A stretch of 64,000 nucleotides of DNA, from contig JAFEAO010000006.1 of the NCBI GenBank assembly GCA_018266375.1, positions 222,930-286,929 on the forward strand. Direction: 5' to 3'. Shown here piece after piece: positions 1 to 64,000 of the stretch; within the stretch, counting starts at the first letter, position 1, and the number at the start of each line of letters is the position of its first letter. The DNA comes from Bdellovibrionales bacterium. Lineage in GTDB: Bacteria > Bdellovibrionota > UBA1018 > CAIMNF01. Under the pieces are notes generated by a model. That model was given only the letters and a program-made list of their open reading frames with translations, had not been told where the DNA came from and searched no databases. The position numbers and the translations under genes were made by a program.

Positions 1-1395
1 TTTGTCACTCACCGTTGCACCGACTTCGGAATGGAGTCGCAAAAGTTTTTAGGTGACGGTGTGATCACTGGATTCGGCACGATTCACGGCCGTAAGGTTT
101 GTATTTTCTCTCAAGACTTTACGGTGTTCGGTGGCTCGTTGTCGTCGGCGCACGCTTCAAAGATTTGTAAGGTGATGGATCTCGCATTGAAAACCGGCGT
201 GCCGGTCATCGGTTTGAACGACTCAGGCGGCGCGCGCATTCAAGAAGGCGTCGAGTCTTTGGGTGGTTACGCCGAGATTTTCTGGCGTAATACTCAGGCT
301 TCGGGTGTGATCCCTCAAATTAGTTTGATTATGGGTCCGTGCGCAGGTGGTGCGGTTTACTCGCCGGCGATCACGGATTTCGTCGCGATGGTGCAAGACA
401 CCTCGTATATGTTTGTGACCGGCCCCGACGTCATTAAGACCGTCACGCACGAAGAAGTGACTAAAGAAGACCTGGGTGGCGCGGACACGCACGCCGAGAA
501 GAGCGGTGTCGCGAATTTGGTGTATCCTGATGAACGCGCGATGTTCGAAGGTGCTCGTCGCTTGATGGAGTTTTTACCTTCGAACAATTTGGATCCAGCG
601 CCTCGTAAACGCGTTACCGATCCGGTGGATCGTCCGTGCGCGCGTATCTCCGAGTTGTTGCCTGATGTTTCGACCAAACCTTACGACATTCGCGGCGTGA
701 TTGAAGACGTTGTCGACGACGGCGATTTCTTGGAAGTGCATGCGGCGTACTCGCCGAACATCGTGGTGGGCTTTGCCCGTCTCGGCGGTCAGACCGTCGG
801 CCTGGTGGGGAACCAACCCGCCCACTTGGCGGGCTGCTTGGATATCAACGCTTCGGTCAAAGGCGCGCGCTTTGTTCGCTACTGCGATGCTTTCAATATT
901 CCACTCGTGACCTTTGTCGACGTTCCAGGATTCTTGCCGGGTACCGCACAGGAGTACGGCGGAATTATCCGTCACGGAGCAAAGCTGCTTTATGCTTATG
1001 CCGAAGCAACGGTGCCGAAGCTTACGGTTATTACCCGCAAAGCATATGGGGGGGCATACGACGTCATGGCGTCGAAGCACATTCGTGCGGACGTGAACCT
1101 TGCGTACCCGAACGCCGAGATTGCGGTGATGGGGCCGGATGGCGCGATTAACATTTTGTATCGCAAGGAAATCGCGGAAGCTACGAGTTCTGGCAAGTTA
1201 GACGCCGCTCGCGCGAAGCTCGTTGCCGAGTACAAAGAGAAGTTTGCAAATCCATATAAGGCGGCCGAACTCGGATACATCGACGAGGTGATCGATCCGG
1301 TGCACACGCGTGCACGCTTAATTCAGGCTTTGTCATTACTTGAGGGCAAACGCGAAAAGGCGCCGTCCCGTAAACACGGAAATATTCCTTTATAG
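1..1395 (+). CDS. pccB: Propionyl-CoA carboxylase beta subunit (carboxyltransferase), 5' partial
   Basis: Frame 1 is open from base 1 ([12 protein letters not shown]...), so the N-terminus lies upstream of the window. The carboxyltransferase domain is conserved throughout ([21 protein letters not shown], acyl-CoA carboxylase beta signature). Confidence 0.9.
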
Positions 1396-1414
1396 CTGGG
1401 GGCTCGGACGCGCG

Positions 1415-2977
1415 ATGAAATTTGAATATAAAAAACGTCCCCCGGTGTTGATCGCAAACCGCGGTGAGATCGCGATTCGGGTAGCTCGTACGGCGAAGAT
1501 GTTGGGTTTCCCGACCGTCGCGGTGTACTCTGACGCCGATCGATTCTCCGAGCACGTCAAATTTTGCGATCAGGCCGTACACATCGGCGGGTCGGAACCG
1601 AAGTTATCGTATTTGCTGGGTGAGAAGATCATTGAAGCCGCTCGACGCACGGGCGCGAGGTACATTCATCCGGGCTACGGATTTTTATCAGAGCGCGCGC
1701 ACTTCGTAGAAGCGTGCGAGAAAGCGGGATTGGTGTTTGTGGGTCCGTCCGCGGACTCGATGCGCGTGATGGGCGATAAGATTGAAGCCCGCGCGACGGT
1801 GGATCGCTTAAAAATGCCGAGAGTGCCGGGAAGTCCGGGTGCGGTGAAGGATGCCAAAGAGGCGGCTGAGTTTGCCGAGCGAGTGAAGTATCCGGTGCTC
1901 TTAAAAGCAACCGCGGGCGGTGGCGGTAAAGGCATGCGTCGGGTCGACAGTGCGGCTGAAATTGCGGCGGCGTTTGAATCGGCGTCGCGCGAGGCCCTGA
2001 CTGCGTTCGGCGACGGCGCGATGTACGTCGAAAAATATATTTTGGAACCTCACCATGTGGAGATCCAGGTGTTTGGGGATGGTAAGGGCGGCGCTGTTCA
2101 CTTGGGTGAGCGCGAGTGCTCGATCCAGCGCCGTCACCAAAAAGTATGGGAAGAATCTCCGGCGCCGATCCTTGAGCAATATCCAGAGACTCGAGGCAAG
2201 ATGTTCGAGGCTGCGATCAAGGTCGCATCTGGAATCAAATACGCCGGCGCAGGCACCTTTGAGTTTATCGTCGACGGAGCGGGAGACTTTTATTTCTTGG
2301 AGATGAACACGCGCTTGCAAGTGGAGCATCCGGTAACGGAATGGGTGACGGGCGTGGACCTCGTCGCGTGGCAGTTGCTCCTCGCCGCTGGCGAGTTGAA
2401 ATTACCTTCTCAAGATTCGATCACGCGTACAGGCGCATCGGTTGAGGTGCGTATTTATGCCGAGGACCCGCAGACCTTCCTTCCGGCTCCCGGGAAGATG
2501 GGTCGTATCGTACAACCGAACGGACCGTTTTTACGCTGGGACTCGTCTTACGAGACCGCGACCACGAACGCCGGTGAAGTTTCGATGTTCTACGATCCGA
2601 TGATTGCAAAGCTCTCGGTGTGGGGGCAATCCCGCGATGAAGCGGTCGCTCGTATGCGGGTGGCGCTCGACGAACTCTCGATCGAAGCGCCGAAGTCGGC
2701 GAGCGGGGATGTCAAAGGCTCTCTGAAGACGAACGTGGTCTTTTTGCAGCGTTTAACTCGCACGCCAGATGTGCTGAAGGGCAATACGACAACCGATTTG
2801 ATTCCGCGGAACGAAGCTCTCGTTTTGGATCCCGCGGCGGATGCTTCGGAAGAGATGGCGATCGCGCTGTCATTGTTACGTTTGACCGAAGGTGCGGAGG
2901 ATGCGACCGCTCTTGAAGGTGGCGCGGTTCGAGGAAGTCTCTGGTCGCAGACCGCTCGCTTGGAGGGACGTAAATGA
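1415..2977 (+). CDS. Biotin carboxylase (alpha) subunit of the acyl/propionyl-CoA carboxylase, no fused BCCP domain
   Basis: ATP-grasp biotin carboxylase motifs (KFEYKKRPPVLIANRGEIAIRVART, GGGGKGMR, EMNTRLQVEHPVTE). I chose the ATG at 1415 (MKFEYKK) rather than the ORF-track start at 1340, which overlaps pccB. Confidence 0.85.
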   Translation: MKFEYKKRPPVLIANRGEIAIRVARTAKMLGFPTVAVYSDADRFSEHVKFCDQAVHIGGSEPKLSYLLGEKIIEAARRTGARYIHPGYGFLSERAHFVEACEKAGLVFVGPSADSMRVMGDKIEARATVDRLKMPRVPGSPGAVKDAKEAAEFAERVKYPVLLKATAGGGGKGMRRVDSAAEIAAAFESASREALTAFGDGAMYVEKYILEPHHVEIQVFGDGKGGAVHLGERECSIQRRHQKVWEESPAPILEQYPETRGKMFEAAIKVASGIKYAGAGTFEFIVDGAGDFYFLEMNTRLQVEHPVTEWVTGVDLVAWQLLLAAGELKLPSQDSITRTGASVEVRIYAEDPQTFLPAPGKMGRIVQPNGPFLRWDSSYETATTNAGEVSMFYDPMIAKLSVWGQSRDEAVARMRVALDELSIEAPKSASGDVKGSLKTNVVFLQRLTRTPDVLKGNTTTDLIPRNEALVLDPAADASEEMAIALSLLRLTEGAEDATALEGGAVRGSLWSQTARLEGRK

Positions 2978-3492
2978 CCGAAGGTAAAGTCGGCTCTCGG
3001 GCCATTCAGTGGAAAGTTGCTCCTAAAGGTAAATCGGGCGAAGCCGTGCTCGTCGATTCCAAGGGGCAGGAGCAAACGATTCGTTACCATCGTGACGAGC
3101 AAGGAATCTGGATCGAAACCGTCAGAGGATTTTTTGGATTCGACGCCCGCCGTTTTGTCAGCGACGATGCCCAGCCGTCTTACACTTTGGTGCGTCGTAA
3201 GCATGCGGACATTGCGGGTGGATTACAGTTCCTCCGCGCGGGCGAAGCGTCTGCCGGTGTCGCCGCGAAAGTTAAAAAGGGCGCGAAGATCAAATCGCAG
3301 ATGCCGGGAAAGATCGTGCGCATCAACGCCAAAGTCGGCGACTCCGTCAAAAAAGGCGATCGCTTGCTCGTGATGGAAGCCATGAAAATGGAAAACGAGA
3401 TCAAGTCTCCGCAAGACGGTTTGATTAAAGAGATCAAAGTCACCGAAGGTCAGGCTGTGGAAACCGGCGCGGAATTACTTAAGTTTGAGTAA
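2974..3492 (+). CDS. Biotin carboxyl carrier protein (biotinyl domain)
   Basis: C-terminal biotinyl-domain EAMKM motif (LLVMEAMKMENEIKSP). ATGA overlap with the upstream biotin carboxylase. GGAGGG Shine-Dalgarno. Confidence 0.8.
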   Translation: MTEGKVGSRAIQWKVAPKGKSGEAVLVDSKGQEQTIRYHRDEQGIWIETVRGFFGFDARRFVSDDAQPSYTLVRRKHADIAGGLQFLRAGEASAGVAAKVKKGAKIKSQMPGKIVRINAKVGDSVKKGDRLLVMEAMKMENEIKSPQDGLIKEIKVTEGQAVETGAELLKFE

Positions 3493-3583
3493 TTATTAAA
3501 TTTTTTTGATTCTATAATTTTAAACTATTTTAGTTTATTTATCGATTCGAATCATGTATTGTCTCGTCGAATTTGAGGTATTT

Positions 3584-3979
3584 ATGAAATTTGCAGTTAC
3601 CGCTTTAGTTCTATTTTCCGTAGTCGCGACTTCGAACGCTGCTCGAGCTGAGGAGGTTAATTGCGTCGTGAACTCATTCAGCAAAAAAACCAATGTATCG
3701 GGCGTCGCCGTCCTCAAGAATATAGCATGGGGCAAGGAATTCTTAAATTTGTATTCGCTTACCAACGGAGAAACGGGTTCTTTCACGATCCAAACCGAGA
3801 TGACGAGCCCCGACTCAGGCATTGAATTCATCACGATCCAAAACCAAAAGGCGGATACTTGCAAAGAAGAGGCGCTGTTTAAAAACAATCAGGAAGGCCA
3901 GGGTATCTATAGCGGAGTTCGCACCACTTGTTACCCGACCGAAGATCAAATCCTCAGCGTGAGCTGCTACTGGCTTTAA
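3584..3979 (+). CDS. Small secreted hypothetical protein with a signal peptide
   Basis: MKFAVTALVLFSVVATSNAARA signal peptide with a GAGGT Shine-Dalgarno. Preceded by a very AT-rich 90-bp intergenic region. No recognisable domain. Confidence 0.5.
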   Translation: MKFAVTALVLFSVVATSNAARAEEVNCVVNSFSKKTNVSGVAVLKNIAWGKEFLNLYSLTNGETGSFTIQTEMTSPDSGIEFITIQNQKADTCKEEALFKNNQEGQGIYSGVRTTCYPTEDQILSVSCYWL

Positions 3980-4062
3980 GATCCGCGGATTGTAGTGTGG
4001 CGCATAATTGAAACTGTTGTGCGTCAAACACAAGGACCGCGAGTTGTGCTAAGGTATGGCTC

Positions 4063-5658
4063 ATGTCCAAAACGAAGACCGAGTTCAAAACGAGATCGCA
4101 AATTCCCGTGAAGGAAACTTATACGGCTGAAGATTTGCCCTCGGATTTGAGAGTACGTCTCTCGGAACCGGGTGCTTATCCGTTCACACGGGGCGTTCAA
4201 AAAAACATGTACCGCGGTCGCCTCTGGACGATGCGCCAGTACGCGGGCTTTGGTACGGCAGAGGAATCAAACCAGCGCTATCACTATCTTCTATCGCAAG
4301 GCACGATGGGTCTATCGGTCGCATTCGACCTTCCGACTCAACTCGGGTATGACCCGGATAACGGTCGCTCGAAAGGCGAAGTCGGCAAGGTCGGCGTCTC
4401 GATTTCAACTCTCGATGAGATGCGCACGCTCTTCAAAGGGATTCCGCTCGCAAAAGTTTCGACCTCGATGACGATCAACGCGACGGCGCCGATTCTTTTG
4501 GCATTTTATGTCGCGCTTGCGGAGGAACAGGGCGCAGACATCAAGGAACTTCGCGGCACGGTTCAAAACGACGTGCTTAAGGAATACATCGCACGCGGGA
4601 ATTTTATTTATCCGCCGAAGGGTGCGCTTCGCATGATCACCAATATGTTCGATTGGTGCGCGAAGGCCACTCCGAAGTGGAATCCGATTTCGATTTCGGG
4701 TTATCACATTCGCGAAGCGGGTTCGTCAGCCGTGCAGGAACTTGCGTTCACATTCGCGAACGCGATCGCGTATGTGGAATCGGCGACGCGGGCGGGCCTG
4801 GATATCGACGCATTTGCCGGGCAGCTCTCGTTCTTTTTTAACGTTCATAACGATTTTTTCGAAGAAATCGCCAAATTTCGCGCGGCCCGCCGCATTTGGG
4901 CAAAGCTCGTGAAAGAACGTTTCAAAGCCAAAGATCCGCGCTCGATGATGCTTCGGTTTCATTCCCAAACTGCGGGTTCGACGCTTACGGCTCAGCAGCC
5001 CGAAAACAACGTCGTGCGTGTGACCTTACAAGCTCTTGCGAGCGTGATTGGCGGAACTCAGTCTTTGCATACCAACTCGTTGGATGAAGCGCTCGCGCTC
5101 CCGACCGAGAGCAGCGCGAAACTTGCGCTTCGTACTCAGCAAATCATCGCGGCCGAAACCATGGTCACTCAAACGGTCGACCCGATTGCCGGAAGTTACT
5201 TTGTCGAGAGCTTGACCACGGAGATCGAAAATAAGGTGTGGAAGTATCTCGAAGAGATCGATCGTCGCGGCGGAACCGTCCAGTGTATCGAAACAGGTTA
5301 CATTCAGACCGAAATTTTGAACGCTGCTTACCAGGATCAACGCAAGATGGACTCGGGCGAGCTCCAAGTCGTCGGCGTAAACTGCAATCAAGAAACCGGT
5401 AACGAAAAGAAACCGGAGATCCTTCGCGTTCCGCCCGAACTCGAGCAAAAAGCGGTGGAACGTATCCGCGCCTATCGCGCTAGGCGCTCGGACGGCAAAG
5501 CAAAAGAAGCATTGCGCCAATTAACTGATGGCGCGCAGGGCGATGCAAATCTCATGGGTTTGATTTACAACTCGGTTAAAAGCGAATGCACGCTCGGTGA
5601 GATTTCGGATTCGCTTCGCAAGGTTTTCGGCGAGTACCAAGAGTATTCAGGATTCTAG
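4063..5658 (+). CDS. Methylmalonyl-CoA mutase catalytic (N-terminal) subunit, no B12-binding domain
   Basis: Strong MCM catalytic-domain similarity ([52 protein letters not shown]). The protein ends after about 530 aa, without a DxHxxG cobalamin-binding module. Confidence 0.9.
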
Positions 5659-5687
5659 TTCAGGGTCATTGTGATACTTAAAGGGTA

Positions 5688-6815
5688 ATGAACAAATTTC
5701 GGGCTTACGCTTTTTTGATCCTCGCCAGTGTTGTAAGCAGTCCAACCTACGCGTACTACGCCACCCCGGCCGAGGATTGCTCGGACGTCGATTTGCGCAA
5801 AGATTTCCCGATGGCGATTCGCAATCAAGGGACCGTGAGTTGGTGTTACGCTCACTCGAGCGCCGACTATCTCCAATTTTATTTTAAAATTCCGACTCAG
5901 ATCTCGGCTGCCGACATCGCGATCCAGTACAACTTGCGCACCTGGCCTCGCTTGATTCGTTTCTTTTCGGGCCGGTTGTTTCCGGAAACCGGTTTTGCTC
6001 GTTCGGCGATGTACGATTCGCTTGCAAACGGCTATTGCCCGGAAGAATATTTTCCATCCGAGACTTGGTCAAAACGCTATCTCACCGGCGTTCGTGCGGG
6101 TCAACGTGAAAAGGTCCTTCTCAAGGACGCGCTTCACGATCTCGTCAACTTGAAAGGTCAAGTGCAGATGGGGTTGTACCTGACCCCGTCACAACTGCCT
6201 TACGTCTATGAGTTTAAAGGCATGACCGATGGGCAGTTCATGGATGTCGTGGCTAACTCAACGGATCGCACGCTGCCTAACAACTTGCGTGTGGCCGCAT
6301 GCCAGGATCACCGTATTCAGTATCCGAGCCGGATCAACGCGCTCGGAATGCGACTCAAGGGGCGGCACACGTTTGAACACATCAACGCCGTGCTTGATAC
6401 TCACACTCCGCTTGACGTCGATTTCTTTTACGGTTTTCTGGATAACATCGACAGCTATAAGCGCACTCTTGGCGAGTTACACAGCACCCAGCTCATGGGC
6501 CGCCGCTTTGACGTCAAGACCGAGGAATGCCAGTACCTGATTAAAAACTCTTACGGACCGGGCTGCGACGAATACGATCATCGCCATCAGTGCGAGGGTG
6601 GATATGTGTGGGTGAGCGAGAGCTCGCTTTACGGCGCGATCGTCTCTTACGTGTACGTCAGAGACGTGCTGACGGATGATTCGGGCCCGGATCTCCAGAA
6701 GCAGGAGCAGGAACCCGCTACCCCAGTTGAAATGACTGCACCATCTTTTGATGGTCGGGATGACCAATCAGCATCAGACGATCTTGCTGAGACAAAGTTG
6801 CCTGGGCTAATTTAA
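5688..6815 (+). CDS. Secreted papain-like (C1-type) cysteine peptidase
   Basis: Signal peptide (MNKFRAYAFLILASVVSSPTYA). Cys box QGTVSWCYAHS, His region LHSTQLMG, and an Asn/Trp box IKNSYGPGCDE...GGYVWV resembling papain IKNSWG...GY. Confidence 0.6.
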   Translation: MNKFRAYAFLILASVVSSPTYAYYATPAEDCSDVDLRKDFPMAIRNQGTVSWCYAHSSADYLQFYFKIPTQISAADIAIQYNLRTWPRLIRFFSGRLFPETGFARSAMYDSLANGYCPEEYFPSETWSKRYLTGVRAGQREKVLLKDALHDLVNLKGQVQMGLYLTPSQLPYVYEFKGMTDGQFMDVVANSTDRTLPNNLRVAACQDHRIQYPSRINALGMRLKGRHTFEHINAVLDTHTPLDVDFFYGFLDNIDSYKRTLGELHSTQLMGRRFDVKTEECQYLIKNSYGPGCDEYDHRHQCEGGYVWVSESSLYGAIVSYVYVRDVLTDDSGPDLQKQEQEPATPVEMTAPSFDGRDDQSASDDLAETKLPGLI

Positions 6816-7818
6816 CATCTTTGCGGATCGTTCGCGTGCGTTCGATCGACCTGCGCAGCTCGTTGACGTCGAGTCTGCCGTCGTCGATTCCTTTTCGGAT
6901 CGCATCGAGTGCGATCATCGATTGTTCTTCGGTGCGGTAGCACAGCAAATCGCAGCCGGCTTGAAGTGCGAGCACAGGCGCCTCCTCTTTACCGAAAGTG
7001 CTCGTGACCGCGCCCATTTCCATGTCGTCCGAGATGATCGCTCCTTGATACATGAGGTTGCCGCGCACGTAAGTTTTGAGGAACGTGCTGGAGAACGTGC
7101 CCGGGCGTTGCGGATCGATGTGCGGTAACATCACATGCGCGCTCATTAGATAGCGGGCTCCGGATCTCATCGCTTTATGAAACGGAACCCACTCGCGGGT
7201 TTTCAAGGTTTCAAGAGGGGTGTTGACCTCGGGGAGCGAGAGATGCGAATCGAGATGAGTGTCTCCGTGCCCAGGGAAGTGCTTGATACAGGGCTCGACT
7301 TTTTCAAGAAGGTGCCCACGCACGCTTGCGGTCGCCATTCGAGTGACCACGCCTTCTTGGCTTCCGTAAGCGCGATCGCCGATCACTGGATTTTTTGGGT
7401 TCGTGTTGATATCGCAAACCGGAGCGTAGTTGAGCTGGATACCGGCGGCGTGGAGTTCGCGTGCTTGAACCTTTGCGAGTTCGAACGCGAAATTTGGAGA
7501 CCCCTTATCGCCGACTTTGCCGGCAGGGGGTAAAATCGTAAAACCATCGCGAAAACGGGCGACGCGTCCGCCTTCTTGATCGGTTGAAACCACGAACGGC
7601 ATGCCTGAGGCAAACTGGCTCGAACGGGCGAGCGCTTGCACGTCGTCGGTGAGGGCGATGAGCTGCTCTTTTGATTCGTAGTTGTGCGCGAAGAGGATGA
7701 AGTGAGTGAAGCCCTCTTGAAGGATGTTTTTTACGGTGCCGGCTGAGAGCGTCTTTCCGGAAAATCCCGTGATGATCAGTTCGGCAGGAGAAAACTCAAG
7801 TGCGCTGGAGAGGTTCAT
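6718..7818 (-). CDS. nagZ: Beta-N-acetylhexosaminidase NagZ (glycoside hydrolase family 3)
   Basis: GH3 N-terminal domain motifs (STDQEGGRVARF, KHFPGHGDTHLDSH, IGDRAYG). About 366 aa, typical of cytoplasmic NagZ. Confidence 0.85.
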   Translation of the reverse strand: MNLSSALEFSPAELIITGFSGKTLSAGTVKNILQEGFTHFILFAHNYESKEQLIALTDDVQALARSSQFASGMPFVVSTDQEGGRVARFRDGFTILPPAGKVGDKGSPNFAFELAKVQARELHAAGIQLNYAPVCDINTNPKNPVIGDRAYGSQEGVVTRMATASVRGHLLEKVEPCIKHFPGHGDTHLDSHLSLPEVNTPLETLKTREWVPFHKAMRSGARYLMSAHVMLPHIDPQRPGTFSSTFLKTYVRGNLMYQGAIISDDMEMGAVTSTFGKEEAPVLALQAGCDLLCYRTEEQSMIALDAIRKGIDDGRLDVNELRRSIERTRTIRKDVKLAQATLSQQDRLMLIGHPDHQKMVQSFQLG

Positions 7819-7832
7819 GTGACCTGATTATT

Positions 7833-8597
7833 TTAGCTTCGCTCGGAGTCAGAGAGCAAGTGGAATGCGAGAAGCGTCAGGAAGAGCGGGGCACCAACAT
7901 ACGCGATGATCCATGGCGCTTCGAGTAAATGGTCTTTTCCTTGGTACAAGAGTCGGCCCCAGGTCTCACCTTGCGTGAAGGATTGGATCCCCAGAAACGA
8001 AAGCGAAGTCTCAATCAGGATTAAGCGGGTCATGAGGAACGGAAACACCGCTGCGACGGAACTGAGGAGTTCGGGAATGATGTAGTGAAGGTACAAATGT
8101 CCAGGATGCGCGCCCATGGCGACCGTACTTTGAAAGTAGCTACGGGATTGGAGTTCGGTGATTTGCCCCTCAAAAAACCGGAACAAATAAGGGACGAGGC
8201 TGATTCCGCACGCGATGATAAAGGCGGCGTCGCTATTTTGAAAAAACGATCCGATCGCGAGTGCGACGAGCAAGCCCGGGAGACTGGAGAGCGTGTCGAG
8301 CACCGAACGAAAGAAAAACATCAGCCACTGACCCGAGAGAAAACGAAGGAGTGACAGGAACAGAGTCAGACCGATCAAGACGAATGCCATCGGAACCAAG
8401 AATTGAAAGCTGTGATAAGCGGCGACGAGCGTGAGTTTTAAGCAGTCGCGTCCGAACGCATCGAAGCCGACTTGCAGAGCTTGTGGGAGTGAGTGAGACT
8501 CGATGGTCGAAGCCTGGTGAACACCGGTCGAGTAGGCAAGTCCCGCAAAAATCAGGAGCCAGAGGATCGCCCCAATCTTTGTCGCGTTCAATTTCAT
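7833..8597 (-). CDS. ABC transporter permease (OppC/DppC-like)
   Basis: Binding-protein-dependent transporter inner-membrane component, multiple TM helices. Start moved to MKLNATK at 8597, giving an ATGA overlap with the upstream permease. Confidence 0.75.
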   Translation of the reverse strand: MKLNATKIGAILWLLIFAGLAYSTGVHQASTIESHSLPQALQVGFDAFGRDCLKLTLVAAYHSFQFLVPMAFVLIGLTLFLSLLRFLSGQWLMFFFRSVLDTLSSLPGLLVALAIGSFFQNSDAAFIIACGISLVPYLFRFFEGQITELQSRSYFQSTVAMGAHPGHLYLHYIIPELLSSVAAVFPFLMTRLILIETSLSFLGIQSFTQGETWGRLLYQGKDHLLEAPWIIAYVGAPLFLTLLAFHLLSDSERS

Positions 8598-9475
8598 GAG
8601 AGTTTTTCCTCCCATGCATCCTGTGCCCAATATCCGAGCTGCAGGCAAAAAAGAGTTACGAGCGTGATTGTGAGAAGCGTGCTTTCGACAAGCGGGTAAT
8701 CGCGCGAGAGAACCGCGTCGGTGAGAAGCGAGCCGAGGCCGTTCCACTGAAAGATGATCTCGATGAGCACGCTGCCGTTCAAGAGTGTCCCGATCTGCGA
8801 TCCCAGGAACCCGAAATAACCTCCGAGGGACGGAATCAGCAAATACCTGAAAAACGCTTGATTTTCAGGTACTCCGCGTGCATGCGCACCCGAGATCGCG
8901 CTGATCGGCAGATAACGTTCCATCCGTCTCGAGAGTGCCCGGTACCAAAAGCCGGTGAGGTAGATGGCGAGCGTCAGCGCGGGTAAGACCGGGTGATGCG
9001 ATACCGGAAAGAGTCCGGCTTTGAGCGAGAACACGAACAAAAAAATCGGGCCGAGAATAAAAACCGGGAGCGAGGCGATGACTACTGAGATCGCATCTGC
9101 AGCGGCTCGCATCCGGGACGACCGGTAAGACCCAAGGAGCACTAGTGTGACCAGTACCAAGAAAAATGCGATCGTCAGTGATGTTAACGCGACGGAGTTG
9201 TAAAACGCATCCCGCACGAGAGGAAAAATCGGTTTGCCGGTGACCAGCGATTCGCTTCGAGGAAGCGAAAACACCCGATGCGTCCAAGTTTGATCGAGTT
9301 CCATCCGGTCGCGCAAAACGGCCGGGTCGATGTCGACCAACGTTTCATGCGCGAGATACTCGGCCGGGTCGCCCGGCAAAAAATAAAGCAAACTGCGCGC
9401 GATCACCCAGGTAAAGGCAAAAACCATGGCGATACGTACGGCGGTTTGAAGCAGCGAGAGGCGGGCTTTGTTCAC
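8594..9475 (-). CDS. ABC transporter permease (OppB/DppB-like)
   Basis: N-terminal LPGDP motif after TM1, six predicted TM segments. 4-bp overlap with the upstream secreted-protein gene. Confidence 0.75.
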   Translation of the reverse strand: MNKARLSLLQTAVRIAMVFAFTWVIARSLLYFLPGDPAEYLAHETLVDIDPAVLRDRMELDQTWTHRVFSLPRSESLVTGKPIFPLVRDAFYNSVALTSLTIAFFLVLVTLVLLGSYRSSRMRAAADAISVVIASLPVFILGPIFLFVFSLKAGLFPVSHHPVLPALTLAIYLTGFWYRALSRRMERYLPISAISGAHARGVPENQAFFRYLLIPSLGGYFGFLGSQIGTLLNGSVLIEIIFQWNGLGSLLTDAVLSRDYPLVESTLLTITLVTLFCLQLGYWAQDAWEEKLS

Positions 9476-10197
9476 AGTTTACTTAAAAAAGCTTCGGCGG
9501 TGGCTTTATCGACTTTCTCGACGTGCTTTTCTTGCGACGGGATGTCGATCCGGATTGCGGCACCTTGCTTGTCGATGTACCAGTAGTTCACAGTGTTACT
9601 GAACACAACGCGAATTTTCCGGGCCGAATACTTTTTTGAAATGTCGTCGGGGTTCATCTCGTAGGCGGTGCCCGCCACGACCGGAACCTGGTCGTCGACC
9701 TGGTCTTCGACGATGGCGTGGAACTCGATCGGCTGGACCCCGGTGATGCGTTTGTAGTTTTTATTGACCCAAACCGGAAAGAACGACGAGAGAATGAGCT
9801 TCGGGATCATCTCGGCGCGAAGCGGCTTCAAAGTCTCGGCGCCTTTTTTGATCTTGACCGAAAAAACTTTGCCGTTGCTGACGATCGACCCGTCGATGAT
9901 TTTTTCCATTCCGCGCTCATCTTGAGTGCGAAAGTTGTAAAGCAGGGGTTCAAGGAGTGTCGTATTTTTGGCGGTAGCGCCTAAATTTTCACTCCGGGTC
10001 TTGCTACCTTCGCGGATCCAGCTGTTGACCTGGATCTTCGCCTTGGTGCCGACGAGTTCCGCTTTCTCGTGGTAATAAGATTGGGGTTTTCCTTTTTCCG
10101 TCACGGTATACCAGTTGTCCCAAAGCGTTTCTGCTTGAGCTGATGCTGTCGAGGCCATCCCGAAAATCACGCTAAATCCTAGTAAAAATTTTGACAC
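9472..10197 (-). CDS. Secreted hypothetical protein (first gene of the permease/NagZ operon)
   Basis: Signal peptide MSKFLLGFSVIFGMASTASAQA. 241 aa, too short for a canonical family-5 substrate-binding protein. Confidence 0.5.
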   Translation of the reverse strand: MSKFLLGFSVIFGMASTASAQAETLWDNWYTVTEKGKPQSYYHEKAELVGTKAKIQVNSWIREGSKTRSENLGATAKNTTLLEPLLYNFRTQDERGMEKIIDGSIVSNGKVFSVKIKKGAETLKPLRAEMIPKLILSSFFPVWVNKNYKRITGVQPIEFHAIVEDQVDDQVPVVAGTAYEMNPDDISKKYSARKIRVVFSNTVNYWYIDKQGAAIRIDIPSQEKHVEKVDKATAEAFLSKL

Positions 10198-10234
10198 TTT
10201 CGCCCTCAGTCTGTCGTGTTCTTGTACACCTTGG

Positions 10235-10252
10235 AAATAGGCTAACCTATTT
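10235..10252. promoter_or_regulatory. Perfect 7-bp inverted repeat (AAATAGG-ctaa-CCTATTT) in a divergent promoter region, candidate operator
   Basis: Seen directly in the sequence between the divergent genes at 10197(-) and 10296(+). Confidence 0.25.
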
Positions 10253-10295
10253 TAGTTATTAAGAAAAGGTGCCGAAGAGAGGATGGGAGAAGGTA

Positions 10296-11216
10296 ATGTT
10301 CAGCATCACAGATTATCGCATGGTAGTACTTTATGCGGGCTACGCATTGATCGCGGCCGCCGTGTTTTGGTTCACGCGGATGCTGCTCAGCGAGCAAGAG
10401 AACATTTCCGCATCCGAAAATTTGCGCGAGATCGATGGCAAGCGCACTTCGAACGCACTCGTGCGCGCGACGCGTCCGTTTTTTTCGCAGTACATTCTCC
10501 CATCCGTTCGCGGACGTCCCGGACTCGAAGAGTCGCGCGTAAAATATCGCCGTAAGATCATCAGCGCAGGCGTGAAAGACGAAATCACCGCCGACGAGTT
10601 TATTGCTTTTAAAATCATGTTGATCGTCGTGTTCCCGCTCATCGCCGGATTCGTCCGCGCGCTCAGTCTCTACGACGTTCCAAAAGAAATTTTCCCGATT
10701 CTCCCGATCCTCGGATATTTCTATCCGGATTTCTGGGTGAGCAGCCTCATCAAAGAGCGTCACGTACGGGTCCTGAAGTCTCTCCCATTCGTCGTGGACT
10801 TGCTTGCGCTCTCGACCGAGGCGGGCTTAGATTTCATCGGTGCGATCCAGAAAGTCGTGGAAAAAGCTTCACCAAGCCCGCTCATTGACGAACTCGAACA
10901 AGTGCTCAAGGAAATCAAAGTGGGTTCATCACGCGCGGAAGCGCTACGCGAGATGGCGTTCAGGATCAATATGCAGGAAGTGAACTCTTTCATCGCGGTA
11001 CTTGTGTCAGCGGATCAGATGGGTGCGTCGATCGGTAAGATCTTGCGCCAGCAATCGGATCAAATTCGGACTCTGCGGTTCGTTCGGGCGGAAAAAATGG
11101 GTGCATTATCCGCACAGAAGTTGATGATTCCAACCTTTGTTCTCATTCTCCCTGCCATTCTTGCAGTAATGCTGGGGCCGTTTTTTTTACATGCGGTGAT
11201 CGGAGGTAACGGATGA
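10296..11216 (+). CDS. tadC: TadC-like pilus assembly membrane protein (T2SS F domain)
   Basis: Topology of TM helices flanking a cytoplasmic GspF-like domain (LPFVVDLLALSTEAGLDF...AEALREMA). Start chosen at MFSITDY (10296) with a GGAGAAGG Shine-Dalgarno. Confidence 0.7.
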   Translation: MFSITDYRMVVLYAGYALIAAAVFWFTRMLLSEQENISASENLREIDGKRTSNALVRATRPFFSQYILPSVRGRPGLEESRVKYRRKIISAGVKDEITADEFIAFKIMLIVVFPLIAGFVRALSLYDVPKEIFPILPILGYFYPDFWVSSLIKERHVRVLKSLPFVVDLLALSTEAGLDFIGAIQKVVEKASPSPLIDELEQVLKEIKVGSSRAEALREMAFRINMQEVNSFIAVLVSADQMGASIGKILRQQSDQIRTLRFVRAEKMGALSAQKLMIPTFVLILPAILAVMLGPFFLHAVIGGNG

Positions 11217-11560
11217 TGATTACCCGTAAACACGATCAGGCGGTAGTGGTTCACGCCGGCAAAATAGCCAACACCTTTGTTTCCCGCCTCGTGGGCTGGA
11301 TCGGCAAACGTCAGGCTCATCTGGGCGAGGGGCTTTGGTTTACCAACAGCAACAGCGCACACATGTGGATGATGAGCATTCCGATCGACGTCGTTTTTTT
11401 GAGCCGCGACCGGAAGATCGTAAAAACGTTTTCGAACTTGAAACCTTGGAGGCCGCTCCCGGTGTTGTGTATTGGCGCGGATTCCATGCTAGAGCTTCCT
11501 GCCGGTACGGTGGAGACGCTGAACTTGAAGAGTGGGGAGGAATTGTGCATCGACTCGTGA
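11213..11560 (+). CDS. DUF192 (COG1430) family protein
   Basis: About 115 aa with a PIDVVFL...LELPAGT pattern typical of DUF192. ATGA overlap with tadC. Confidence 0.55.
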   Translation: MMITRKHDQAVVVHAGKIANTFVSRLVGWIGKRQAHLGEGLWFTNSNSAHMWMMSIPIDVVFLSRDRKIVKTFSNLKPWRPLPVLCIGADSMLELPAGTVETLNLKSGEELCIDS

Positions 11561-13182
11561 TCGTCGCCGGTCCTAACCGGGGCAGTTCATTCGCATTAGT
11601 GGACGGAGACAACTCGATTGGTCGTCAAATAGACAACCATATCGTGCTGACTTCCGTCAAAGTGTCGAAGCGTCACTGCACGGTATCGGTGAATCACGAA
11701 GACGTGATCCTGACCGACGCGGGTAGCACGAACGGCGTGTTCGTGAACGGTGCCTTGGTCAAAAAGCATATTTTGCGTCCGGGCGATCGCGTGAGCGTCG
11801 GTGATTTCGTGCTGGAGTTGATCCGGGTCTCCTATATGACCGGCGCGGCCCCAAGTCAGAACGCTCAACAGATGCCGATGATCCAAAGTCACGGCCAAGT
11901 TTATCCCATGAGCCAGATTGGCGGCGGCGCACTCACCGAGAACACCAATCCGGGTCTCGAAGTGCCGAAGAACGCGCTCGAGGCTCCGGACGATCCGGTT
12001 GGAAAAATTCAGTTCGCGTTTGAAAATCGTTTCATGCCGATCTTCTACGGAATGCTGCTCAAGACCGAGTTCCGCTCGCTCGTGGGCGCGCTCATGGTCG
12101 GAGTGGTCACGCTTTCGGTGGTGGGTTCGATCATGCCGATGCAGGACCTTGCGATGAAGAGTATTCAGCGCGAAGGTTTGATCCGTGCAAAAGTGGTCGC
12201 GCGCGAAATCGCGGATCGTTTTTTGCCGGCGCTCGCTAATCACGCCGAGTCCCAGATCGATCTGTCTCTCATCGAGAACGAAGAGAGTATCAAGATGGCG
12301 GCGATTACCAATACGAGTTTGCAAATCATCGCGCCGCAATCGCGAATCAATCAGTTACTTGCCGGCGGCAAGGAAGCGATCTTCGCCAACTACATGGCAA
12401 AAGAATTTAAAGAAGGCCGCGAGCGCGGTAGCGGGCTCATTATCGGCGATACCGTCGCGGTTTACGTCGAGCCAATCAAAGTTACCGATCCTCGCCAGGT
12501 CAAAACGACGGTTCCGGCGATGGTCGTGGTAGCGGTCGACTTCTCGAATAACTTGATGGCGACCGGAGAGATGGGTGTCACGTACGGCGTGGGATTCGTT
12601 ATTGCAGGGATAGCGGCGTTCTTGGCGTACCTGATTATTCTACGTTTATCGTTTAAGCCCTATGAGGTTTTAAACGATGATCTGGACCAAGTTTTGCGTG
12701 GGGAATTGCCTCGCGTAACGCATGAGTTTAAAATAGAAGAAACGGCTGCGCTTTGGAATAACATCAACGCCGCCATTCAACGCATTCCACGATTGGGAGT
12801 GGGGGGCGATTCAGCCAGCACGGGCGAAACGATCAATGTCGACTGGGACATGGAATTGGCGGCGGTTCGCGCGCTGAGCGAAGCTTCAGGGTTTGGAATG
12901 ATCGGTTTTGATCAAAATTTAACGGTGCAGGCGCTGAACCCTCAGTTCGAGGAAATCAGCGGTATGGGCATCAATGCAATCGGACAGACAGTAAATCAGG
13001 CTGCTCGAGATCAGGCGTTTGTAGCGCTGGTCAATGATCTCATGGAGCGCGTGCTCGGCTCACCTTCACGTTCGGCGCTGGATGTTTTCGAGTTCAGCGG
13101 TTTGAACTATCAGGTGGTGGCGACCGGAGTCGGCCCGGCTTCGCAATCGGGCTTGTCGTTAGTATTCAAAAAGAAGGAGTGA
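11545..13182 (+). CDS. FHA-domain membrane protein
   Basis: N-terminal FHA domain (IGRQIDNHIVLTSVKVSKRHCTV...DAGSTNGVFVNG), at least two TM segments and a large extracytoplasmic region. GTG start at 11545 with a GGGGAGG Shine-Dalgarno, overlapping the DUF192 stop. Confidence 0.75.
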   Translation: MHRLVIVAGPNRGSSFALVDGDNSIGRQIDNHIVLTSVKVSKRHCTVSVNHEDVILTDAGSTNGVFVNGALVKKHILRPGDRVSVGDFVLELIRVSYMTGAAPSQNAQQMPMIQSHGQVYPMSQIGGGALTENTNPGLEVPKNALEAPDDPVGKIQFAFENRFMPIFYGMLLKTEFRSLVGALMVGVVTLSVVGSIMPMQDLAMKSIQREGLIRAKVVAREIADRFLPALANHAESQIDLSLIENEESIKMAAITNTSLQIIAPQSRINQLLAGGKEAIFANYMAKEFKEGRERGSGLIIGDTVAVYVEPIKVTDPRQVKTTVPAMVVVAVDFSNNLMATGEMGVTYGVGFVIAGIAAFLAYLIILRLSFKPYEVLNDDLDQVLRGELPRVTHEFKIEETAALWNNINAAIQRIPRLGVGGDSASTGETINVDWDMELAAVRALSEASGFGMIGFDQNLTVQALNPQFEEISGMGINAIGQTVNQAARDQAFVALVNDLMERVLGSPSRSALDVFEFSGLNYQVVATGVGPASQSGLSLVFKKKE

Positions 13183-13188
13183 TGGAAC

Positions 13189-14223
13189 TTGGAATCCGCT
13201 AAGGTCACCCGATTTAAAGCGACCGATGTCCCTCGCCAGCAAGGCGAGGTGGGACGGATCCGTGTCATCAAAGGACCGGACAAGGGAACCACTTATGTTC
13301 TGAAGGACTCGTCGCTGGTCATCGGCCGCGGCGAAGACGTCGACGTCATGATCACCGACATCAAGGCATCACGCGCTCACGCGCGCCTCGATTACACGTC
13401 GGGTGGTTGGGTGATGAGCGACCTGGGCTCGGCGAACGGAATTTTCTTCCAAGGCGAATACATCCGCAAGTTCGGCGTCGCCAGCCATGACCACTTCACG
13501 GTGGGCGAAACGATTTTAGAGTTTTTGACTCATACCGAGTCCACTCGCGTGTTGATGGCGCCGACCCGTCCGGCTCAAGCCGTCGTGCAACAAGACCGCG
13601 CTCTCATCGCTCAGCGGATGAAAGTGCAATCGATGGCCAAAGGTCCGGAGATTACTCAAAAAGCCGGCGCCAAAAAAGAAGATCCGAAGAAGATCATGCT
13701 CTATTTGGCGCTTCTCGCCGGCGGTTACTACTTTATGTTCATGGACGATAATCCGCCTCCGAAAACCCAGGAGACGAAGAAAGAATCGAAGGTCGAGAAA
13801 GATCAAAACCGCGGGCTTGCGTCTTATCTGCCACCGGGCGTGGGTCGCGAAGCCGCGAAGAGCGCCGAACAAAGTTATTGGGAAGGTTTCCGCGAGTATC
13901 GCGAAGGCCACTACTTGCGTGCCAAGGAACACTTCGAGCTCGCTTTGCAAGTGAATCCGGCGCACGATCTCGCGAGATTTTATTTGAAGAGCGCGGACAA
14001 GGAAATTGACGACGAAGTGAAGAGGATGCTGATGGCGGCGCAGAAGGCGACCGTCGCCGGACGTCTGCGCGAGGCCAAAGGTTATTATGAAACCGCGATG
14101 CGTGCGATGTTTAACGATCGCAGCAATCCGGATTATATCGAAGCGGAGGAAGCTCTGAAAAAGCTCACGAATGAATTGACGGAATCAAACCGTGTACCCG
14201 CCTCGGGGGAGGGTAAACAATGA
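13189..14223 (+). CDS. FHA-domain protein with a TM segment and TPR-like C-terminus
   Basis: FHA motif (IGRGEDVDVMITDIKASRAHARL...DLGSANGIFFQG), TM segment IMLYLALLAGGYYFMF, then a helical repeat region. TTG start with an AAGGAG Shine-Dalgarno 8 nt upstream. Confidence 0.7.
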   Translation: MESAKVTRFKATDVPRQQGEVGRIRVIKGPDKGTTYVLKDSSLVIGRGEDVDVMITDIKASRAHARLDYTSGGWVMSDLGSANGIFFQGEYIRKFGVASHDHFTVGETILEFLTHTESTRVLMAPTRPAQAVVQQDRALIAQRMKVQSMAKGPEITQKAGAKKEDPKKIMLYLALLAGGYYFMFMDDNPPPKTQETKKESKVEKDQNRGLASYLPPGVGREAAKSAEQSYWEGFREYREGHYLRAKEHFELALQVNPAHDLARFYLKSADKEIDDEVKRMLMAAQKATVAGRLREAKGYYETAMRAMFNDRSNPDYIEAEEALKKLTNELTESNRVPASGEGKQ

Positions 14224-16532
14224 GTGCATTAATGAAACTGGAAGTATTTCAGGACGGACAGCTTCTTCAAGAAGTGCCGGTGGATGAAAACGAATTGTGG
14301 GTGGGTCGCGACCAAGGCTGCGTCATCCGGTTGGAAGACCGGGCGATATCTCGCCGGCACGCGCTTTTGAAGAGCACCGATCGCGGCATCGAGTTCGAAA
14401 AGAAATCGAAGTTCGGTTGGGTAAAGGTCAACGGGCAGGACGCAACCCAGATTACCTTGAAATCGGGCGACCGTGTGGAAATGGGTCCGTATGAAATCCG
14501 GGTATCGGGTGCCGATGCTCCGGCGGGTGCAAGCGCGTCCGCGGATGTGATTCAAATGGCTGCTCCTGCCAACACTCCGAACGGAATGACCGTCGGTCCT
14601 GTTGTCGAATCTCCGATCCAACTCAACGATCCGCTAACCGGCGAACCCGTTCCGGGCGTCGAAGCATTGCCAGCCATCGAAATTCCGGCGTCGAATCCGC
14701 CCGAGCACACCAAGGTGCTCGGTCAAACGGCTGAAATCGCAGTCCCAAGCAATGAAAACGGCAATGAGGTCGGCCTCGACGTTCAGAAGATCGAAAAGAC
14801 AAGCGCTGGCGGAAACACCGGCGCGATGGATTACGGCGCGGTGTCGAGCGACGGCGCGACCAAAGTGTTCGGTCGCAAGGATCCGATCAAAGCGATTCTT
14901 CAATTTAACGACGGTCAAGCCAACGTTTCTCAGTATGAACTGAACGACAACGAAATCGCGATTGGCCGTTCGCAGCAGTGTCACGTTGTTCTCGAAGATA
15001 AAAAGTCTTCGCGTAAGCATGCGATCATCCGCCGTGAAGGCGATAAGTATTACTTGAAAGACTTGGGCTCCGCTAACGGTACCCAAGTCAATGGCTCGCG
15101 CGTGGACGACGTCGAACTTCAGAGCGGCGACCAAATCCAAATCGGCGAAACCGCATTCGCATTCAAAATCGTGCAAGCCGACTATGAAATCAAAAAGGAA
15201 GGTTTCATCGCGGTTCCACAGCACGAGATGCCTCCACCGCCGCCAGTCGGCTCGCATCGGGACGCGAACGTGATCGAGTCGTTGGACTATATTCCTCCCG
15301 ATGTGGGCAATGCTCCGACTCCGCAGCCGGAATTCTCAGCTCCGAAAGCCGAAAAGAAATCGTTGATCGGTAAAGCACTCGATCGCTACCGCGCGATGAA
15401 TACCCGCCAGCAGATCATCTGGGGTATCCTGGTTCTCGCCAGCCTGTACGTACTGATGATGGACGAGGAAGGCGATCATCAGCCGGCACGCCTCAACACC
15501 GGCCTCGTTCAAAAGTCGAAAGCGACCAAGCCGGGCGATAGAAAACCGGGTGAAGGCCAGAGCTTCGACGCGTTGACCGCCGAGCAAAAACGTTACATCG
15601 AGACTCAGTATCAGCTCTCGTTCGATCTTTATAAAAACCGCGAGTACGATAAAGCGCTTCTCGAAGTGGGCAAGATATTCAGTCTCGTGCAAGACTACAA
15701 GAACGCACGCGAGATCGAAGCGTTTTCCCGCGAAGGTAAACGTAAGCTTGAAGCTCAGGAAGAAGAACGGAAACGTAAGGAGCAGGAACGTCAAAGCCAG
15801 CTCAAACTTCAAAGCTTGCTCGAGCAAGCCGACATGCTCATGAGCAAAAAGCGATTCCACGAGGCCGAAGCGCTCTTCCCTGAAATCGAATTGATTCAGC
15901 CGGAGAACGCGGCGGTAAACGAATGGCGTAAGATCATCATGGCCGAAGGCGAGCGTCTCGATCGTGAACGCGAAGAGCAAGAGCGTCAGCAAGCGCTCGT
16001 CCGCCAGGGTTGGTCGAAACTCCAACGCGCGGTCGATTACAAAAAGGATCACGACTATCAAACCGCACTCGACGAACTTAACGAGATTGACGAGCTCGGC
16101 GTTCAAGATAGAAAATTGAAGAACGCGGTCCGGGACGAAGATTCCGCGATCCGCGGTCGCATCGCGGCTGAACGCGATCCGCTCCTCGTTCAAGGTAAAG
16201 AACTCGAGCAAAGCGGACAGCTCGCCGAAGCTTACAAGGCTTACGAGAAAGCGCATACTATCGATCCGGACGACAAGGTGTCGGAACAGGGCATGGCCCG
16301 TATTCACGGTAACCTGACCGCCCGGGCGAAGGCTCTATATATAGAGGGCGTCTTTGCCGAAAGCTATAACGATCTGGAGACGGCGGAGCGCAGTTACCGC
16401 GAGATCCTGAGCGTTGTGCCCAAGGACGACGAATATCACGCCAAAGCGGAACTCCGCTTGAAGCGCGTGACTTCATTCCGTAGACCGGCGGGCTCGGCGA
16501 GCAACGCTGGCTCCGGGGAGTCGCCTCAATGA
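14220..16532 (+). CDS. Tandem-FHA (two FHA domains) membrane protein with a long coiled-coil/TPR-like C-terminus
   Basis: FHA 1 (VGRDQGCVIRLEDRAISRRHALL). FHA 2 (IGRSQQCHVVLEDKKSSRKHAII...DLGSANGTQVNG). TM segment IIWGILVLASLYVLMM. Charged coiled-coil region (EERKRKEQERQSQ). ATGA overlap with the upstream gene. Confidence 0.8.
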   Translation: MSALMKLEVFQDGQLLQEVPVDENELWVGRDQGCVIRLEDRAISRRHALLKSTDRGIEFEKKSKFGWVKVNGQDATQITLKSGDRVEMGPYEIRVSGADAPAGASASADVIQMAAPANTPNGMTVGPVVESPIQLNDPLTGEPVPGVEALPAIEIPASNPPEHTKVLGQTAEIAVPSNENGNEVGLDVQKIEKTSAGGNTGAMDYGAVSSDGATKVFGRKDPIKAILQFNDGQANVSQYELNDNEIAIGRSQQCHVVLEDKKSSRKHAIIRREGDKYYLKDLGSANGTQVNGSRVDDVELQSGDQIQIGETAFAFKIVQADYEIKKEGFIAVPQHEMPPPPPVGSHRDANVIESLDYIPPDVGNAPTPQPEFSAPKAEKKSLIGKALDRYRAMNTRQQIIWGILVLASLYVLMMDEEGDHQPARLNTGLVQKSKATKPGDRKPGEGQSFDALTAEQKRYIETQYQLSFDLYKNREYDKALLEVGKIFSLVQDYKNAREIEAFSREGKRKLEAQEEERKRKEQERQSQLKLQSLLEQADMLMSKKRFHEAEALFPEIELIQPENAAVNEWRKIIMAEGERLDREREEQERQQALVRQGWSKLQRAVDYKKDHDYQTALDELNEIDELGVQDRKLKNAVRDEDSAIRGRIAAERDPLLVQGKELEQSGQLAEAYKAYEKAHTIDPDDKVSEQGMARIHGNLTARAKALYIEGVFAESYNDLETAERSYREILSVVPKDDEYHAKAELRLKRVTSFRRPAGSASNAGSGESPQ

Positions 16533-17278
16533 GTTCTAGCGAGTCCTGGGTCAAAACGCGTCTTCCGTTCAAATGGGTCGAGGGATTCCAGCTTCAGGGC
16601 GGACTCCCGGTCCAAGAGGATTACTTCGAGGTCAATGCCGATCGCGGGATTTTTATTTTGGCCGATGGCTTTGGCGGCGGCGCGGGAAAGTACGCAGCCG
16701 AAGTCGCGGTGAAAGCCGTACGCCAATTCTTGGAACAGGAGGCGGGCGACTTGGATGCGACCCTTCCGTTCGAGTTGCGGCCGTATTTTTCGCTCGCGGG
16801 AAACGTACTTTTCAACGCGATTTCTTACGCTAATCAAAAACTCATCGCCGCTAACAAAGGCAAAAACCCGCTGAACTCGGGCGGAACTTCTTTGATCGCG
16901 GGATACCTCGAGGGGCGCTTGCTCTCGGTCGCGAACGTCGGCACCTGCAGTTTGTTTTTATCTCGTGACGGCAAGAGCAAAGAAATTTTGGTCCCGCGCT
17001 CGCTTGCAAAACAAGTGAACCCGTTCGCGGACAGCATGGTAGAAGGCGCCGGCGTGCCTTTGATGAGTCTCGGAACCGCTCGCCAGCTCGAGCCCGAGAT
17101 CGTGGAGATCGAAGTTCGCGAAGGCGACCAGCTTTGTTTTCAATCGGCGCCGGTCACTGCCGAACTTCGCGATCAGTTGTTTCAATTGAATTCCAACAAG
17201 GGATTAAGCCAAATCATTGACGCTCAAGATACGGCGGGCATTCAGGGCAACGCTAGCCTGATTTGGACGGCATTCTAA
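16529..17278 (+). CDS. PP2C-family Ser/Thr protein phosphatase
   Basis: PP2C motifs (FILADGFGGG, GGTSLIAGYL, VANVGTCSLFLSRDG), about 250 aa like Stp/PrpC phosphatases. ATGA overlap with the FHA gene. Confidence 0.75.
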   Translation: MSSSESWVKTRLPFKWVEGFQLQGGLPVQEDYFEVNADRGIFILADGFGGGAGKYAAEVAVKAVRQFLEQEAGDLDATLPFELRPYFSLAGNVLFNAISYANQKLIAANKGKNPLNSGGTSLIAGYLEGRLLSVANVGTCSLFLSRDGKSKEILVPRSLAKQVNPFADSMVEGAGVPLMSLGTARQLEPEIVEIEVREGDQLCFQSAPVTAELRDQLFQLNSNKGLSQIIDAQDTAGIQGNASLIWTAF

Positions 17279-17320
17279 ATACACTCTAAATATGTAATAA
17301 TTAGAGTGAGGGGGAAATCT

Positions 17321-17563
17321 GTGTTTAGGGCATTTTCTCGGAAATTGAAGGTGATTTTACACCGCCGTAAGAAGCGTCGCTTGGGCAACCAAGGGCAAGC
17401 TTTGGTGGAGTACATCATTCTCCTCACGATCGTGATGGGCGTGGTGGCCTATTTCCTGAGTAAAATGACGGGATCCTTTGATATGACGACCGCCAAATAC
17501 GGGGGAGTAATCGAGAAGCAGATCCGAACAGGCTCTGCTCCGGCAACGGTATGGAATCGATAA
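17321..17563 (+). CDS. flp: Flp-family prepilin
   Basis: Basic leader, then G/QALVEYIILLTIV (Flp G-XXXXEY processing motif) and a hydrophobic helix. GTG at 17321 with a GAGGGGG Shine-Dalgarno (the ORF track begins at an upstream GTG at 17306). Confidence 0.6.
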   Translation: MFRAFSRKLKVILHRRKKRRLGNQGQALVEYIILLTIVMGVVAYFLSKMTGSFDMTTAKYGGVIEKQIRTGSAPATVWNR

Positions 17564-17844
17564 TTGCTAAACGCAGGAAGACGCAGTCCGGCCAAGCCGT
17601 ACTCGAGTACATCCTGCTCTTGGCGATCATCGTGTTTTTATATTCGCTGGTTTTGAACTCGATCTCCGGCTCGAACGGCTTCGAGAACATGAAAAAGCCG
17701 CTGACCAAGGACTTCAAGTATACCTATCAATACGGTCATCCTGAGGCGAGGGGTCAAGAAGATGGCGGTCCCAAGTTTATCCCGCAGCATCACGACGGGG
17801 CCCAAAACTTCAGAATTTTCATTAATCCGCCGATTAATGAATAG
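17551..17844 (+). CDS. Flp/TadE-like prepilin (second pilin)
   Basis: SG/QAVLEYILLLAIIVF motif after a basic leader. About 97 aa. Confidence 0.55.
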   Translation: MESIIAKRRKTQSGQAVLEYILLLAIIVFLYSLVLNSISGSNGFENMKKPLTKDFKYTYQYGHPEARGQEDGGPKFIPQHHDGAQNFRIFINPPINE

Positions 17845-17846
17845 AG

Positions 17847-18461
17847 ATGAGCCGTAAAAAGTATAAACAAATCAACGACAAATGCGAAAGCCGGGCGAGC
17901 AAGACACACTTGCGTTCGAACGCACTCGCGCGCTCACAAAGCGGACAAGCGCTGATCGAGTTCGTTCTCGGACTGATGATCGTCATCTCGTTTTTCTTTT
18001 TCTACGTGAAGATGGCGGCGGTGTTCGCCGTCGGAAATTATATTCACTACGCAACCTTCATGGCCGCACGCGCCTACTCATCCGGCGCAGGCTCGCCTGA
18101 CGAGCAAACCGCGAACGCCGAAGCGGTGTTGCAAAAAATGGTCGCCGGCCGTTTTAAAACTCTTTTGAAGCCGTCGTCGGATTCGGGCGGCTCGGTTCCC
18201 GGTGCAACCGTCGGCCCGGGGCCGTGGTATCAAGACGATCCGGCCCAAGATAATTGGAACCAAGGCGTCACATACTCGTATTCGACGAAAGTCGCCCTCT
18301 ACCCGTGGAGTAAAGGCAATCAGGCGATCACCATGAAACTCACCAGCGAAAGCTGGATGCGCCGTGAAGATACCGAAACCGAATGTAATGCCAAAAAAGG
18401 CCGCATTCAAGGCGGGATTCGTCTGCAAAACATTTCTGTGGAGTGGGACAATGGTTGCTAA
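17847..18461 (+). CDS. tadE: TadE-like pseudopilin
   Basis: SG/QALIEFVLGLMIVISFFFF TadE-type N-terminus. About 200 aa with a Gly/Pro-rich middle region. Confidence 0.65.
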   Translation: MSRKKYKQINDKCESRASKTHLRSNALARSQSGQALIEFVLGLMIVISFFFFYVKMAAVFAVGNYIHYATFMAARAYSSGAGSPDEQTANAEAVLQKMVAGRFKTLLKPSSDSGGSVPGATVGPGPWYQDDPAQDNWNQGVTYSYSTKVALYPWSKGNQAITMKLTSESWMRREDTETECNAKKGRIQGGIRLQNISVEWDNGC

Positions 18462-19020
18462 GACAATAACCCACGCTCAACGTATTCAAGACAATTCGGG
18501 ACAAAGCATCCTCGAAGTGGTGTTCATTCTCCCGTTCCTGTTTTTGTTCGTTGGCATGCTCTACAAGATCAATATGGCGATTCAGATGGCGATCAACAAC
18601 ACGCAGTATGCTCGCTCGCAAATTTACGTGCTGACCGCGAATTCTCCGGAGTACCCGCGTTACGCGTTCCGTTTCCTCGAAAAGGACTTGTTCGGGATGA
18701 ACAACCAGGATCGGATGGTTCTCGGCGTGTCTGATCCGAAGGCGATCAGCCAAGCGGCTTCAAACGACTCGTCGATCGAACCGTTGCCGCAAACGACCAA
18801 GATCAATCGCGCGGGCACGACCGTCAAAGGCAGTAACGAACGCGGTGAAGTGAATCTGAGAAATGAAATCCGGGTTCGAAATACGTCCGCGATTTGCACG
18901 CAGTTGAACTCGGTCGGTTCGAAGACTCCTTGGAGTTCGTCGAACGTGGTGGGTTTGAAATCTAAGCGTTGGCCGTTTGGCCAAACAGTTTGCCAGTACA
19001 GTGGCAAGAAGGAAGGTTAA
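18451..19020 (+). CDS. TadE/TadF-like pseudopilin
   Basis: SG/QSILEVVFILPFLFLFV motif. Start moved to MVAKTIT (18451), which has a GGAG Shine-Dalgarno. The ORF-track start at 18364 overlaps tadE. Confidence 0.6.
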   Translation: MVAKTITHAQRIQDNSGQSILEVVFILPFLFLFVGMLYKINMAIQMAINNTQYARSQIYVLTANSPEYPRYAFRFLEKDLFGMNNQDRMVLGVSDPKAISQAASNDSSIEPLPQTTKINRAGTTVKGSNERGEVNLRNEIRVRNTSAICTQLNSVGSKTPWSSSNVVGLKSKRWPFGQTVCQYSGKKEG

Positions 19021-19022
19021 CG

Positions 19023-19862
19023 ATGAATAGTCGCGCGATGACACTCTCATTATTCATGGCCGGTGTGGCGGTGTTCTTTGTCATGAGTTCGGTCTCCAGC
19101 ATCGAAGACGAAGCCAAAAAAAAGTTCGGCGACGACGTCACGGTCCTGGTCGCGAAGAACGACATCAAAGAGATGGACTCGATCTTGGACGGGATGATCG
19201 AACCGCGCGTGGTCCCACGTCGTTTCGTCGAGCCGTCGGCGATCGCGTTCAACACCCTCGTCAAAGAAGACTCCCATGACTACGCGATGGAAACCAAGCG
19301 CATCATCGGTAACGTCGCGATCGTCCCGATCAAAAAGGGCGAGCAGCTGTCATTGAATAAAATCACCGAACCAAGTATGCGTACGGGTCTTGCGCCACAG
19401 GTGAGCCCCGGCAAACGTGCGATCTCCGTCAATGTCGATGAAACCTCGGGCGTCGCCAAGCTCATTAAGCCAGGCGACCGCGTGGATATCATCGCGGTGA
19501 TCGATCCGGGCAACGCGGTCGGTGGCCGCGACAACAAGGTCGCGAAGACGCTTTTCCAGGACATTGTTGTATTGGCGGTCGGACGCAATATTACCAACAA
19601 CCTCGCGCGTAAGATCGAACTTGACGCGATCACTGGCAAGGCCAAAGTCCGCTCGCTTACCGAGTTCGACGGATTTAGTTCCGTCACCTTGGAAGTGGAT
19701 CCGAATCAGGCTCAACTCTTGGCTGCGATCACGACGAGCAATATGAACCGTTTGGTGTTTACTCTACGGAACAACGACGATACCGACCGCACGAACTTGA
19801 TGTCCGTGCGTGCCGTTGATGCTTTGAGCGACGGATTGCGTATCCCGGCAGGAGGCAGATAA
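19023..19862 (+). CDS. cpaB: Flp pilus assembly protein CpaB/RcpC
   Basis: N-terminal TM anchor, then SAF/CpaB domain (IAVIDPGNAVGGRDNKVAKTLFQDIVVLAVG). Start MNSRAM at 19023 with an AAGGAAGG Shine-Dalgarno. Confidence 0.8.
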   Translation: MNSRAMTLSLFMAGVAVFFVMSSVSSIEDEAKKKFGDDVTVLVAKNDIKEMDSILDGMIEPRVVPRRFVEPSAIAFNTLVKEDSHDYAMETKRIIGNVAIVPIKKGEQLSLNKITEPSMRTGLAPQVSPGKRAISVNVDETSGVAKLIKPGDRVDIIAVIDPGNAVGGRDNKVAKTLFQDIVVLAVGRNITNNLARKIELDAITGKAKVRSLTEFDGFSSVTLEVDPNQAQLLAAITTSNMNRLVFTLRNNDDTDRTNLMSVRAVDALSDGLRIPAGGR

Positions 19863-21568
19863 TGAGAAACTTGCCGCTTTACCTCATCCCGAGCTTTATC
19901 GTTGCGTCGTTAGTTCTCGTGGGTGGCAAAGCTCACGCGCAAGAAGCGGGGGTACCGACAGTTGAAGCTGCGCCGACAACGGAGTCGGGTGAAGCCGAAA
20001 AGGGTGACGTCACTAAACCAAAGTCCCGCCGCAAAGTCGTCGAAACGAGAACCGGCGCGTCTAGATACACGAATGACCAAACCGAGCGCGAAGCCGATCA
20101 TCGTCCGGAGCTGGTTGCCGTTGGTGTCGATAAACTCATCGACATCGATCCGGCAATTAAGATCGGTGATCGCCAGGGTTCGATCTGGGAATCGAATAAA
20201 AACGTCGCATTGGTGCAGCTGGTGTCGGTCGGTAACAGGAAGCAGCTCATCTTGAAAGGCGTCGGCGAAGGCTCGGCGAACATTTTCATCCGGGATCAAG
20301 CGGGCAACGTCAAAATCGTGATCGACGTCACCGTCGCCAAGCAAAATATCATTAAGTACTACGAGCGCCTCAAAGAGAAGCTTAAGGAAGTCGAAGGTAT
20401 CACGATCGCGATCGAAGACCAAAAGGTCGTCATTCGCGGTGAAGTGTATACTGTGAACGATTACGGCACGATCGTCAACGAGATCGCCGAGAAGACCTAC
20501 GGGGATGCGGTGATCAACAAGGCGACGATCTCGACCGTATCTCTAAACCTGCTTGCTAAGAAAATCGCCGAAGACGTGCAAGTCTTCGCTCCGACCGTGA
20601 CCGCGACCGCATTGAACGGCCGTGTGATCATGGGCGGTTCGGTCGAGAGTGCCGCGGTTCGTGACCGTGCTCTCAAGCGCGCCGAGTATTACATTCCGGT
20701 GATTCGCGTGAGCGATCCGGTGGCATCGGCAACTAACATCGAAAAGAACGAGAAATCGCTCCAAATCATTCAAAACGACATTCAAGTCAATCCTCCTCCG
20801 CCGAAACGTGATTCGAAGCTCGTACGCCTGAGCCTTTACTTCGTGGAGTTGAGTAAGGACTTTTTGAAATCTTTTGGTTTCAAATGGCAGCCGGGATTTA
20901 CCGCGGATCCACAGATCTCGATCGGGAGCGCGACGGATGGGACGACATCGACCAGCAGCTCGGGCGGTTTTACCTTTTCGGGAACGCTTTCGAGTCTCTT
21001 CCCGGCGTTGAACGCGCCGCCTTCGAACGCGGGCTACGGCCGGATTTTGAAACAAGCCAATATTATCGTGAAGAGCGAGCAACAAGGTACGATTCGGGAC
21101 GAGCAAACCATTCCGACTCAACAGCTCGGTCCAAACGGAACCGTCGGCGCGGGTACCCCCGTCACGGTCGGCTTTTTGGCGATCATCACCCCGACCATCC
21201 TGCAAGGCCAGGACGTTGACCTCAACATCAATTTGACCCAGACTAACGCGCTTGCAAAGCAGCTGAACAATCAACCGTATACCGCAACTCACAAAGTTGA
21301 AACGCGTTTGTATCTCAAGTCAGGCGAAGTGGCAGCAGTCGCGGCGGTCAATAACCAGGACGTTTCGACGTCGTTTAACCGCGATGATCCGAACGCCGGA
21401 AGCTTCGGCGCGAGCACGAAGCCGCTCTTTACTTTGCAACGTTCAAAAAGTTCGTCGAACAAGCGCGGACAGTTCGTCGTGTTCGTTTCGCCGCAAATTA
21501 TCGATAGCGCGTCGGAAGGAACGGAAGATCTCAAAAAGAACTTCCGCATGCCGACCTCAACAAGATAG
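19862..21568 (+). CDS. cpaC: Flp pilus secretin CpaC/RcpA
   Basis: Signal peptide. N-domain repeats. C-terminal secretin domain (KPLFTLQRSKSSSNKRGQFVVFVSPQII). Confidence 0.85.
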   Translation: MRNLPLYLIPSFIVASLVLVGGKAHAQEAGVPTVEAAPTTESGEAEKGDVTKPKSRRKVVETRTGASRYTNDQTEREADHRPELVAVGVDKLIDIDPAIKIGDRQGSIWESNKNVALVQLVSVGNRKQLILKGVGEGSANIFIRDQAGNVKIVIDVTVAKQNIIKYYERLKEKLKEVEGITIAIEDQKVVIRGEVYTVNDYGTIVNEIAEKTYGDAVINKATISTVSLNLLAKKIAEDVQVFAPTVTATALNGRVIMGGSVESAAVRDRALKRAEYYIPVIRVSDPVASATNIEKNEKSLQIIQNDIQVNPPPPKRDSKLVRLSLYFVELSKDFLKSFGFKWQPGFTADPQISIGSATDGTTSTSSSGGFTFSGTLSSLFPALNAPPSNAGYGRILKQANIIVKSEQQGTIRDEQTIPTQQLGPNGTVGAGTPVTVGFLAIITPTILQGQDVDLNINLTQTNALAKQLNNQPYTATHKVETRLYLKSGEVAAVAAVNNQDVSTSFNRDDPNAGSFGASTKPLFTLQRSKSSSNKRGQFVVFVSPQIIDSASEGTEDLKKNFRMPTSTR

Positions 21569-21584
21569 TGGGAAGAAGGGTTAG

Positions 21585-23744
21585 ATGGGTCACATTATCG
21601 CGATCGTCGGAGGCAAAGGTGGAGTCGGGAAGAGCGTATTCGCCGCTAACATGGCGATTGCGTATCAACTCAACTTCAAGCAGCGCTCTCTGATTGTAGA
21701 TCTGGATTTCCAATCCTTGGGCGATCAAAACATCATTTTAGGCATGAACCCGCCTAAGAACATCGTCGATTTGACCAAGACTCAGGTCCCTCAGTGGGAT
21801 CCGAAGACGCTTGCGCCTTTCATGATGAACCATCAGCAGGGGTTCAGCTTCATCGGCGCGCCTCGCGAGGCGGCCGTCGCTAAAGACATCGACCTTGACG
21901 GCCTCGGAAAGTTCTTCAAAGCAGCGACTCAGATTTTTCCGTGGGTGATCGTGGACTGCGGCAGCGGTACCGAGCCTCATGCGTTGAAAGCGCTCGAGCA
22001 AGCGACGTTGATCTTCGTCGTGACCACACCGGATGTGATCGTGGTCAATCAAACCCGCCGGATTATGTCGAAGATCCAGGAACTCCTGTTTCCGCCGGAA
22101 ATGATTCAAATCATCATCAACCGTTACTCGCAAACCAACTTGATTAACCCGCAGATGATCCAAAAGAACTTGGGTAAAAGCCCGTTCTTCGCGATCCCGG
22201 AAGAAGCCGCGACCTGCGAGGCGTCCCTCGCGAAGAGTCAGCCGTTTACCATCGCTAACCCGGGCGCGCCGATCTCGCGCGCGTTCTCCGACCTTGTCCG
22301 CCGCATCGATCAAGCCAAGATGCTCGAACAATTGGCGAAGCTCAACAAACCGACCGGTACCGCAAAGAAGCTCGAAGTCATTCAAGGTGGAGCGAGTGCC
22401 AGCATTATGCCTGCCCCAACCGACGGTGGAATCATTTCGCGCTCGCGTTCGGCTCCGGTCGATCCATGGACCGCGATGAAGTTACGCGTGCACCGCGCGC
22501 TTATCGACGTCGTCGACATGAAGAAGATGAACGCCGATATGAACGATCCTCGTCAGAAGGACGTCTTGCGCGCGAAGACCACGAAAGCGATCGTCGACGT
22601 TCTGAATAAAGAAGATTTGGCTCAGTTGTGCCCGACGCGCGAACACCGCGCTCAACTCGTCAAAGAGATCTTGGATGAAGCCTTGGGCTTAGGACCGCTC
22701 GAAGATTTGCTCGCCGACGATACCGTGACCGAGATCATGGTCAATGCGCGCGACCAGATTTACGTCGAGCAAGGCGGCCGCCCCGGCCTCTCGAAAGTAA
22801 CCTTTACCAGCGAACAGCAAATGATGAACGTGATCGAACGGATCGTGACTCCGCTCGGGCGCCGCGTGGATGAAAAAACTCCGTACGTCGACGCTCGTTT
22901 GCAAGACGGTTCGCGGGTGCACGTGATCATTCCGCCACTCGCGCTCCGAGGCCCGACGATTACGATTCGTAAGTTCCCTAAAAAACGGATCGTAGCGACC
23001 GACCTCGTGAAGTTCGGTTCGATGACTCAGGAGATTTCGGATTTTCTCCGTGCCTGCGTCGAAGCCAAGCTCAACATGATCGTGTCGGGTGGTACCGGTT
23101 CAGGTAAAACCACTTTGCTGAATGTATTGTCGAACCATATTCCCGCGAACGAACGGATTATCACCGTCGAGGACGCGGCCGAATTGCAGCTCGGCCAGGA
23201 CCACGTCGTGCGTCTGGAGACTCGTCCGAAAAACATCGAAGGCGAGGGTGAAGTTTCGATTCGTGATTTGATTAAGTCGTGTTTGCGGATGCGTCCTGAC
23301 CGGATTGTGGTCGGTGAGTGTCGGGGCGGCGAAGCCCTCGACATGTTGCAAGCGATGAACACCGGTCACTCGGGGTCGCTCACTACCGTCCATGCCAACA
23401 ACCCACGCGAGTCGCTTGGCCGCCTTGAGACGCTCGTGATGATGGCGGGTTTGGGTCTTCCGCTAAAAGCGATTCGCGAGACGATCGCGTCCGCGGTTAA
23501 CGTAGTCGTGCAACAATCACGTTTGGCGGATGGATCGCGTAAGGTGACCCATATTTCGGAAGTCGTCGGTATTCAAGGCGACACAATCACGCTTCAAGAT
23601 ATTTTCGTGTTCAAGCAAGAAGGTTTGGATAAAAACCGTAAGATCATCGGCCGTTTCGTGCCGACGGGTTTCATCCCAAAATTTATCGAAGAGATGGAAG
23701 CAAAGGGCATGAAGGTCTCACGCGGCCTCTTCGTGGCCAAGTAA
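21585..23744 (+). CDS. Fused TadZ/CpaE-like (ParA/MinD-type) ATPase and TadA/CpaF secretion ATPase
   Basis: N-terminal deviant Walker A IVGGKGGVGKS (ParA/MinD fold, about 260 aa). The C-terminus is a full CpaF/VirB11-type ATPase: Walker A GGTGSGKTT, Asp box, Walker B, His box (GECRGGEALDMLQAMNTGHSGSLTTVHAN). One continuous 719-aa ORF. Confidence 0.85.
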   Translation: MGHIIAIVGGKGGVGKSVFAANMAIAYQLNFKQRSLIVDLDFQSLGDQNIILGMNPPKNIVDLTKTQVPQWDPKTLAPFMMNHQQGFSFIGAPREAAVAKDIDLDGLGKFFKAATQIFPWVIVDCGSGTEPHALKALEQATLIFVVTTPDVIVVNQTRRIMSKIQELLFPPEMIQIIINRYSQTNLINPQMIQKNLGKSPFFAIPEEAATCEASLAKSQPFTIANPGAPISRAFSDLVRRIDQAKMLEQLAKLNKPTGTAKKLEVIQGGASASIMPAPTDGGIISRSRSAPVDPWTAMKLRVHRALIDVVDMKKMNADMNDPRQKDVLRAKTTKAIVDVLNKEDLAQLCPTREHRAQLVKEILDEALGLGPLEDLLADDTVTEIMVNARDQIYVEQGGRPGLSKVTFTSEQQMMNVIERIVTPLGRRVDEKTPYVDARLQDGSRVHVIIPPLALRGPTITIRKFPKKRIVATDLVKFGSMTQEISDFLRACVEAKLNMIVSGGTGSGKTTLLNVLSNHIPANERIITVEDAAELQLGQDHVVRLETRPKNIEGEGEVSIRDLIKSCLRMRPDRIVVGECRGGEALDMLQAMNTGHSGSLTTVHANNPRESLGRLETLVMMAGLGLPLKAIRETIASAVNVVVQQSRLADGSRKVTHISEVVGIQGDTITLQDIFVFKQEGLDKNRKIIGRFVPTGFIPKFIEEMEAKGMKVSRGLFVAK

Positions 23745-23768
23745 TCCGTCCAAAATTTCGCATTACGC

Positions 23769-24635
23769 TCAACTTTTGTCTTCCACGTCTTGCACTTCGA
23801 TCAAGTAGCAGTAAAGATCGCTACGGTTACAGAGTTGGAACGGATAGTAATGATAGCCTTTCTCGCCGCAATCCGTGCCCCAGCTGTTCTTCACGATGAA
23901 GTAACCGCCACCCGCGATGCTGTTGTCGAGTTTGTAACCCACGGCTTCGATCACGTGCTGGCCGCTGGTGTAACCCGAAGTCGCGCTGATGTCGGTCTTA
24001 CAGTTCGCGAGATCGCTTGGCACTTGAATCGCGAGTACGAGAGGCCTTTTATCCCGTCCCATCGCTTGAAGAGCCGGTTTCCAATCGTATTCGAACTCCT
24101 TGTACTGAGTAATTCGGAGGGTCGCGAAGTCCTTATAGTTAGAAGCGCGGCTACCGTTGATCGGCCAGTATTTTTCTTCGGTAATGTAGTTCTTCTTGGC
24201 CGCATCGACCGCGTACCAGGCGTCGTAGACCCCGTAGGTATCCCACAAATGGCGTTCCGAAACGTTTTTGTCGATGCCTTTTGATTTTAGGACGTTGTCC
24301 ATCGCCGCTGCAGTGGCGAACGTCGAGCAGGTCCCGCCGAATTGAGAGACGACCGGCCCGTCGAATTGCCTCATATCCAAGTTATCCGGAATGCCGAGTT
24401 CGATCCCGAGCTTGCTGCTGCCGATACCGCCGCCGACGACCGGAGTGGCTGTTGGAGCCGGAGTCGCGGATGATCTTGGAGTAGGCGTGGGAGACGCTTG
24501 CGGTGACGAGTTCGGGGTCGGACTCGCGGTAGGGTTCGTCGGGTCAAATCCCGCCGGCAATTCGCACGCTGTGAGCAAAAATATGGAGGCGAGGAAGAGA
24601 GATATGTCTCGTCGATAACGTCCTTGTCGCTGCAT
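23769..24635 (-). CDS. Lipoprotein papain-like (C1-family) cysteine peptidase
   Basis: Lipobox LLTAC. Pro/Thr/Ser-rich linker. Catalytic Cys (GGTCSTFATAAAMD), His (SGQHVIEAVGY) and Asn/Trp (IVKNSWGTDCGEKGY) regions. Confidence 0.7.
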   Translation of the reverse strand: MQRQGRYRRDISLFLASIFLLTACELPAGFDPTNPTASPTPNSSPQASPTPTPRSSATPAPTATPVVGGGIGSSKLGIELGIPDNLDMRQFDGPVVSQFGGTCSTFATAAAMDNVLKSKGIDKNVSERHLWDTYGVYDAWYAVDAAKKNYITEEKYWPINGSRASNYKDFATLRITQYKEFEYDWKPALQAMGRDKRPLVLAIQVPSDLANCKTDISATSGYTSGQHVIEAVGYKLDNSIAGGGYFIVKNSWGTDCGEKGYHYYPFQLCNRSDLYCYLIEVQDVEDKS

Positions 24636-24910
24636 TTAAAACTCCTTGATGAATTTTTTTCATATCCCTATGAAAAAATTAAACATCATTTGTAGAATAA
24701 ATGTGTGCGTGAGGGAGTTCTATGTTTTTTGATCTAAGACATCGAGTCAAAAGGTTGGCAATTCCACCAGTAGAAGGAAGTTTCTAATTTTTATATACAA
24801 TTTGTGTAAAAAATAAATATTAAAACCTTACTCGGAATTAAAAATTTCGCACGCACCGCACAAAAACGCTGAATCCTTCCTGTTTTTAAATCATCGTTAT
24901 AGAATAGTAA

Positions 24911-25789
24911 GTGATGAACTTCGCAGCTCCGCACTGGCTACTTGCGATCGTGGTATTTATCTCCGCGCTTTTGGTAGCCTACCAATTTTCGGGCCGTATC
25001 TTGGATTGGATTCGCTTCCAATCCATCGGCACGCGCGACTACATCGCCGACAAGTTGCAGTTGATGATGATGGACATCCCGCCTGAACGGATTTTGATCG
25101 GGCAGGTGAGCTTAAGTCTGGGCTTAGGGATGCTGGTGTTCCTCCTGTGTTTGCCGAATTTCGCGGTAGGCGGCATTTTCGGCGTGATTTCGATGTTAAT
25201 CGGGTGGATTCTTCCTCGACCGATCATCGATATCATGTACGGCAGCCGGTGCACTAAGTTTGTCGAGCAGATGGTCGACGGCTTGGGCCTCATGTCTAAC
25301 GGCATGCGCTCGGGACTTTCGGTCGTGCAAGCGATGGGTCTCGTCGCGCAAGAGATGCCGAATCCGATTCAGCAGGAGTTCAATCTGATTTTGAGTCAGA
25401 ACAAACTCGGCGTTTCTCTCGAAGAGGCTTTCTTGAATCTTTCTCGCCGGGTTGTCGCCGACGAGGTCGAGATGTTCGTGACGTCCGTAAATATTTTGAA
25501 AGAAACCGGCGGTAATTTGGCGGAGACGTTCGATACGATCACGACCTTGATTCGCGAGCGGATCAAGGTTGAAGGAAAAATCAAAGCAATGACCGCCCAG
25601 GCTTTCTGGCAGGGCATTATCTTGATGTGCGTACCTCCGTTTATGGCGACCGTACTCAGTCAGTCCGATCCTGAACTCATGCGTCCGATGTTTACGCACC
25701 CGCTCGGTTGGGTGATTTTGACGGTGGTTGTGATCCTCGAGGTCGCGGCGTTTTTTATGATTCGGAAAGTTACAAAAATCGACGTATAA
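24911..25789 (+). CDS. tadB: Flp pilus assembly protein TadB (T2SS F domain)
   Basis: GspF-like domain flanked by TM helices. Preceded by a 275-bp AT-rich divergent promoter region. Confidence 0.8.
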   Translation: MMNFAAPHWLLAIVVFISALLVAYQFSGRILDWIRFQSIGTRDYIADKLQLMMMDIPPERILIGQVSLSLGLGMLVFLLCLPNFAVGGIFGVISMLIGWILPRPIIDIMYGSRCTKFVEQMVDGLGLMSNGMRSGLSVVQAMGLVAQEMPNPIQQEFNLILSQNKLGVSLEEAFLNLSRRVVADEVEMFVTSVNILKETGGNLAETFDTITTLIRERIKVEGKIKAMTAQAFWQGIILMCVPPFMATVLSQSDPELMRPMFTHPLGWVILTVVVILEVAAFFMIRKVTKIDV

Positions 25790-25867
25790 TCAATAGTGTA
25801 AGTTTAAAGTCGGCAGTTCAGACTTCGGTAGTGATACTACAGCAGTTTCGCTTCAGAGGAGAGAATC

Positions 25868-27556
25868 ATGAAGATTCTATTGGCATTGGGTGTATTAACT
25901 TCGATTTCAACCGCCTATGCGCGCGCGGATGTGAGTCTGCGTAACGGTAACTTTTACGTTACTTTCCGCGATATTTCTTATCCTGGCGGGATCGAACCCA
26001 AGTTCGAACGTGTTTATAACTCCAAATCCGATTTTCACGGTATCTTCGGCTTCGGTTGGGGAACCGAGTATGAAACCTCGCTTGCGATCGATTCCGACGG
26101 CAGTATCGTCGTCAACGAGTACGGCGGCGGGGCTGAAAACCGTTTTACGTCGAAGAATGCCAAGCCCGCTGATCTTGAAAAGGGCGTGAATGATCTCGTC
26201 GAAGCCGCGAAAAAGAGCGGTGTCGTGACAACGAAAGCCCAGATCGACGATTTTAGAACTCATTTGAAAACCGATTTTGAATTCCGTTCGAGACAATACG
26301 GCATTTACTCGAATAAAGGTCTCGTCGCCAAGAAAGCGGTCCGGGAAGGGACGCAGTTTACTTCGACCCGCTATCTGTACCAGTACATCACTAAGGTCAA
26401 AGGCGGTTACGTCCGCGTGATGGAAGGCGGCGTGATTCAAAAATTCAACGAGGCGGGCAGACTCGTTCAGATCATGGATCGTAACAAAAACTTCGTGAAC
26501 TTCAGTTACGATAAGGGCAATAGACTGGTGCAGCTCGTGGACAACCAGAACCGCAAAATGATCCTAAGCTACAATACCCAGGGCTTGGTCGAGAAAATTG
26601 TCGGCGAGAGCGGTAAAAATACGGCTTACAAATACACTAAAGAAGGTCTTCTGAGTTATTGCAGGGACGATGTCGGCGAAGAGAATACTTTTGCTTACAC
26701 GACGGACGCCTACCGGAACTTGTCCGAGATCGGTTATCCGAAAGAGAAAGACTCTAAGGGTAAGCCCAAAAAGATGTCCATCTCTTACTACGGCTCGGAT
26801 AAAAACACCGGCGTAAAATCGGTGACCAATCCGGATGGAAGCGTGAACGAATACGAATATTACAAGGACCCGAAAAATCCGGACTACTACGGAGTGCGCG
26901 TGTTCCTGAAAGATTCTTCGGGCGCGCGGATCAGCGACGCAAAATATGAATACTTTTCAAAACCTCGTCCGGGCGGCGAGGTCTTTACCCAAAAGATGAT
27001 TTCAACCGTCGATGGCGACAAAACTGAAACCTATTACGACTTGAAAACCGGATTTCCGGCTAAAGTCGTGAACGGCACTCGCGTGACGACGATGGCGTAC
27101 GACGTAAAAGGCCGTCTTGTTAAAAAGGTCACCCCGATCGAAACCACCGAGCTCAGTTACGATGCTAAAGTAGGGAAGGTCAATAAAGTCGTACGCAAGC
27201 TAAAGAGCGGAACCGTGCTCTGGAGCCAGTTCGAATACGAGGCATCGACCGGCAACTTATCTCTCGCCAAAAATAACGAAAAGAAGCAAGTGAAGTTGAT
27301 CCACGACACCGCCGGAAATATCCGCGCGCTTATCGATCAGAGCGGCCGCAAACTTACGTTTAAGTACAACGAGCTTTCAAAGCCGGTTGAGATCTCGGAT
27401 GCGAAGCTCGGTACCGTGAAGGTGATGTATAAAAACAGTGGCGAAGTCGATAAGATCGAGAGTAACGGCGGCAGTAACGTCGCGACCGAGGTCATGCGAG
27501 CGCTTCAGGGTTTGCTTGATATCACTGCTCCGGCGGGTGTGAGTTTAGGTTTGTAA
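25868..27556 (+). CDS. Secreted YD/RHS-repeat protein
   Basis: Signal peptide MKILLALGVLTSISTAYARA. Several YD repeats (NFVNFSYDKGNRLVQLVDNQNRKMILSYNTQGLVEKIV, MAYDVKGRLVKKV, LSYDAKVGKVNKV). No toxin tail. Confidence 0.6.
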   Translation: MKILLALGVLTSISTAYARADVSLRNGNFYVTFRDISYPGGIEPKFERVYNSKSDFHGIFGFGWGTEYETSLAIDSDGSIVVNEYGGGAENRFTSKNAKPADLEKGVNDLVEAAKKSGVVTTKAQIDDFRTHLKTDFEFRSRQYGIYSNKGLVAKKAVREGTQFTSTRYLYQYITKVKGGYVRVMEGGVIQKFNEAGRLVQIMDRNKNFVNFSYDKGNRLVQLVDNQNRKMILSYNTQGLVEKIVGESGKNTAYKYTKEGLLSYCRDDVGEENTFAYTTDAYRNLSEIGYPKEKDSKGKPKKMSISYYGSDKNTGVKSVTNPDGSVNEYEYYKDPKNPDYYGVRVFLKDSSGARISDAKYEYFSKPRPGGEVFTQKMISTVDGDKTETYYDLKTGFPAKVVNGTRVTTMAYDVKGRLVKKVTPIETTELSYDAKVGKVNKVVRKLKSGTVLWSQFEYEASTGNLSLAKNNEKKQVKLIHDTAGNIRALIDQSGRKLTFKYNELSKPVEISDAKLGTVKVMYKNSGEVDKIESNGGSNVATEVMRALQGLLDITAPAGVSLGL

Positions 27557-27632
27557 GTGTTTGTTTTTAAATGATATTAATTTAATAAACTCAAAATTAC
27601 ATTTGAGATACACTAGTCAGGAGAGGTTCTGG

Positions 27633-27884
27633 ATGAAAACCGTAAGTATTTTAAGTCTTTTGATTCTCGCCGTCGTTACTGAAGTTCGCGCCGAGATGAC
27701 CACCAGCCAGACCAACGCTAACGAGCCTTACTATTGCGAACCCTGTAAGAAGTGGATTTTCCCGAAACTGGGCTCAAAGAACGACGCCGTCGCGCCCACG
27801 GCCGTCGTCGAGGACGCGGTAGCTCCGGGTGAGGTTCGTAAGGCCAACGATGCGGTCGATCCTCCTGCTTCTGGGACGCATTAA
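27633..27884 (+). CDS. Small secreted protein (83 aa) with an Ala/Val/Asp/Pro repeat tail
   Basis: MKTVSILSLLILAVVTEVRA signal peptide with an AGGAGAGG Shine-Dalgarno. C-terminal imperfect repeats (NDAVAPTAVVEDAVAPGEV...NDAVDPPA) encoded by near-direct DNA repeats. Confidence 0.45.
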   Translation: MKTVSILSLLILAVVTEVRAEMTTSQTNANEPYYCEPCKKWIFPKLGSKNDAVAPTAVVEDAVAPGEVRKANDAVDPPASGTH

Positions 27885-27977
27885 TCGCCTATCATTCGAC
27901 CTAATCCATAGCATTATCCCCAAGTAGTATTTCCATTGAGTTGCGCGCCGCTTCCGGTGTAAATTAGGAAACAATTC

Positions 27978-28934
27978 ATGGATCAAAACGAGCTTAAAAA
28001 CCTGGCGCGACCGTTGTCGCCGTCTGAGGCCAAAAAGATCACTCCACTCAAAAAACCGGAGTGGCTTAAGATCCGTCCGCCTGCCGGCGAGAACTATCTC
28101 GAAATCAAAAAACTTTTACGCGAACGTGGCCTCCACACCGTGTGTGAGGAAGCGCATTGCCCGAACGTCGCCGAGTGTTGGGCGAGCGGCACCGCAACCT
28201 TCATGCTTGGGACTGAAGTGTGCACTCGCGCCTGTCGTTTTTGCGCGATCAAGACCGCGCGTCGTCCGCCTCCTCTCGATCCTGAAGAACCCTTCAAAGT
28301 CGCCGAGGCAGTATCGAAGCTTAAATTAAAATATGTCGTCCTTACGTCAGTCGATCGCGACGATATGGCCGACGGCGGAGCTAACCACTTTGCAGCAACG
28401 ATTCGTGAACTCAAGCGTCTCGACCCAAATTTAATCGTCGAAGCGCTCGTTCCCGATTTCCGCGGCGATCTTAAAGCCGTCGAAATCATCGTCGATAGCG
28501 GGCTTGACGTTTATGCGCACAATGTGGAGACAGTTCGCCGCCTTCAGTATCGTGTTCGTGACCCGCGTGCGGGGTATCAGCAAAGTCTGACCACGCTCAA
28601 ATACGCAAAAGACTACGCGCGCTCAAAAAATAAGTCGCTTCACACCAAGAGCTCGATTATGCTGGGATTAGGTGAGGATGTCGTCGAGCTTCAAGAGGCG
28701 TTCAATGATTTGCACGCGCACGAGATCGATGTTTTGACATTGGGTCAGTACCTGCGTCCGTCGATGACCCACCTTCCGGTTGAGAAGTACTATTCTCCCG
28801 AGGAGTTTAAGCAACTTGAAGATGTTTCAAAAGAGACCGGCTTTTTGTACGTAGCTTCCGGACCGATGGTTCGTTCGAGCTACAAAGCGGCGGAATTGTT
28901 TATTCACGGACTCATTCAAAAAGGAAAGGCATAA
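27978..28934 (+). CDS. lipA: Lipoyl synthase
   Basis: Radical-SAM and auxiliary-cluster cysteine motifs (CEEAHCPNVAECW, CTRACRFCAI). Confidence 0.95.
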   Translation: MDQNELKNLARPLSPSEAKKITPLKKPEWLKIRPPAGENYLEIKKLLRERGLHTVCEEAHCPNVAECWASGTATFMLGTEVCTRACRFCAIKTARRPPPLDPEEPFKVAEAVSKLKLKYVVLTSVDRDDMADGGANHFAATIRELKRLDPNLIVEALVPDFRGDLKAVEIIVDSGLDVYAHNVETVRRLQYRVRDPRAGYQQSLTTLKYAKDYARSKNKSLHTKSSIMLGLGEDVVELQEAFNDLHAHEIDVLTLGQYLRPSMTHLPVEKYYSPEEFKQLEDVSKETGFLYVASGPMVRSSYKAAELFIHGLIQKGKA

Positions 28935-28938
28935 GAAT

Positions 28939-30210
28939 ATGGAATTCAGATTACCTGAGCTCGGAGAAGGTGTTGCCGAAGGCGAACTCGTAAAATGGCG
29001 CGTAAAAGTCGGCGACACCGTGAAAGACGATCAACCGCTTTGCGAAGTCATGACTGACAAAGCGACGATCGAGATTCCATCCCACTTCTCGGGCACCGTG
29101 GTGGAACTCGTTGCTAAAGAAGGCGACATCGTAAAAGTAAATCAACTCATGTTGAAAGGCGAAGCAGCCGGCGGTTCATCGCAAGCGGTTTCGAAGCCAG
29201 CCGAGGCGCCAAAAGCAGCAGCACCGGCTCCTGCCACGGCTCCAGCTCAAAAACCAGCGGGCGCGACGGCGGCAGCAGCCCCAGTCCCAGCCATGAATGC
29301 TCGCCCAAGCGCAGACGTTCTTGCTTCTCCATCGACTCGCAAGCTTGCTCGTGAAATTGGCGTCGATCTCGGCGTTGTTCCGGCAACCGGTCCTCACGGC
29401 CGTGTATTGCGCGAAGATGTTGAGCGCGTGTCTAAAGGCGGAGCTCCCATGGCAGCTCGCGGCCCTGCGCGCCCATACAATGGCGGCCCGGCCGCTCCGG
29501 ACGAACGCACTCCAATCCGTGGCATGCGTAAAAAGATCTCTGAAAAAATGCGCCAGTCTAAAGACAAGGCCGCGCACTTTACTTACGTCGAAGAGGCGGA
29601 TGCAACCGAGCTTGTGCGTTTGCGTACCCAAGCTAAAGCCATCGCCGAAGCCCGCGGCATCAAGCTCACTTACCTGCCGTTTATCTTAAAGGCAATGGTT
29701 GCCGCTTGCCGCAAGCATCCAAAAGTCAATTCGATTTACGATGAAGCGACGAACGAACTCGTTACACGCCACTATTTCAATATCGCGATCTCGGTTCAAA
29801 CCGAAGACGGTCTCACCGTTCCAGTGGTTAAAAACGTCGAGCAAAAAACGATTTTCGAAATCGCGCAAAACATTGCCGACCTCGTCGATCGCGCTCGTCA
29901 CAAAAGGCTCACGATGGACGATTTGACCGGTAGTTCGATCACGCTCACCAACGCTGGTTCTATCGGCGGCTTGTTTGCGACTCCGATCATCAACTATCCG
30001 GAAGTCGCGATCCTTGGATTCAATAAAATCGCGCGTAAACCGGTCGTTGTGACTCGTAATGGTGCGGAAACCATCGAAATCCGCGATTGGACCTATTTCT
30101 CGATCAGCATGAACCATCAACTTTTGGACGGCGCGGACGCCGCCGAGTTCTTGAAAACGTTCATCACTTATATCGAAAACCCTGCAACCCTCTTCTTGGA
30201 GGATCTCTAA
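28939..30210 (+). CDS. 2-oxo acid dehydrogenase E2 component (dihydrolipoamide acyltransferase)
   Basis: Lipoyl domain (EVMTDKATIEIPS), Ala/Pro linker, E3-binding domain, catalytic domain (DHQLLDGA). Substrate specificity cannot be assigned. Confidence 0.9.
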   Translation: MEFRLPELGEGVAEGELVKWRVKVGDTVKDDQPLCEVMTDKATIEIPSHFSGTVVELVAKEGDIVKVNQLMLKGEAAGGSSQAVSKPAEAPKAAAPAPATAPAQKPAGATAAAAPVPAMNARPSADVLASPSTRKLAREIGVDLGVVPATGPHGRVLREDVERVSKGGAPMAARGPARPYNGGPAAPDERTPIRGMRKKISEKMRQSKDKAAHFTYVEEADATELVRLRTQAKAIAEARGIKLTYLPFILKAMVAACRKHPKVNSIYDEATNELVTRHYFNIAISVQTEDGLTVPVVKNVEQKTIFEIAQNIADLVDRARHKRLTMDDLTGSSITLTNAGSIGGLFATPIINYPEVAILGFNKIARKPVVVTRNGAETIEIRDWTYFSISMNHQLLDGADAAEFLKTFITYIENPATLFLEDL

Positions 30211-30211
30211 G

Positions 30212-31666
30212 ATGGCAAATCAAACCGTTACCACTGACGTGGTTGTTATTGGCGCCGGCCCTGCCGGTTATGTGTGCGCAATCCGCCTTGCTCAATTGGG
30301 CAAAAAAGTGACCGTGGTCGAGCGCGAAGATGTGGGCGGCGTGTGCCTGAATCGCGGCTGTATCCCTTCTAAGGCACTCATTCACGCAGGCACCATGTTC
30401 GAAAAAATGTCTCATGCTGAAGACATCGGCATCACCGTAAAAGGCGCGTCGCTCGATTTTAAAAAGCTCATGAGCTGGAAAGGCGAAGTCGTTAAAAAAC
30501 TTACGACCGGCGTTGCAGGCCTCCTCAAAGCTAACGGCGCGACCACCATCATGGGTGATGCAAAGTTCGTCGGCCCGACATCACTTGAAGTGAAAGCAAA
30601 AGACGGCACGACCACCGTTCAATTCAAAAATGCGGTGATCGCTACCGGCTCGCGTCCGGCGCAAATCCCGGGCTTTGACATCGATCAAAAGCTCGTTCTC
30701 GATTCTACGGGCGGCCTTGATCAAAACGCGCTTCCGGAGACTTTGTTGTGTGTTGGCGGCGGTTACATCGGTATGGAGTTAGGAACTTTCTACGCGAAAG
30801 TCGGCACCAAAGTCACGATCGTCGAAGCGGCTCCGCAAATTCTCGGTATCGTTGATCCGGACCTCGTCCGTGTGGTCGAGCGCGGACTTAAAAAACGTAA
30901 CGTTGAAGTGATGACTGCAACTACGGTCAAAGCCGTTAAGAAAAACGCGAAAAACGTCGAAGTCACTTTCGGTGCAACTGCGGACGGTAAAGACATCAAG
31001 AAAACCTTCGACAAAGTGCTCGTCACGATCGGCCGTTCGCCGAACACCGACGGACTTGGCTTAGACAAAATCGGCGTAAAAACCGACTCCAAAGGCTTTA
31101 TACAGGTCAATAACAAACGTCAGACCTCGGTGCCGCATATTTTTGCGATCGGCGACGTTGCAGGCCAACCGCTTCTCGCCCACAAAGGCTCAAAGGAAGG
31201 CATGGTTGCGGCTGAAGTCATCGGCGGCATGAAAACCGTGTACGACGTAAAAGCGATGCCAGCTGTGATCTTTACCGATCCTGAAATCGCTTCCGTCGGC
31301 ATCACCGAGACCGAGGCAAAAGTTAAAAACTTGAACGTGGCTTTAGGCGTGTTCCCGTACGCGGCGAATGGCCGTGCATTGTCGGTTAATGAGCCAGACG
31401 GAATGGTTAAACTCATTAGCGACGCGAAGACCGGAACGCTCCTAGGCTGCCACATCGTTGGTGCCGAAGCTTCGAACTTGATCGCGGAAGCGACTTTGCT
31501 CATTGAGATGGGCGGAAACGTCGAAGATCTCGCTTTGACCGTGCACGCGCACCCAACATTGCCTGAAACCATGATGGAAGCAGCAGAAGTCGCTCTCGGA
31601 CACGCGATCCATATCTTCAAGCCAAAGCGTCCGGCTGCTAACGGTGGCGCCAGCCCGCGCGTATAG
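30212..31666 (+). CDS. lpdA: Dihydrolipoyl dehydrogenase (E3)
   Basis: FAD-binding GAGPAGY, redox-active disulfide GGVCLNRGCIPSK, C-terminal dimerisation HAHPTLPE. Confidence 0.95.
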   Translation: MANQTVTTDVVVIGAGPAGYVCAIRLAQLGKKVTVVEREDVGGVCLNRGCIPSKALIHAGTMFEKMSHAEDIGITVKGASLDFKKLMSWKGEVVKKLTTGVAGLLKANGATTIMGDAKFVGPTSLEVKAKDGTTTVQFKNAVIATGSRPAQIPGFDIDQKLVLDSTGGLDQNALPETLLCVGGGYIGMELGTFYAKVGTKVTIVEAAPQILGIVDPDLVRVVERGLKKRNVEVMTATTVKAVKKNAKNVEVTFGATADGKDIKKTFDKVLVTIGRSPNTDGLGLDKIGVKTDSKGFIQVNNKRQTSVPHIFAIGDVAGQPLLAHKGSKEGMVAAEVIGGMKTVYDVKAMPAVIFTDPEIASVGITETEAKVKNLNVALGVFPYAANGRALSVNEPDGMVKLISDAKTGTLLGCHIVGAEASNLIAEATLLIEMGGNVEDLALTVHAHPTLPETMMEAAEVALGHAIHIFKPKRPAANGGASPRV

Positions 31667-31672
31667 ATCGAT

Positions 31673-32377
31673 ATGGATTTTGAAGTACTCTCATTGCCGG
31701 GTCTGACTCGATTCAGTGAAGTACATTCGCTCCAAAAGGAACTCTTACAGAAACGTATCGAGGATCAGATCCCCGATACGTTTATTTTTTGCGAGCATCA
31801 CCCGGTAATCACTCGCGGGCGCGGGTTGCAATTTCAACCCGATCGCGCAGCACGTGCGATGCCGCTGCCGGTGGTCCCGCCCGGCACCGACTATGTCGAG
31901 ATCGAGAGGGGTGGGGATTTGACCTGGCATGGTCCAGGGCAACTCGTGATGTATCCCATCATAAAATTGGGTGGCGCCGGCAAGATTGGCTCACGAGTCG
32001 GTCAGGATATCGACAGCTGGGTGCGGTTTCAGGAGCGGGTATGGTCCGGCGTGTTCGGGCGGTGGGGTTTGGAGACGCACACCCAACCGGGCGGCAGCGG
32101 TGTGTGGATCAAACGCGGTGAAATCAATGCGCTTGGTATTGAGCGGAAGCTCGTATCGGTCGGAATCGCGCTCCGCAAGTGGGTGAGTTATCACGGGACC
32201 GCGGGTAACATTATTAACGACCCGATGGCATTCTTAGGCTTTGATCCGTGCGGGTTCGAAAGCGCGGTGATGATTCGCGCGCAAGATCTCAAAGAAATTC
32301 CAAATGAAATGGTCGCTGCCGATTGGCGCGTGCAATGGGAACGTATGCTGATTGAATCGGTTCAACGAATTTTGTAG
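31673..32377 (+). CDS. lipB: Octanoyltransferase (lipoyl(octanoyl) transferase)
   Basis: FCEHHPVITRGRG motif and a length of about 230 aa. Confidence 0.85.
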   Translation: MDFEVLSLPGLTRFSEVHSLQKELLQKRIEDQIPDTFIFCEHHPVITRGRGLQFQPDRAARAMPLPVVPPGTDYVEIERGGDLTWHGPGQLVMYPIIKLGGAGKIGSRVGQDIDSWVRFQERVWSGVFGRWGLETHTQPGGSGVWIKRGEINALGIERKLVSVGIALRKWVSYHGTAGNIINDPMAFLGFDPCGFESAVMIRAQDLKEIPNEMVAADWRVQWERMLIESVQRIL

Positions 32378-32429
32378 ACATAAGTTCCAGTAATTATTAT
32401 ATATAAGATGTTTACAAAGTCCGACCAAG

Positions 32430-33647
32430 ATGGTACACTTCGAATCCATGTTGGAAATGATGGGACATGCATCGTTGAAAGTGGCTCTAGTTCTGAGTGT
32501 AGCATTTAGCTACGCGTCCGCGGTCGCGCAAGACGGCGGTCCCGGTCTGACGAAAAAATTCTCTCCCGATAAAAATCAGAAAGTTTATATCTTTTCCGAT
32601 TTCGACCGCACCATCGGAAATGATTTAGGAAATTACATCATCGATTTGCTTCCTAACCCGGGTTTCGAAGGTTTGGGGAATTACTCGGGGCTCGTGTCGT
32701 CTGCGGAAGTAACGCAATGGGAGTACGAAGGCGCGACCAACCGCAATCGAATTCGCGATCTTTTGGGGTCAGTGTTTCGAGGTCAGCCGGCTCCATTTGG
32801 CGCTTTTGAGCCGATTAAGTTAGAAAGTGGAGCTACCATTATTCCAGCTTTGTATCAGCTTGATCCAATTCGAGGGATGACACAGTTTCGCCCGCCTGTC
32901 AGCGGCAAACCAGAAGACGGCTTCCTGTACCAAGCGATCGTTAAAAATTTCGAAAAACAGATTCCATTTTTGATGGATGCAGCTCCTTACATCGCACTTT
33001 CATTTTCGGATCGTTTTCCAAAGGGCCGAGTAAAACCGCTTATCGTGACAATGGCCGGCCGTAGTGGAAGTGAAGTTGCTTTGTCCATGAACTACGTCGC
33101 GCAGCAACTCAAGTGGGGACCGAACCAATTTCAAGCGCAGAGTGCGATCAATCTTTCAAATCCAAACGAAGCCTATCAGTGGGCGAAATCGAAGTCTCGC
33201 GTACTCACGGAAGTTTACAAGCAGCTTTCAAATACGCACATGCAGGACCACTCGGTTCCTCACTACCTTATCGTTCTTGAGAACGATACGAAGCAAATCG
33301 AAGACCTCACTAAAACCATGCGCAACCTCGCTCATAGTGGTGTTGGAGCGAATCCGGTTGTTCCGATTCTCGTTAACTTAGATGAACCCGAATTGATGAA
33401 TATGTACGGTCAACAAAGCTATCTAGCAAGCTCGCTCGAAACCGCAGAGGTTAAACACCGTGTGACGATCTTTGGCGATCTGAACAAAATCGAATATTCA
33501 GAAAATCTAGCCCGCCCTTTGGAGCTGGCGTTTGGTCTTGATTCCAAAGAAGCGCTCCAGCTTTTTAAGTCTTATGACAGCCCTATCCGCTGTTCGGTAG
33601 GGTATAGCAATCAGGCTAAAATTAATAAGCGGGGGGGTAGCAAGTGA
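32430..33647 (+). CDS. Secreted hypothetical protein
   Basis: Signal peptide (LKVALVLSVAFSYASAVAQ). No recognisable domain. The start is ambiguous among four in-frame Met codons. Confidence 0.5.
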   Translation: MVHFESMLEMMGHASLKVALVLSVAFSYASAVAQDGGPGLTKKFSPDKNQKVYIFSDFDRTIGNDLGNYIIDLLPNPGFEGLGNYSGLVSSAEVTQWEYEGATNRNRIRDLLGSVFRGQPAPFGAFEPIKLESGATIIPALYQLDPIRGMTQFRPPVSGKPEDGFLYQAIVKNFEKQIPFLMDAAPYIALSFSDRFPKGRVKPLIVTMAGRSGSEVALSMNYVAQQLKWGPNQFQAQSAINLSNPNEAYQWAKSKSRVLTEVYKQLSNTHMQDHSVPHYLIVLENDTKQIEDLTKTMRNLAHSGVGANPVVPILVNLDEPELMNMYGQQSYLASSLETAEVKHRVTIFGDLNKIEYSENLARPLELAFGLDSKEALQLFKSYDSPIRCSVGYSNQAKINKRGGSK

Positions 33648-36280
33648 AGGCACTTCTCATTGCTCTTCTTTTGTTTATGCCCTCGACGTTCGCTTCAATC
33701 TCGGTGTTCGCGGCTGCTCCACCACTTTGCGAGATTTCGTATAGCATCATGGATGTTGAAGATGCGTTCGCATTGCATCTATCCACATATGCATTCAATA
33801 ACTCAAAACTTCCAACCATTGGCCGTAGTATCCTCAAGCTTCAAGGGTTTGAAGGCGAACTGGCCGATGCAGCGTATTTCGAAAAAGTAATCAAAAGCTA
33901 CGGTTTGTCGGTTGAAGAGTGGAGATCGATTGAGAGCGTCGAGCTAAAAAATAAAGTCGTACTCGGAAGCGGCGACTTCCTGAAGACTCTCCATGAATTG
34001 CTGAGTGAACCGGGAATTGCACTGAACGGGATGCAGATTTCGGCGCTGACTAAGCTAAACAACGCTGTTGATATGGCTCGGATGAAGGTGAAGACCCATC
34101 TTCAAAATATAGAAAACCGTATGTTGGTTGAGCTCGACCGCTTTATGAGCGATGAAGAGCTTAGTGTCGTGATGGCCCGCTATACACGCGACCAGAATTT
34201 CTCTCTCAAAAATTTCGGTTATAGCGGTCGTAATGGTCCTCCAGAGGTGCAGTGGCGTAACGACGTCATGACGCAGAATCCGAAAGTCCAGACAAAGATC
34301 GAAAAGTCGATGATTAGCGGGTTTTTGAACCATGTTGAAGCAAAACGCGAAATCCCTGAAACGGGCGATGAATTGATCGCTATCCTCGCTGAGCGCATGA
34401 ACACGTCGGTAGAGCAGGTAAAGAGTTTTATTGGGGAAGGTAAATTGTTCGGTTCAACGGATGCGTTGATCGATCTCGCAATCGAAACCAGCCCGCGTGC
34501 CTTTTACGGTGCGATCGATAAACGGGTATTCTCAGCAAAATACGAAGAAAGGTTCAGAAAAGCGATTCAGGATTCCGAAGGCGGATGGCTCGTGATGAAG
34601 CTCGTCGAAAAGCAAGGCCTTGATCCGGCGGAATTCGCGGCGATGGAAAAATTCGCTAAAGATAAAAAAGCAATGATCATTTTGCTCCCGGCGTTTTCAG
34701 AGCTCGGTCAGATTCCGGATCAAATGAAGTATTTACTTTCGCGACCGAACGTCTACGTTTCTCAGCACAATGTGATCGCACTTAATAAAAACAACTTCAT
34801 TATCAACGCAGGCGCAATCGATAAAATCAAGAATCCTCTCACCGGTCTTCGTTTCTCTCCGACCGATCACTTGTTTGTAGCCCATCCTCGCGTAGTGACT
34901 ACCACGGTCGCGACCGGCAACAACGATATGGTGACCGGATACATGATGACGACGGGCTCGATCAGTAATGCTCAGTATCGCGGTCGCTATTTGCAAAATA
35001 TGTTCGCAGACTTCAAGGCTCAGCGCGCTCTCGAAGACAACCGGGGTTTCTTGTATATCTCGAGAGATTACATGCACCAAGACCTCGGCCCGCTCAGCGA
35101 TGCGGCCTGGGAGATCGGAGCACGCCGAGTTCGCATCACGCCAGCAATGTTCGGCAACCCAGCCGGTTTTTTCGATCAAAACAAACTTTATACGTTTGAC
35201 GGTAGAGTGGTTGACGTAAATTACATTCCGGCGATCGTTCCGGGCGACTTGCACCTGACCGCGACCGATCCTGCGTATCAACGCGCGTTCTTCGATTTCT
35301 TGAAGCGCCTGAATATCTTGGCCAAGAATCCGAAATACGGAAGACCGGATCAAGGTGTTCAGTTTGAATATGTTCCGGGTAAGGTCAAGTTAGGCGCGAT
35401 TTTTTACCATGACTTCGGTAACGGCACCAATTTAAGTCATTGGATCCGCGATACGTTGATGACCTTATCTAAGACAGATCAAAAGGGATTACTCGATCTC
35501 GTCAATACGATGAAGCTTTATGCCTCGTATCTCAATCACCAAGCACGCTTGATGCCGGACACGGATCTCGTCGTAGTGATTGGCAACCACGATCACGATT
35601 GGCTCATGAAGATTCTCGAGAAGGCAAACTTCAGAGACTGGCATAGTCCGGGCGATTTGCCTGTAATCGCAAGACTCTTTTATGAAACCGCTAAGTCCGG
35701 TAAGCACCCGTTCGAAGCGTTGCTAAGATACTTCGGCGTAGACCGCGGCGACGGAGCGAATACGACTCTTAAAAACATCATCTTTGTCGACAAGCACGAA
35801 AATTATCGCGCCGGTTACGACAATTCTAACTACGACGTTCGCTCGTTATTGAATGGCGTGCAACTCGCGAAGCATATGGATAAGGGCCAAAACGGCGGAA
35901 AATCTATTTCGGATGACAAGATTGAAGAATCGTACGAAGCGGCGGTAGGTGCCCACAATCATAGAACAGGTGAAGCGGGATTGGTGGTTCGCGTCGGTGC
36001 GTTCCCGAGCAAGACTCAAGATTATCATACGGGCGGTCCGAGTTCGAGTGATGCTTCGGTTGCCGTACTTTACTCGAAGTACGCGATTCAGTTGTGGCGT
36101 GAAGTAAATTGGACTTTTTCGCCGAACGCGCCGTCGGTCCAACCTTGGAATCAGTTCGCTCCTAGTCCTCTCTATCCGGTTGTTCAGCATTGGCCTGAAA
36201 TGCCGGAAGGTGGCGGGATGACCGACCAGTTGAACAGCATTAAGACTGACTATAACAGCGGACGAAGCCGTAAGAAGTAG
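33644..36280 (+). CDS. Large secreted hypothetical protein (878 aa)
   Basis: GTG start with a GGGGGGG Shine-Dalgarno, GTGA overlap with the upstream gene. Signal peptide MKALLIALLLFMPSTFASISVFAAA. Contains LVVVIGNHDHDW, weakly reminiscent of a metallophosphoesterase GNH(D/E) motif. Confidence 0.55.
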   Translation: MKALLIALLLFMPSTFASISVFAAAPPLCEISYSIMDVEDAFALHLSTYAFNNSKLPTIGRSILKLQGFEGELADAAYFEKVIKSYGLSVEEWRSIESVELKNKVVLGSGDFLKTLHELLSEPGIALNGMQISALTKLNNAVDMARMKVKTHLQNIENRMLVELDRFMSDEELSVVMARYTRDQNFSLKNFGYSGRNGPPEVQWRNDVMTQNPKVQTKIEKSMISGFLNHVEAKREIPETGDELIAILAERMNTSVEQVKSFIGEGKLFGSTDALIDLAIETSPRAFYGAIDKRVFSAKYEERFRKAIQDSEGGWLVMKLVEKQGLDPAEFAAMEKFAKDKKAMIILLPAFSELGQIPDQMKYLLSRPNVYVSQHNVIALNKNNFIINAGAIDKIKNPLTGLRFSPTDHLFVAHPRVVTTTVATGNNDMVTGYMMTTGSISNAQYRGRYLQNMFADFKAQRALEDNRGFLYISRDYMHQDLGPLSDAAWEIGARRVRITPAMFGNPAGFFDQNKLYTFDGRVVDVNYIPAIVPGDLHLTATDPAYQRAFFDFLKRLNILAKNPKYGRPDQGVQFEYVPGKVKLGAIFYHDFGNGTNLSHWIRDTLMTLSKTDQKGLLDLVNTMKLYASYLNHQARLMPDTDLVVVIGNHDHDWLMKILEKANFRDWHSPGDLPVIARLFYETAKSGKHPFEALLRYFGVDRGDGANTTLKNIIFVDKHENYRAGYDNSNYDVRSLLNGVQLAKHMDKGQNGGKSISDDKIEESYEAAVGAHNHRTGEAGLVVRVGAFPSKTQDYHTGGPSSSDASVAVLYSKYAIQLWREVNWTFSPNAPSVQPWNQFAPSPLYPVVQHWPEMPEGGGMTDQLNSIKTDYNSGRSRKK

Positions 36281-36429
36281 AGCCCGTCTTCCCGACCAAT
36301 CCACTCCGATTAGCGGTTCTCACACGTAAATTCCCGATACACGCACGCGAAAAAATAAACGACGCCCATTAAATTTACTCGTTGCGTCAAAGTGGGTTTT
36401 TTAATACATCACTGCTCCAGGAGAGAGCA

Positions 36430-37254
36430 GTGAGAGCAGTAAGGCAGACCCGTATTCCAAAGAGAGTCCACGTGAAATCGCAAGCTGCGGGTTTGATTCC
36501 GTCGCTGTCGCTTTTGCTTTTGGGCCTCGCTATTTACTCGTTCGCGCACGCTGGCGAAACCGTGATCGGCGAGGGCGCAACCCGGGTTAAAGACAAAGAC
36601 TATCCGTCTCTCTGTCACATCGAAATCGAAGTTCCAAACAGCGACGAAGAAGGCATTCGTTCCTGCAGCGGAACTCTCGTCGGCCCGAATGAGATCGCGA
36701 CCGGCGCACATTGCTTCAAAAAAGATTTTGAATTTTCTTATTCCACCGTCAGGGCCAGCTGCGGAGGGAAATCCGTAACCGTAATCGACGTCGCGTTACC
36801 GGCGTCCACGCATTGGATGAATAATGATCGTCCGTATCCCAATTACGACTATGCGAAACTGACTCTGAAAAAGAACATGGGTTCGTGGATGTCAAAAGCA
36901 CCGTCGATGGAGTCTTATTTCGCAGAAAATGGTGCGATCAAAACCGGCACCCGTTGCTGGGTGGGTGGATTCGGAAACAGCCCGAGCGGAAGCGTGGGCG
37001 TCCTCTATATCGCCGAAGTGACCAAACAGAAGATCGAATTCTTCGGCGGAATGATCACCTTGAAAGATCCTGCGGGTGGAGTCTTGAAAACTTCGGTTGA
37101 TCACGGCGATTCAGGCGGTTCTTTCTATTGTCAGGCGCCCGGCAAAAACACCGTCGAACTCGTCGGCGTGATCGTGAGCTATTTCGCGGACAAAAAGAAG
37201 GACAGTAAACGCATGGAAAATGACTTTGCGCCGATCTGGATCCAAAACCTTTAA
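36430..37254 (+). CDS. Secreted trypsin-like (S1) serine peptidase
   Basis: Catalytic triad context TGAHC (His), DYA (Asp), DHGDSGGSFYC (Ser). GTG start at 36430 with an AGGAGAG Shine-Dalgarno, giving a signal peptide with a positively charged n-region. Confidence 0.75.
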   Translation: MRAVRQTRIPKRVHVKSQAAGLIPSLSLLLLGLAIYSFAHAGETVIGEGATRVKDKDYPSLCHIEIEVPNSDEEGIRSCSGTLVGPNEIATGAHCFKKDFEFSYSTVRASCGGKSVTVIDVALPASTHWMNNDRPYPNYDYAKLTLKKNMGSWMSKAPSMESYFAENGAIKTGTRCWVGGFGNSPSGSVGVLYIAEVTKQKIEFFGGMITLKDPAGGVLKTSVDHGDSGGSFYCQAPGKNTVELVGVIVSYFADKKKDSKRMENDFAPIWIQNL

Positions 37255-37408
37255 TCAAAACCTATTCACCGCCACTGTCTAAGGTTTGTACACGTGTGTA
37301 ATGTTATTGAACACCCCGTGTGCTCAATCGGCTTCATTGAATAGATTTTGTTCAAAAAAACGCTGTTGCTTCGAGTGCTTGCGGCTTCACACCTGTGGAC
37401 CCGGCTCG

Positions 37409-37424
37409 TGGCACACCCCCTGCA
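37409..37424 (+). promoter_or_regulatory. Candidate sigma-54 (-24/-12) promoter TGGCACacccccTGCA
   Basis: 14 of 16 positions match TGGCACG-N4-TTGCA, with GG and GC correctly spaced. Lies about 27 nt upstream of the ATG at 37451. Confidence 0.3.
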
Positions 37425-37450
37425 TACTTAGGGGTATCAGGAGAGTTTTT

Positions 37451-37672
37451 ATGAGCAAGTCTAAAAATTATACATTTATCATGGGTTTCATCGTGGCGAT
37501 CACTACTTTCAGCCCTTACGCAGTTGCGGGCCTTAAAGCGAGCGACGGTAGTAACCCAGGCGTAAAATGCAAGCTTTCAAAATACAACAAAGAGCGATTC
37601 ACGCAATCCGTCGCGGTCGTGAACACACCGGTTCAGCAACAGCCTGCCGGTAAAGCCAACAAAGCGATCTAA
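37451..37672 (+). CDS. Small secreted hypothetical protein (73 aa)
   Basis: MSKSKNYTFIMGFIVAITTFSPYAVAG signal-like N-terminus with a CAGGAGAG Shine-Dalgarno. Followed by a strong terminator. Confidence 0.4.
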   Translation: MSKSKNYTFIMGFIVAITTFSPYAVAGLKASDGSNPGVKCKLSKYNKERFTQSVAVVNTPVQQQPAGKANKAI

Positions 37673-37728
37673 TAAAGCTACCCCCCCACACACACAACCC
37701 CCGACCTCGATCAAGAAGATCAAAGAAA

Positions 37729-37757
37729 AGGAGCCTTCCCCCAGGCTCCTTTTTTAT
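37729..37757. terminator. Rho-independent terminator, probably bidirectional
   Basis: GGAGCCT-tccccc-AGGCTCC perfect 7-bp stem followed by TTTTTTATTT. Lies between converging genes at 37672(+) and 37776(-). Confidence 0.6.
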
Positions 37758-37775
37758 TTAAATGGGTTCGTGCTT

Positions 37776-38093
37776 TTAGCGTTGGGTTTTTTGAATGAGA
37801 TGATTGAGCTGACGTTGATCGCCGGCCGAGATATCAGTATCGGCGGATGCGGAGGTGCCGCGCTCCGCGCGAGTATTGGCCGTACGGAGACGGATCACGT
37901 TATTTACGCTGCTCGAGAGCTCTTGCGTGACCTTGGTGATTTCACGTTTAGGTTTGATGCCCGCGACCCAGTCCATCGTGTTTTCAACGTGCTGAGAGAT
38001 CGTAGTGCCGCGGATTTGAATGATGTGGGACAGAATCAAGACCAGAATGACTAGAGCGCCGTACTTCAATGTCTGACCGATCAAAGCGAACAT
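37776..38093 (-). CDS. Small membrane protein (one N-terminal TM), hypothetical
   Basis: MFALIGQTLKYGALVILVLILSHII TM segment. Directly downstream of a CheY-like regulator gene. Confidence 0.4.
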   Translation of the reverse strand: MFALIGQTLKYGALVILVLILSHIIQIRGTTISQHVENTMDWVAGIKPKREITKVTQELSSSVNNVIRLRTANTRAERGTSASADTDISAGDQRQLNHLIQKTQR

Positions 38094-38109
38094 TGAGTTC
38101 TCTCCTAAA

Positions 38110-38538
38110 CTAAGCGGCTCCGCCTGCGACAGCGAGACGGCGTGAGTTTCCGCCTGCTCCCGATCGGGCGACCGAGTTCAATACTTTCAGCACTTCTTCC
38201 GTAACGAATGGTTTTACAATGTAGTCCTTGGCGCCGGCGTGGATCGCTTCGGTCACGAGGTTCTCCTGCATCATCGCGGAGAGGACGACGATCTTCGCGT
38301 CGCTGTCGATTTGTAAAATATCTTTGGTCGCTTGCACGCCGTTTTTGGACGGCATCACGAGATCCATCGTCACAATGTCGGGTTTGGTTTCGGCGTAGAG
38401 ACGTGAGGCTTCATCGCCGTTTTCGGCTTCGCCGACTACGCGAAATCCGTGCGAGGTTAAGATTTGTTTCAGCGTTTTGCGGATGTAAGGAATATCATCC
38501 ACGATCAAAACGGTAATTTGCTTATTCAAGTCATTCAT
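38110..38538 (-). CDS. CheY-like single-domain response regulator
   Basis: REC domain (VLIVDDIPYIRK, DIVTMDLVMP, KDYIVKPF) plus a Gly/Ala-rich C-terminal tail. Confidence 0.8.
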   Translation of the reverse strand: MNDLNKQITVLIVDDIPYIRKTLKQILTSHGFRVVGEAENGDEASRLYAETKPDIVTMDLVMPSKNGVQATKDILQIDSDAKIVVLSAMMQENLVTEAIHAGAKDYIVKPFVTEEVLKVLNSVARSGAGGNSRRLAVAGGAA

Positions 38539-38583
38539 AAAACTCCATCCGTACGAGAAAAATGCCTGGCCCTATAGCTAATT

Positions 38584-39870
38584 CTACGCGTCGTGCGGGA
38601 TTCTTTCAATGCTGACGCTGTCGATTCTGCGAGCCGTGGCTTCACGGACGATGAAGTGAATTTGGCCCGCTCGAGTGTCAAAAAACAGTTCGTCACCGGC
38701 ATCCGGAATGCGGGAAAATTGACGGAGTAAGAACCCGCCGATGGTGTCATAATCGCCTTCAGGGAGATCGAGATGGAGTTCTTCGTTGATGTGGGTCATC
38801 GACGTATTAGCTCTTACGATCCAGCGATGATCGCCCGCCGGCCGAATGAGGCGTGACTCCGGATCGTCTTCATCGTGAAGATCACCGACGATCTGTTCGA
38901 AGATGTCTTCTCTCGTCAAAATACCGACAGCCCCGCCGTATTCGTCGACCACGATGGCAAGTTGCATATCTTGGTGAATCATCTCGTTCAGGATGTCCTC
39001 GAGCTTTTGTGTCTCAGCGACGTACAACGTCGGCTTGATAAAACGCTCCACCGGCTGGTTGACGTCGTTAGCGCGGATCACGTGGAAGAGCTCCAGCGTG
39101 CCCACGATATTGTCGATCCGATCGTCGTAAACGGGTAGACGGGAGTGCTTCTTTTCGTGAAAAATTTGATAGGCGCTGCCCAAGCTCGAACGCTTCTCGA
39201 CGGCGTCGACCTTCACGAGCGGAAGGTAGCCATCTTTCGCGATCTTGTCGCGAAACTTCAGGATCTTCTTAATCAAACGTTTTTCGTTCGACGAAATCTG
39301 TGTATCGTTCGAATCCGAGGTCAGGAGTACTTGCAAGTCGTCTTTCCCGGTATTTTTGCCGAACCACAAACGTTCAAGCGGTTGAATAGCCCTGGTGATC
39401 TGGGAAGTGTAGAGATTGGTCAAAAACAAGATCGGCGAGAGGACTTTCTGAGTGTAGAAAATCGGGATCGCCACTTTCGACGCGAAGAAAGACGAGAACT
39501 TGCGGTAAAAGAATTTCGGGATGAGTTCGCCGAACAGAATAACGACCGTAGAACCCGCGGTTACAGCCATCCACTCGCCGTGTTCGCCGAAGAGCCGGCG
39601 GAACTCAATCGTGAGCGCTACCGACGTCGCCATGATCGTCGTGCTTGTCATCACTAGGGTGGTGGAGAGAATTTGCTCGGGGTGCTTCAGCATGCGGAGG
39701 GCAAGCTGCGCGCCGAAGTCGCCTTTTTTGCTGCGTTTACGAAGTTGCAGTCGATCGGCGGAGAGGAGGGCGAGCTCGGAGCCCGAGTAAAATCCTTCGA
39801 TCACGACCATGATCGCGACGATCGAAATGATCAGCGTCGAAAATTCGCCGAGTTTAGAGTAGTCGCTCAT
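38584..39870 (-). CDS. CNNM/HlyC-CorC family transporter (DUF21, CBS pair, CorC_HlyC)
   Basis: N-terminal DUF21 TM domain, CBS pair, C-terminal transporter-associated domain. Confidence 0.8.
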   Translation of the reverse strand: MSDYSKLGEFSTLIISIVAIMVVIEGFYSGSELALLSADRLQLRKRSKKGDFGAQLALRMLKHPEQILSTTLVMTSTTIMATSVALTIEFRRLFGEHGEWMAVTAGSTVVILFGELIPKFFYRKFSSFFASKVAIPIFYTQKVLSPILFLTNLYTSQITRAIQPLERLWFGKNTGKDDLQVLLTSDSNDTQISSNEKRLIKKILKFRDKIAKDGYLPLVKVDAVEKRSSLGSAYQIFHEKKHSRLPVYDDRIDNIVGTLELFHVIRANDVNQPVERFIKPTLYVAETQKLEDILNEMIHQDMQLAIVVDEYGGAVGILTREDIFEQIVGDLHDEDDPESRLIRPAGDHRWIVRANTSMTHINEELHLDLPEGDYDTIGGFLLRQFSRIPDAGDELFFDTRAGQIHFIVREATARRIDSVSIERIPHDA

Positions 39871-40838
39871 TCTTCGAACGCCTCCTCGATCAACGAATCC
39901 AAAATGTCCTGGATTGAAATCATACCGATAATCTTGTTTTGAATGTTTTTAACGAAGGCGACTTGCACCTTTTTAGACTTCATTTTACGGAAAAGCGCGT
40001 CGATCGAGAGATTTCCGGAGACGATGAGCGGTTCTTTCGCGAGCGTCATGACGGACTCTTCCTTGGATTCCGCGCGCACGCGGACTTCGATGAGGTCCTT
40101 GGTGTTCAATACGCCGACGATGTCTTCTTTGAACTTGCCGGAGATTGGCACGCGCGAGTAGGGGTGTTCTTTCAAGAGCTGGGCCGCGGCTTGTTCAAGC
40201 GTGTAGTTCGACGGGATCGTGATGATCTTTTTCATCGGGGTGACGACTTGCTCGACGCTCACGTCGTCCATCTCGAATACGTTTTTAATCAGCTCGAGCT
40301 CGGTCTCATGCAGGTGACCGGTCTCGGTGTGCTCCTCGGCCAAAATGATGAAGTCGTCTTCCTGAAGTTGATGGAGTTCCTTGATCGCCTGCTTTGGAAT
40401 AAACCACTTAAACAGACCCGCAATCGGTTTGGCCAAAATATAAAACGGATAGACAATCGGAAGGAAGAGCGACACGATGAGTGAGTTTGCGCGCGTCGCG
40501 AGCACCTTCGGGGTGATCTCACAGCAGATCAGAATCACCGGCGTCGTGATAATGACCCCGAACAAGATCTGCATGCGGTAGTCGAGACCGAGCGGTTCGA
40601 TGACGTGACTGGTAATGATCGAACCGATCGCGATGTTCACGATCTCGTTAAAAAGCAGGACGGTGATTAAAATCCCGAACGAGTCGTGGATCAGCGTCCG
40701 AATCCGGCGGAAGAGAGGCTCGGAGCGGTCTTTGATCTTTTTGAGCTGGACGCGCGATAACGAGAAGAGGGCGATCTCGCTCGCGGAGAAAACAAAAGAG
40801 CAAGACATCAACGCGATACAGAGGACCAGTGTGTTCAT
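39867..40838 (-). CDS. DUF21-CBS (CNNM-family) membrane protein, paralog lacking the CorC_HlyC tail
   Basis: Same DUF21 and CBS architecture. ATGA overlap with the downstream paralog. Confidence 0.75.
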   Translation of the reverse strand: MNTLVLCIALMSCSFVFSASEIALFSLSRVQLKKIKDRSEPLFRRIRTLIHDSFGILITVLLFNEIVNIAIGSIITSHVIEPLGLDYRMQILFGVIITTPVILICCEITPKVLATRANSLIVSLFLPIVYPFYILAKPIAGLFKWFIPKQAIKELHQLQEDDFIILAEEHTETGHLHETELELIKNVFEMDDVSVEQVVTPMKKIITIPSNYTLEQAAAQLLKEHPYSRVPISGKFKEDIVGVLNTKDLIEVRVRAESKEESVMTLAKEPLIVSGNLSIDALFRKMKSKKVQVAFVKNIQNKIIGMISIQDILDSLIEEAFEE

Positions 40839-40952
40839 GGCGGCAGCTCAAATTATCGCATATGCCTCATAAATACTCAAAAATACGAAGGCCCGAGTCA
40901 ATCCAATGACCCAGGCCCTCATTTGAGTACAACTACATCATAAATGTTTAAA

Positions 40953-43451
40953 TTACGCGGAGCGCTTAGCTTGTTTAGTCATCACGGATTTCGCTACCGC
41001 AGGTTCGGCAGCCGCCACGGGCTTCTGCTTCTTATTGCTCTTGGTAGGACGAGTTTCGTGGACGTCGGAGCTGTGTACGGTGTGAGTCGTTTCGACCGGG
41101 GTCACCTTGTGAGAGAGAGCGACTTCCAAAACTTCGTCGATTGACTTCACCGGCACAAAGGTCACATGCTGGCGGACTTCTTCCGGAATCTCTTCGAGAT
41201 CCTTCTTGTTTTTGTCAGGGATGACTACGGTCTTGATTCCGTGTCTCATCGCTGCAAGAGCTTTCTCCTTCAAGCCGCCGATCGGAAGCACGCGGCCGGT
41301 GAGGGTGATCTCACCAGTCATCGCGACATCGCGACGGATCGAGATACCGGTCAAGCGCGAGATCATCGCGGTCGCCATCGTGATACCCGCGGACGGACCG
41401 TCTTTCGGGATCGCGCCTTGAGGAAAGTGGACGTGAATGTCCGTTTCGCTCAAAGTATCCGGATTGATGCCGAAGTCGGCTGCACGCCAGCGGATGAGGC
41501 CGAGAGCCGCTTGTGCGGACTCTTTCATGACGTCGCCCAGTTGCCCGGTCAACAGCATGCCGCCTTTGCCACGAGTCGTAGCGGTTTCGACGTACAAGAT
41601 TTCTCCACCGACCGAAGTCCAGGCGAGGCCGGTTGCGATACCGATTTCATCCTTGTCTTGCTCTTCTTCGCGGGTGTAGACCGCGGGTCCGAGGAACTTC
41701 GCTACCACGTCCGAGGTGATAGTTGTGGTTGATTCAGTGCCTTCGGCCACCTTGCGCGCGGTCTTGCGGCAAACGCTACCGATCAAACGCTCGAGGTTAC
41801 GGAGACCCGCTTCGCGAGTGTAGTTTTCGACGATGGAGCGGATACCGTCGTCGGTGAAGGCGATGTGATTCGGCTTCAATCCGTTCTCGGTCGTTTGTTT
41901 TGGAATAAGGTACTTGTTAGCGATGAAGTATTTTTCTTCCTGAGTGTAACCCGCAAGTTGAATCACTTCCATACGATCACGGAGAGCAGGTGGGATCTGG
42001 CTAAGGTCGTTACAAGTCGCGATAAACATCACGTTTGTAAGATCGATCGCTACGTTAAGGTAGTGATCGCGGAACGCATAGTTTTGTTCCGGGTCGAGCA
42101 CTTCGAGGAGTGCCGCGCTTGGATCGCCTTTGTAGTCCGCGCCCATCTTGTCCAACTCATCGAGGATGAAAACAGGGTTATTTGTGCCTGCTTGTTTCAA
42201 GCCTTGAATGATACGGCCTGGGAGCGCGCCGACGTACGTACGGCGGTGACCGCGAATTTCGGCTTCGTCCTTTACGCCGCCGAGAGAGATCCGCACGAAT
42301 TCACGGCCCAAAGCGCGGGCGATTGATTTACCGAGAGAGGTTTTACCTACACCCGGAGGGCCCGAGAAACAAAGGATCGGACCCTTCATGTTGTCCTTGA
42401 GCTTGCGAACCGCCAAGAACTCCATAATACGTTCCTTGATTTTGTCGAGTTTGTAGTGGTCGTCGTCCAAAATCTCCATCGCATGGTCGAGATCGAGGTT
42501 GTCCGGGCTTGATTTACCCCAAGGGGTATCAATCATCCACTCAACGTAGGTACGCATCATCGATGCTTCCGAACTTTCAGGGTGCATGCGCTCCAAACGT
42601 TGGAGTTGTTTCAAGCACTCTTGCTCGACATTTGGCGGCATCTTAGAAGAGAGAATCTTCTCGCGAAGCTCGTTAATTTCTTCACCCTTCGGATCGCCGT
42701 CGCCGAGTTCATTCTTTATTTGCTTCATCTGTTCGCGAAGGAAGTACTCCTTCTGGGATTTTGAAATTTCGTCTTTGGTCTGAGAGCGGATCTTCGCTTG
42801 GATGGAAAGCACTTCCGTCTCTTTGTTCAGGATTTCGTTGATCTTCTTCAATTTGTCGAATGGATCGTGGATCTCGAGAACTTCCTGGGCTTGGCTCACT
42901 TTAAGACCGAGGTTGGAAGACACGAGGTCAGCCATACGGCTAGGATCTTGAATGTCTTCGAGAACCATCATGATATCCGGAGCGAGGACTTTACCGAGAG
43001 AGATCACGCGCTCAAGTTGTTCCTTGATCGTGCGCATGAGTGCTTCGGCTTCCGATTTCTTCTCGCCGAGGGCGTTCTCCTGGATTTGATCCACTTGAAC
43101 TTCATAATAAGGGGCTGTTTGTGTGAACTTCTTGATACGCGCTTTGCATAGACCTTGGGTCAGGATCTTGATGCGGCCGTCCGGCAGTTTGCGCATGCGC
43201 ATGATCATCGCGACTGTACCGGTTTCGTAAATACCTTCCGGAGACGGCTGCTCGTCCGCAATATTTTTTTGTGATGATAAAAAGATCAAGCGATCTGTTT
43301 TTGAAAGCGCTTCCTCTACGCTTCTAATCGAAGAATCACGGCCCACGAAAAGTGGGATGATCATGTAGGGGAAAACAACGATATCTCGAACTGGGAGCAT
43401 TGGCAGTGTTTGAGGGATCTCAATTTGTTCGCCGTCGTAGTTAGTGACCAT
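40953..43451 (-). CDS. lon: ATP-dependent Lon protease
   Basis: LON N domain ([23 protein letters not shown]), AAA+ Walker [10 protein letters not shown], catalytic Ser region [11 protein letters not shown]. Has a 40-aa Lys-rich C-terminal tail. Confidence 0.95.
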
Positions 43452-43600
43452 TCTTTGCCTCCAAGGCTGTTGTACTCAAGAACAAATCGGAGTTGCCTTG
43501 AGATACCTTTAGGGAATTGTTATTAAAAGGGTATTTAGACTAAAATGATCAAGAATAGAAATTTGACAGAAGATCAAAGACTTCTACAATTAGAGATACG

Positions 43601-44266
43601 ATGAAAATGGAAAATCTCTACGTTTTGCTGGGATTAGCGATGATCTCCAGCTGTGCACCTTCTTCGAAAAACACCCGCGTTGTAAAGCCGGATGCTCCGG
43701 AAAAAGCGCCAGAAATCCCGACAAAGGCCTATCCTGAGCGGGCTAAGTTTGAGGTGGAATGTAAGTACGGGGAGCAATCTTTTTCGATTGATTTCGAGTC
43801 CAAAAGCGGGGATCTCAAAAACAAGGATATGAGCGTGATCGCGAAGTTCAAAAGCGACGACGCTGACACCGAAGTTCCGCTCAAACTCGCACCCGCAACC
43901 TATCGCGCGGTCGATACGAGCGGACTGAAAAGCATCTGCGATGGCGTGCCAGCGTTTCAAATCGAAAATACCCCGCAATTCCTGTTCGTTTTTAACGTCG
44001 ATCAAAGGCCGCAGTTCCCGGAAACTTCTCTCGTGCTACTCGACGTCGCGAAAAAACGCGTGGTCAACAAGCTCGAGCACATCGGCCAACTGAAAACCAC
44101 AGATGTTCCGAAATATCAAATTATTCCAGCTCAAAACGGCTTTCAAATGCGCCTGATCCGTAACCTCGACAAAAAAACCGAGGACTGGAAATGGATTATT
44201 GTTAAAAAAGGAATGCTCACCGCTAAGTGGATGAGTGGCGGAGGCAGGAAGTCAAAAGCGTATTAA
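43601..44266 (+). CDS. Lipoprotein, hypothetical
   Basis: Lipobox LGLAMISSC. No recognisable domain. Confidence 0.5.
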   Translation: MKMENLYVLLGLAMISSCAPSSKNTRVVKPDAPEKAPEIPTKAYPERAKFEVECKYGEQSFSIDFESKSGDLKNKDMSVIAKFKSDDADTEVPLKLAPATYRAVDTSGLKSICDGVPAFQIENTPQFLFVFNVDQRPQFPETSLVLLDVAKKRVVNKLEHIGQLKTTDVPKYQIIPAQNGFQMRLIRNLDKKTEDWKWIIVKKGMLTAKWMSGGGRKSKAY

Positions 44267-45245
44267 ACGCTTCAAACGGCGGCGCTTCGAAACACATTTC
44301 TTTACCCGTAATCGGATGCTTGAAGCCTAAAACACGGGCGTGAAGCGCTTGACCCGGCAGTTCCTCGATCGCGGCTTGAACCAATTTCGGAAGATTTTTC
44401 CACTTGGGTTGACTACTCGCCGGCGTGCCGTAAACCGGGTCGCCCATGATCGAATAACCAAGGTGATTTAAGTGCACGCGCACTTGGTGCGTACGGCCGG
44501 TTTCGAGCGCGGCCTCGATCAACGAACCGAACGGCGTCTTGCTTGGAACCGCAAACTCGCGCTCGAGTTCGAAGTGTGAGATCGCCTCGCGTCCGTCGGT
44601 GACGTTGACGGACATTTTTTTGCGATCGCTCGGGCTGCGGCCGATCAAGGTTTTTACCGTCTGGCGTTCGTGCCAGCGAGGCGAACCATAGCAAATTGCC
44701 CAATATTTACGTCGAATATCGTGTTTTGCAAAGAGTTTGGAGAGCCCGAGGTGGGCCTCGTCGTGTTTTGAAATCACGAGTGCGCCACTCGTGTCTTTAT
44801 CGATGCGATGGACGATGCCGGGGCGGAGTTTGCCGCCGATACCGGAAAGATCCTTGATGTGGTAAAGAAGCGCGTTCACGAGGGTGTGCTCTTTTTGCGT
44901 TTCGCTCGGATGTACCGTGAGTCCAGGTGGTTTATTGACGACGACGAGGTGCTCGTCTTCATACAAAAGCGGTACCGGAATATTTTCGGGTTTGAGTTCG
45001 ATCCCGACCGGATCCGGGAGAAAGACCTCAATCATCGCGCCCGTTGCAACCGGGTCCTTGGCGCGGATCGGACGTGAGTCGATGAGGATCCCACCGTTTT
45101 CGATCAAACGCTGGACTTGCGAGCGCGAAAGATGATCCAAACCTTCTTGTTCGCTAAACAGAGCGGTCAGGTAGCGGTCGGCGCGAAGGCCGAAATCAAC
45201 GTCCTGACTCGACAGATCTGCGGTAAGCGCGAACTTCTTGGGCAC
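44223..45245 (-). CDS. rluD: RluA/RluD-family 23S rRNA pseudouridine synthase
   Basis: S4 domain N-terminus and catalytic HRIDKDTSGALV motif. Confidence 0.85.
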   Translation of the reverse strand: MPKKFALTADLSSQDVDFGLRADRYLTALFSEQEGLDHLSRSQVQRLIENGGILIDSRPIRAKDPVATGAMIEVFLPDPVGIELKPENIPVPLLYEDEHLVVVNKPPGLTVHPSETQKEHTLVNALLYHIKDLSGIGGKLRPGIVHRIDKDTSGALVISKHDEAHLGLSKLFAKHDIRRKYWAICYGSPRWHERQTVKTLIGRSPSDRKKMSVNVTDGREAISHFELEREFAVPSKTPFGSLIEAALETGRTHQVRVHLNHLGYSIMGDPVYGTPASSQPKWKNLPKLVQAAIEELPGQALHARVLGFKHPITGKEMCFEAPPFEAFNTLLTSCLRHSST

Positions 45246-45345
45246 ACTTGCTTTTACCTCAATGAAATTGATTTAAAAAGTGGACAATGTAGTATATTGT
45301 TGACTAATTTAGTATTGTATTATATTTTATTGCTGGTATAAAAGC

Positions 45346-46137
45346 ATGGAATTTCGACAGCTCATTGGATTGCTATCATTACTTGCATCATTAACGGTTC
45401 ACGCCGGTAACATAGATTACTGCATTAAAAGTTATACCAATCAGATGGAGCTTCTCGATTCGAGTGAGCAAATTCTAAGGGCGATTGAAGAGAGTGAGAG
45501 CTCAACACTACATGAGTTAGGACTCCACTTAAGGCAGGGTTTGCATTTTGCAGAATCCGAAGTATCACAAAAGTATCGAAGTACATATGAATGGGAACTT
45601 GGCAGTGCTTTCGTCAACGCCCGTGACCTCGTCAAACTTCAGAGAACCGGCGCCTCTGAGCGCGAACTTGAAGAGTTTTTGAATCTCTTTAGAACCGATA
45701 TTTATAAGAACATGGAAGCTTATCGGCAGAAGCCGGTGGCCGCGTTCGATAACGACGATCCTCGGATGCCAGCTGCAACGTTTTATAGGATTGACGGGCT
45801 TGAAACGTCCCAGATGCCTATTTTTACAGCCTGTAAGCTTGAGGGATTTCAAAGGTGGCTCGGAGGACTAGGTAAAACCGAAGTATTGGCTGTGAATCAC
45901 AGACTCCGAGTGATTGCCGAGCGAGCTCATTTGGGTACGACGAGATCAGTGACGACCGGAAAGTCTGTAGGTCTCCATGAGATTAAAATTGACGTCGGCC
46001 CAGGTTTAAGAATCTACTACATACAAAGAAACAACTCGTTCGTGATCATGTTTTACGGCGACAAAGGCTCACAAGATTCTGATATCCGCAAAGCGGTGAT
46101 TAACGCATCCGCGTTTCTTGCCATGCAGTCTCAGTAA
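45346..46137 (+). CDS. Protein with a C-terminal Gp49/HigB-like (RelE/ParE superfamily) toxin domain and a signal-peptide-like N-terminus
   Basis: The C-terminal about 105 aa (GLHEIKIDVGPGLRIYYIQRNNSFVIMFYGDKGSQDSDIRKA) match the Gp49/HigB addiction-module killer pattern. The N-terminus MEFRQLIGLLSLLASLTVHA is hydrophobic. An internal Met at 45814 would give a 107-aa standalone toxin. Confidence 0.5.
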   Translation: MEFRQLIGLLSLLASLTVHAGNIDYCIKSYTNQMELLDSSEQILRAIEESESSTLHELGLHLRQGLHFAESEVSQKYRSTYEWELGSAFVNARDLVKLQRTGASERELEEFLNLFRTDIYKNMEAYRQKPVAAFDNDDPRMPAATFYRIDGLETSQMPIFTACKLEGFQRWLGGLGKTEVLAVNHRLRVIAERAHLGTTRSVTTGKSVGLHEIKIDVGPGLRIYYIQRNNSFVIMFYGDKGSQDSDIRKAVINASAFLAMQSQ

Positions 46138-46138
46138 C

Positions 46139-46750
46139 TTAAGCTTTATCCGGACTGCCGGCTTTCATGCGGATGATGTACTTCGAGATCATCTGATCGT
46201 TCGGGAGTTTCAAGCGCTTCGCGATTTGCTGTAAGAAGCCGCGGCAGTACACGACCGCCGGGAGTTTTTTGTAGTCTTCGTCCTCGATCGCTTGGAGGTA
46301 AGCTTTCGAGATACGGGTGAAATCAGCCAAGTCCTCGAGCGTGATCTTGCGCGCTTCACGAATCCGGCGAATCGCGGAACCGCTCCAGTCTTGCTCGCTC
46401 TCGACCAGAAGTTCGACGTCCGATGAATCGTTCGATATTGACGACACGGTCGACGAGTAAGTCGGCATCGGAGTAGTGTATGCTCTGCCTTGATGAGTGA
46501 GACCTTGTGATGAATCGTAAGTCTTGCGCTTTTCAGGGTTCGAGAGAGTAAGGTAAGCATTTTCGATGCGCTGGAGCATCTGATCCGTTTCTTCGCGAGA
46601 GAAGAGGGTGTAGTGAGCGATGCTTTCCTTGTTGTACGCCGATTTCAGGCGCAGGTAGGCCGAGCGGATTTCTTGCGGGGTCGCATCCGGTGTCAGTTCA
46701 AGGGTGTCGTAAAGGCTAGATGGATCGTCATTCAAGTTCACTGCTAACAA
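46139..46750 (-). CDS. J-domain protein with a C-terminal RodZ-like HTH (HTH_25)
   Basis: N-terminal J domain (YDTLELTPDATPQEIRSAYLRLKSAYNKES...KRKTYD, HPD replaced by NKE). C-terminal XRE/RodZ-type HTH (ITLEDLADFTRISKAYLQAIEDEDYKKLPAVVYCRGFL). Confidence 0.6.
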   Translation of the reverse strand: MLAVNLNDDPSSLYDTLELTPDATPQEIRSAYLRLKSAYNKESIAHYTLFSREETDQMLQRIENAYLTLSNPEKRKTYDSSQGLTHQGRAYTTPMPTYSSTVSSISNDSSDVELLVESEQDWSGSAIRRIREARKITLEDLADFTRISKAYLQAIEDEDYKKLPAVVYCRGFLQQIAKRLKLPNDQMISKYIIRMKAGSPDKA

Positions 46751-46762
46751 AATTTTATCGAA

Positions 46763-47794
46763 TTACTCGTTCAACGTCTGTTCAATTCTCGCATGTTTAA
46801 GCAGATAATTGCAGATGCGATCCACATGCGTGGCAATCCGCGATTGAGGATGCTCTGCCAAGAACGGGCGCATTTTGCGAACCGACTGCCAAACATTTGG
46901 CTCATATTCAAGATAACCCAGGTAGTCGAGATCGATTCCGAAGTATTTTTTTGCGACGCTCTTCATCGAAAAGCCGACGTCAATGTCGGTTTGCGAGCGA
47001 GTTTGGTTCAAAACGAGCTTCGGTTTGAAGTCCTTTATTGAACGCTTGAGCTCGCCAGCGAGCTCGGGATTCTGGAAATTTACTTCGTTTAAGAGGTCCG
47101 AGGGCGATTGAATGCCGAGTTGGTTGTTCGGGATCATTGCCGCTTCAATCATTGGCTGAATGGATTCAAAGCGAGAATTCGAGTGGAGGCGGTGATAGTA
47201 AACCGCTTTCAAGAATCGATAGGCGTTTTCAATCGAGGTGGGTTCCGGAAGTACGGTTACGATACCGACTTGAGCGATATTGAAAAAGTCGAGAGTGTAC
47301 TGGCTGGTGCCGGCGCCGAGATCGAGAATGATAAACTGAGCCGGAAGACCCCGGATCTGATTGATCAGCATTTTCTTTTTTTCTTCGGTGATTTGAGTGA
47401 TTTTCAAATCGTCTTTAGCTCCGCCGATCATTTTAAGATTTGGATACTGAGTGTCAACGATGCATTCGACGAGATCGACTACGTTGCCGCTCAGGAAATC
47501 GGAGACGCACTTTTTAGGGGGAGTCTGTCCGAGAACGGTGTGGAGATTTGCGCCTCCCAAGTCCAGATCGATCGCGATCGTTGTGAACCCGTGTTTTGCT
47601 AGATCAAACGCGAGCGATGAGGAGACCAAAGATTTGCCAACGCCGCCTTTTCCGCCCCCAATTGCCCAAATTTGTTTTTGAAACTGATGTCCCCGATATT
47701 GCGAGTGCAAAGATGCCCAAATCCCTTTATTTTCCGACGTGTTGGTGTTTGTTTCCATCCTAGAAACCCCTATATAAATAGCGTAAGTTAGCAT
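46763..47794 (-). CDS. MinD/ParA/FlhG-family P-loop ATPase
   Basis: Deviant Walker A IGGGKGGVGKS, Walker B ILDLGAG. Confidence 0.7.
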   Translation of the reverse strand: MLTYAIYIGVSRMETNTNTSENKGIWASLHSQYRGHQFQKQIWAIGGGKGGVGKSLVSSSLAFDLAKHGFTTIAIDLDLGGANLHTVLGQTPPKKCVSDFLSGNVVDLVECIVDTQYPNLKMIGGAKDDLKITQITEEKKKMLINQIRGLPAQFIILDLGAGTSQYTLDFFNIAQVGIVTVLPEPTSIENAYRFLKAVYYHRLHSNSRFESIQPMIEAAMIPNNQLGIQSPSDLLNEVNFQNPELAGELKRSIKDFKPKLVLNQTRSQTDIDVGFSMKSVAKKYFGIDLDYLGYLEYEPNVWQSVRKMRPFLAEHPQSRIATHVDRICNYLLKHARIEQTLNE

Positions 47795-47838
47795 GCGTTA
47801 TTGTCAAGGGAGAAGCCTCTGGTATACTGAGTCTAAAC

Positions 47839-48498
47839 ATGGAAGAAAACCAACAACCGCCAACGGCTTGGCGTCTGCGCCTTCGCAACGATTTGCACCT
47901 GATGCGCAAAGCTTGGCACTGCTGCATGGGCTTGTTCATGGCGTTTGTCTATTTGATCGGCACGCCGAAAGTCGTTTGCGTGCTGCTCCTGATCGCGGGA
48001 CTCGCGTTTTTCCTGACGGCTGAATACGCACGTCTCAAATTTCCGAAAGTAAACCAGTTCGCGATCAAAGTGATGGGCCCGCTCATGCGTAAGAGCGAGG
48101 TCAACAAGATCAGCGGCACTCCGTTTTATGTCGGCTCAGTACTTTTGTCGGTCATCATCTTTCCGAAATCGATCGCCATCCTCTCGATTCTTTTTTTGGC
48201 GATCGGTGATCCGATCTCATCCGTATTCGGGATCCAGTATGGCGACCTCGGACCGAGGTTTGCGAACGGCAAGTCCCTGATCGGCACGGCGGCGGGGATG
48301 GGCGTGTGCTCGCTCATTACGTTCGTATACTTCATGTGGACCAACAACTCCGCCGGCTCATCGGCTTTGATCGCGATCATGGGCGGAATCGCCGGTGGCG
48401 GTGCCGAGATGATCCCGCTCGATATCGATGACAACTTTTCTATCCCGCTCGTGAGCGGTCTTGCCCTGTGGGTTACGTACCTCTTCGTCGGGATCTAA
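47839..48498 (+). CDS. Polytopic membrane protein, CTP-dependent polyprenol/dolichol kinase or CdsA-like family
   Basis: Six to seven TM helices. GKSLIGTAAGMG and IAGGGAEMIPLDIDDN motifs resembling the CTP_transf_1/DUF92 family. Confidence 0.4.
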   Translation: MEENQQPPTAWRLRLRNDLHLMRKAWHCCMGLFMAFVYLIGTPKVVCVLLLIAGLAFFLTAEYARLKFPKVNQFAIKVMGPLMRKSEVNKISGTPFYVGSVLLSVIIFPKSIAILSILFLAIGDPISSVFGIQYGDLGPRFANGKSLIGTAAGMGVCSLITFVYFMWTNNSAGSSALIAIMGGIAGGGAEMIPLDIDDNFSIPLVSGLALWVTYLFVGI

Positions 48499-48501
48499 AG
48501 C

Positions 48502-50514
48502 ATGAACCTCCTGAAACAAACGGCGTTGGTCTTGGGTTTGGTGAGTCTGAGTCTCGGTGGCTGGGCGCTTTTTAAGAACTGGCGCCAGAAGCTCGCCATC
48601 CTTTATTCGATCCTGTGCTTTACCGTCGCGGGCTGGGCGCTGAGCTTTGTTTCGTACGCAACGCTCATGGGCCGCATCTCCAAGGACATCCACTGGATCT
48701 TCAACATCTGGCTCGCGCCGATCGGCGTGTTGATCGTGTCTAAAATTTTGTCCGCCCGGGACAAGTGGGGAAAGTGGTTTTTCCGGGTCAGCCTCATCGG
48801 CGCGGTTCCGCTCAGTCTCTCGATCATGTTTTCGATTCATGCAATTACGGACGAGGACTGGTTTTGGGTGCTCGTCCGTTTTTGGCCGACGTTCATTTTA
48901 ATGGAATTTATCCATGTCCTGATCGCCGATCTCATCAAGCATCAACCGGTCGACATCGACTTTATTTCGACCAAAAAACGCCGTTGGCTCTATGGGGGTT
49001 TGGTCGTGAGTCTTGCGAGTTGCTCGTTTGACCACATCCCGAACATGGGCTACCTCGTCCCTTCGATCGGAAACCTCGCGTTCGCCGCTTATCTCGCGTT
49101 TGCAAGCCAGGTGATGAGTCCGCAAAAGATCCTCGGGATCGAAGCGCTCTTATCGCGCTTTTTCGCGGTGGTGATTTTATCGCTCGTCATTACCGGGTAC
49201 TTCGCGCTTTTGTACCAGTACATGAGCGAGACCTTCGGGTTGTTCGTGCTTAACTCATTTTTGATTTCTTTTTCGGTACTGGCGCTTTGGAGCCCGCTCG
49301 TGACTTTGTTTAGGATCATCGCCCGGCGTTTGTTTCGGAGCGAGAGCGAGATGCGCAAGGCTCAGGTCGAGAGTTTCAAGCTCGGGATCAGCGGCGTGAC
49401 CTCGCTCGTGGAACTCGGCTATCTTCTTGAAGGTTTTTTCAGGCAGGCGATGAAATCCAAGGAGCCGCGTCTTGAATTTGATTTGGCCGGCGTGCGATTG
49501 CCGGATTCGGTCAAAAATTTTTTTACGAGGCTTGAAGACCGATGGGAGACGCCGCTTTTGCACCGGGCACTCGTGCAGATGGAACGTGACCAAGTCCTTA
49601 CCCACGAGCGTCGCCACGAACTCGATTTGCTTTTGCAATATCTCGATCACTACCGGTGCGATCTGATTTTCCCGGTCTTTGCCGACAAAAAGGTCATTGC
49701 GCTCGTCCGGGTAGAATTCCTCACTTCGGTGGATGAGTGGACGGTGAGCCTGAGTTTTTACGCGTTGGTCGCGCAAGCGCTTCAGGCACTCGGGCCCGCG
49801 CTTCAGCGGATCGCTCAAGTCGAGAGCACGCTCGAAAAGGATCGTCTCGCGCTCATGGGTGAGATGGCGGCGGGCTTAGCACACGAGATCCGGAACCCGC
49901 TAGGTGCCATCAAGGGCGCCACCGAACTCATGATCCAGCAAGAAGGTCAGCAGAAAGACGGCACTTGGACCAAAGTGATTCAAGAAGAGGTCGAACGCCT
50001 CAATCGCCTTGTCTCGCAGTTCCTGGATTTCTCTCACTCGAATCCCGAGAATCCCGAAACCGTAAATTTGTACGAACTCGCCTCGCGTGTGATCGATAGT
50101 TTCAAACCGAGTTTACCGAAGACGGCAACGCTTGAGCTGATCCCGCCGAGCGAAACCATTCAAGCGATGATCGCGCCCGATCAGATCCAGCAGGTGCTTC
50201 TCAATCTTCTGCAAAATGCCTTGAAAGCAACCGACGGGCGTTCGGAGACAAAAATCCAAGTCCAATTGTTTCAAACTGGATTCATGGTGTCAGACAACGG
50301 CGTCGGCATGAGCGAAGACACGCTTGCCCGCGTCTTCCAGCCGTTCTTCAGCAGTTTCCGTACCGGAAGCGGCCTCGGACTCTCTATTTGCCAGCGCCTT
50401 GTCGCTTCTAATGACGGATCGATCCAAATTCAGTCTCGACTGGGCGAGGGCACCACGGTAAAAGTAAATCTATGCGAGACAAGATCCTCCTTATTGATGA
50501 CGAGCCGAACCTAA
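48502..50514 (+). CDS. Membrane sensor histidine kinase
   Basis: At least eight N-terminal TM helices. HisKA H-box MGEMAAGLAHEIRNPLGAIKG. HATPase_c (N, G1, G2 boxes: NLLQNALKAT, DNGVGM, GSGLGLSI). Confidence 0.85.
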   Translation: MNLLKQTALVLGLVSLSLGGWALFKNWRQKLAILYSILCFTVAGWALSFVSYATLMGRISKDIHWIFNIWLAPIGVLIVSKILSARDKWGKWFFRVSLIGAVPLSLSIMFSIHAITDEDWFWVLVRFWPTFILMEFIHVLIADLIKHQPVDIDFISTKKRRWLYGGLVVSLASCSFDHIPNMGYLVPSIGNLAFAAYLAFASQVMSPQKILGIEALLSRFFAVVILSLVITGYFALLYQYMSETFGLFVLNSFLISFSVLALWSPLVTLFRIIARRLFRSESEMRKAQVESFKLGISGVTSLVELGYLLEGFFRQAMKSKEPRLEFDLAGVRLPDSVKNFFTRLEDRWETPLLHRALVQMERDQVLTHERRHELDLLLQYLDHYRCDLIFPVFADKKVIALVRVEFLTSVDEWTVSLSFYALVAQALQALGPALQRIAQVESTLEKDRLALMGEMAAGLAHEIRNPLGAIKGATELMIQQEGQQKDGTWTKVIQEEVERLNRLVSQFLDFSHSNPENPETVNLYELASRVIDSFKPSLPKTATLELIPPSETIQAMIAPDQIQQVLLNLLQNALKATDGRSETKIQVQLFQTGFMVSDNGVGMSEDTLARVFQPFFSSFRTGSGLGLSICQRLVASNDGSIQIQSRLGEGTTVKVNLCETRSSLLMTSRT

Positions 50515-51659
50515 GAATGATCTTATCTGCGATGCTCGAGCGCGAAGACTTTCAGGTCTTTGCGTTTGAAGGATTCAGCGCCGCCAAATCGACGCTCAAC
50601 AATGAAGACATCGATGTCGTTCTGACCGATCTTGCCATGCCTGAAGTGACGGGTATGGACGTGCTTAAGTATTGCCAAGAGTATTCGCCCGATCTTCCGG
50701 TGATTATGATCACCGCATTCGGTACGATCGAGGCCGCCGTTGCCGCGCTCAAAAACGGCGCGTTCGATTTTGTACTCAAGCCTTTCGATCAAGAAGAACT
50801 CTTGCGTAGTATCCGCAAAGCGATTCAAAGCCGCAAACGCCGCAAGCGCGAGCCCGCGCTCGAGATGATGACGGCGGTCGGGGTGGGGCCGGTCGCGTTC
50901 CCTCTCTTCGGGGACGAGGCCGAGACCATGAAGCTTCGCGTGGCGGTCAGTCGTTTCTCGAAAACAAACAGTAACATCATGATGCTCGGCGAAGTGGGGA
51001 CGGGTAAGCGGAGTATTGCGTACGAGATCCACCGCAGGTCCGATCGCGCACGCGGTCCGTTCATTCAGATTCAAGCGGATGCGATCCCCGAAGTGTTTCA
51101 AAAATCCGAGCTCTTTGGAGTGGAGAAGGGCGCCTTGCCGATGGCACTGTTTTCAAAACCCGGTGCGATGGAACTCGCGCAAGGCGGGACACTATTGATC
51201 GAAGAGGCGGGTGCTCTCGGGGTAGAAACGCAGAACGCGCTCTTCACGGCGATGCAGGATGAGTGTTTTTCGCGTATTGGTGGCGCAAAGAGGTTTCCGC
51301 TCGATTTCCGTTTGGTTGTTACTACCTCTAAGGATTTAGGCAAGATGGTCAAAGACGGAAAGTTTCATGTCGAGCTCGAGTATAAGCTGACGACTGAGAC
51401 CATCGCTCTAAAACCGCTTCGGGAGCGCCAGCAGGATCTAGCCAAGCAGTTGGCACCGTATTTTATTACCCGCTCATGTCATCGTCGCGGCATTCCAATG
51501 CTTGAAACCGAGCCCGAGGCACTCGAGTGGCTGACAATCCAGCCCTGGCCGGGGAACTTGGGCGAACTCGAACGCAAGATCGAGCAAGCGATCAACACGG
51601 CTCACGCTCGGGGTTCGCGTAAACTTCAGGTTCGCGACCTCGCCAACCGGACAAATTAG
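50472..51659 (+). CDS. NtrC-family response regulator (REC plus degenerate sigma-54-interaction AAA+ domain, no DNA-binding HTH)
   Basis: REC with Asp (VVLTDLAMPE). Walker A GEVGTGKRS. The GAFTGA loop is replaced by GALPMA. Walker B is LLIEE. The protein ends after the AAA+ domain without an HTH. 43-nt overlap with the kinase gene. Confidence 0.75.
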   Translation: MRDKILLIDDEPNLRMILSAMLEREDFQVFAFEGFSAAKSTLNNEDIDVVLTDLAMPEVTGMDVLKYCQEYSPDLPVIMITAFGTIEAAVAALKNGAFDFVLKPFDQEELLRSIRKAIQSRKRRKREPALEMMTAVGVGPVAFPLFGDEAETMKLRVAVSRFSKTNSNIMMLGEVGTGKRSIAYEIHRRSDRARGPFIQIQADAIPEVFQKSELFGVEKGALPMALFSKPGAMELAQGGTLLIEEAGALGVETQNALFTAMQDECFSRIGGAKRFPLDFRLVVTTSKDLGKMVKDGKFHVELEYKLTTETIALKPLRERQQDLAKQLAPYFITRSCHRRGIPMLETEPEALEWLTIQPWPGNLGELERKIEQAINTAHARGSRKLQVRDLANRTN

Positions 51660-51679
51660 CAGAGCTCTCTGTCTGGCAA

Positions 51680-52885
51680 CTAGTTATAGGGCCGCTGATC
51701 ACCAGATACGTCAACGATCTGGTGGGAGATTGGAATTCCGGCGGTATCCATCTCAATGATTAAGGCGTTCCGTTTGGTATGAGGATTGCCGAATGACAGC
51801 ACTGCCAACAGAGGCACTTTCGCCACTAGATCCGCAGTAAATTCGTTTCCGGCGATTTCGACTTTGACTGAAGCTCTATTCGTTCCAACGGTTCCACCCG
51901 CAAGTATTGGATCAACCACTTCGATTTGCAACCGACGTAGTACACCTGCCTGATCGAATTGTGCAATGTAATAGATGCCGTCATATCTGCGTTTTTTTGA
52001 TGATCCGACCATAGAAAGTCTAGCTGGGTTAATACTTCCGAGCCGGAAGGCTATGCTATCATCCAACATGCCGGTAAGTTTCGCAGTAGTCACGCCATTT
52101 TCATACCTTACGCTGCCGCCGCTATAAAAACGCCGCGACGTGGAATAATTAACCGGATAACCCCAATACTGAAATCTCAAATTCTCCTTCACTAATTGCG
52201 CGAATTCTTTGAAACTCAACCCGTCGAATTGAGTCGAACTGATAGCGCGGTTGAACTCACGCACGCCATCTGAATTCGTCGCATCCAGTTCGGCCTCGAG
52301 ATTGTAGATTGCTTCGTGAAGTCTGAGTCCCGCACGATCCCGATCAGACAACAGATCATAAAATTGCTGAACGAAAATGTACTTGTAATTATTCATGCCA
52401 ACCTTAACCCGATTGAAGGCCGCTTGGCGAGGTACACAATCTTCGCTCGGAGGATCAACTAATTCCTTGGCATCTGGAATCAACGCCAACATGTATCCAT
52501 CTTTGTCCAAATCGATAAACTTTTCCTGGCTTGCGATTTCGGTCAACTTATTGCGGATTTTGTCTGCAAAGTAAGGCGTTTTTTTGTAAAGTCGGTTAAG
52601 TGCGAGGTCGATCATTGTTTGCGTATCATCAACGCCGGGAGAATCGGGACCCAGATCGATGGTCCAAGAAGAAAGAACCCGAGCCTCCTCATAATCGACA
52701 AGTTTAGCTGAAATCGGTTTCCTTTTGCCTGTGAGGGGGTCTTTCGGACCGTAGCACACGAAGGCTCGTCCGCCGTGGCCATCACGACCACTTTGAGCAA
52801 AGGCTGGATTTGTCGACAGGACACTTAAAGAGATCAGGCAGCCGATTAAATAGAACTTGGTTTTACCTGGTTTTGGGGGTTTCAT
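51680..52885 (-). CDS. Secreted hypothetical protein
   Basis: Signal peptide (YLIGCLISLSVLSTNPAFAQ). No recognisable domain. Confidence 0.5.
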   Translation of the reverse strand: MKPPKPGKTKFYLIGCLISLSVLSTNPAFAQSGRDGHGGRAFVCYGPKDPLTGKRKPISAKLVDYEEARVLSSWTIDLGPDSPGVDDTQTMIDLALNRLYKKTPYFADKIRNKLTEIASQEKFIDLDKDGYMLALIPDAKELVDPPSEDCVPRQAAFNRVKVGMNNYKYIFVQQFYDLLSDRDRAGLRLHEAIYNLEAELDATNSDGVREFNRAISSTQFDGLSFKEFAQLVKENLRFQYWGYPVNYSTSRRFYSGGSVRYENGVTTAKLTGMLDDSIAFRLGSINPARLSMVGSSKKRRYDGIYYIAQFDQAGVLRRLQIEVVDPILAGGTVGTNRASVKVEIAGNEFTADLVAKVPLLAVLSFGNPHTKRNALIIEMDTAGIPISHQIVDVSGDQRPYN

Positions 52886-53726
52886 CTAATACTCCTTGGG
52901 TTAATGGAAAAAGGGAAACGGTGAGGGCATAGACAGAGTCCAATGACGATGCGCTCTCAACATTGAGGATTTGGTTCATTTTTTTCTGGAAATCGGCGAT
53001 CACCTTTTTAACTTCCGGAATCTTCTTTGAGTCTACCGCCATGGTTGTCGACGTCTGACTCCGTTTGTGGAACGGGACTTCTTCGATAGCCAGAAGAGCC
53101 TTTTCTAAGAGTTGACGCTGCATATTCCTAAAAGCGGAAGCCGTGAACGGATTGGAAAGCGTGGTTGAATACCCGCCGGTTAAGTCTCTCCACGATCCAT
53201 CCTGAAGAACTTCCAGCATTTCGAGCCTCACTAGGCGCTCGATCGCAATTTGTACTTCTGTCGAGGTTATCCCCAAAATCCGAGCCACCTTTGATGGATT
53301 GGGATCAAAATCAGGAAGCCTGCAAAGCTCCATGATCGCGTAGTGGTACCAATCTGAGATTACTTGGAAAGCGTCCAGAGTGAGTTGCTGATATTGGATG
53401 TCAGTCGAGTCGACGGGGCCTGCTTTCAAGCGAGCGTTTTTACGTGGTGAGGCTTTTTCGAATTGGGCGATTTGGTTTGGGCTGAGACCGATCTTTAATC
53501 CAAGCTTTTGGATCAATTGCTTTCGAAGGGGCCGCTGCCCTTTCATTACTTTTGCCAAAGTAGATTTATCCATTCCGAGAGCTTTAGCAAAAGCACTTAA
53601 CGAGTACCGTTCGTTTTTGCGGCATCGCTTTAGAAACTCATGCTGCAGGTAAATCCGGAAGTCAGCAATGCTGTCGGTGCCTGGCTCTGAAGCTTGCGGA
53701 GGTGGAAATAATTTTTGTATAAACAT
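52863..53726 (-). CDS. TIGR02147/DUF4423-family HTH regulator
   Basis: N-terminal pattern RIYLQHEFLKRCRKNERYSLSAFAKALGMDKSTLAKVMKGQR characteristic of this family. Start trimmed to MFIQKL (the ORF track extends to 53777). Confidence 0.55.
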   Translation of the reverse strand: MFIQKLFPPPQASEPGTDSIADFRIYLQHEFLKRCRKNERYSLSAFAKALGMDKSTLAKVMKGQRPLRKQLIQKLGLKIGLSPNQIAQFEKASPRKNARLKAGPVDSTDIQYQQLTLDAFQVISDWYHYAIMELCRLPDFDPNPSKVARILGITSTEVQIAIERLVRLEMLEVLQDGSWRDLTGGYSTTLSNPFTASAFRNMQRQLLEKALLAIEEVPFHKRSQTSTTMAVDSKKIPEVKKVIADFQKKMNQILNVESASSLDSVYALTVSLFPLTQGVLDETPKTR

Positions 53727-53840
53727 GACAGACGCGAGAATAACGCGTTGTATTATAAATTGCAACATTTTGCCCATTATTCGTGGTCAAAAATAACAAT
53801 TATATTACAAATAGTTATGTTAACTGTTTAAGTTTTGCCC

Positions 53841-54782
53841 TCATTGATTTTTATCGGGGGCTCTCCGCGACTTCGCGATTTCAATCCGTCCGGCCGAGTC
53901 TTGGGTTAAATTTCCCGTTTCAAATTCGAGTTCGAGTTCGGCGTAAAACGCGCTTAGGCTCATGCCTTTGCCGGTTGCAAGGTTCATCAGCGTTTGAAGA
54001 TGGCACGCACCGAATTCATTTTTGAGCTCCAAGACCCAAGTTTGAGCTTTTGAGAGCGCCGTCTTTGAAGCCGACAGTCCAAGTTCCGGATTCCCGGATA
54101 AGAATTTCCACGAGGTGGCAAGGCTCTGCACGTCAAATAACGGGTCCGCGATTGGGTACCGGTTAGTGTCTTTTTTGCTCAGCAGTTTTTGGTTCCCTTT
54201 AAAGAAGTGGTCGCTCGGAAAACACGAGGTCGCGTAGAGGTCCCGGTTGAGTTCCATTGCGTGTTTTGCGGTGTTTAAGGTGCCGGAAACTTCGGCCGCT
54301 TCGACGACCCAGGTGGCTTTGGCGAACCCCGCGATCAGACGATTGCGGTCCAGAAAATTCCTTTCAAAGGCAGGTGTATGGTTCTCAAAGTGAGACACCA
54401 TCATTCCGCCGCTTTCCAGGATTTTTCGGCGTAACGCTCGATTCTCGCGTGGATAATCGACGTCGAGTCCGCACCCGAGCACCGCGATCGTGCGAAGCCC
54501 GTTCTCGATCGCGAGCTCGTGCGCGCGCGAATCGATGCCGCGTGCAAACCCCGAGATGATGATCAAGCCGGTTCCTTGAAGGTCCCGCAGGACCGATTCG
54601 AGAAGCTCAAACGAACGCCGCTGCGGGTACCTTGTGCCCACGATGGCAAGCCCGTTCTCCGGAAGTCGTTCGAACAACTTCGCCGGATCGTCCGGAGATC
54701 GGACTCGAAGCGTTTTAGCTTTGTGGTCGGTAATGGTTTTGAAGATCGGAAGTGCGTCGACGGAGTAAGTATGGTCTTGCAT
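53841..54782 (-). CDS. dprA: DNA processing protein DprA (Smf)
   Basis: Rossmann-like DprA core (AIVGTRYPQRRSFELL, IIISGFARGIDSRAHELAI, VVEAAEVSGTLNTAKHAMELNRDLYA). Confidence 0.85.
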   Translation of the reverse strand: MQDHTYSVDALPIFKTITDHKAKTLRVRSPDDPAKLFERLPENGLAIVGTRYPQRRSFELLESVLRDLQGTGLIIISGFARGIDSRAHELAIENGLRTIAVLGCGLDVDYPRENRALRRKILESGGMMVSHFENHTPAFERNFLDRNRLIAGFAKATWVVEAAEVSGTLNTAKHAMELNRDLYATSCFPSDHFFKGNQKLLSKKDTNRYPIADPLFDVQSLATSWKFLSGNPELGLSASKTALSKAQTWVLELKNEFGACHLQTLMNLATGKGMSLSAFYAELELEFETGNLTQDSAGRIEIAKSRRAPDKNQ

Positions 54783-55161
54783 CCGTCAGCGAACTTCAAG
54801 ATTTAGGCCATTAACCGGGTGGTTGTTGATCCGCAGTGAGTACGAGCTGCATGATTGTCGTACTGCCGAGAAAATTCATTGCCTTTCGAAGGTCAGCAAC
54901 GCCTCCCGGGATGGCGTAGTAGGCGGAGTTTACAAACTGCAAAATCCTCTCAGTAAGACAATGATCGGAGCGGATGAGATAGTAAATCTCATCCGTCGTC
55001 GCTCCGGACGGAAAAGTCGTTCTAAGATCAGTTCATGGAGTTTCATAAAGTTTCCCTCCCACCCGGTGATATTGCATCAGTGGTGCCAACGACTCCGCAG
55101 GGCGGAAAAGACACGTATTAAACTAAAATAATTTAAAAAATAGAACGAATTTGTTCCGCGA

Positions 55162-56307
55162 TCAATCGTGGAGGAGTTCGTCGACCAGCAAGCGGGAGAG
55201 CTCCGGACAGATCAATTGATTCCGCCGACCGAACTCCTTGCTGAAGTACTCGGGGTCAGGCACCACATGATTGACCATCGTGAAGTAAGAAGTATCAGGC
55301 CTGCCGGTTCGTGCCAGCGTTAAAGACTGCTCCATCGAGAGAAGCCCGCTTTGTAAAGCCGTATTTCCGGCACGGCTTAAGTTTTGAGCGATTGCGGTTG
55401 CGACAATATGGCTGAGATACCCAAACCCGGTGTGAACCTGATAAAGCGGGCTGTCCATCGGGTCACTAAAAATTTGAGTTGTCCAAAGTGAATTCGAGAT
55501 GCCGTTTGTGGAGAGCAGCGTGCTCCAGTCGATGTTGATTTCGGCGTATTTTGGGGTCGTCCTCACCGATGCGAGTTGGGTCGCGTTCAAACGACAATTG
55601 AGCGCCTTTACCGCGAAGCCTAAGCGTTTGTAGAGCGGGACCTTCTCTTCGAGAATTCTCGCATTTCGGAGCGCGAGGTACCGGGTGACGAGCATGCCGT
55701 AATGGAGGTTTGGCTCCTCGTCGTTTTGTTCGAGATAGCGATAGCGAGGATGAGCGGGTTTGGCTTTCAACCATTCTTGAAAATCCTTGTCGTCCTCTTG
55801 CATCCGATCGTGAAACGATCCGTAAGTTCCTGGCCACTTCGGATATTCGCCCCAATTGGGTCTCGGATCGGAGCCGCCGTGACAGCCGAGGCAACTCACT
55901 TTACCGTCGGAGGATTTTCCGGACTCCGAGAACATCACCGGATCGGACGAGCCCCGCTTTGGAAATTGAATCTGCCTGAAATCGAATTTTCGAGTCGAGG
56001 TACGGAACTGAATACACTCAAAAGTGTCGCCGCGAAGTTGGGTTGCGTCGCCGTTGAACGAGCACGAGAGTCTGCCGTCGCTCCCGTAGAGAACCACGCG
56101 CGGATTGGTACGGCTTGCACCTTGAAGACTCCGGCTGGTGTGGATTAAAGTGTAATGGCTTCTGAAATCCGTCGGCAGTACGGGCAAGAGCGACTCGATC
56201 GTGCGAATGGATTTTGTTTGGATGAGTGAACTCAGGTCCTCGTATTCAAATCCGTGCGAGGTCGTGGCAACAAGTGCAGAGAGAATGAGGAACGCGCCCA
56301 CCATCAT
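55162..56307 (-). CDS. Secreted protein with a single CxxCH heme-binding motif (PSCyt/DUF1549-like?)
   Basis: Signal peptide MMVGAFLILSALVATTSHG. CLGCHGGSDPRPNW motif. ATGA-coupled to the upstream DUF1501 gene. Confidence 0.5.
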   Translation of the reverse strand: MMVGAFLILSALVATTSHGFEYEDLSSLIQTKSIRTIESLLPVLPTDFRSHYTLIHTSRSLQGASRTNPRVVLYGSDGRLSCSFNGDATQLRGDTFECIQFRTSTRKFDFRQIQFPKRGSSDPVMFSESGKSSDGKVSCLGCHGGSDPRPNWGEYPKWPGTYGSFHDRMQEDDKDFQEWLKAKPAHPRYRYLEQNDEEPNLHYGMLVTRYLALRNARILEEKVPLYKRLGFAVKALNCRLNATQLASVRTTPKYAEINIDWSTLLSTNGISNSLWTTQIFSDPMDSPLYQVHTGFGYLSHIVATAIAQNLSRAGNTALQSGLLSMEQSLTLARTGRPDTSYFTMVNHVVPDPEYFSKEFGRRNQLICPELSRLLVDELLHD

Positions 56308-57389
56308 GCCCGCACTCCAAGATTCGGAATGATCCGGCCGGGGGAAGGTCTAAGACCGAGCACCGAGCGCAAAGTCTCCGTTACGTTTTCCGGACGGATG
56401 AAGTCGCTGGTACCGGTTTCAAACTCAAATGGGCAACCCACATGCAAAGACGGCGAATGGTTTTGAGGGTTCCGGGCGATGACTTGGCTTCGGCCAAAAG
56501 TTTGGCCGCCGCGAACGTTCTTGCCCGCGATCAAACAAGAATTAGTCATCGGATTGTGGTCTTTGCCGCTATTCGGGTTCAAAGCAGGCGTGCGAGAAAA
56601 CTCGTTGGAAACAAAGAACGTGGTGGCCTCGAACAGACTGCCGTTTTTGTAAGGAATACTTTTGAAATAATCGAAGATCGTCGAAACGGAATCCCAGAAT
56701 TCTTTTTGAGCTTGCAGGTGAGTTCCTGGATGATTGCGATGGGTATCGAGATTGCCCGAAGTACGAACGGCAAATTGGGCGTCGAACGCTTTGCCGGATA
56801 CAAATGCCGACGCCATCAACCGAACTTCTTCGTCTTGAGTGTGCTCTCCCGGACCGAGAAGGCGATCTAAATCGGTAAACACAGAAGTCGGACCTGGAGC
56901 AAAAATGGTGGCGCCATTGTGGAGGAGACCCAACTCCGTCGACTCAAAGCTGGTTGCATGAATCACACTGAGTATCGCCTGTACTTTGTGGGAGTCGCCC
57001 GATTGCATGTACTGCAAAAGCGCAGGGTGACCTTTGTCAGCACCCATTTGGATTCCGTTAATGACAGCGACGTCACTCGCGTGTCTCGAGAGCGCCAAGG
57101 CCGAGGGTCCGAGCCGCAGTCCATGGACCGTAGAGATATCGGCGTCGCGATACTCGAGGTACGCATCGAGTGGACTTGCGATGGTGGAAGGTAAAATCGG
57201 ATCGAGTCCGAGAGTGCAATCCAAGCCGGCATTGTCAGCTGGGACGAGGCATACAAAAAATCCGGTACGACGCGCTTGAAATAATTGCGAATTTAAAAAC
57301 GAATAAGCGCTGGCGGGTGGCGATTTGAGAATAGCAAGGACGCCCAATGACAGACCTTGAATCACAAAATCACGACGCGACTGGTTCAT
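56304..57389 (-). CDS. DUF1501-family Tat-exported protein (sulfatase/alkaline-phosphatase-like)
   Basis: Twin-arginine signal SRRDFVIQGLSLGVLA. DTHRNH and NEFSRTP motifs resembling the DUF1501 DTH and GEFGRTP hallmarks. Confidence 0.55.
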   Translation of the reverse strand: MNQSRRDFVIQGLSLGVLAILKSPPASAYSFLNSQLFQARRTGFFVCLVPADNAGLDCTLGLDPILPSTIASPLDAYLEYRDADISTVHGLRLGPSALALSRHASDVAVINGIQMGADKGHPALLQYMQSGDSHKVQAILSVIHATSFESTELGLLHNGATIFAPGPTSVFTDLDRLLGPGEHTQDEEVRLMASAFVSGKAFDAQFAVRTSGNLDTHRNHPGTHLQAQKEFWDSVSTIFDYFKSIPYKNGSLFEATTFFVSNEFSRTPALNPNSGKDHNPMTNSCLIAGKNVRGGQTFGRSQVIARNPQNHSPSLHVGCPFEFETGTSDFIRPENVTETLRSVLGLRPSPGRIIPNLGVRA

Positions 57390-57448
57390 GCTGCTCCCAT
57401 CAAAGATGGAATTAGCATTAATGGAGGGATTGGGCTAGAAAATGTTGG

Positions 57449-58213
57449 CTAATGGCTGAGGATTTGACCTAAAAATGCGCGAGTACGCTCTTCTTTTGGA
57501 CTTTTAAAGAAATCCTGAGGGGCACCTTCCTCGATAATACGGCCTTGATCGAAAAAGATGATTCGATCGGCGACTTCTTTGGCAAAACCCATCTCGTGAG
57601 TGACCACGACCATGGTCATGCCTGAAAGCGCGAGCTCCTTCATGACTTGGAGGACCTCATTGACCATCTCCGGATCGAGCGCGGAAGTGGGCTCGTCAAA
57701 GAGCATGACTTTGGGTTGCATCGCAAGTGCGCGCGCGATTGCTACACGTTGCTGCTGGCCGCCCGAAAGCGCACTTGGATATTTATTGGCTTTATCGGTG
57801 ATTCCGACGCGTTTGAGTAAATCCATCGCGAGGCGAGTCGCTTCATCTCTCGTCAGGCCGCGTACTTTCATCGGTGCGAGCGTGATGTTTTGTAGAACAG
57901 TAAGGTGCGGAAAGAGGTTAAAGCTTTGAAAAACCATTCCCACCTCGCGGCGAATGGACTCGAGATTTGCACCATCTTCGAGTTTAATGTTATCGATGGT
58001 TACCGTGCCGGAGTCATAGCGCTCGAGGCGATTCAAAGTGCGGATGAAGGTGGATTTACCCGAGCCCGACGGACCGATGATGACGACCACCTCGCCTTTT
58101 TTTACCGTGAGGTTAATGCCGTTCAGGGCGGCGACGCCGTCGAAGGACTTGTGGATGTTTTCCGCAACTACCATGTCGAACGAACGATCAATCAGATTAC
58201 GAGCTGCCGCCAT
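57449..58213 (-). CDS. Polar amino-acid ABC transporter ATP-binding protein (GlnQ-like)
   Basis: Walker [10 protein letters not shown], signature [15 protein letters not shown], Walker [14 protein letters not shown]-loop. About 250 aa. Confidence 0.9.
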
Positions 58214-58313
58214 TTTATTACTTTTTAAAGGTTATTTGAGCCGGGCGCAAGTGTATTTATTACGGTTTTTATTAAACTATTGACGTTTAATAAAACTCTG
58301 ATAAGGTGGCATC

Positions 58314-58952
58314 ATGTTACCGATCAAAACTCTAGTTGTATTGTCATTGGTCTTGGGTGCTTCGGCGTTTGCCCAAACCGAAGTTTCCAAATGTGGTGAT
58401 CTCAATCGTGAGATCGAACTGAGTGATATCGCGTGCTTAGCGAACGAAGTTCTAGAAGCGAGCTTCCCAGAGGTCAAAACAATGCTGGAAGGCTTGAAGG
58501 ACGGCACTCGAGCAATCCAGGTCCGCAAGTTTGCCTCGGACGAAGTTTATGTCCGCATCCGCAATGCCGACGACGGCGTGAGCCTCTTTGCAATCGACGT
58601 CAATCCCAAGCTATACCACTCCTTTTTACCGGTCCGACCGCGTCCGACCTTGCGTGCGGTTCGAGGGATTATTGCCCGCGAAATGGTTGAAGCCCGCGAT
58701 CTTAGCACTCTCACGTTTCTTGAACGCGCAAAATTGCTCAAAAATAAATTCACCGATCGCGTCGGATATGAGCGCAATATCGACGAGCGCGCCTTTGAAA
58801 TGGGTTATGCCACGGACATCGCCATTTACCGCACTTGGCTTTACGACCAGTTAGATGAAGCCAATTTGAAGAAGGTTCAAAAGCGATTTTACACACCGGA
58901 CGAAATCAATGAATGGATTTTACGTGATGAACTTGCTCGTCCAGTTCACTAA
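58314..58952 (+). CDS. Secreted hypothetical protein
   Basis: Signal peptide MLPIKTLVVLSLVLGASAFAQ. No domain recognised. Confidence 0.45.
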   Translation: MLPIKTLVVLSLVLGASAFAQTEVSKCGDLNREIELSDIACLANEVLEASFPEVKTMLEGLKDGTRAIQVRKFASDEVYVRIRNADDGVSLFAIDVNPKLYHSFLPVRPRPTLRAVRGIIAREMVEARDLSTLTFLERAKLLKNKFTDRVGYERNIDERAFEMGYATDIAIYRTWLYDQLDEANLKKVQKRFYTPDEINEWILRDELARPVH

Positions 58953-58964
58953 GCCGCCGGCTTT

Positions 58965-59846
58965 TTAAACGTCCGATCTTTGAATCCAGCCGCGTTTCCA
59001 GCAATAGGTTAGTATTCCGACGGCGACAAGCACCATTAGACTGATCGCAAGCGTATAGCCGTGCGCCCACTTGAGCTCAGGCATGTGTTCGAAGTTCATT
59101 CCGTAGATCCCGGCGATTAAATGCAGGGGCATGAATAAGATGGAATAGACGGTGAGAACGCGCATGATCTCGTTCGTTTTTTGCGACGATATCGAGATTT
59201 GAAGCGAGAGAATCGCGATCAAGTTGTCGTAAATCTCTTCGAGTTGGAACAGGTATTTGCCGAGGTAATCCTGCGCGAGTCCCGTCGGGTATTTTTCTTC
59301 CAAATCCATGACCGGTTCTTGGGTCATCCGCAAAATGCGTTTGAGAAGGGTTACTCGGCGTTTGAGCGTGTACAAATCTTGAGTGGATTGAGAACTGAGA
59401 GGAGTCGACAGATCCAAAATGCTTTCTTCGATATCGTCAAATGCTTCGCCGATTTTAGCGACGGCAAAATCGTAGGTCTTGATGATTTTAGCGATCAGGT
59501 CCTGAACGACTTTGTCTTCGTTCGCCACCGTATCGAATATGGTTTGCACGCACTTCAACGGAACACGATGGATCGTGAGTAAAAAATCGGGGCGGATCAC
59601 CATCGTGATTTTTCGAGTGAGACCGTGAATGGAATCTTCTTCGTCCTTTGTTTCGACATCATAAGCTCGAAGAGTCAAAAAATCCGTTTGATCGACGGTA
59701 TCCAGCTGCGGAAGATGATCGGGATCCAGACAACCGAGCAAAAATCCCGGGTTGACGTCATACTTTGCAATGACTTGTTCCAACTCCGATCTTTCGGGAT
59801 TCGTGAAGTCGATCCATGTGAGGTTTCCGATTTTACGTTCTTGCAT
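58965..59846 (-). CDS. corA: CorA-family magnesium/cobalt transporter
   Basis: C-terminal two TM helices with a GMNFEHMPELKW (GMN) motif. Confidence 0.85.
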   Translation of the reverse strand: MQERKIGNLTWIDFTNPERSELEQVIAKYDVNPGFLLGCLDPDHLPQLDTVDQTDFLTLRAYDVETKDEEDSIHGLTRKITMVIRPDFLLTIHRVPLKCVQTIFDTVANEDKVVQDLIAKIIKTYDFAVAKIGEAFDDIEESILDLSTPLSSQSTQDLYTLKRRVTLLKRILRMTQEPVMDLEEKYPTGLAQDYLGKYLFQLEEIYDNLIAILSLQISISSQKTNEIMRVLTVYSILFMPLHLIAGIYGMNFEHMPELKWAHGYTLAISLMVLVAVGILTYCWKRGWIQRSDV

Positions 59847-59943
59847 GGTAGCTCAAATTTAATCATTTCAGAGAGCCGCGCGCAAACTAAAGCTCGCCTA
59901 AGCGACTCTCTCCGGTCGCCGAATTCGGTTTCGACGGCGATTT

Positions 59944-60441
59944 TTATCTCTTTGAAAATAAGACGGTATCGACGCCGCAGATGCGTTTTTGGATCAGCGT
60001 CCAGCCCGTCCACATGATCGAGATCGGCGAGAGGGCATTGGCCGTCGCTTCTTGGAGGGCGGGTTTGCAGGCTGTACCCCACTCTGATGCTTCGAGATGG
60101 GTGAGTTGAGTCACAGTACCTCTTTGCATACGCACCGAACGGTCAGAACTGCGAAAATCGAGCATGCAGTAATACTCAAGACGGTAAATCGGGGTGTTGC
60201 CTCCGCCGACGTTGCGTTGAGCGGCACCGTAGTAACCGGTCACGTTGAAGGTATCCGGAGTGATCCCGAGTGCGGCTGCGATCGATGGAAGTTTGTTTTT
60301 TGCCGCGGCGTGATCTTGCTCGCAACGCGCTCTCAGGTCGCCGGCGCTGATCGGGATGTCGGTATCGATCGTGTAAAATTGAAGTGATGCTGCCGATGCA
60401 TTGATTGCAAAGAATGTCGCGAAAGCGATAAGAAGTTTCAT
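59944..60441 (-). CDS. Secreted hypothetical protein
   Basis: Signal peptide MKLLIAFATFFAINASAAS. No domain recognised. Confidence 0.45.
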   Translation of the reverse strand: MKLLIAFATFFAINASAASLQFYTIDTDIPISAGDLRARCEQDHAAAKNKLPSIAAALGITPDTFNVTGYYGAAQRNVGGGNTPIYRLEYYCMLDFRSSDRSVRMQRGTVTQLTHLEASEWGTACKPALQEATANALSPISIMWTGWTLIQKRICGVDTVLFSKR

Positions 60442-60522
60442 GGTTACCCCCCTCCGTTGGTGGCGATTTTCCAGATGACTCCATTACAACACCGGGTTTT
60501 GCAAATGTCACACCCTAAAAAA

Positions 60523-60599
60523 TGGCGTACCCGGTAGGAGTCGAACCTACGACCTACAGCTTCGGAAGCTGCCACTCTATCCAGCTGAGCTACGGGTAC
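60523..60599 (-). tRNA. tRNA-Arg (anticodon CCG)
   Basis: Manual fold of the reverse complement. Acceptor GTACCCG/CGGGTAC, D-arm GCTC...GAGT, anticodon stem GCAGC/GCTGT with loop TTCCGAA (anticodon CCG), T-arm GTAGG-TTCGACT-CCTAC, discriminator G and an encoded CCA. 77 nt. Confidence 0.85.
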
Positions 60600-60663
60600 G
60601 TAGGGTCAATATTAGCACATAGACAAACGAAATGCCGATAAGTATGGCGTGTAGGGCCTTCAT

Positions 60664-61155
60664 TTACTTGAATTTACACTCTTTACGCACCCATTCGACC
60701 AGTTTTTTTGCGGTTTCATTGTTATTGGTGATGCGTGTACCGCAGTCGTGAGAGTCGACGAGTACTATGTCTGCAGAACGAACATTTGCGATCACTGAGA
60801 ATCCGCCGATGTCGCAAGGGTTTTGACGTGTCTCAAATGGGCCGACCGACGCGGCTGCGATTTGGGTGTTCACATCACTGAGCTCTTGCGCAGTCAAATC
60901 ACGGTCCACAACATCGTGGGTGCCCCAACCGCGTTGCGAATCGGTGCCTGAGTAAACGTCAGAGCGTAATTTTCCTTCGACGGTCAGAGTGCATGTACTG
61001 GAGAAACGATATTGAGGTGGGGTGAAGCCCGAACCCTGGTTTGCCCGAAGTAGTGGGGTCGGAGTAGGCGTTTGTGCGAAACTAGTGTGGCTCACAACAA
61101 TCATACCAAGGACTATCATTAAATTATTCATAGAGTTTGGGCCTGTCCTGCGCAT
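60664..61155 (-). CDS. Secreted hypothetical protein
   Basis: Signal peptide MRRTGPNSMNNLMIVLGMIVVSHTSFAQT. The start is ambiguous (61131, 61155 or 61191). Confidence 0.45.
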   Translation of the reverse strand: MRRTGPNSMNNLMIVLGMIVVSHTSFAQTPTPTPLLRANQGSGFTPPQYRFSSTCTLTVEGKLRSDVYSGTDSQRGWGTHDVVDRDLTAQELSDVNTQIAAASVGPFETRQNPCDIGGFSVIANVRSADIVLVDSHDCGTRITNNNETAKKLVEWVRKECKFK

Positions 61156-61231
61156 GTGTGGCAGTTTGCATGAGTCTAAAACTTCTGACAAGGATTTTGT
61201 ATTTTAAACAAATTTTATTAAATAACGAGGC

Positions 61232-62857
61232 CTAAGCGCCCGCGATTGTACGACCTGCGACCCGTCCCGTAAGGACGCAACTACCAAGGAAGGTCCCTTC
61301 CAGTGCGCCGAGACCGTGGATCCCGCCGCCGCCAAAGCCCGCTGCTTCTCCGACCGCATAGAGTCCCGGAATGACCGAACCGTCGCCCCGCAGCACGCGT
61401 GATTGTAGATCCGTCTGGATTCCTCCGAGCGATTTGCGGGACAGGATGAACTCGCGTATCGCGATCAGGGGAAACGCTTTGCGATCGAGGATCTTCTGGA
61501 AATCACAAACGCGGATTTTGTCGCCCCGGTACTTCCTGAAAGTGGAGATCCAACGCAGCTGCTCGTCATTGTGAAAGGAGCGCCCGCGCGTGATCTGGTC
61601 ATCGTATTCGCGGATGTCTTTCTCAAATTGTTCGCGGTTGATCTTGTAACCTTCGATCGATCGCTCGTCCATCTTGTCCATCAGTTCGCTCAGAGAGTCA
61701 GCCACGACAAAATCTTCTGGGCATTCGCGGACCAGGCGTTCGACCAGATGATGATTTCCAAACAGCATGTTCTGAACGAGTAGGCGTTTGTTCTTGGTTC
61801 GGAAGGCGGTCATGTAATCACTTCCGGATACGGCAAGCTCCTTGGCCGCAATTTTCCAGTTGAGGATCTGCCACGAGTACTGACCGGGCTGGCGGGTGAT
61901 GGTTTCGACGAGAAATCGACCGTCGGTGTTGGAGACGAGGGGGATTGGTCCGATCCTTTCGCCACAAGCGTTCATCCAGAGTGCCGAACGCGGAGGCACC
62001 AGGCTCAGGCCGTCGTCCGGACGTCGCTTGCGGGGATGATGGACGCCAGCGGCGTAGTGCCACTGTTTGTCGAGATGGGTGACGTTGGCACCCGCCGATC
62101 TCGCTTGGTCATGCAGCTTTCCGTCGGAGTAGGGAAAACCGCCATTCAGGATCTTGCGTGGTGGTGTGCCCCAGTCTTTGTACCAGTTTTCGCGAAGCTT
62201 GGTGAGATCGCCGCCACAGATGCCGCCCGATGCGATCACGACACAGCTGGCGGTGGCGCGGAAATCGATTCCATTGTCGATGATTTTTCCATGAATGCCG
62301 GTTACCCGACCTTGCTCGATTTCAAATCCTGAAACATCATGTCCAAAAAGGATTTCGAGGTTGGCGCGATTCGGGTGCGCCTCGATCGCGAGCAGCAATT
62401 TTTCGATGAGTTCGTTCCCGGTGCCCCAGATCACGTGCCAGCGGGGCACGGTGTTGCCGGGTTTGTGCAGGCCTCGCTCGGCCCAGTTGAGGATCGGAAG
62501 AAACGAGATTTTTTTGGAGTCGAGGAAATCAAAAATGTATTCCTTCGAGTTTTCGCAATAAAATCGGGCCCACGCCATAGGCCAGCGGTCCTGCCCGCCG
62601 AATCCGGCGACGGTCGTCCAATCCCGGTATGCGAGTTCTGGAGTATCCTTGATTTTGAGGCGTTTCTGGTGGGGAGTGCCGATCATATGCACGCCACCAA
62701 ACGATTCCTTGGCCTGGCCACCCAGATCCTGTTGTATTCCCTTTTCGAGAATCAGGATTTTTTTGTCATGATCGAGCAGTTCGTAAGCCGTCGTGAGGCC
62801 GGCGAGTCCACCGCCGGCGATCACCACATCGGATTCATATTTTTTGGAGTTGTTCAT
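61232..62857 (-). CDS. FAD-binding dehydrogenase (COG3573-like flavoprotein oxidoreductase)
   Basis: N-terminal Rossmann dinucleotide fold DVVIAGGGLAGLTTAYEL. C-terminal GLYAVGEAAGFGGGGIHG, typical of the fumarate-reductase/KsdD-like FAD_binding_2 family. Confidence 0.75.
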   Translation of the reverse strand: MNNSKKYESDVVIAGGGLAGLTTAYELLDHDKKILILEKGIQQDLGGQAKESFGGVHMIGTPHQKRLKIKDTPELAYRDWTTVAGFGGQDRWPMAWARFYCENSKEYIFDFLDSKKISFLPILNWAERGLHKPGNTVPRWHVIWGTGNELIEKLLLAIEAHPNRANLEILFGHDVSGFEIEQGRVTGIHGKIIDNGIDFRATASCVVIASGGICGGDLTKLRENWYKDWGTPPRKILNGGFPYSDGKLHDQARSAGANVTHLDKQWHYAAGVHHPRKRRPDDGLSLVPPRSALWMNACGERIGPIPLVSNTDGRFLVETITRQPGQYSWQILNWKIAAKELAVSGSDYMTAFRTKNKRLLVQNMLFGNHHLVERLVRECPEDFVVADSLSELMDKMDERSIEGYKINREQFEKDIREYDDQITRGRSFHNDEQLRWISTFRKYRGDKIRVCDFQKILDRKAFPLIAIREFILSRKSLGGIQTDLQSRVLRGDGSVIPGLYAVGEAAGFGGGGIHGLGALEGTFLGSCVLTGRVAGRTIAGA

Positions 62858-64000
62858 GTGTTTTTCTCACCAGGACCCGTCCCGCGAGCGAGAGCTTGTC
62901 CTTGAAAGAGAACCTCTTGAAATTTGTCATCACCACCCCGCGCGTGAACGCTGTTTTTTGGGCATAGTCAATCGGAACTTCGACCAGCACTGGCGTCCCG
63001 TTTTGGGTCTCTTCGAGGGCCTTGACGAGAAACGCCTCAAGATCCGAGTCCGATGACATGAATCTGAACTCGTATCCGGCCGCATCCGCAATTTTGGACA
63101 GATCGTAAGGAGGTAGCTCGGTGAGGGTGGTTCGGACTACGCTTCCTTTTTGGAACTGGGAGATCTGTGATAGCTCGCCATCTCGGAGCACCATCACCAG
63201 AGGTGCGGCCCCGTACATCCGGCCCGTCAGCAATTCCAGACCTGTCATCAAAAACGCGCCGTCGCCGGGGAACACCACTACCGGCCGCTCCGGATCAGCG
63301 ACCTTCGCTCCCACCGCGGCCGGGATGCTGTAGCCCATGCACGAGTAGTCGACCGGCGCGAGAAAACATCCTGGCTTGTCGATCCGCAGGTTTTCCATAC
63401 CGAGAAAAAGCCCGTTACCGCTGTCGAATGCGTAAACCGTATCCTTTGGAAAAACGGCCTGAACGGCTTTCATGAGCCTGCGCGGCGAAATTTTTCCGTG
63501 CGTCTCGGGTTCCCGGTCCCGCTGCTTTTCGTATTTCATGCGTGCCTGCCGCACGATCTGGATGGAATCGCCCGCTTGGCGCGCGGGAATTTCTTTCATC
63601 AGGAACTCCACGAAGTCCCAGGCGTCCATCGGGATCGAGAGGGCCTCGTCGAGATTGGCCTTGAGCACTGATGGATCCACATCCACGTGGATGATCGGCT
63701 TTTTGGTGTTGAATCCGTAGCTCGCCGTTGCCACCTCGCCAAAGCGCGCACCCATGGCAATCCAGAGGTCGACCTGTGCTTCGATTTCCTGGTGCGCTTC
63801 CGGCGCGCCCGCACCGAGCACGTTCCAGATGAACCGCTCTTCGTTTTCCGGGTAGAGACCTTTTGCAGTGATCGTGCTCCACACCCAGGCGTCGAGATGG
63901 TGGGCAAGTTGGACGAGTTTTTCTCCGGCAGCGCTTTTGTTCCAACCGATGTTGCCGACGTAGATGCCGATTCGCTTTGCGCCCGCGATCAACCCGCGTG
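62835..64000 (-). CDS. Thiamine-pyrophosphate-dependent enzyme (acetolactate-synthase-like family), 5' end beyond the window
   Basis: The C-terminal TPP-binding motif GDGAFLMTGLELLT, the central domain and part of the N-terminal Pyr domain are all present. The ORF runs off the 3' edge of the window. 23-nt overlap with the downstream FAD dehydrogenase gene. Confidence 0.8.
   Translation of the reverse strand, partial: RGLIAGAKRIGIYVGNIGWNKSAAGEKLVQLAHHLDAWVWSTITAKGLYPENEERFIWNVLGAGAPEAHQEIEAQVDLWIAMGARFGEVATASYGFNTKKPIIHVDVDPSVLKANLDEALSIPMDAWDFVEFLMKEIPARQAGDSIQIVRQARMKYEKQRDREPETHGKISPRRLMKAVQAVFPKDTVYAFDSGNGLFLGMENLRIDKPGCFLAPVDYSCMGYSIPAAVGAKVADPERPVVVFPGDGAFLMTGLELLTGRMYGAAPLVMVLRDGELSQISQFQKGSVVRTTLTELPPYDLSKIADAAGYEFRFMSSDSDLEAFLVKALEETQNGTPVLVEVPIDYAQKTAFTRGVVMTNFKRFSFKDKLSLAGRVLVRKTHEQLQKI

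Follow-up and report, generated by a model that had tools for sequence, protein, structure and literature searches.

Positions 25868-27884 of the window, the 64,000-nucleotide stretch of DNA analysed here, probably hold the counterpart of the Bdellovibrio bacteriovorus hit (host-interaction) module in a Bdellovibrionales lineage not yet cultivated, the module being the two genes that close the Tad/Flp (type IVb) pilus cluster. The two ORFs of interest lie within this interval of a metagenome-assembled genome of an uncultured Bdellovibrionales bacterium and encode an RHS/YD-repeat protein and a small secreted protein. Judging by gene order and sequence comparison, the data support the locus as a likely positional counterpart of the B. 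bacteriovorus hit locus, with a sequence counterpart for the large gene alone. No genetic entry point to the Bdellovibrio switch between obligate predation and prey-independent growth is better known than the hit locus, whose 'WapA-like' RHS/YD-repeat protein in strain HD100 is Bd0109. In B. bacteriovorus this protein binds its small partner and is essential for viability (PMC3818213, PMC4267844). The partner, Bd0108, is secreted and intrinsically disordered, contains a disulfide between C56 and C59, and uses its N-terminal part to bind Bd0109 (PMC4267844). Together the two proteins control pilus extrusion, and mutations in bd0108 lead to host-independent growth (PMC3818213, PMC11323537).

The comparison with B. 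bacteriovorus made use of contig L083, which contains the whole cluster and was the source of the Bd0109 sequence. This contig was confirmed as B. bacteriovorus-type, since it contains the peptides encoded by published primers (ALVDMKNANYS, YPDGLV and PATAELYL). A pattern scan of genome contigs had missed B. bacteriovorus, the N-terminus of Bd0109 (VDMKNANYS) lying outside the scan pattern. The features of the window cluster are as follows, with identities referring to the L083 counterparts.

17306..19020, + strand: four small to medium TadE/pseudopilin-type ORFs (17306-17563, 17551-17844, 17847-18461 and 18364-19020), from translations
18969..19862, + strand: CpaB/RcpC (Pfam RcpC, 2e-22; 40% identity)
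19862..21568, + strand: Tad secretin, CpaC/RcpA (Pfam Secretin; 29% identity)
21585..23744, + strand: TadZ-TadA fusion ATPase (Pfam CbiA/ParA and T2SSE, 2e-64; 49% identity)
24911..25789, + strand: TadB-type platform protein, Bd0110 counterpart (Pfam T2SSF, 5e-19; 40% full-length identity)
25868..27556, + strand: probable Bd0109 orthologue, a 562-aa YD/RHS shell protein (Pfam, BLASTP, AF2 and Foldseek)
27557..27632, + strand: intergenic region of 76 nt (palindrome, -10-like box and ribosome-binding site)
27633..27884, + strand: small secreted ORF of 83 aa, candidate positional and architectural counterpart of Bd0108 (ATG at 27633, stop ending at 27884)
27936..27965, + strand: promoter-like element ahead of lipA (alignments of related loci, one of them with 10 loci)

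Three of the four TadE/pseudopilin-type ORFs present a prepilin-like G-Q-A-[LV]-[ILV]-E-[YF] motif, and the third ORF matches weakly, by BLASTP, the gene that opens the B. bacteriovorus cluster; no Pfam family was matched by any of the four. The order on L083 (two TadE-like genes, CpaB, secretin, TadZ-TadA, TadB, Bd0109 and bd0108) is also that of the window, so that the initial annotation was correct in placing the two ORFs where bd0109 and bd0108 stand relative to the tad genes. The window lineage departs from B. bacteriovorus in that its tadA and tadB are separated by an inserted, oppositely oriented gene for a papain-like lipoprotein. The proteins of the window cluster are 29-49% identical to their L083 counterparts, a range with which the 31% identity of the RHS protein is in line. 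Well outside the genus, too, the Tad cluster still ends in the Bd0109 gene and a Bd0108-like slot: the RHS gene directly follows tadB in 70 of 73 related loci, and a signal-peptide ORF of 60-108 aa starts at most 330 nt downstream of it in 65 of 71.

The RHS protein has a signal-like N-terminus, with cleavage placed between MKILLALGVLTSISTAYA and RA; the signal peptides of both proteins were called by rule of thumb, using the -3/-1 rule for this one. Pfam detects DUF6531 and RHS_repeat, and in the chain the DUF6531 region (residues ~19-95) is followed by an insert of three helices (100-149), by the YD beta-hairpins (163-532) and by a helix at the C-terminus (536-556). The AF2 model is confident (pLDDT 87) and its best Foldseek matches are the cores of T6SS Rhs proteins (E 1e-25), the Rhs cocoons being about twice its size. 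Neither a C-terminal toxin nor a DPxGL motif was found in the protein, which stops right after the repeats; the initial annotation had described a 562-aa signal-peptide protein of YD/RHS repeats, lacking a toxin tail, downstream of tadB. In BLASTP comparison, residues 2-562 align with residues 3-550 of Bd0109 (31% identity, E 2e-77). Sequence and model point to a Sec-exported, toxin-less YD/RHS shell of half size, which is probably the Bd0109 orthologue.

A small ORF located immediately downstream of a gene with YD repeats and a DUF6531 domain, whose closest solved folds are T6SS Rhs effectors, could also denote a classical Rhs polymorphic toxin followed by its immunity protein. However, the toxin domain and the DPxGL autoprotease are missing not only here but in all 74 members of the family (DPxGL in 0/74), the lengths of which range from 532 to 571 aa. 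Furthermore, the RHS protein carries a Sec signal peptide rather than a PAAR or VgrG linkage, its gene resides inside the Tad operon in the 70 loci mentioned above, and the small ORF is predicted to be secreted and disordered, unlike cytoplasmic immunity proteins. We regard a toxin-immunity pair as exceedingly improbable.

The second gene is likewise as initially annotated, an 83-aa secreted ORF. It presents a ribosome-binding site (GGAGAGG) at the proper distance and a signal peptide spanning residues 1-20, with cleavage between VTEVRA and EM. The mature protein consists of a conserved core (residues 21-47, EMTTSQTNANEPYYCEPCKKWIFPKLG), containing a CxxC (CEPC, residues 35-38), and a fast-evolving tail (residues 48-83) with three degenerate [NE]DAV[AD]P motifs. 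AF2, run on an alignment of two sequences, places a short hairpin around the CxxC and assigns a pLDDT below 50 to residues 47-83, which are of polar composition. Flp/Tad pilins have a prepilin leader that ends in G, followed by XXXXEY, and are processed by TadV. The 83-aa ORF lacks a G/XXXXEY motif and has an ordinary site of the signal peptidase I type (VRA/E); motifs of the G/XXXXEY type are found instead in the upstream ORFs at 17306-18461.

Being short, belonging to no Pfam family and having a single sequence relative among 5.8 billion proteins, the 83-aa ORF might be taken for a chance reading frame, the DNA from the RHS gene to lipA then being non-coding. This is scarcely credible, given its well-spaced ribosome-binding site and canonical signal peptide, the intact frame of its homologue and the presence of an equivalent ORF at 65 of 71 loci. 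In the comparison with locus L081, the core shows a dN of 0 and a dS of 0.33, and the tail a dN/dS of 0.25. The ORF is under coding constraint, and its core under purifying selection. The tail, 66% identical against 92-96% in the flanks, was considered as a hypervariable hotspot, and this was ruled out by the dN/dS analysis: with a tail dS of 1.1 against a background of 0.85-0.95, and the dN/dS just given, it is the tail that is weakly constrained and the flanks that are unusually conserved. Tail dN/dS in other pairs ranged from 0.07 to ~1 and did not point consistently to positive selection.

The flanking DNA contains two conserved elements. The 27557..27632 interval encompasses an AT-rich imperfect palindrome (~27564-27590), a -10-like TACACT and the GGAGAGG, and is 92% identical to L081 even though the dS of the neighbouring genes is ~0.9. 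Downstream of the small ORF, the element at 27936..27965 (TTGAGT, an 18-nt spacer and TAAATT) is conserved across the clade in the alignment of 10 loci, although it falls below the consensus-scan threshold, and it marks the end of the tad-hit unit. In 24500-28500, scanning for sigma-70 promoters and terminators and searching Rfam returned nothing relevant.

Authentic Bd0108 (P0123, 101 aa) was found with an X-masked query built from primer-encoded fragments, and it agrees with every residue number given in PMC4267844 (N32, D36, A52, C56, C59, R81, K84 and Q101). BLASTP of the 83-aa ORF against it returned nothing at E<=100; the comparison proposed by the initial annotation succeeded for the RHS protein with Bd0109 and failed for the small ORF with Bd0108. 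An hhalign comparison aligned only the signal peptides (probability 34%), and a full HMMER scan of 1.84 billion representatives with the small-ORF profile did not reach Bd0108. Two additional HMMER matches (P0125 and P0126) were discarded as homologues, since they are tandem-repeat proteins sharing only a short [Y/W]..C..C[KE][KR][WY] motif. The sole metagenome match to the published bd0108 RT-PCR primer (L082) was a chance match to an unrelated, eukaryote-like sequence, and a resemblance between a peptide guessed from the primer (KDSWSFP) and KKWIFP in the window protein was dropped because the real Bd0108 shows that the primer encodes KRLLVLS, within the signal peptide.

The two small proteins nonetheless resemble each other in several respects. 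Both are encoded at the very end of the Tad cluster, by the gene that immediately follows the RHS gene on the same strand; both are small (83 and 101 aa) and carry a Sec signal peptide; both contain one CxxC followed by hydrophobic or aromatic residues; and both combine a better conserved N-terminal part with a polar tail, rich in Gly/Ala/Pro/Ser/Thr and predicted to be disordered. They differ in the position of the CxxC, which lies ~15 residues past the cleavage site in the window protein and ~32 in Bd0108, and in a segment of ~25 residues (Bd0108 32-55) that the window protein lacks; no equivalent was found in the 83-aa ORF for residues 32-40, which are conserved in Bd0108 and implicated in Bd0109 binding. 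A NAN[ER]P string near the mature N-terminus is common to both proteins, and is too short to weigh.

The small partners of related loci indicate how such a lack of similarity should be read. As the RHS proteins diverge, identity between small ORFs falls from 88% (RHS at 97%) to 74-80% (93%) and 53% (92%), reaching noise at 88% RHS identity. The absence of detectable similarity to Bd0108 hence says little, because across 68 loci the identity of the small partner is noise once the RHS proteins are ~88% identical. At L086, where the RHS protein is 88% identical to that of the window, the small ORF is essentially unalignable in DNA, whereas the flanks are conserved and the promoter DNA is near-identical. 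Other features persist: at least one Cys is present in the mature part of 67 of 68 small ORFs; the CxxC is found in Bd0108, the window ORF, P0122, L086 and nearly all of the window's clade; and aromatic residues flank it in the window, L086 and the clade.

These data bear on the proposal that the small ORFs are not homologues of Bd0108, but unrelated secreted peptides without a common function, acquired or exchanged time after time at an operon end that tolerates such changes; the window ORF would then be a lineage-specific orphan. The undetectable similarity to Bd0108, the L086 ORF and the occurrence at some related loci of two small ORFs in tandem speak for it, and with that similarity absent and the 32-55 segment missing, common descent is not separable from the repeated recruitment of unrelated secreted peptides. 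Against it, identity decays gradually with RHS divergence, for which fast divergence suffices as an explanation; the signal peptide, the Cys, the aromatic-flanked CxxC and a tail predicted to be disordered persist; and the core is under purifying selection. We therefore consider this proposal rather unlikely. Because L086 retains 88% RHS identity and near-identical flanking promoter DNA around an unalignable ORF, a more speculative and distinctly less probable alternative is that the small partner acts as a strain-specific specificity determinant. The conserved CxxC would here be a 'handle' docking in the conserved half-shell RHS protein, and at the Tad pilus pole a hypervariable tail would be displayed or set free, serving as a peptide for recognition or self-signalling. 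Diversifying selection, or the replacement of cassettes between flanks that stay conserved, would account for its turnover.

The tail also holds the feature on which the initial annotation had built its mechanism, in which imperfect repeats in the tail DNA act as a slippage or recombination substrate and frequent in-frame deletions switch between predatory and prey-independent growth. There is precedent for this in B. bacteriovorus, where a perfect 10-bp direct repeat (CAAAGGCTCC, present twice with a spacing of 42 bp) flanks the common 42-bp deletion of bd0108 (PMC3818213), and the deleted allele occurs naturally in public sequencing runs (P0124). In the window, the DAVAP/DAVDP repeats reported at the peptide level are genuine: the threefold DAVxP exceeds chance in shuffles of the mature sequence (P ~1e-4) and of the tail alone (~1e-3). 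It is degenerate, however, and weakly kept in the one close homologue. The three units differ in codons, which indicates that they are not being homogenised; L081 retains all three with substitutions and one 1-codon indel, and no loss or gain of a repeat unit; and the next relative, L086, has no DAVxP-type repeat.

The corresponding claim for the DNA did not hold. The sequences described as direct repeats, aacgacgccgtcg (27780-27792) and aacgatgcggtcg (27846-27858), agree at 11 of 13 bases and are never identical over more than 5 consecutive nt; when the codons of the ORF are shuffled, a 13-mer pair of equal or better quality arises in 14% of cases. The longest exact repeats in the DNA of the ORF are 8 nt, link the signal-peptide region to the tail and are at chance level (P ~0.2-0.3), while a repeat-family search and Tandem Repeats Finder detected nothing in the tail, and no tandem array of identical short units such as defines a simple-sequence contingency locus, in which slippage causes phase variation. 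The perfect, 42-bp-spaced repeat characterises B. bacteriovorus alleles and is not required for family membership, and the window ORF has nothing comparable. Moreover, most of the host-independent bd0108 alleles in the literature are frameshifts and substitutions of various kinds (PMC11323537), so the switch does not depend on repeats. The DAVxP triplication is the decayed remnant of an old peptide repeat, lying in a tail under weak constraint, and not a slippage device; a repeat-driven switch at this locus is very unlikely, and a tempting but unsupported mechanism is thereby removed, for the window locus in particular.

Under the favoured interpretation of a hit-module counterpart, the RHS protein would be exported by the Sec pathway and fold into about half of an RHS/YD shell, and the small Sec-exported protein would combine a short conserved core around the CxxC with a tail that is disordered and diverges rapidly. 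If the two behave as described for Bd0108 and Bd0109, they may meet in the periplasm, where the small protein would attach weakly to the RHS protein through its conserved core, and both together would adjust how the pilus is extruded and retracted. Should the organism be a predator, prey-independent growth could be released by any mutation that abolishes the function of the small gene.

The rapid divergence of the small partner also affects previous accounts of its distribution. Reports based on BLAST have described Bd0108 as 'unique to Bdellovibrio' or as 'absent' from many strains (PMC3818213, PMC5941755, PMC11870529). Since the partner becomes unrecognisable by ~88% RHS identity, such reports are to be read as detection failures, and Bd0108-like proteins are better sought by their position, together with a signal peptide and the presence of a Cys or a CxxC.

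Compared with known systems, the window RHS protein is closest to Bd0109, with which it shares the signal peptide, an N-terminal DUF6531-type domain, ~11-14 YD units, a length of ~550 aa, the lack of a toxin, full-length collinearity and the placement of its gene right behind tadB and ahead of a small secreted ORF. It differs in having one non-conserved Cys, where Bd0109 has four, and in the distance to the small ORF, a conserved 76 nt against 15 nt in B. bacteriovorus. With the YD shells of T6SS Rhs effectors, Tc toxin BC components and teneurins it has in common the YD beta-hairpin spiral and the DUF6531 N-terminal region, but not the DPxGL aspartyl protease, the toxin cargo domain or the PAAR/VgrG context, and at about half their length it cannot form a closed cocoon alone. 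Small secreted ORFs adjoining Bd0109 homologues are already known from MAGs (PMC10469934). Both the arrays of short signal-peptide genes reported beside Bd0109/Bd0103 homologues of Bdellovibrionales MAGs (PMC10469934) and the Bacteriovorax marinus SJ genes BMS_0183/0184 (PMC4267844) follow the same pattern, in which small secreted ORFs that scarcely resemble Bd0108, if at all, adjoin a Bd0109 homologue where the pilus cluster ends; they have two or three small ORFs where the window has a single one and lipA immediately after it. A small secreted ORF beside a Bd0109 homologue is hence not new in itself, and the locus adds a further example to the known hit-type pairs.

The Tad/Flp pilus cluster spans ~17.3 kb to 27.9 kb on the + strand of the window and, together with the flanking lipA gene, presents the following arrangement:

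first in the cluster, +, TadE/pseudopilin-like ORFs
18969-19862, +, CpaB
19862-21568, +, secretin
21585-23744, +, TadZ-TadA fusion
23769-24635, minus strand, papain-family (C1) gene
24911-25789, +, TadB
25868-27556, +, 562-aa ORF (RHS protein), directly after TadB
ATG 27633, stop 27884, +, 83-aa ORF (small ORF)
27978-28934, +, lipA, after the 83-aa ORF

The C1 product, encoded between tadZ-tadA and tadB, combines a lipoprotein-like N-terminus (…LLTAC) with a Pro/Thr/Ser-rich linker. This insertion recurs in the contig of P0003 (RHS protein 77% identical), and was detected neither in L083, a B. bacteriovorus-type contig, nor in any of 80 genome loci. Translations read by eye also point to three large FHA-domain-like proteins just 5' of the pilin-like ORFs (11335-13182, 13189-14223 and 14220-16532, the last with TPR-like helical repeats) as well as a PP2C-like phosphatase upstream of these ORFs (16529-17278), suggesting that the pilus cluster may be under Ser/Thr-phosphorylation control.

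A genome scan returned 80 related loci, B. bacteriovorus not among them, and a primer-based metagenome scan for bd0108 yielded only a chance match. An X-masked query assembled from primer-encoded fragments (Table 6, PMC3818213) recovered P0123 (101 aa) and P0124 (87 aa). P0123 contains all the residues named for HD100 Bd0108 (N32, D36, A52, C56, C59, R81, K84 and Q101; PMC4267844), whereas P0124 lacks exactly residues 73-86 and is therefore the classical 42-bp-deletion allele. This allele, devoid of RRHDDTVSREIKGS, maps to L083 (8521-8784) and L084 (598-861) in public runs (Logan SRR26832509/SRR26832510), and presents two further substitutions with respect to P0123 (T18A and S44T). The bd0108 DNA of contig L085 harbors a perfect 10-bp direct repeat, CAAAGGCTCC, with a spacing of 42 bp. 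In L083, two TadE-like genes, CpaB, secretin, TadZ-TadA and TadB precede a 550-aa RHS protein, which contains the peptides encoded by published Bd0109 primers, and bd0108.

The window and L083 share this gene order, differing solely by insertion of the C1 peptidase gene in the window lineage, and neighboring cluster proteins are 29-49% identical. The initial annotation had placed the two ORFs in the position of the Bdellovibrio host-interaction (hit) locus relative to the tad genes, and had proposed a Bd0109-like large product; both proposals hold. The RHS protein aligns end to end with Bd0109 (31% identity, E 2e-77). It encompasses a signal-like N-terminus, DUF6531 (residues 22-84) and RHS_repeat (Pfam), and matches the NCBI entry JST80_10430, of a 'Bdellovibrionales bacterium' MAG, at 100% identity. 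Its confident AF2 model (pLDDT 87, pTM 0.79) comprises an N-terminal beta domain, a three-helix insert, beta-hairpins (163-532) and a C-terminal helix. Among solved structures, T6SS Rhs cores come closest in fold (E about 1e-25); being about twice the length of the RHS protein, they give low TM-scores. No family member examined contains the DPxGL autoprotease motif and all span 532-571 aa, in agreement with the toxin-less architecture originally described. The family is hence a distinct toxin-less, half-size RHS subfamily, and we assign the large gene as the Bd0109 orthologue with high confidence. The C-terminal end (window 27523-27556; helix 536-556, then P-A-G-V-x-L) ranks with the most conserved parts of the family alignment, with P555, A556, G557 and V558 invariant or nearly so (Bd0109 ends in …LLDIIAPATAELYL), and may constitute a docking or plug element.

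As initially reported, the RHS gene is followed by an 83-aa ORF with a typical signal peptide (…VTEVRA/EM); the ORF is preceded by a GGAGAGG ribosome-binding site and contains a CEPC motif and a KNDAVAPTAVV-EDAVAPGEVRKA-NDAVDPPASGTH tail. No sequence similarity to Bd0108 was detected: BLASTP returned no alignment even at E<=100, and hhalign of a 15-member clade profile against Bd0108 aligned the signal peptides alone (probability 34%). P0122 (77% identity) was the only relative identified by a word-indexed search across 5.8 billion proteins. Scanning 1.84 billion representatives in full with HMMER added just two matches, both repeat-motif artefacts. One of them, the surface-protein-like P0126 (514 aa), contains the unit …EPTCTENGVNEYYYCERCEKYF… four times in tandem, and the latter half of this unit resembles the small-ORF core NEPYYCEPCKKWIF at motif level only; the CxxC core may be a zinc-knuckle- or hairpin-type mini-motif recurring elsewhere.

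Survey of related loci indicates that the missing similarity is not decisive. The RHS gene lies directly downstream of tadB in 70 of 73 loci, the exceptions being Geobacter, Geomonas and a Bryobacterales MAG, where it adjoins giant WD40 proteins. Short DUF6531+RHS homologues outside the Bdellovibrionota (34-37% identity; L073 4975-6564 in Geobacter sp. OR-1, L078 6001-7506 in Geomonas paludis, and L069) present no adjacent tad genes or small secreted ORF; the WD40 proteins beside the two Geobacteraceae homologues (L073, L078) measure 1683-1725 aa, and L073 contains a second, divergently oriented RHS copy. A signal-peptide ORF of 60-108 aa starts <=330 nt downstream of the RHS gene in 65/71 loci. 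Nearly all small proteins (67/68) have at least one Cys in their mature part, usually exactly one in the Bacteriovoracaceae-type clade, and CxxC or four Cys in the window's clade (CxxC in Bd0108), and Ala, Ser, Lys, Gly, Pro and Thr abound in their tails. Pairwise identity of the small proteins drops much more steeply than that of the cognate RHS proteins:

Identity of small ORFs at given RHS identity
RHS 97%: small ORF 88%
RHS 93%: small ORF 74-80%
RHS 92%: small ORF 53%
RHS 88%: small ORF 19-23%
random pairs (noise level): small ORF 23 ± 7%

In L086, the RHS protein is 88% identical to the window's and the lipA promoter near-identical, and its 77-aa small ORF shares only layout and an aromatic-x-aromatic-C-x-x-C-K pattern (WKWCSSCKAYI versus PYYCEPCKKWIF). 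No similarity to Bd0108 is to be expected at 31% RHS identity.

Substitution rates were computed per segment between the window and L081, the locus of a close homologue:

Selection on window segments relative to L081
RHS gene: dS 0.95, dN 0.037, dN/dS 0.04
lipA: dS 0.85, dN 0.007, dN/dS 0.01
small-ORF core (codons 21-47): dS 0.33, dN 0, dN/dS 0
small-ORF tail (codons 48-83): dS 1.12, dN 0.28, dN/dS 0.25, one 1-codon indel

The small gene is therefore coding, with a strongly constrained core and a weakly constrained tail. This contrast between core and tail recurs in other close pairs, which give no consistent signal of positive selection. The protein model places a short hairpin around CxxC, with tail pLDDT below 50 (shallow alignment). 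The flanking intergenic regions (27557-27632 and 27885-27977) are 92% and 96% identical to L081 despite a dS of about 0.9 in the adjacent genes, and dS is also low (0.23-0.33) over the first 141 nt of the small ORF. Upstream of the small ORF, L081 and L086 both retain the window's imperfect AT-rich palindrome, TTAAAT[GA]ATATTAATTTAA (about 27570-27590), which may act as an operator or as a promoter of the small gene's own; in L005 and L008, inverted repeats of similar type (TAAACA…TGTTTA) lie after the RHS stop codon. Scans of 24500-28500 for sigma-70 promoters and Rfam families gave no relevant match. A promoter-like element before lipA (27936-27965; TTGAGT, 18-nt spacer, TAAATT) is conserved in ten clade loci, so that lipA appears to be transcribed separately, with the small ORF as the end of the tad-hit unit.

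The tail had been described as encoded by imperfect direct DNA repeats, which were proposed as a slippage substrate if the locus is the hit equivalent. The peptide triplication is real (4-of-5 pattern, three times; P about 1e-4 in mature-sequence and about 1e-3 in tail-only shuffles), but at the DNA level the repetition is weak: the two tail 13-mers differ at 2 positions (11/13 match, longest identical run 5 nt), an equally good pair arises in 14% of codon shuffles, and neither repeat-family search nor Tandem Repeats Finder reported them. Exact direct repeats within the ORF do not exceed 8 nt, a length not above chance (P 0.2-0.3), and those of 8 nt link the signal-peptide region to the tail. 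The three peptide units use different codons, so nothing keeps them identical. A slippage switch is hence not supported for this locus. Nor does the switch require a repeat, since B. bacteriovorus host-independent alleles are mostly ordinary frameshifts or substitutions (PMC11323537).

We regard the small gene, with moderate confidence, as the positional and architectural counterpart of Bd0108; common descent is plausible, if beyond proof from sequence. Its core/tail split mirrors Bd0108, in which a conserved N-terminal part binds Bd0109 and the C-terminus is mobile (PMC4267844). By analogy, a low-affinity periplasmic complex of the RHS and small proteins would modulate pilus extrusion/retraction and couple it to growth control (PMC3818213, PMC4267844, PMC11323537). 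The window has one small ORF; two tandem small signal-peptide ORFs follow the RHS gene in L016, L027, L045, L051, L055 and L058, recalling Bd0108 plus BD_RS00505/Bd0103 of HD100 and BMS_0183/0184 of B. marinus. Earlier studies had noted small secreted ORFs next to Bd0109 homologues in B. marinus (PMC4267844) and activated-sludge MAGs (PMC10469934); the present analysis adds a quantified divergence rate for the small partner and its near-universal Cys hallmark, which together explain why Bd0108 was scored absent in several comparative studies (PMC5941755, PMC11870529).

Follow-up and report, generated by a model that had tools for sequence, protein, structure and literature searches.

A candidate exported RelE/HigB-fold protein encoded without an antitoxin gene in a Bdellovibrionales genome

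Introduction

Toxins of the RelE/HigB kind are usually seen as poisons that act inside the cell that makes them and are checked by a co-encoded antitoxin. The gene at 45346-46137 (+) of the window, the 64,000-nucleotide stretch of DNA analysed here, raises the question of what such a domain is doing at the end of a protein that begins like a secreted one and has no antitoxin gene beside it. The preliminary description had offered two answers, namely an orphan toxin translated from an internal Met at 45814 or a novel fusion carrying a RelE-fold domain out of the cell. Our analysis disfavours the former and bears out the latter as an architecture. On function, the reading we favour, with about an even chance of being right, is that of a RelE-fold RNase which is exported through Sec, has no antitoxin and may act as an effector against other cells. 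This small family appears to export the same domain without any antitoxin, and the coordinates of its features at this locus are collected in Table 1.

Table 1. Coordinates of the features at the locus, in window positions.
Feature	Position	Strand	Basis or remark
Low-GC segment of ~0.9 kb (promoter region and ORF), between rluD and the dnaJ/HTH_25 gene	45246..46138	.	Absent from close relatives
Promoter-like element TTGACT-17-TATTTT	45300..45328	+	Promoter scan; 18 nt 5′ of the ATG
Predicted Sec-type signal peptide, residues 1-20 (MEFRQ / LIGLLSLLASLTV / HA)	45346..45405	+	Rule-based
Cys26, invariant in 7/7 family members	45421..45423	+	Alignment column; few residues past the predicted cleavage site
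N-terminal helical domain, residues ~40-127, core three-helix bundle	45463..45726	+	Helices 53-71, 75-100, 105-127
Low-confidence linker, residues 128-140	45727..45765	+	pLDDT block mean 57 at residues 131-140
RelE/HigB-fold (Gp49-type) domain, residues ~141-263	45766..46134	+	TIGR02683, PHROG, AlphaFold, Foldseek
Met157, alternative internal start	45814..45816	+	Position where stand-alone toxins begin
DnaJ + HTH_25 (RodZ-like) protein, convergent neighbour	46139..46750	-	Pfam; outside the feature

Results

The reading frame, its start codon and its promoter

The open reading frame begins with ATG and encodes 263 residues, a product also called by an independent gene caller, and both motifs that had been given for it, LHEIKIDVGPGLRIYY and VIMFYGDKGSQDSDIRKA, are found in the translation. 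Frame 0 outscores the other five frames for coding potential in both halves of the ORF and, over the upstream 156 codons, scores +0.06 against -0.29 to -0.76 for the others. Given this score, the conservation of the same region as protein in six relatives and the promoter-like element directly 5′ of 45346, the upstream codons are coding and not an artefact. An ordinary orphan Gp49/HigB toxin starting at Met157, behind a chance or mis-annotated frame, would agree with the start position of stand-alone toxins and with the fact that every database match of the protein is explained by the toxin domain alone. We nevertheless regard it as very improbable because, besides the points just given and the independent gene call, the residues equivalent to Met157 in the six relatives are L/T/L/R/V/K, no Shine-Dalgarno-like sequence was found 5′ of 45814 and the upstream region is modelled as a confident helical bundle.

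The promoter geometry is conserved at 6/7 loci, with TTGAC or TTTGA placed 39-46 nt 5′ of the ATG and followed by a TATGATA-like block. In the promoter-like element the TTGAC is also the left arm of a palindrome which is intact at three orthologous loci; exact TTGAC-N7-GTCAA stands only 5′ of the family gene in L004/L005, L008 and L009, and elsewhere in the window it occurs at chance level. Rfam gave no match near the locus.

The C-terminal domain belongs to the Gp49/HigB group

The Gp49/HigB-like C-terminus proposed from the first reading is confirmed by profile and fold comparisons, albeit not by every model that had been named for the purpose. NCBIfam TIGR02683 (RelE/ParE family toxin, upstrm_HI1419) matches residues 164-251 at E 2.5e-14, although the score of 53.4 bits falls short of the curated cutoff of 62.85, and PHROG 3445 ('toxin') matches residues 162-254 (E 1.5e-12). 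PF05973 gave no match to the window protein at E<=1, and neither the full protein nor its 107-aa fragment found any other match in Pfam. The same model is sub-threshold in relatives P0004, P0005 and P0003 (23.4, 20.3 and 18.7 bits; cutoff 23.9) and above threshold in the closest stand-alone homologue, P0006, while TIGR02683 is matched by all seven family members at E<=1e-3. In a library of 1.84 billion representatives 246 proteins matched at E<=1e-3 and, among the matches listed, most are stand-alone toxins of ~100 aa which align to residues ~164-251. PADLOC returned no match for the window protein.

AlphaFold predicts the order strand-helix-helix-four strands-helix, with pLDDT mostly >90 for residues 161-263 and a pTM of 0.58 for the model of the window protein. 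Residues 141-160 are confident only in models that include the toxin domain, and its extra N-terminal strand bears the family motif G-A-x-Y/F (AATFYRI in the window protein). Helices packed on an antiparallel sheet, together with the C-terminal helix, give the predicted structure the RelE/BECR fold. Foldseek matched it to PDB structures of HigB, YafQ, HP0894, YoeB, Mtb HigB1, Cami1 and HigB2 with probabilities of 0.8-1.0 and target TM-scores of 0.5-0.7, all of them at E-values >0.01.

All positions that are invariant, or >=90% conserved, among 64 fused and stand-alone homologues have the conserved residue in the window protein (W171, L175, E212, G218, G220, R222, Y224, G238, K240, Q243, D246, I247 and A250). 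The subfamily motifs E-x-[KR], G-P-G-x-R-x-Y and G-x-K-x-x-Q-x-x-D-I are present, and residue 214 is basic. E212, basic 214, R222, K240 and Q243 are retained in all seven family proteins despite identities of 20-31%, a pattern suggesting that selection has acted on the face of the active site and not just on the fold. The fused family has its own motif, H195-x-G197-D, at the place where stand-alone toxins have N-x-G-D. A search of the PDB with the window protein alone returned nothing, whereas a profile search (A2) gave a weak match to M. tuberculosis HigB1 (E 0.02) in which E212, K214 and R222 are paired with E66, R68 and R77, residues of the proposed catalytic pocket (PMC9098466); K240 is located in the same beta4-alpha3 loop as HigB1 K95/Q98/K99.

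A signal-like N-terminus precedes a three-helix bundle

The N-terminus looks like a secretion signal, as had been noticed at the outset, when judged by simple heuristic rules, and the six relatives have equivalent N-termini. Its hydrophobic core, LIGLLSLLASLTV, comprises 13 residues with a mean Kyte-Doolittle value of 2.46, and cleavage is predicted between VHA and G, with V and A at -3 and -1. The n-region (MEFRQ) is weakly charged. All seven members combine a hydrophobic N-terminal core with small -3/-1 residues and flanking charges that fit an N-in/C-out orientation, and a second hydrophobic segment is found neither elsewhere in the window protein nor in any of the six relatives. The N-terminus of P0004 is twin-arginine-like (SARRIFF), and the other members have no twin-arginine motif.

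A lipoprotein reading of Cys26 was considered and rejected, because on inspection of the sequences no member has a lipobox in front of this residue. The domain that follows contains no HTH, other DNA-binding or antitoxin signature that we could find and, as modelled, appears to be a generic three-helix bundle and no HTH antitoxin. The linker behind it varies in length and sequence within the family.

Seven proteins share the layout

Six distant relatives (20-31% identity) have the same full-length layout of a signal-peptide-like N-terminus, the invariant Cys, a three-helix bundle, a linker and a toxin domain, and the family is very rare, amounting to 7 clusters among 15 billion proteins. In this small sample the N-domain is paired with the same toxin type in every protein recovered and was not found joined to other toxin domains, the mark of polymorphic toxins. 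A word-indexed homologue search with the window protein returned only itself, and with the family alignment it added only P0007; no further members were found in genome contigs (searched with alignment A3 and with P0001), viral contigs or metagenome contigs. Protease genes neighbour the family gene in two lineages, in the form of Trypsin_2 (L002/L003) and of Trypsin_2 plus a weak metallopeptidase-like gene (L010). Our literature search found no description of the fused family, and neither does a 2025 survey of multidomain RelE/ParE toxins contain one.

The gene stands alone in a segment that close relatives lack

As had been described, no antitoxin gene adjoins the gene and the next gene is convergent, its stop codon 1 nt from that of the family gene; the upstream neighbour is divergent. 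The convergent neighbour does carry the XRE-like, RodZ-type HTH ascribed to it (Pfam HTH_25 E 8e-20, HTH_19 E 1.3e-7, with DnaJ at E 6e-10). Its homologues (46-84% identity) form at least 139 clusters, several of which are labelled Bdellovibrionales, and its gene is part of a widespread conserved parA-like/dnaJ-HTH/rluD row. The dnaJ/HTH gene lies directly against rluD or overlaps it in L011/L012, a JGI contig and L013, where no gene separates the two, and relatives with this toxin-less row carry 59-80% identical DnaJ/HTH copies. DNA alignment with the relatives found no counterpart of the 0.9 kb segment, and rluD is full length in both genomes compared. Since the row is uninterrupted in close relatives, the family gene sits in a segment which they lack. 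The composition of the gene is atypical in both halves (GC 0.46 against 0.52 for the window; GC3 0.47 against 0.61), and a search around the segment for flanking repeats that would point to a transposon found only short matches at chance level. Most simply, the segment is a recent single-gene insertion into a housekeeping gene row.

The family gene is solo at all seven loci, among unrelated neighbours, with no antitoxin or immunity gene next to it at any of them and no HTH gene next to it at the six loci other than that of the window. No shared downstream partner was found: the proteins encoded next in L009 and L010 show no relationship to each other, and in L008 nothing but small, unremarkable ORFs follows. 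The family gene was the only shared gene when all window ORFs were compared with the homologue loci by tblastn. The gene thus lacks the adjacent co-transcribed antitoxin, in this subfamily a downstream HI1420-type HTH protein, that defines a type II toxin-antitoxin module. Of the features that define polymorphic toxins, the N-terminal trafficking element followed by a C-terminal toxin domain is present by prediction, and the immunity gene immediately downstream is missing at the seven loci. A partnership with the converging HTH protein, as hinted at the outset, is not supported, and we give almost no credence to that protein acting as an antitoxin in trans. For all that it has an XRE-like HTH and a stop codon 1 nt from that of the toxin gene, it is one of a widespread kind whose conserved row lacks the toxin gene in close relatives, no such neighbour accompanies the six other family members, and the two genes are convergent, not co-transcribed.

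Discussion

Proposed mechanism and alternative readings

In the export reading, the gene would be expressed from its own promoter inside the presumably inserted segment of the Bdellovibrionales genome, and translation would start at the 45346 ATG. The pre-protein would consist of five parts, the signal peptide, a short Cys-bearing segment, the three-helix bundle, a flexible linker and the Gp49/HigB-type domain, and would be threaded unfolded through Sec. The toxin domain would fold only outside the cytoplasm and, we propose, it is for this reason that the family has no antitoxin or immunity gene. Once outside, the domain, in which the polar residues conserved in its toxin subfamily are retained, could cleave RNA or block translation in other cells, be they prey or competitors, and the helical domain might serve delivery, binding or latency. 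The most specific version, in which a ribosome-dependent HigB/Gp49 mRNase has left its intracellular toxin-antitoxin role to become a Sec-exported, immunity-free effector that a Bdellovibrio-like predator or other rare environmental bacteria release against prey or competitor translation, with export of the unfolded pre-protein replacing the antitoxin and the bundle providing delivery or latency, is possible but rather doubtful.

Several observations sit less comfortably with this model. Regarding export, the n-region is weakly charged, the signal peptide is rule-based only, and the family is not accompanied by any conserved partner that might help to secrete, process or deliver it, protease neighbours being confined to L002/L003 and L010. 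Were SARRIFF in P0004 a Tat signal, that protein would be exported folded, contrary to unfolded threading. Regarding the toxin domain, the HMM scores lie under curated cutoffs with no Pfam match, and at a pTM of only 0.58 the model leaves room for the N-domain to inhibit this domain in cis. Regarding an effector role, no route of entry into a target cell is evident. RelE-type toxins require translating ribosomes, and none exist outside cells.

This last point, together with the absence of an antitoxin or immunity gene at all seven loci, also suits a protein that is exported but no longer a toxin, its RelE fold having found a new extracytoplasmic use in binding or in structure, for instance with nucleic acid or components of the envelope; no antitoxin would be needed because nothing would be toxic. 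The scores below the curated family cutoffs and the H195-x-G197-D motif in place of N-x-G-D agree with such a change of use, and bona fide HigB paralogues can be non-toxic, as are M. tuberculosis HigB2/HigB3 (PMC9098466). Set against these are the retention of all residues that are >=90% conserved in stand-alone toxins and the persistence of the putative active-site residues across the seven divergent proteins, on which account we find this reading unlikely, though worth keeping in view. More improbable is a cytoplasmic or membrane-tethered single-chain toxin-antitoxin, in which the hydrophobic N-terminus would be an anchor or irrelevant and the N-domain would neutralise the toxin in cis until release by proteolysis or failed export. 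Single genes that fuse toxin and antitoxin are indeed known from the RelE/ParE superfamily, 69 gp49-HTH fusions among them (PMC11980606), the N-domain always occurs together with the toxin domain, and the palindrome overlapping the promoter at three loci recalls autoregulated toxin-antitoxin operons. However, the N-domain has no HTH, DNA-binding or antitoxin signature, the order of domains is the reverse of the known gp49-HTH fusions (toxin first), the 13-residue core is short for a membrane anchor, the flanking charges of every member place most of the chain beyond the cytoplasm and the linker is predicted to be flexible.

Comparison with known systems

The window protein belongs to the same sequence family, and has the same RelE-type fold, as the Gp49/HigB toxins of type II systems (PF05973; TIGR02683 'upstrm_HI1419'), of which M. 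tuberculosis HigB1/HigB-TAC (Rv1955) and V. cholerae HigB2 have been studied and which are described as ribosome-dependent mRNases (PMC11980606). The residues conserved in the subfamily that it keeps include counterparts of HigB-TAC E66, R68 and R77, and its beta4-alpha3 loop likewise contains a Lys. Unlike these toxins, it has ~140 extra N-terminal residues (the signal-like peptide and helical bundle), is predicted to leave the cytoplasm, scores under the curated cutoffs and is encoded by a monocistronic gene with no downstream HI1420-type HTH antitoxin.

The layout proposed here, a C-terminal RelE-fold RNase behind an N-terminal export signal, is also that of the Tox-RelE polymorphic toxins (Zhang et al. 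2012, PMC3482391), for which T2SS is the tabulated secretion pathway and RHS repeats, HINT peptidase and Imm54 immunity proteins are given as associated elements; the authors found classical RelE in a single instance only, in Paenibacillus elgii (PMC3482391). The window protein differs in being small, with no repeats, releasing peptidase or immunity gene, and its N-domain always stands with the same toxin type. Similar in layout are the S8-PTS and ABP (AbpT) diffusible toxins of Gram-positive bacteria, with a signal peptide, a middle domain and a C-terminal toxin that is often a BECR-fold RNase; they are secreted and enter other cells (PMC9424270; PMC12582261). The protease genes that adjoin two family lineages add to the likeness. 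In the window protein, however, a three-helix bundle takes the place of BetaH as the middle domain, neither a conserved S8 protease nor an immunity gene is present, the host lineage is Gram-negative and the window locus has no protease neighbour.

Multidomain proteins with a RelE/ParE-superfamily domain also include the membrane-associated BECR toxins of ToxM/ToxR, in which ToxM has a cytoplasmic N-terminal BECR domain, then a transmembrane segment, with ToxR as the upstream antitoxin, and the gp49-HTH fused modules, with HTH at the C-terminus (Gerdes 2025, PMC11980606). That survey omitted multidomain proteins with no identifiable antitoxin, the class to which the window protein belongs, and this class has therefore gone unexamined so far.

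If the export reading is true, cells have another means of tolerating such a toxin besides an antitoxin, which is never to let it fold in the cytoplasm, and the protein (~240 aa when mature) would be a compact candidate among the antibacterial RNases that bacteria secrete, from a lineage that bears the label of predatory Bdellovibrionales. If the domain is inactive, it would exemplify a toxin fold re-used outside the cytoplasm. The nuclease colicins E5 and D, diffusible bacteriocins, have a cytotoxic domain of the same BECR superfold, and the window protein shares this fold class with them and no sequence relationship beyond it. In both colicins the nuclease domain is preceded by a helical region; they are tRNA anticodon nucleases with dedicated immunity proteins and are not known to have a signal peptide. 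Outside the family, P0062 represents an independent second lineage in which a signal-like N-terminus is combined with a Gp49 domain, again as a solo gene.

The gene and its toxin domain

The open reading frame is a real gene whose product carries a divergent Gp49/HigB-type RelE-fold domain. Its ATG start, extent and strand are those given in the preliminary description, the motifs quoted there are found in the translation, and an independent gene caller also returns the 263-aa product, which NCBI annotates as hypothetical, in a MAG named 'Bdellovibrionales bacterium'. The next gene is convergent, as had been described, with its stop 1 nt beyond that of the family gene, and an AT-rich gap of 100 bp separates the ATG from rluD.

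Coordinates of the features discussed (the window unless a locus is named)
Feature	Position	Strand	Remarks
221-aa ORF	43601-44266	+	lipoprotein-like start MKMENLYVLLGLAMISSC; between lon and rluD
RluD-type pseudouridine synthase gene	44223..45245	-	divergent, upstream of family gene
Promoter-like TTGACT-17-TATTTT	45300-45328	+	promoter scan; 18 nt upstream of ATG
Family gene	45346..46137	+	ATG start, 263 aa
DnaJ + HTH_25 protein gene	46139..46750	-	convergent, downstream; domain matches
tRNA gene	60526-60599	-	sole Rfam match in the window at gathering threshold
TTGAC-N7-GTCAA	L004:2750-2766; L005:1231-1247; L008:4836-4852; L009:5960-5976		40-41 nt upstream of ATG
P0004 gene (family member)	L008:4876-5688		N-terminus MVSARRIFFTL, twin-arginine-like S-A-R-R-I-F-F
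P0062 gene (separate lineage)	L014:4001-4756; L015:103-858		signal-like peptide, Pro/Lys-rich linker, Gp49 domain

The domain had been recognised from its residue pattern, and of the two HMMs named at that time one finds it: the NCBIfam model TIGR02683 (RelE/ParE family toxin, 'upstrm_HI1419') matches residues 164-251 (E 2.5e-14) with 53.4 bits, below its curated cutoff of 62.85, and Pfam PF05973 (Gp49) gives no match to the window protein. The Pfam model is just sub-threshold in three relatives and above threshold in P0006, the closest stand-alone homologue, while PHROG 3445 ('toxin') matches residues 162-254 (E 1.5e-12). Run exhaustively against 1.84 billion representatives, phmmer returned 246 proteins at E<=1e-3, and the majority of the matches listed are stand-alone toxins of about 100 aa aligned to residues ~164-251. 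Among 64 aligned homologues, fused and stand-alone, four positions never vary (W171, G220, R222 and Q243), and L175, E212, G218, Y224, G238, K240, D246, I247 and A250 are at least 90% conserved; the window protein keeps them all, and no decay of this conserved face was seen. In the AlphaFold model (mean pLDDT 88.5) residues 159-262 form a strand-helix-helix-four strands-helix fold, for which Foldseek retrieves P. vulgaris HigB, YafQ, HP0894, YoeB, M. tuberculosis HigB1, Cami1 and V. cholerae HigB2 from the PDB with probabilities of 0.8-1.0 and target-normalised TM scores of 0.5-0.7, but with all E-values >0.01. Residues 141-160 are modelled confidently together with the toxin domain (pLDDT ~90) but not in its absence (~45-54), and are therefore assigned to it as an extra strand. 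A weak alignment of the family profile to M. tuberculosis HigB1 (E 0.02) pairs E212, K214 and R222 with E66, R68 and R77 and puts K240 in the beta4-alpha3 loop with K95/Q98/K99; these HigB1 residues are assigned to its proposed catalytic pocket (PMC9098466). Taken together, the HMM, PHROG, phmmer, conserved-residue, fold and HigB1-profile evidence places the domain in the Gp49/HigB branch of the RelE/ParE superfamily, as a genuine though divergent member.

The N-terminal half is part of the gene

Six full-length relatives (P0002, P0003, P0004, P0005, P0007 and P0008) were found in the representative search. Their lengths are 263-293 aa; in a MAFFT alignment they are 20-31% identical to the window protein, and their best matches lie within its residues ~11-262. 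All six show the same order: a hydrophobic N-terminus, an invariant Cys (C26), a helical region in which a W-E-L motif is conserved, a variable linker, a G-A-x-Y/F-L/F motif and the toxin domain. A signal-like peptide, a three-helix bundle and a toxin domain are thus the conserved architecture of the family, which supports, at this level, the earlier reading of the protein as a fusion.

The alternative offered in the preliminary description was an orphan toxin started at the internal Met157 (codon at 45814). Codon-usage log-odds, trained on the long ORFs of the window, score frame 0 best for both halves of the gene; the N-terminal half reaches +0.06 in this frame versus -0.29 to -0.76 in the other five. 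Both halves fall equally below the mean of typical genes in the window (+0.33), and GC3 is 0.47 versus 0.61 for the window. By composition the two halves thus look like parts of a single foreign gene. The relatives have L, T, L, R, V or K at the position of Met157. With the 156 upstream codons coding and conserved and the internal Met not conserved, an internal start is disfavoured.

Predicted export

Signal peptides were judged by simple rules in all seven proteins. The window protein has the n-region MEFRQ, an h-region of 13 residues (LIGLLSLLASLTV, mean Kyte-Doolittle 2.46) and a c-region ending V-H-A, followed by G; a core of the same kind (mean 2.2-2.9), with small residues at -3/-1 after it, is present in each of the six relatives. 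No second hydrophobic segment occurs in any family protein. The charges around the core, basic or neutral on its N-terminal side and acidic after it, would leave most of the protein outside the cytoplasm with or without cleavage. Export is thus a consistent prediction across the family.

The lone invariant Cys26 (45421-45423) lies a few residues past the predicted cleavage site in all relatives, three of which have two extra Cys nearby. A lipoprotein reading was rejected, there being no lipobox ahead of it; a disulfide-linked dimer and an attachment site are possibilities. The twin-arginine-like SARRIFF occurs in P0004 only, and other members have a single Arg at a similar position (NRFF, SRIL, FRQL).

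A solo gene, probably inserted into a conserved row

The neighbours differ across all seven family loci: RluD and DnaJ-HTH in the window, and elsewhere, among others, a glycosyltransferase with Trypsin_2, or an unknown protein with either a radical-SAM/SPASM protein or LigB. At four loci the upstream gene is divergent and the downstream gene convergent, ending 1-14 nt away (46135-46141 in the window; L004:3624-3628; L006:6882-6889; L002:8867-8882), which leaves no room for a terminator, so that the two transcripts must overlap at their 3' ends. Same-strand downstream proteins exist in L009 and L010 and are mutually unrelated. Pfam scans of the adjacent unknown proteins revealed neither HTH nor antitoxin domains, and the absence of an antitoxin noted earlier is borne out at the seven loci examined, where there is no immunity gene either.

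Protease genes adjoin the family gene in two lineages (L010:2698-6004; L002:6786-7862 / L003:454-1530). In L010 it is preceded by a Trypsin_2 gene and by a gene for a 749-aa protein with weak zinc-metallopeptidase matches, which overlaps its GTG start by 4 nt; in L002/L003 the divergent neighbour is a Trypsin_2 gene. The arrangement is reminiscent of protease-activated secreted toxins, though it may be coincidental.

The neighbouring HTH protein had been suggested as a partner. Homologues of this DnaJ+HTH_25 protein fall into at least 139 clusters (46-84% identity), several of which carry the label Bdellovibrionales. Three contigs with copies 80%, 76% and 59% identical carry the order parA-like, dnaJ/HTH, rluD and then Lon, directly after rluD or some genes further on, with dnaJ/HTH and rluD 16 nt apart or overlapping by 1 nt and no gene between them. 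In a DNA alignment ~0.9 kb of the window (45246-46138) has no counterpart, and this stretch fills precisely the interval from the dnaJ/HTH stop to the rluD start; RluD is full length in both the window and the compared relative. A gene-sized segment is therefore absent from close relatives, and the simplest reading of the alignment is that the family gene and its own promoter region were inserted into a conserved gene row; no terminal repeats were found around the segment. Since the relatives keep this row without the family gene, an antitoxin role for the HTH neighbour is disfavoured.

The rows compared were 44223-47794 of the window, where the extra segment splits the parA-like/dnaJ-HTH_25/rluD row, and L011:3987-6625 and L013:4018-6705; the 1-nt overlap is that of the closest relative (L011). 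A minus-strand promoter-like TTTATA-17-TACAAT (45342-45314) inside the AT-rich segment could now drive rluD. The lon-rluD interval looks like a second variable slot: its 221-aa ORF runs 44 nt into the rluD 3' end, and the slot has no gene in L011 and a 217-aa gene of corresponding orientation in another relative.

Expression signals

The promoter-like sequence before the family gene is weak evidence alone, as such sites occur at chance level in the 2-kb region. TTGAC (TTTGA in L006) nevertheless lies 39-46 nt upstream of the ATG at six of the seven family loci, followed at a fixed offset by a TATGATA-like block, L002 and L006 included. At three independent loci (L004/L005, L008 and L009) a right arm completes it to a perfect palindrome, TTGAC-N7-GTCAA, with no exact copy elsewhere in the ten loci searched; the pattern occurs at chance level in the window, whose copy (45300-45326) has the left arm only (TTGACtaatttaGTATT). 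A shared regulator may use the palindrome as its operator, in a position that overlaps the -35 element. The common placement of the TTGAC and TATGATA-like blocks links transcription to the ATG of the signal peptide, with a short leader predicted. Sequence inspection revealed no clear Shine-Dalgarno before 45346 or 45814.

Possible function

For the function of the window protein we infer the following. Sec would export the protein unfolded, and unfolded export would remove the need for an antitoxin; were the P0004 motif a Tat signal, export would be folded, at odds with this idea. The retained conserved residues would argue for a still-active RNase or ribosome-binding face. Gp49-family toxins are described as ribosome-dependent mRNases (PMC11980606), so a target of any use would have to lie in another cell's cytoplasm; prey are an attractive candidate given the Bdellovibrionales label, and no delivery route into a target cell is evident. 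Of four rival explanations, most weight goes to an exported, non-toxic protein that re-uses the fold, and next to a single-chain toxin inhibited in cis by the novel N-domain. The internally started orphan toxin and, last, the HTH neighbour as an antitoxin in trans are disfavoured.

Rarity and related contexts

The family is very rare, with seven 50%-identity clusters among about 15 billion proteins, each of 1-2 members at the 90% level, and no further match in pattern searches of 185,579 species-representative genomes, IMG/VR and JGI metagenome contigs. The survey of multidomain RelE/ParE toxins by Gerdes (2025) describes fused TA genes (including 69 gp49-HTH fusions), PtuZ and ToxM, the last with its BECR domain N-terminal and cytoplasmic, followed by a transmembrane segment, and with the ToxR antitoxin upstream; it does not mention signal peptides or secretion and, by its own statement, left out multidomain proteins lacking an identifiable antitoxin. 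Zhang et al. (2012) report Tox-RelE in polymorphic toxins with T2SS secretion, RHS, HINT and Imm54, a classical RelE instance being found once only. The S8-PTS/ABP toxins of Gram-positive bacteria are laid out alike, with a signal peptide, a middle domain and a BECR RNase, but they require an S8 protease and come with immunity proteins. The layout of the window protein is matched by none of these.

P0062 scores 28.2 bits against PF05973, above cutoff, and its gene is also solo, with a convergent patatin-like neighbour and no antitoxin. Its N-terminal context is unrelated to that of the family, which suggests that export-type fusions of a Gp49 toxin arose more than once. P0069 (990 aa) and P0029 (295 aa), both from the phmmer search, are a further multidomain context of the same toxin subfamily: P0069 has an embedded Gp49-like domain and a PcfJ-like region, and a C-terminal extension of ~120 aa after the former is common to both.

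Follow-up and report, generated by a model that had tools for sequence, protein, structure and literature searches.

A degenerate NtrC-type response regulator without a DNA-binding domain, likely a pseudo-enhancer-binding protein, in uncultured Bdellovibrionales

Organisation of the locus

In the window analysed, a stretch of 64 kb of DNA from a Bdellovibrionales bacterium, an operon on the plus strand runs from a lipid-kinase-like gene through a histidine kinase gene to an NtrC-type response regulator gene. The genes and the promoter of the region are as follows.

46763..47794, minus strand: divergent FleN/FlhG-like MinD-family ATPase (Pfam ParA/CbiA), a candidate partner by context only
47801..47828, plus strand: sigma-70-type promoter, TTGTCA-16-TATACT with TG extension (10/12 match), 10 nt 5' of the operon
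47839..48498, plus strand: first gene of the operon, a 219-aa membrane protein placed by the source annotation only in the CTP-dependent diacylglycerol/dolichol/polyprenol kinase family
48502..50514, plus strand: cognate polytopic histidine kinase, 670 aa, with HisKA and HATPase_c (ORF, Pfam)
50472..51659, plus strand: degenerate NtrC-type response regulator without a DNA-binding domain (ORF, Pfam, NtrC1 alignment, family conservation, AF2)
53841..54782, minus strand: DprA gene (Pfam DNA_processg_A), the positional anchor to loci with canonical regulators

The first gene product had no match in Pfam or NCBIfam, but its homologues are named dolichol kinase, diacylglycerol kinase (CTP) or diacylglycerol/polyprenol kinase family protein, and one of them carries PF01148. 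In the divergent ATPase, the true start is probably an internal methionine (METN...). The kinase has at least seven hydrophobic, presumably membrane-spanning, segments within residues 1-262, followed by an unassigned cytoplasmic region, HisKA and HATPase_c. Its H, N, G1 and G2 boxes are intact; over 15 loci, the H and G2 boxes matched in all and the N or G1 box was unmatched in three. As read from these boxes, the kinase is catalytically intact, and it is cognate to the regulator. The first-pass annotation reported a 43-nt overlap between the kinase and regulator ORFs, which the coordinates bear out exactly, and proposed that the two genes are co-expressed. This is well supported, since the arrangement is conserved in 11 loci (kinase/regulator overlap of 11-55 nt), and the operon also takes in the lipid-kinase-like gene, which ends 3 nt before the kinase gene in the window and is separated from it by -4 to 12 nt in the 11 loci.

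The regulator ORF encodes 395 aa, in which Pfam located Response_reg (residues 5-114), Sigma54_activat (PF00158, residues 146-311, 138 bits against a cut-off of 20.2) and AAA_lid_14 (residues 317-391), in agreement with the normal receiver and AAA+ core described earlier. The best sequence match was NtrC1 of A. aeolicus (1NY5, E 8e-66), to which a residue-by-residue alignment was made. The AF2 model had a pLDDT of 93.6, and its AAA+ domain superposed on the best fold match, again NtrC1 (1NY6, Foldseek), with a target-normalised TM of 0.95 and an rmsd of 1.3 A, giving an intact receiver followed by a bEBP-type AAA+ core and lid. The protein ends only four residues beyond the lid, and 20 nt further on lies the end of the following gene, which is on the opposite strand. 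No HTH_8 (PF02954) was found in the regulator by Pfam, and tblastn with three canonical C-terminal HTH regions detected none downstream in any frame of the window and 11 related loci (best E=2). The absence of the Fis-type HTH, which the first-pass annotation had noted together with the possibility of a sequencing error that left an HTH in another frame, thus reflects a real truncation, and a frameshift is excluded.

Two segments precede the AAA+ core.

50484..50813, plus strand: receiver, residues 5-114 (Pfam PF00072, 103 bits)
50829..50912, plus strand: family-specific linker, residues 120-147, polybasic SRKRRKRE followed by PALEMMTAVGVGPVAFPLFG (family conservation)

The receiver retains D9, D10, the phospho-acceptor D53 (nt 50628-50630), T81 and K103, all invariant or nearly so across 77 family members and 33 canonical relatives, and by these residues it is fully competent. 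In the linker, P128 and G139 are invariant in the family, whereas the linker of canonical orthologues is variable; AF2 confidence was low at residues 133-136.

Degeneracy and conservation of the AAA+ core

Alignment with NtrC1 located the altered motifs at the following positions.

50988..51011, plus strand: Walker A GEVGTGKR (residues 173-180) for NtrC1 GESGVGKE, lysine retained
51129..51146, plus strand: L1 loop GALPMA (residues 220-225) opposite NtrC1 GAFTGA
51192..51206, plus strand: Walker B LLIEE (residues 241-245) opposite NtrC1 LFLDE, with E for D at the first acidic position
51363..51389, plus strand: arginine-finger region FHVELEYKL for FREDLYYRL (R299H, D301E, R305K)
51552..51569, plus strand: sensor II GNLGEL for GNVREL (R364G)

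The replacement of GAFTGA by GALPMA and the LLIEE form of Walker B, both claimed earlier, were confirmed at these residues, and the degeneracy extends further, to R180 after the Walker A lysine, H299, K305, G364 in sensor II and S286 in place of the sensor I asparagine. Motifs were counted over the family (77 members) and over canonical relatives (33). Directly behind the Walker A lysine, 76 of 77 members have R180, as opposed to E in all 33 relatives; the L1 consensus is GA-x-P-[MVL]-x, with P223 in 75/77, where the relatives have GAFTGA (31-33 of 33). At the first acidic position of Walker B, the family has E (57/77) or D (20/77) and the relatives have D (32/33). H299 is present in 74 members, and position 305, which aligns with the R299 finger of NtrC1, is K in 60 and still R in 10. 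R299 of NtrC1 is an arginine finger acting in trans (PMC7175178). In sensor II, G364 occurs in 74/77 members against R in 33/33 relatives, and in sensor I, S286 occurs in 67/77. Nine substitutions define the clade (E180R, L181S, K199Q, L209F, T223P, L258F, R299H, D301E and R364G). Being common to 77 homologues, the substitutions of the regulator are not due to chance.

The Walker A lysine is kept in 74/77 members and the acidic Walker B pair in nearly all. Divergent, deep-branching members (P0075, P0077, P0086 and P0321) have lost the lysine while keeping the rest of the protein, suggesting that part of the clade can do without ATP binding. Judged from the missing residues, ATPase activity has probably been lost, although nucleotide binding or a slow hydrolysis with a lysine finger may persist in the main clade, which includes the regulator in the window. 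The suggestion that the protein could be a phosphorylation-regulated ATPase is unlikely, since the whole family is without the arginine finger and without the arginine of sensor II, and the deep members lack the Walker A lysine.

About 80 homologues were found in independent assemblies, sharing 50-78% identity, a length of about 390 aa and the same substitutions. They form only three 50%-identity clusters among 1.84 billion representatives, and the clade is known solely from metagenome-assembled sequence of a narrow group of uncultured Bdellovibrionales or Bdellovibrio-like bacteria. It is monophyletic (NJ bootstrap 100/100) on a long stem, and the family has a single origin. Between the loci L098 and L099 (dS 0.9), dN/dS was 0.064 overall, 0.039 for the AAA+ domain and 0.017 for the receiver, with an overall span of about 0.03-0.06; purifying selection thus acts on the AAA+ domain with about the same strength as on the receiver.

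Sister lineages and promoter exchange

At the same locus, sister Bdellovibrionota encode a polytopic kinase homologous to that of the window, together with an NtrC-type activator of 452-473 aa that is canonical throughout. Three of these loci (L003, L102 and L104) have the same FleN-like/DnaJ-HTH, lipid-kinase, polytopic kinase and DprA surroundings as the degenerate locus, and their regulators, of 452-470 aa, have GESGTGKE, GAFTGA, [FL]LDE, FREDL[FY]YRL, GNIRQL and the HTH; in two others, L085 and L087, the likeness is confined to the kinase, GDH, Ddl, TopA and DprA portion. The kinase aligned over its full length with those beside canonical regulators at 28-31% identity, and a DprA gene is found on the downstream side of the regulator in both degenerate and canonical loci. 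By position, the degenerate regulator is orthologous to a canonical sigma-54 activator of the NtrC type. In the canonical lineages there is a separation of 1.6-1.7 kb, in contrast to the tight coupling in the operon of the degenerate clade.

We found that in five of six canonical-lineage loci the lipid-kinase gene is preceded by a sigma-54 promoter, TGGCA[CT]-N5-TTGCT, with a palindrome, [TC]GCG-N10-CGC[AG], 162-184 bp upstream. Neither was present before the operon in any of the 15 degenerate-clade loci scanned, nor, by eye, in L106, and TGGCA[CT]-N5-TTGC occurred nowhere in the window; the background for the promoter pattern was 27 matches in 1.53 Mb, counting both strands. Most degenerate-clade loci, including L106, instead have TTGTCA-16/17-TATACT; L002, L091, L094 and L095 retain the -10 element TATACT alone. 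A sigma-54 promoter with palindrome in the sister lineages has thus been exchanged for a sigma-70-type promoter in the degenerate clade. Judging by adjacency alone, the ancestral regulator would have driven the sigma-54 promoter of the lipid-kinase-like gene; in one locus, L103, the sigma-54 promoter is present without an adjacent kinase-regulator pair.

Proposed function and comparison with known systems

The regulator is likely a functional pseudo-enhancer-binding protein, maintained by selection, that has lost the HTH, the GAFTGA contact and the residues for hydrolysis, and whose presumed ancestral transcriptional link has been dismantled. The earlier view that it can neither activate sigma-54 promoters nor bind DNA is very probably right, given the proline in the GAFTGA position, where the change from T to P is reported to inactivate NifA (PMC4641369), the missing HTH and the disappearance of the neighbouring sigma-54 promoter and palindrome. 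Among the functions that have been considered, the reading we favour, with about an even chance of being correct, is a phosphorylation-switched pseudo-ATPase adaptor acting by protein contacts, which is essentially the partner-switching idea put forward in the first-pass annotation.

In the ancestral chain, the kinase would have acted through the regulator on the sigma-54 promoter and upstream palindrome at the lipid-kinase-like gene. This transcriptional link would then have been taken apart; today the lipid-kinase-like gene lies immediately ahead of those for the kinase and the regulator, under a sigma-70-type promoter. In the present protein, phosphorylation of D53 would switch the scaffold with the AAA+ fold from one conformation or oligomeric state to another. 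The scaffold would not be a motor but an adaptor that works by protein-protein contacts, and the likely contact elements are the L1 loop in its re-specified form (GA-x-P-hydrophobic) and the polybasic/hydrophobic linker peculiar to the family. Tentatively, the partner is most likely to be found among the products of its own operon at the membrane, namely the lipid-kinase-like enzyme, the kinase or both; control of the lipid-kinase pathway would then have shifted from transcription to the protein level. A more specific version, which we offer as a speculation with a low chance of being right, is that the regulatory connection was kept and its mechanism exchanged. The pair would once have switched on the gene of a CTP-dependent diacylglycerol/polyprenol kinase through sigma-54, and this gene would have been fused into their operon in the degenerate clade; once phosphorylated, the pseudo-AAA+ protein would now attach to the lipid kinase, the polytopic sensor or both at the membrane by means of the linker and L1 and control enzyme activity directly. 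If so, a bEBP would have been turned into a post-translational effector.

Several other explanations may be considered. The phosphorylated regulator may work with the divergent FleN/FlhG-like ATPase, as its modulator or its target and not in transcription, mirroring FleN-FleQ. The nearest solved relatives of this neighbour are FleN antiactivator chains (5J1J, 7EJW, 8P53 and 8PB9, E 2e-19), ahead of FlhG and then MinD, its gene adjoins the operon in every degenerate-clade locus for which upstream sequence is available, and FleN dimers dock on the AAA+ domain of FleQ, its L1 loop included (PMC8528422). However, a FleN-like gene has the same place in L003, L102 and L104, where the regulator is canonical, and in L103, which has no kinase-regulator pair nearby, suggesting that the adjacency may be inherited gene order, and it is missing beside the pairs of L085 and L087; we regard this partnership as unlikely. 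A phosphorylation-controlled poison or modulator subunit, joining the rings of canonical bEBPs and damping their ATPase and sigma-54 activation, is less probable than that. Mixed bEBP rings are known, as in HrpR/HrpS and FleQ/FleT. The AAA+ fold is preserved, the ring-forming surfaces may be as well, and a subunit without a finger would disable its neighbour's site because the arginine finger acts in trans (PMC7175178). Such a role would not need the strongly conserved new L1 loop and linker. Neither the window nor some 257 kb of sequence from the clade yielded a second bEBP, rpoN or a sigma-54 consensus promoter; that sequence comes mostly from the same locus and so speaks only weakly against the role. 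The regulator could still be transcriptional, at sigma-70 promoters, if recruited by a DNA-binding partner such as the neighbouring DnaJ/HTH_25 protein or touching RNA polymerase directly; the operon now has a promoter of this type, and GAFTGA-less bEBPs regulate sigma-70 promoters, some without ATP hydrolysis (10.1101/2023.06.06.543975; PMC6158489). Yet all of those cited retain the HTH that the degenerate family lacks and no conserved palindrome is left 5' of the operon, which leaves this explanation doubtful, below the poison subunit in probability.

Slightly lower again we place a phosphate sink or kinase-buffering receiver with the AAA+ part as structural ballast. It would fit the intact, translationally coupled receiver and kinase and the apparent loss of catalytic output, but not the selection on the AAA+ domain, which is close to that on the receiver, nor the invariance of the clade-specific R180, P223, H299 and G364, which ballast would not conserve, nor the lack of a second response regulator in the operon. 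An ATPase motor regulated by phosphorylation, with an altered chemistry of lysine finger, EE Walker B and R180 as a cis arginine, is very unlikely: the widely kept Walker A lysine and acidic Walker B pair and the predominant K305, with R retained in the 10 cases noted above, would allow it, but the sensor II arginine, the first arginine of the finger region and the sensor I asparagine are all lost, and the four divergent members that lack the Walker A lysine have kept the remaining protein. Activation of sigma-54 from solution by a protein lacking a DNA-binding domain, like FlgR or CtcC, with a variant L1 still engaging sigma-54, would suit the layout of REC and AAA+ alone, which is the recognised Group 5 architecture (PMC7175178), and DVUA0100, with GVATGV, is predicted to stay active (PMC4641369). 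In the degenerate family, however, both the F and the T of GAFTGA are replaced, the latter by the proline that is reported to inactivate NifA, the hydrolysis residues are gone and the neighbouring sigma-54 promoter has been replaced in exactly this clade, making such activity highly improbable. Finally, the joint loss of many functional motifs might point to a pseudogene in decay or to an error of sequencing or assembly, and a decaying pseudo-regulator had been proposed, but the intact ORF, about 80 homologues of equal length in a monophyletic clade, the dN/dS values (about 0.04 for the AAA+ domain), the confident fold and the lack of a frameshifted HTH refute it and leave it scarcely credible.

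Under the adaptor reading and, more broadly, as a pseudo-enhancer-binding protein, the regulator probably signals in a new, non-transcriptional way. The bEBPs are viewed as obligate sigma-54 partners, and the known exceptions kept DNA binding and shifted to sigma-70 promoters, whereas the degenerate lineage has dropped DNA binding, sigma-54 contact and, probably, the ATP motor, with the remaining AAA+ shell still under strong selection. Since the canonical ancestral state and its probable sigma-54 target persist at the same locus in sister lineages, this may represent a rare, well-polarised case of a transcription activator becoming a pseudo-enzyme signalling module. Automated annotation labels proteins of the degenerate family, for example, "sigma-54-dependent Fis family transcriptional regulator" or "DNA-binding NtrC family response regulator", in either case wrongly.

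Compared with Group 1 bEBPs (NtrC1 and NtrC4 of A. aeolicus and the regulators of L003, L102, L104, L085 and L087), the degenerate regulator has the receiver, the clade-6 AAA+ core and the lid in common and, at the orthologous locus, a cognate HisKA kinase immediately upstream, but GAFTGA, the finger-region arginines, sensor II R, sensor I N, Walker B D and the Fis-type HTH are replaced or absent, and the neighbouring sigma-54 promoter and palindrome of the canonical-lineage loci are missing. In Group 5, FlgR of H. pylori and CtcC of Chlamydia do activate sigma-54, and their GAFTGA and ATPase motifs are intact; the degenerate family has neither. They share with it the layout of REC and AAA+ ending after the lid and are phosphorylated by a cognate kinase (PMC7175178). 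The GAFTGA-less relatives, NtrC of R. capsulatus and of Caulobacter, VpsR of V. cholerae, and NtrX, likewise have a bEBP-derived AAA+ domain without sigma-54 contact, in some cases working without ATP hydrolysis (10.1101/2023.06.06.543975; PMC6158489). Unlike the degenerate regulator, which has no HTH and an L1 of unchanged length but new, conserved sequence, they keep the C-terminal HTH and act bound to DNA, and several have deletions in L1. TyrR is a further sigma-70-dependent bEBP relative without GAFTGA. In FleQ-FleN, FleN touches the AAA+ domain and L1 of FleQ, and a FleN/FlhG-like gene adjoins the operon here; FleQ, however, is an active sigma-54 activator with an HTH, and the FleN-like adjacency predates the degeneration. 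RssB, with a pseudo-PP2C domain, and PopA, with a degenerate GGDEF domain, are response regulators that use a dead enzyme fold as adaptor output. By analogy, the logic of the degenerate regulator may be similar, with an intact receiver controlling a partner-binding pseudo-enzyme domain, although the output fold differs.

Domains and motifs of the regulator

The first-pass annotation had described an NtrC-type regulator paired with a polytopic histidine kinase, with a 43-nt overlap between the genes, and both open reading frames were found as claimed:

48502-50514 (+), polytopic histidine kinase, 670 aa
50472-51659 (+), NtrC-type response regulator without a helix-turn-helix (HTH) domain, 395 aa

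Pfam searches assigned Response_reg (residues 5-114), Sigma54_activat (146-311, 138 bits) and AAA_lid_14 (317-391) to the regulator, with HTH_8 not found. The best NCBIfam matches, AtoC, NtrC and NtrX, were all far under the cut-off and ended at about position 370 of models 450-460 positions long, indicating that the C-terminal DNA-binding part is missing. A convergent gene ends 20 nt past the regulator stop codon, and the base composition of the region was unremarkable. A tblastn search of the window and 11 related loci, using C-terminal regions of three canonical orthologues that include the HTH, revealed no downstream HTH, so that the annotated absence of this domain is not explained by a frameshift.

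Motifs were assigned from a phmmer alignment of the regulator to A. aeolicus NtrC1 (1NY5, E 8e-66), in which GALPMA (220-225) aligned with GAFTGA and LLIEE (241-245) with the Walker B sequence LFLDE, as had been proposed from the sequence alone; an intact GAFTGA elsewhere in the protein is thereby discounted. Beyond these two motifs, NtrC1 GESGVGKE is replaced by GEVGTGKR in Walker A, FREDLYYRL by FHVELEYKL in the arginine-finger region, N by S in sensor I and GNVREL by GNLGEL in sensor II. The trans-acting finger of NtrC1, R299, is the second arginine of FREDLYYRL (PMC7175178), and a T-to-P change in GAFTGA alone has been reported to inactivate NifA (PMC4641369). The sole GAFSGA match, at 43710 (-), falls in a non-coding frame beside a stop codon and was attributed to chance. 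We also rejected a reading of the regulator as a c-di-GMP receptor: the FleQ c-di-GMP site uses R/N after Walker A, residues absent from the regulator, which has Y-E at that position. The AF2 model had a pLDDT of 93.6 and was confident except in the inter-domain linker, its AAA+ domain superimposing on that of NtrC1 (1NY6) with a target-normalised TM of 0.95 and an rmsd of 1.3 A.

Conservation and selection in the degenerate family

A protein search with the regulator retrieved about 80 clusters sharing 50-78% identity, the full-length members being about 380-400 aa and none carrying PF02954. Beyond this family identity dropped sharply to 41%, and from there the matches were canonical regulators of 450-490 aa with HTH_8. 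Within the family (n=77) the replacements are retained, namely R180 (76/77), P223 (75/77), H299 and G364 (74/77 each) and S286 (67/77), with K in 60 and R in 10 members at position 305 and E in 57 and D in 20 at the first acidic position of Walker B. The nearest canonical relatives (n=33) have E180, T223, R299, R364, N286, R305 and Walker B D, each in 29-33 of the 33. Both groups retain the receiver residues D9, D10, D53, T81 and K103. Between two family loci, L098 and L099, for which dS was 0.9 and unsaturated, dN/dS was 0.064 over the whole protein, 0.039 in the AAA+ domain and 0.017 in the receiver.

The family and the divergent protein P0086 were monophyletic in 100/100 neighbor-joining bootstraps, on a long stem. 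When 1.84 billion representatives were scanned exhaustively with HMMER, only three 50%-identity clusters of this kind (P0017, P0086 and P0321) and fragments were returned before canonical bacterial enhancer-binding proteins (bEBPs) appeared, showing that the family is narrow. Its named sources are all uncultured Bdellovibrionales, 'Bdellovibrio sp.' MAGs or unclassified bins; MAGs encoding the degenerate regulator include GCA_048222835.1, CANHQK01 and GCA_964929995.1. A family-alignment scan of genome contigs, keyed on receiver-domain peptides, gave mostly unrelated canonical bEBPs (77/80 loci), with only L001-L003 being useful. In the deep-branching members P0075, P0077, P0086 and P0321 the Walker A lysine is gone (GTGARS, GAGQRM, GSGRRV and PGALLRD, respectively) and the finger region diverges further; judged from this loss, nucleotide chemistry is not what selection appears to preserve in the family. 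Conservation particular to the family is seen in a new L1 loop, in R180 beside the lysine of the P-loop, and in a linker that is polybasic and hydrophobic, SRxRRKREPALExMSAxGVGPVPxPLFG, which is disordered in the AF2 model.

Gene order, orthology and promoters

Degenerate-clade loci with enough flanking sequence carry, on one strand, the genes for Lon, an RluD-like protein, a DnaJ/HTH_25 protein and a MinD-family ATPase, and on the opposite strand those for a membrane protein of 213-219 aa, the polytopic kinase and the regulator; DprA comes next. Spacing runs from -4 to 12 nt between the membrane protein and kinase genes, with an overlap of 11-55 nt between the kinase and regulator genes. The features flanking the pair in the window are as follows:

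45346-46137 (+), 263-aa ORF lacking a Pfam match, its N-terminus resembling a signal peptide, in the slot of the RluD-like pseudouridine synthase of other clade loci
46139-46750 (-), J-domain/HTH_25 (RodZ-type) protein
46763-47794 (-), FleN/FlhG-like MinD-family ATPase
47801-47828, TTGTCA-16-TATACT promoter element, 10/12 match, with a TG extension
47839-48498 (+), 219-aa six-span membrane protein with motifs GDPxSSxxG...NGKSLIGT and EMxPLxIDDNFSIP
51680-52885 (-), 401-aa protein that begins with a hydrophobic leader and has no Pfam match, absent from other clade loci
52863-53777 (-), HTH_3 and DUF4423 protein, overlapping the 401-aa gene by 23 nt, absent from other clade loci

RluD is missing from its usual place in the window, suggesting that this side of the locus has been rearranged in this genome, and the two additional genes between the regulator and DprA look like a local insertion. 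The MinD-family ATPase and J-domain/HTH_25 genes form a pair kept beside the membrane protein gene across Bdellovibrionota, with or without a nearby kinase-regulator pair.

The same neighborhood was present in sister Bdellovibrionota, at L003 (Bdellovibrionia), L102 (Bacteriovoracia) and L104 (Bdellovibrionales); L085 and L087 have only the kinase, glutamate dehydrogenase (GDH), D-Ala-D-Ala ligase (Ddl), TopA and DprA part in common. The sister kinases align from end to end, membrane part included, with 28-31% identity, and their regulators, of 452-473 aa, are complete, with GESGTGKE, GAFTGA, [FL]LDE, FREDL[FY]YRL, GNIRQL and a Fis-type HTH. By its neighborhood, kinase alignment and complete sister counterpart, the degenerate regulator is thus orthologous by position to a canonical sigma-54 activator. 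The about 260-aa polytopic N-terminal sensor, which has no assigned domain, and the cytoplasmic stretch from the last membrane span to HisKA (residues about 270-445, about 175 aa, without a Pfam match) are both conserved, at 28-31%, in canonical-paired kinases. Across the loci the kinase retains most of its H, N, G1 and G2 boxes, three loci having no match to N or G1.

In canonical lineages GDH and Ddl genes adjoin the kinase-regulator pair, over the following stretches:

L003, 11370-14762
L085, 9492-15594
L087, 10542-16481
L102, 13144-14639
L104, 12925-14654

At L003, L085 and L087, where the sequence examined extends to DprA, the GDH and Ddl genes fall between the regulator and DprA, as does topoisomerase I at L085 and L087. 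All three genes are missing from the degenerate-clade locus, in which DprA directly follows the regulator.

The membrane protein had no match in Pfam and NCBIfam (E up to 10) or in a PDB sequence search. Its homologues are named dolichol kinase, diacylglycerol kinase (CTP) or diacylglycerol/polyprenol kinase family protein at source, one with PF01148; the lipid kinase assignment is taken from these names alone, and the protein appears to be a divergent subfamily outside current models. Its gene lies 1.6-1.7 kb from the kinase gene in sister lineages, and the 267-303 aa proteins encoded after it in canonical lineages had no Pfam match.

The sequence TGGCA[CT]-N5-TTGCT precedes this gene in five of six sister-lineage loci, with a perfect match to the 10-base consensus TGGCAC-N5-TTGC in L102, L103 and L104, and a palindrome, [TC]GCG-N10-CGC[AG], lies at a near-constant 162-184 bp further upstream in all five. 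The background was 27 promoter matches in the 1.53 Mb examined on both strands.

Palindrome and consensus sigma-54 promoter upstream of the lipid-kinase-like gene in sister-lineage loci
L003: 5246-5263 and 5427-5441
L088: about 80-97 and 242-256
L102: 6776-6793 and 6959-6973
L103: 6717-6734 and 6901-6915
L104: 6718-6735 and 6891-6905

This is the geometry of an enhancer plus -24/-12 promoter, and the palindrome is likely to be the enhancer recognised by the HTH-bearing orthologue. Ahead of the next gene, L102 carries a further near-consensus site, TGGTAC-N5-TTGC (7742-7756). Neither element was found in the 15 degenerate-clade loci scanned, except for one relaxed-palindrome match (L096) that we read as chance. 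Most degenerate-clade loci have a conserved TTGTCA-16/17-TATACT instead, with L002, L091, L094 and L095 keeping the TATACT element alone. No rpoN, second bEBP or sigma-54 promoter occurred in the window and clade loci, a sample consisting mostly of one locus and thus no proof that the clade lacks sigma-54.

Possible mechanism and comparison with known systems

The facts support one evolutionary event at the locus, in which an NtrC-type activator lost its DNA-binding domain, sigma-54 contact and hydrolysis residues, its probable target promoter lost its sigma-54 elements, and the target gene came to head the kinase-regulator operon. The ancestral link between regulator and promoter is probable from their adjacency. 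Decay into a pseudogene, one of the options in the first-pass annotation, is excluded by the approximately 80 homologues of equal length, the low dN/dS and the confident fold. With kinase and receiver intact and strong constraint on the AAA+ shell, the regulator must still have some role dependent on phosphorylation and this shell. Given the family-specific L1 loop, R180 and linker, we favour a non-motor adaptor that would signal through protein contacts, and rank lower a poison subunit in mixed bEBP rings, a sigma-70 regulator recruited by a partner, a phosphate sink and a residual ATPase.

For such an adaptor, the leading candidate partners would be its own operon products at the membrane. 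The FleN/FlhG-like neighbor is a serious alternative: among proteins of solved structure it is closest to FleN, and FleN binds FleQ at the AAA+ domain and L1 loop (PMC8528422); however, its adjacency is older than the degeneration.

In the part of the literature covered, we found nothing specific on this family in Bdellovibrio or on doubly degenerate bEBPs, and no description of a conserved bEBP derivative lacking GAFTGA, arginine finger, sensor II and DNA-binding domain together. PexR turned out to be a normal sigma-54 activator. Group 5 bEBPs such as FlgR and CtcC (PMC7175178) have the same architecture as the regulator but are active sigma-54 activators. Loss of GAFTGA is shared with R. capsulatus and Caulobacter NtrC, NtrX and VpsR (10.1101/2023.06.06.543975; PMC6158489), although these proteins still carry the HTH and work on DNA, whereas the regulator has no HTH.
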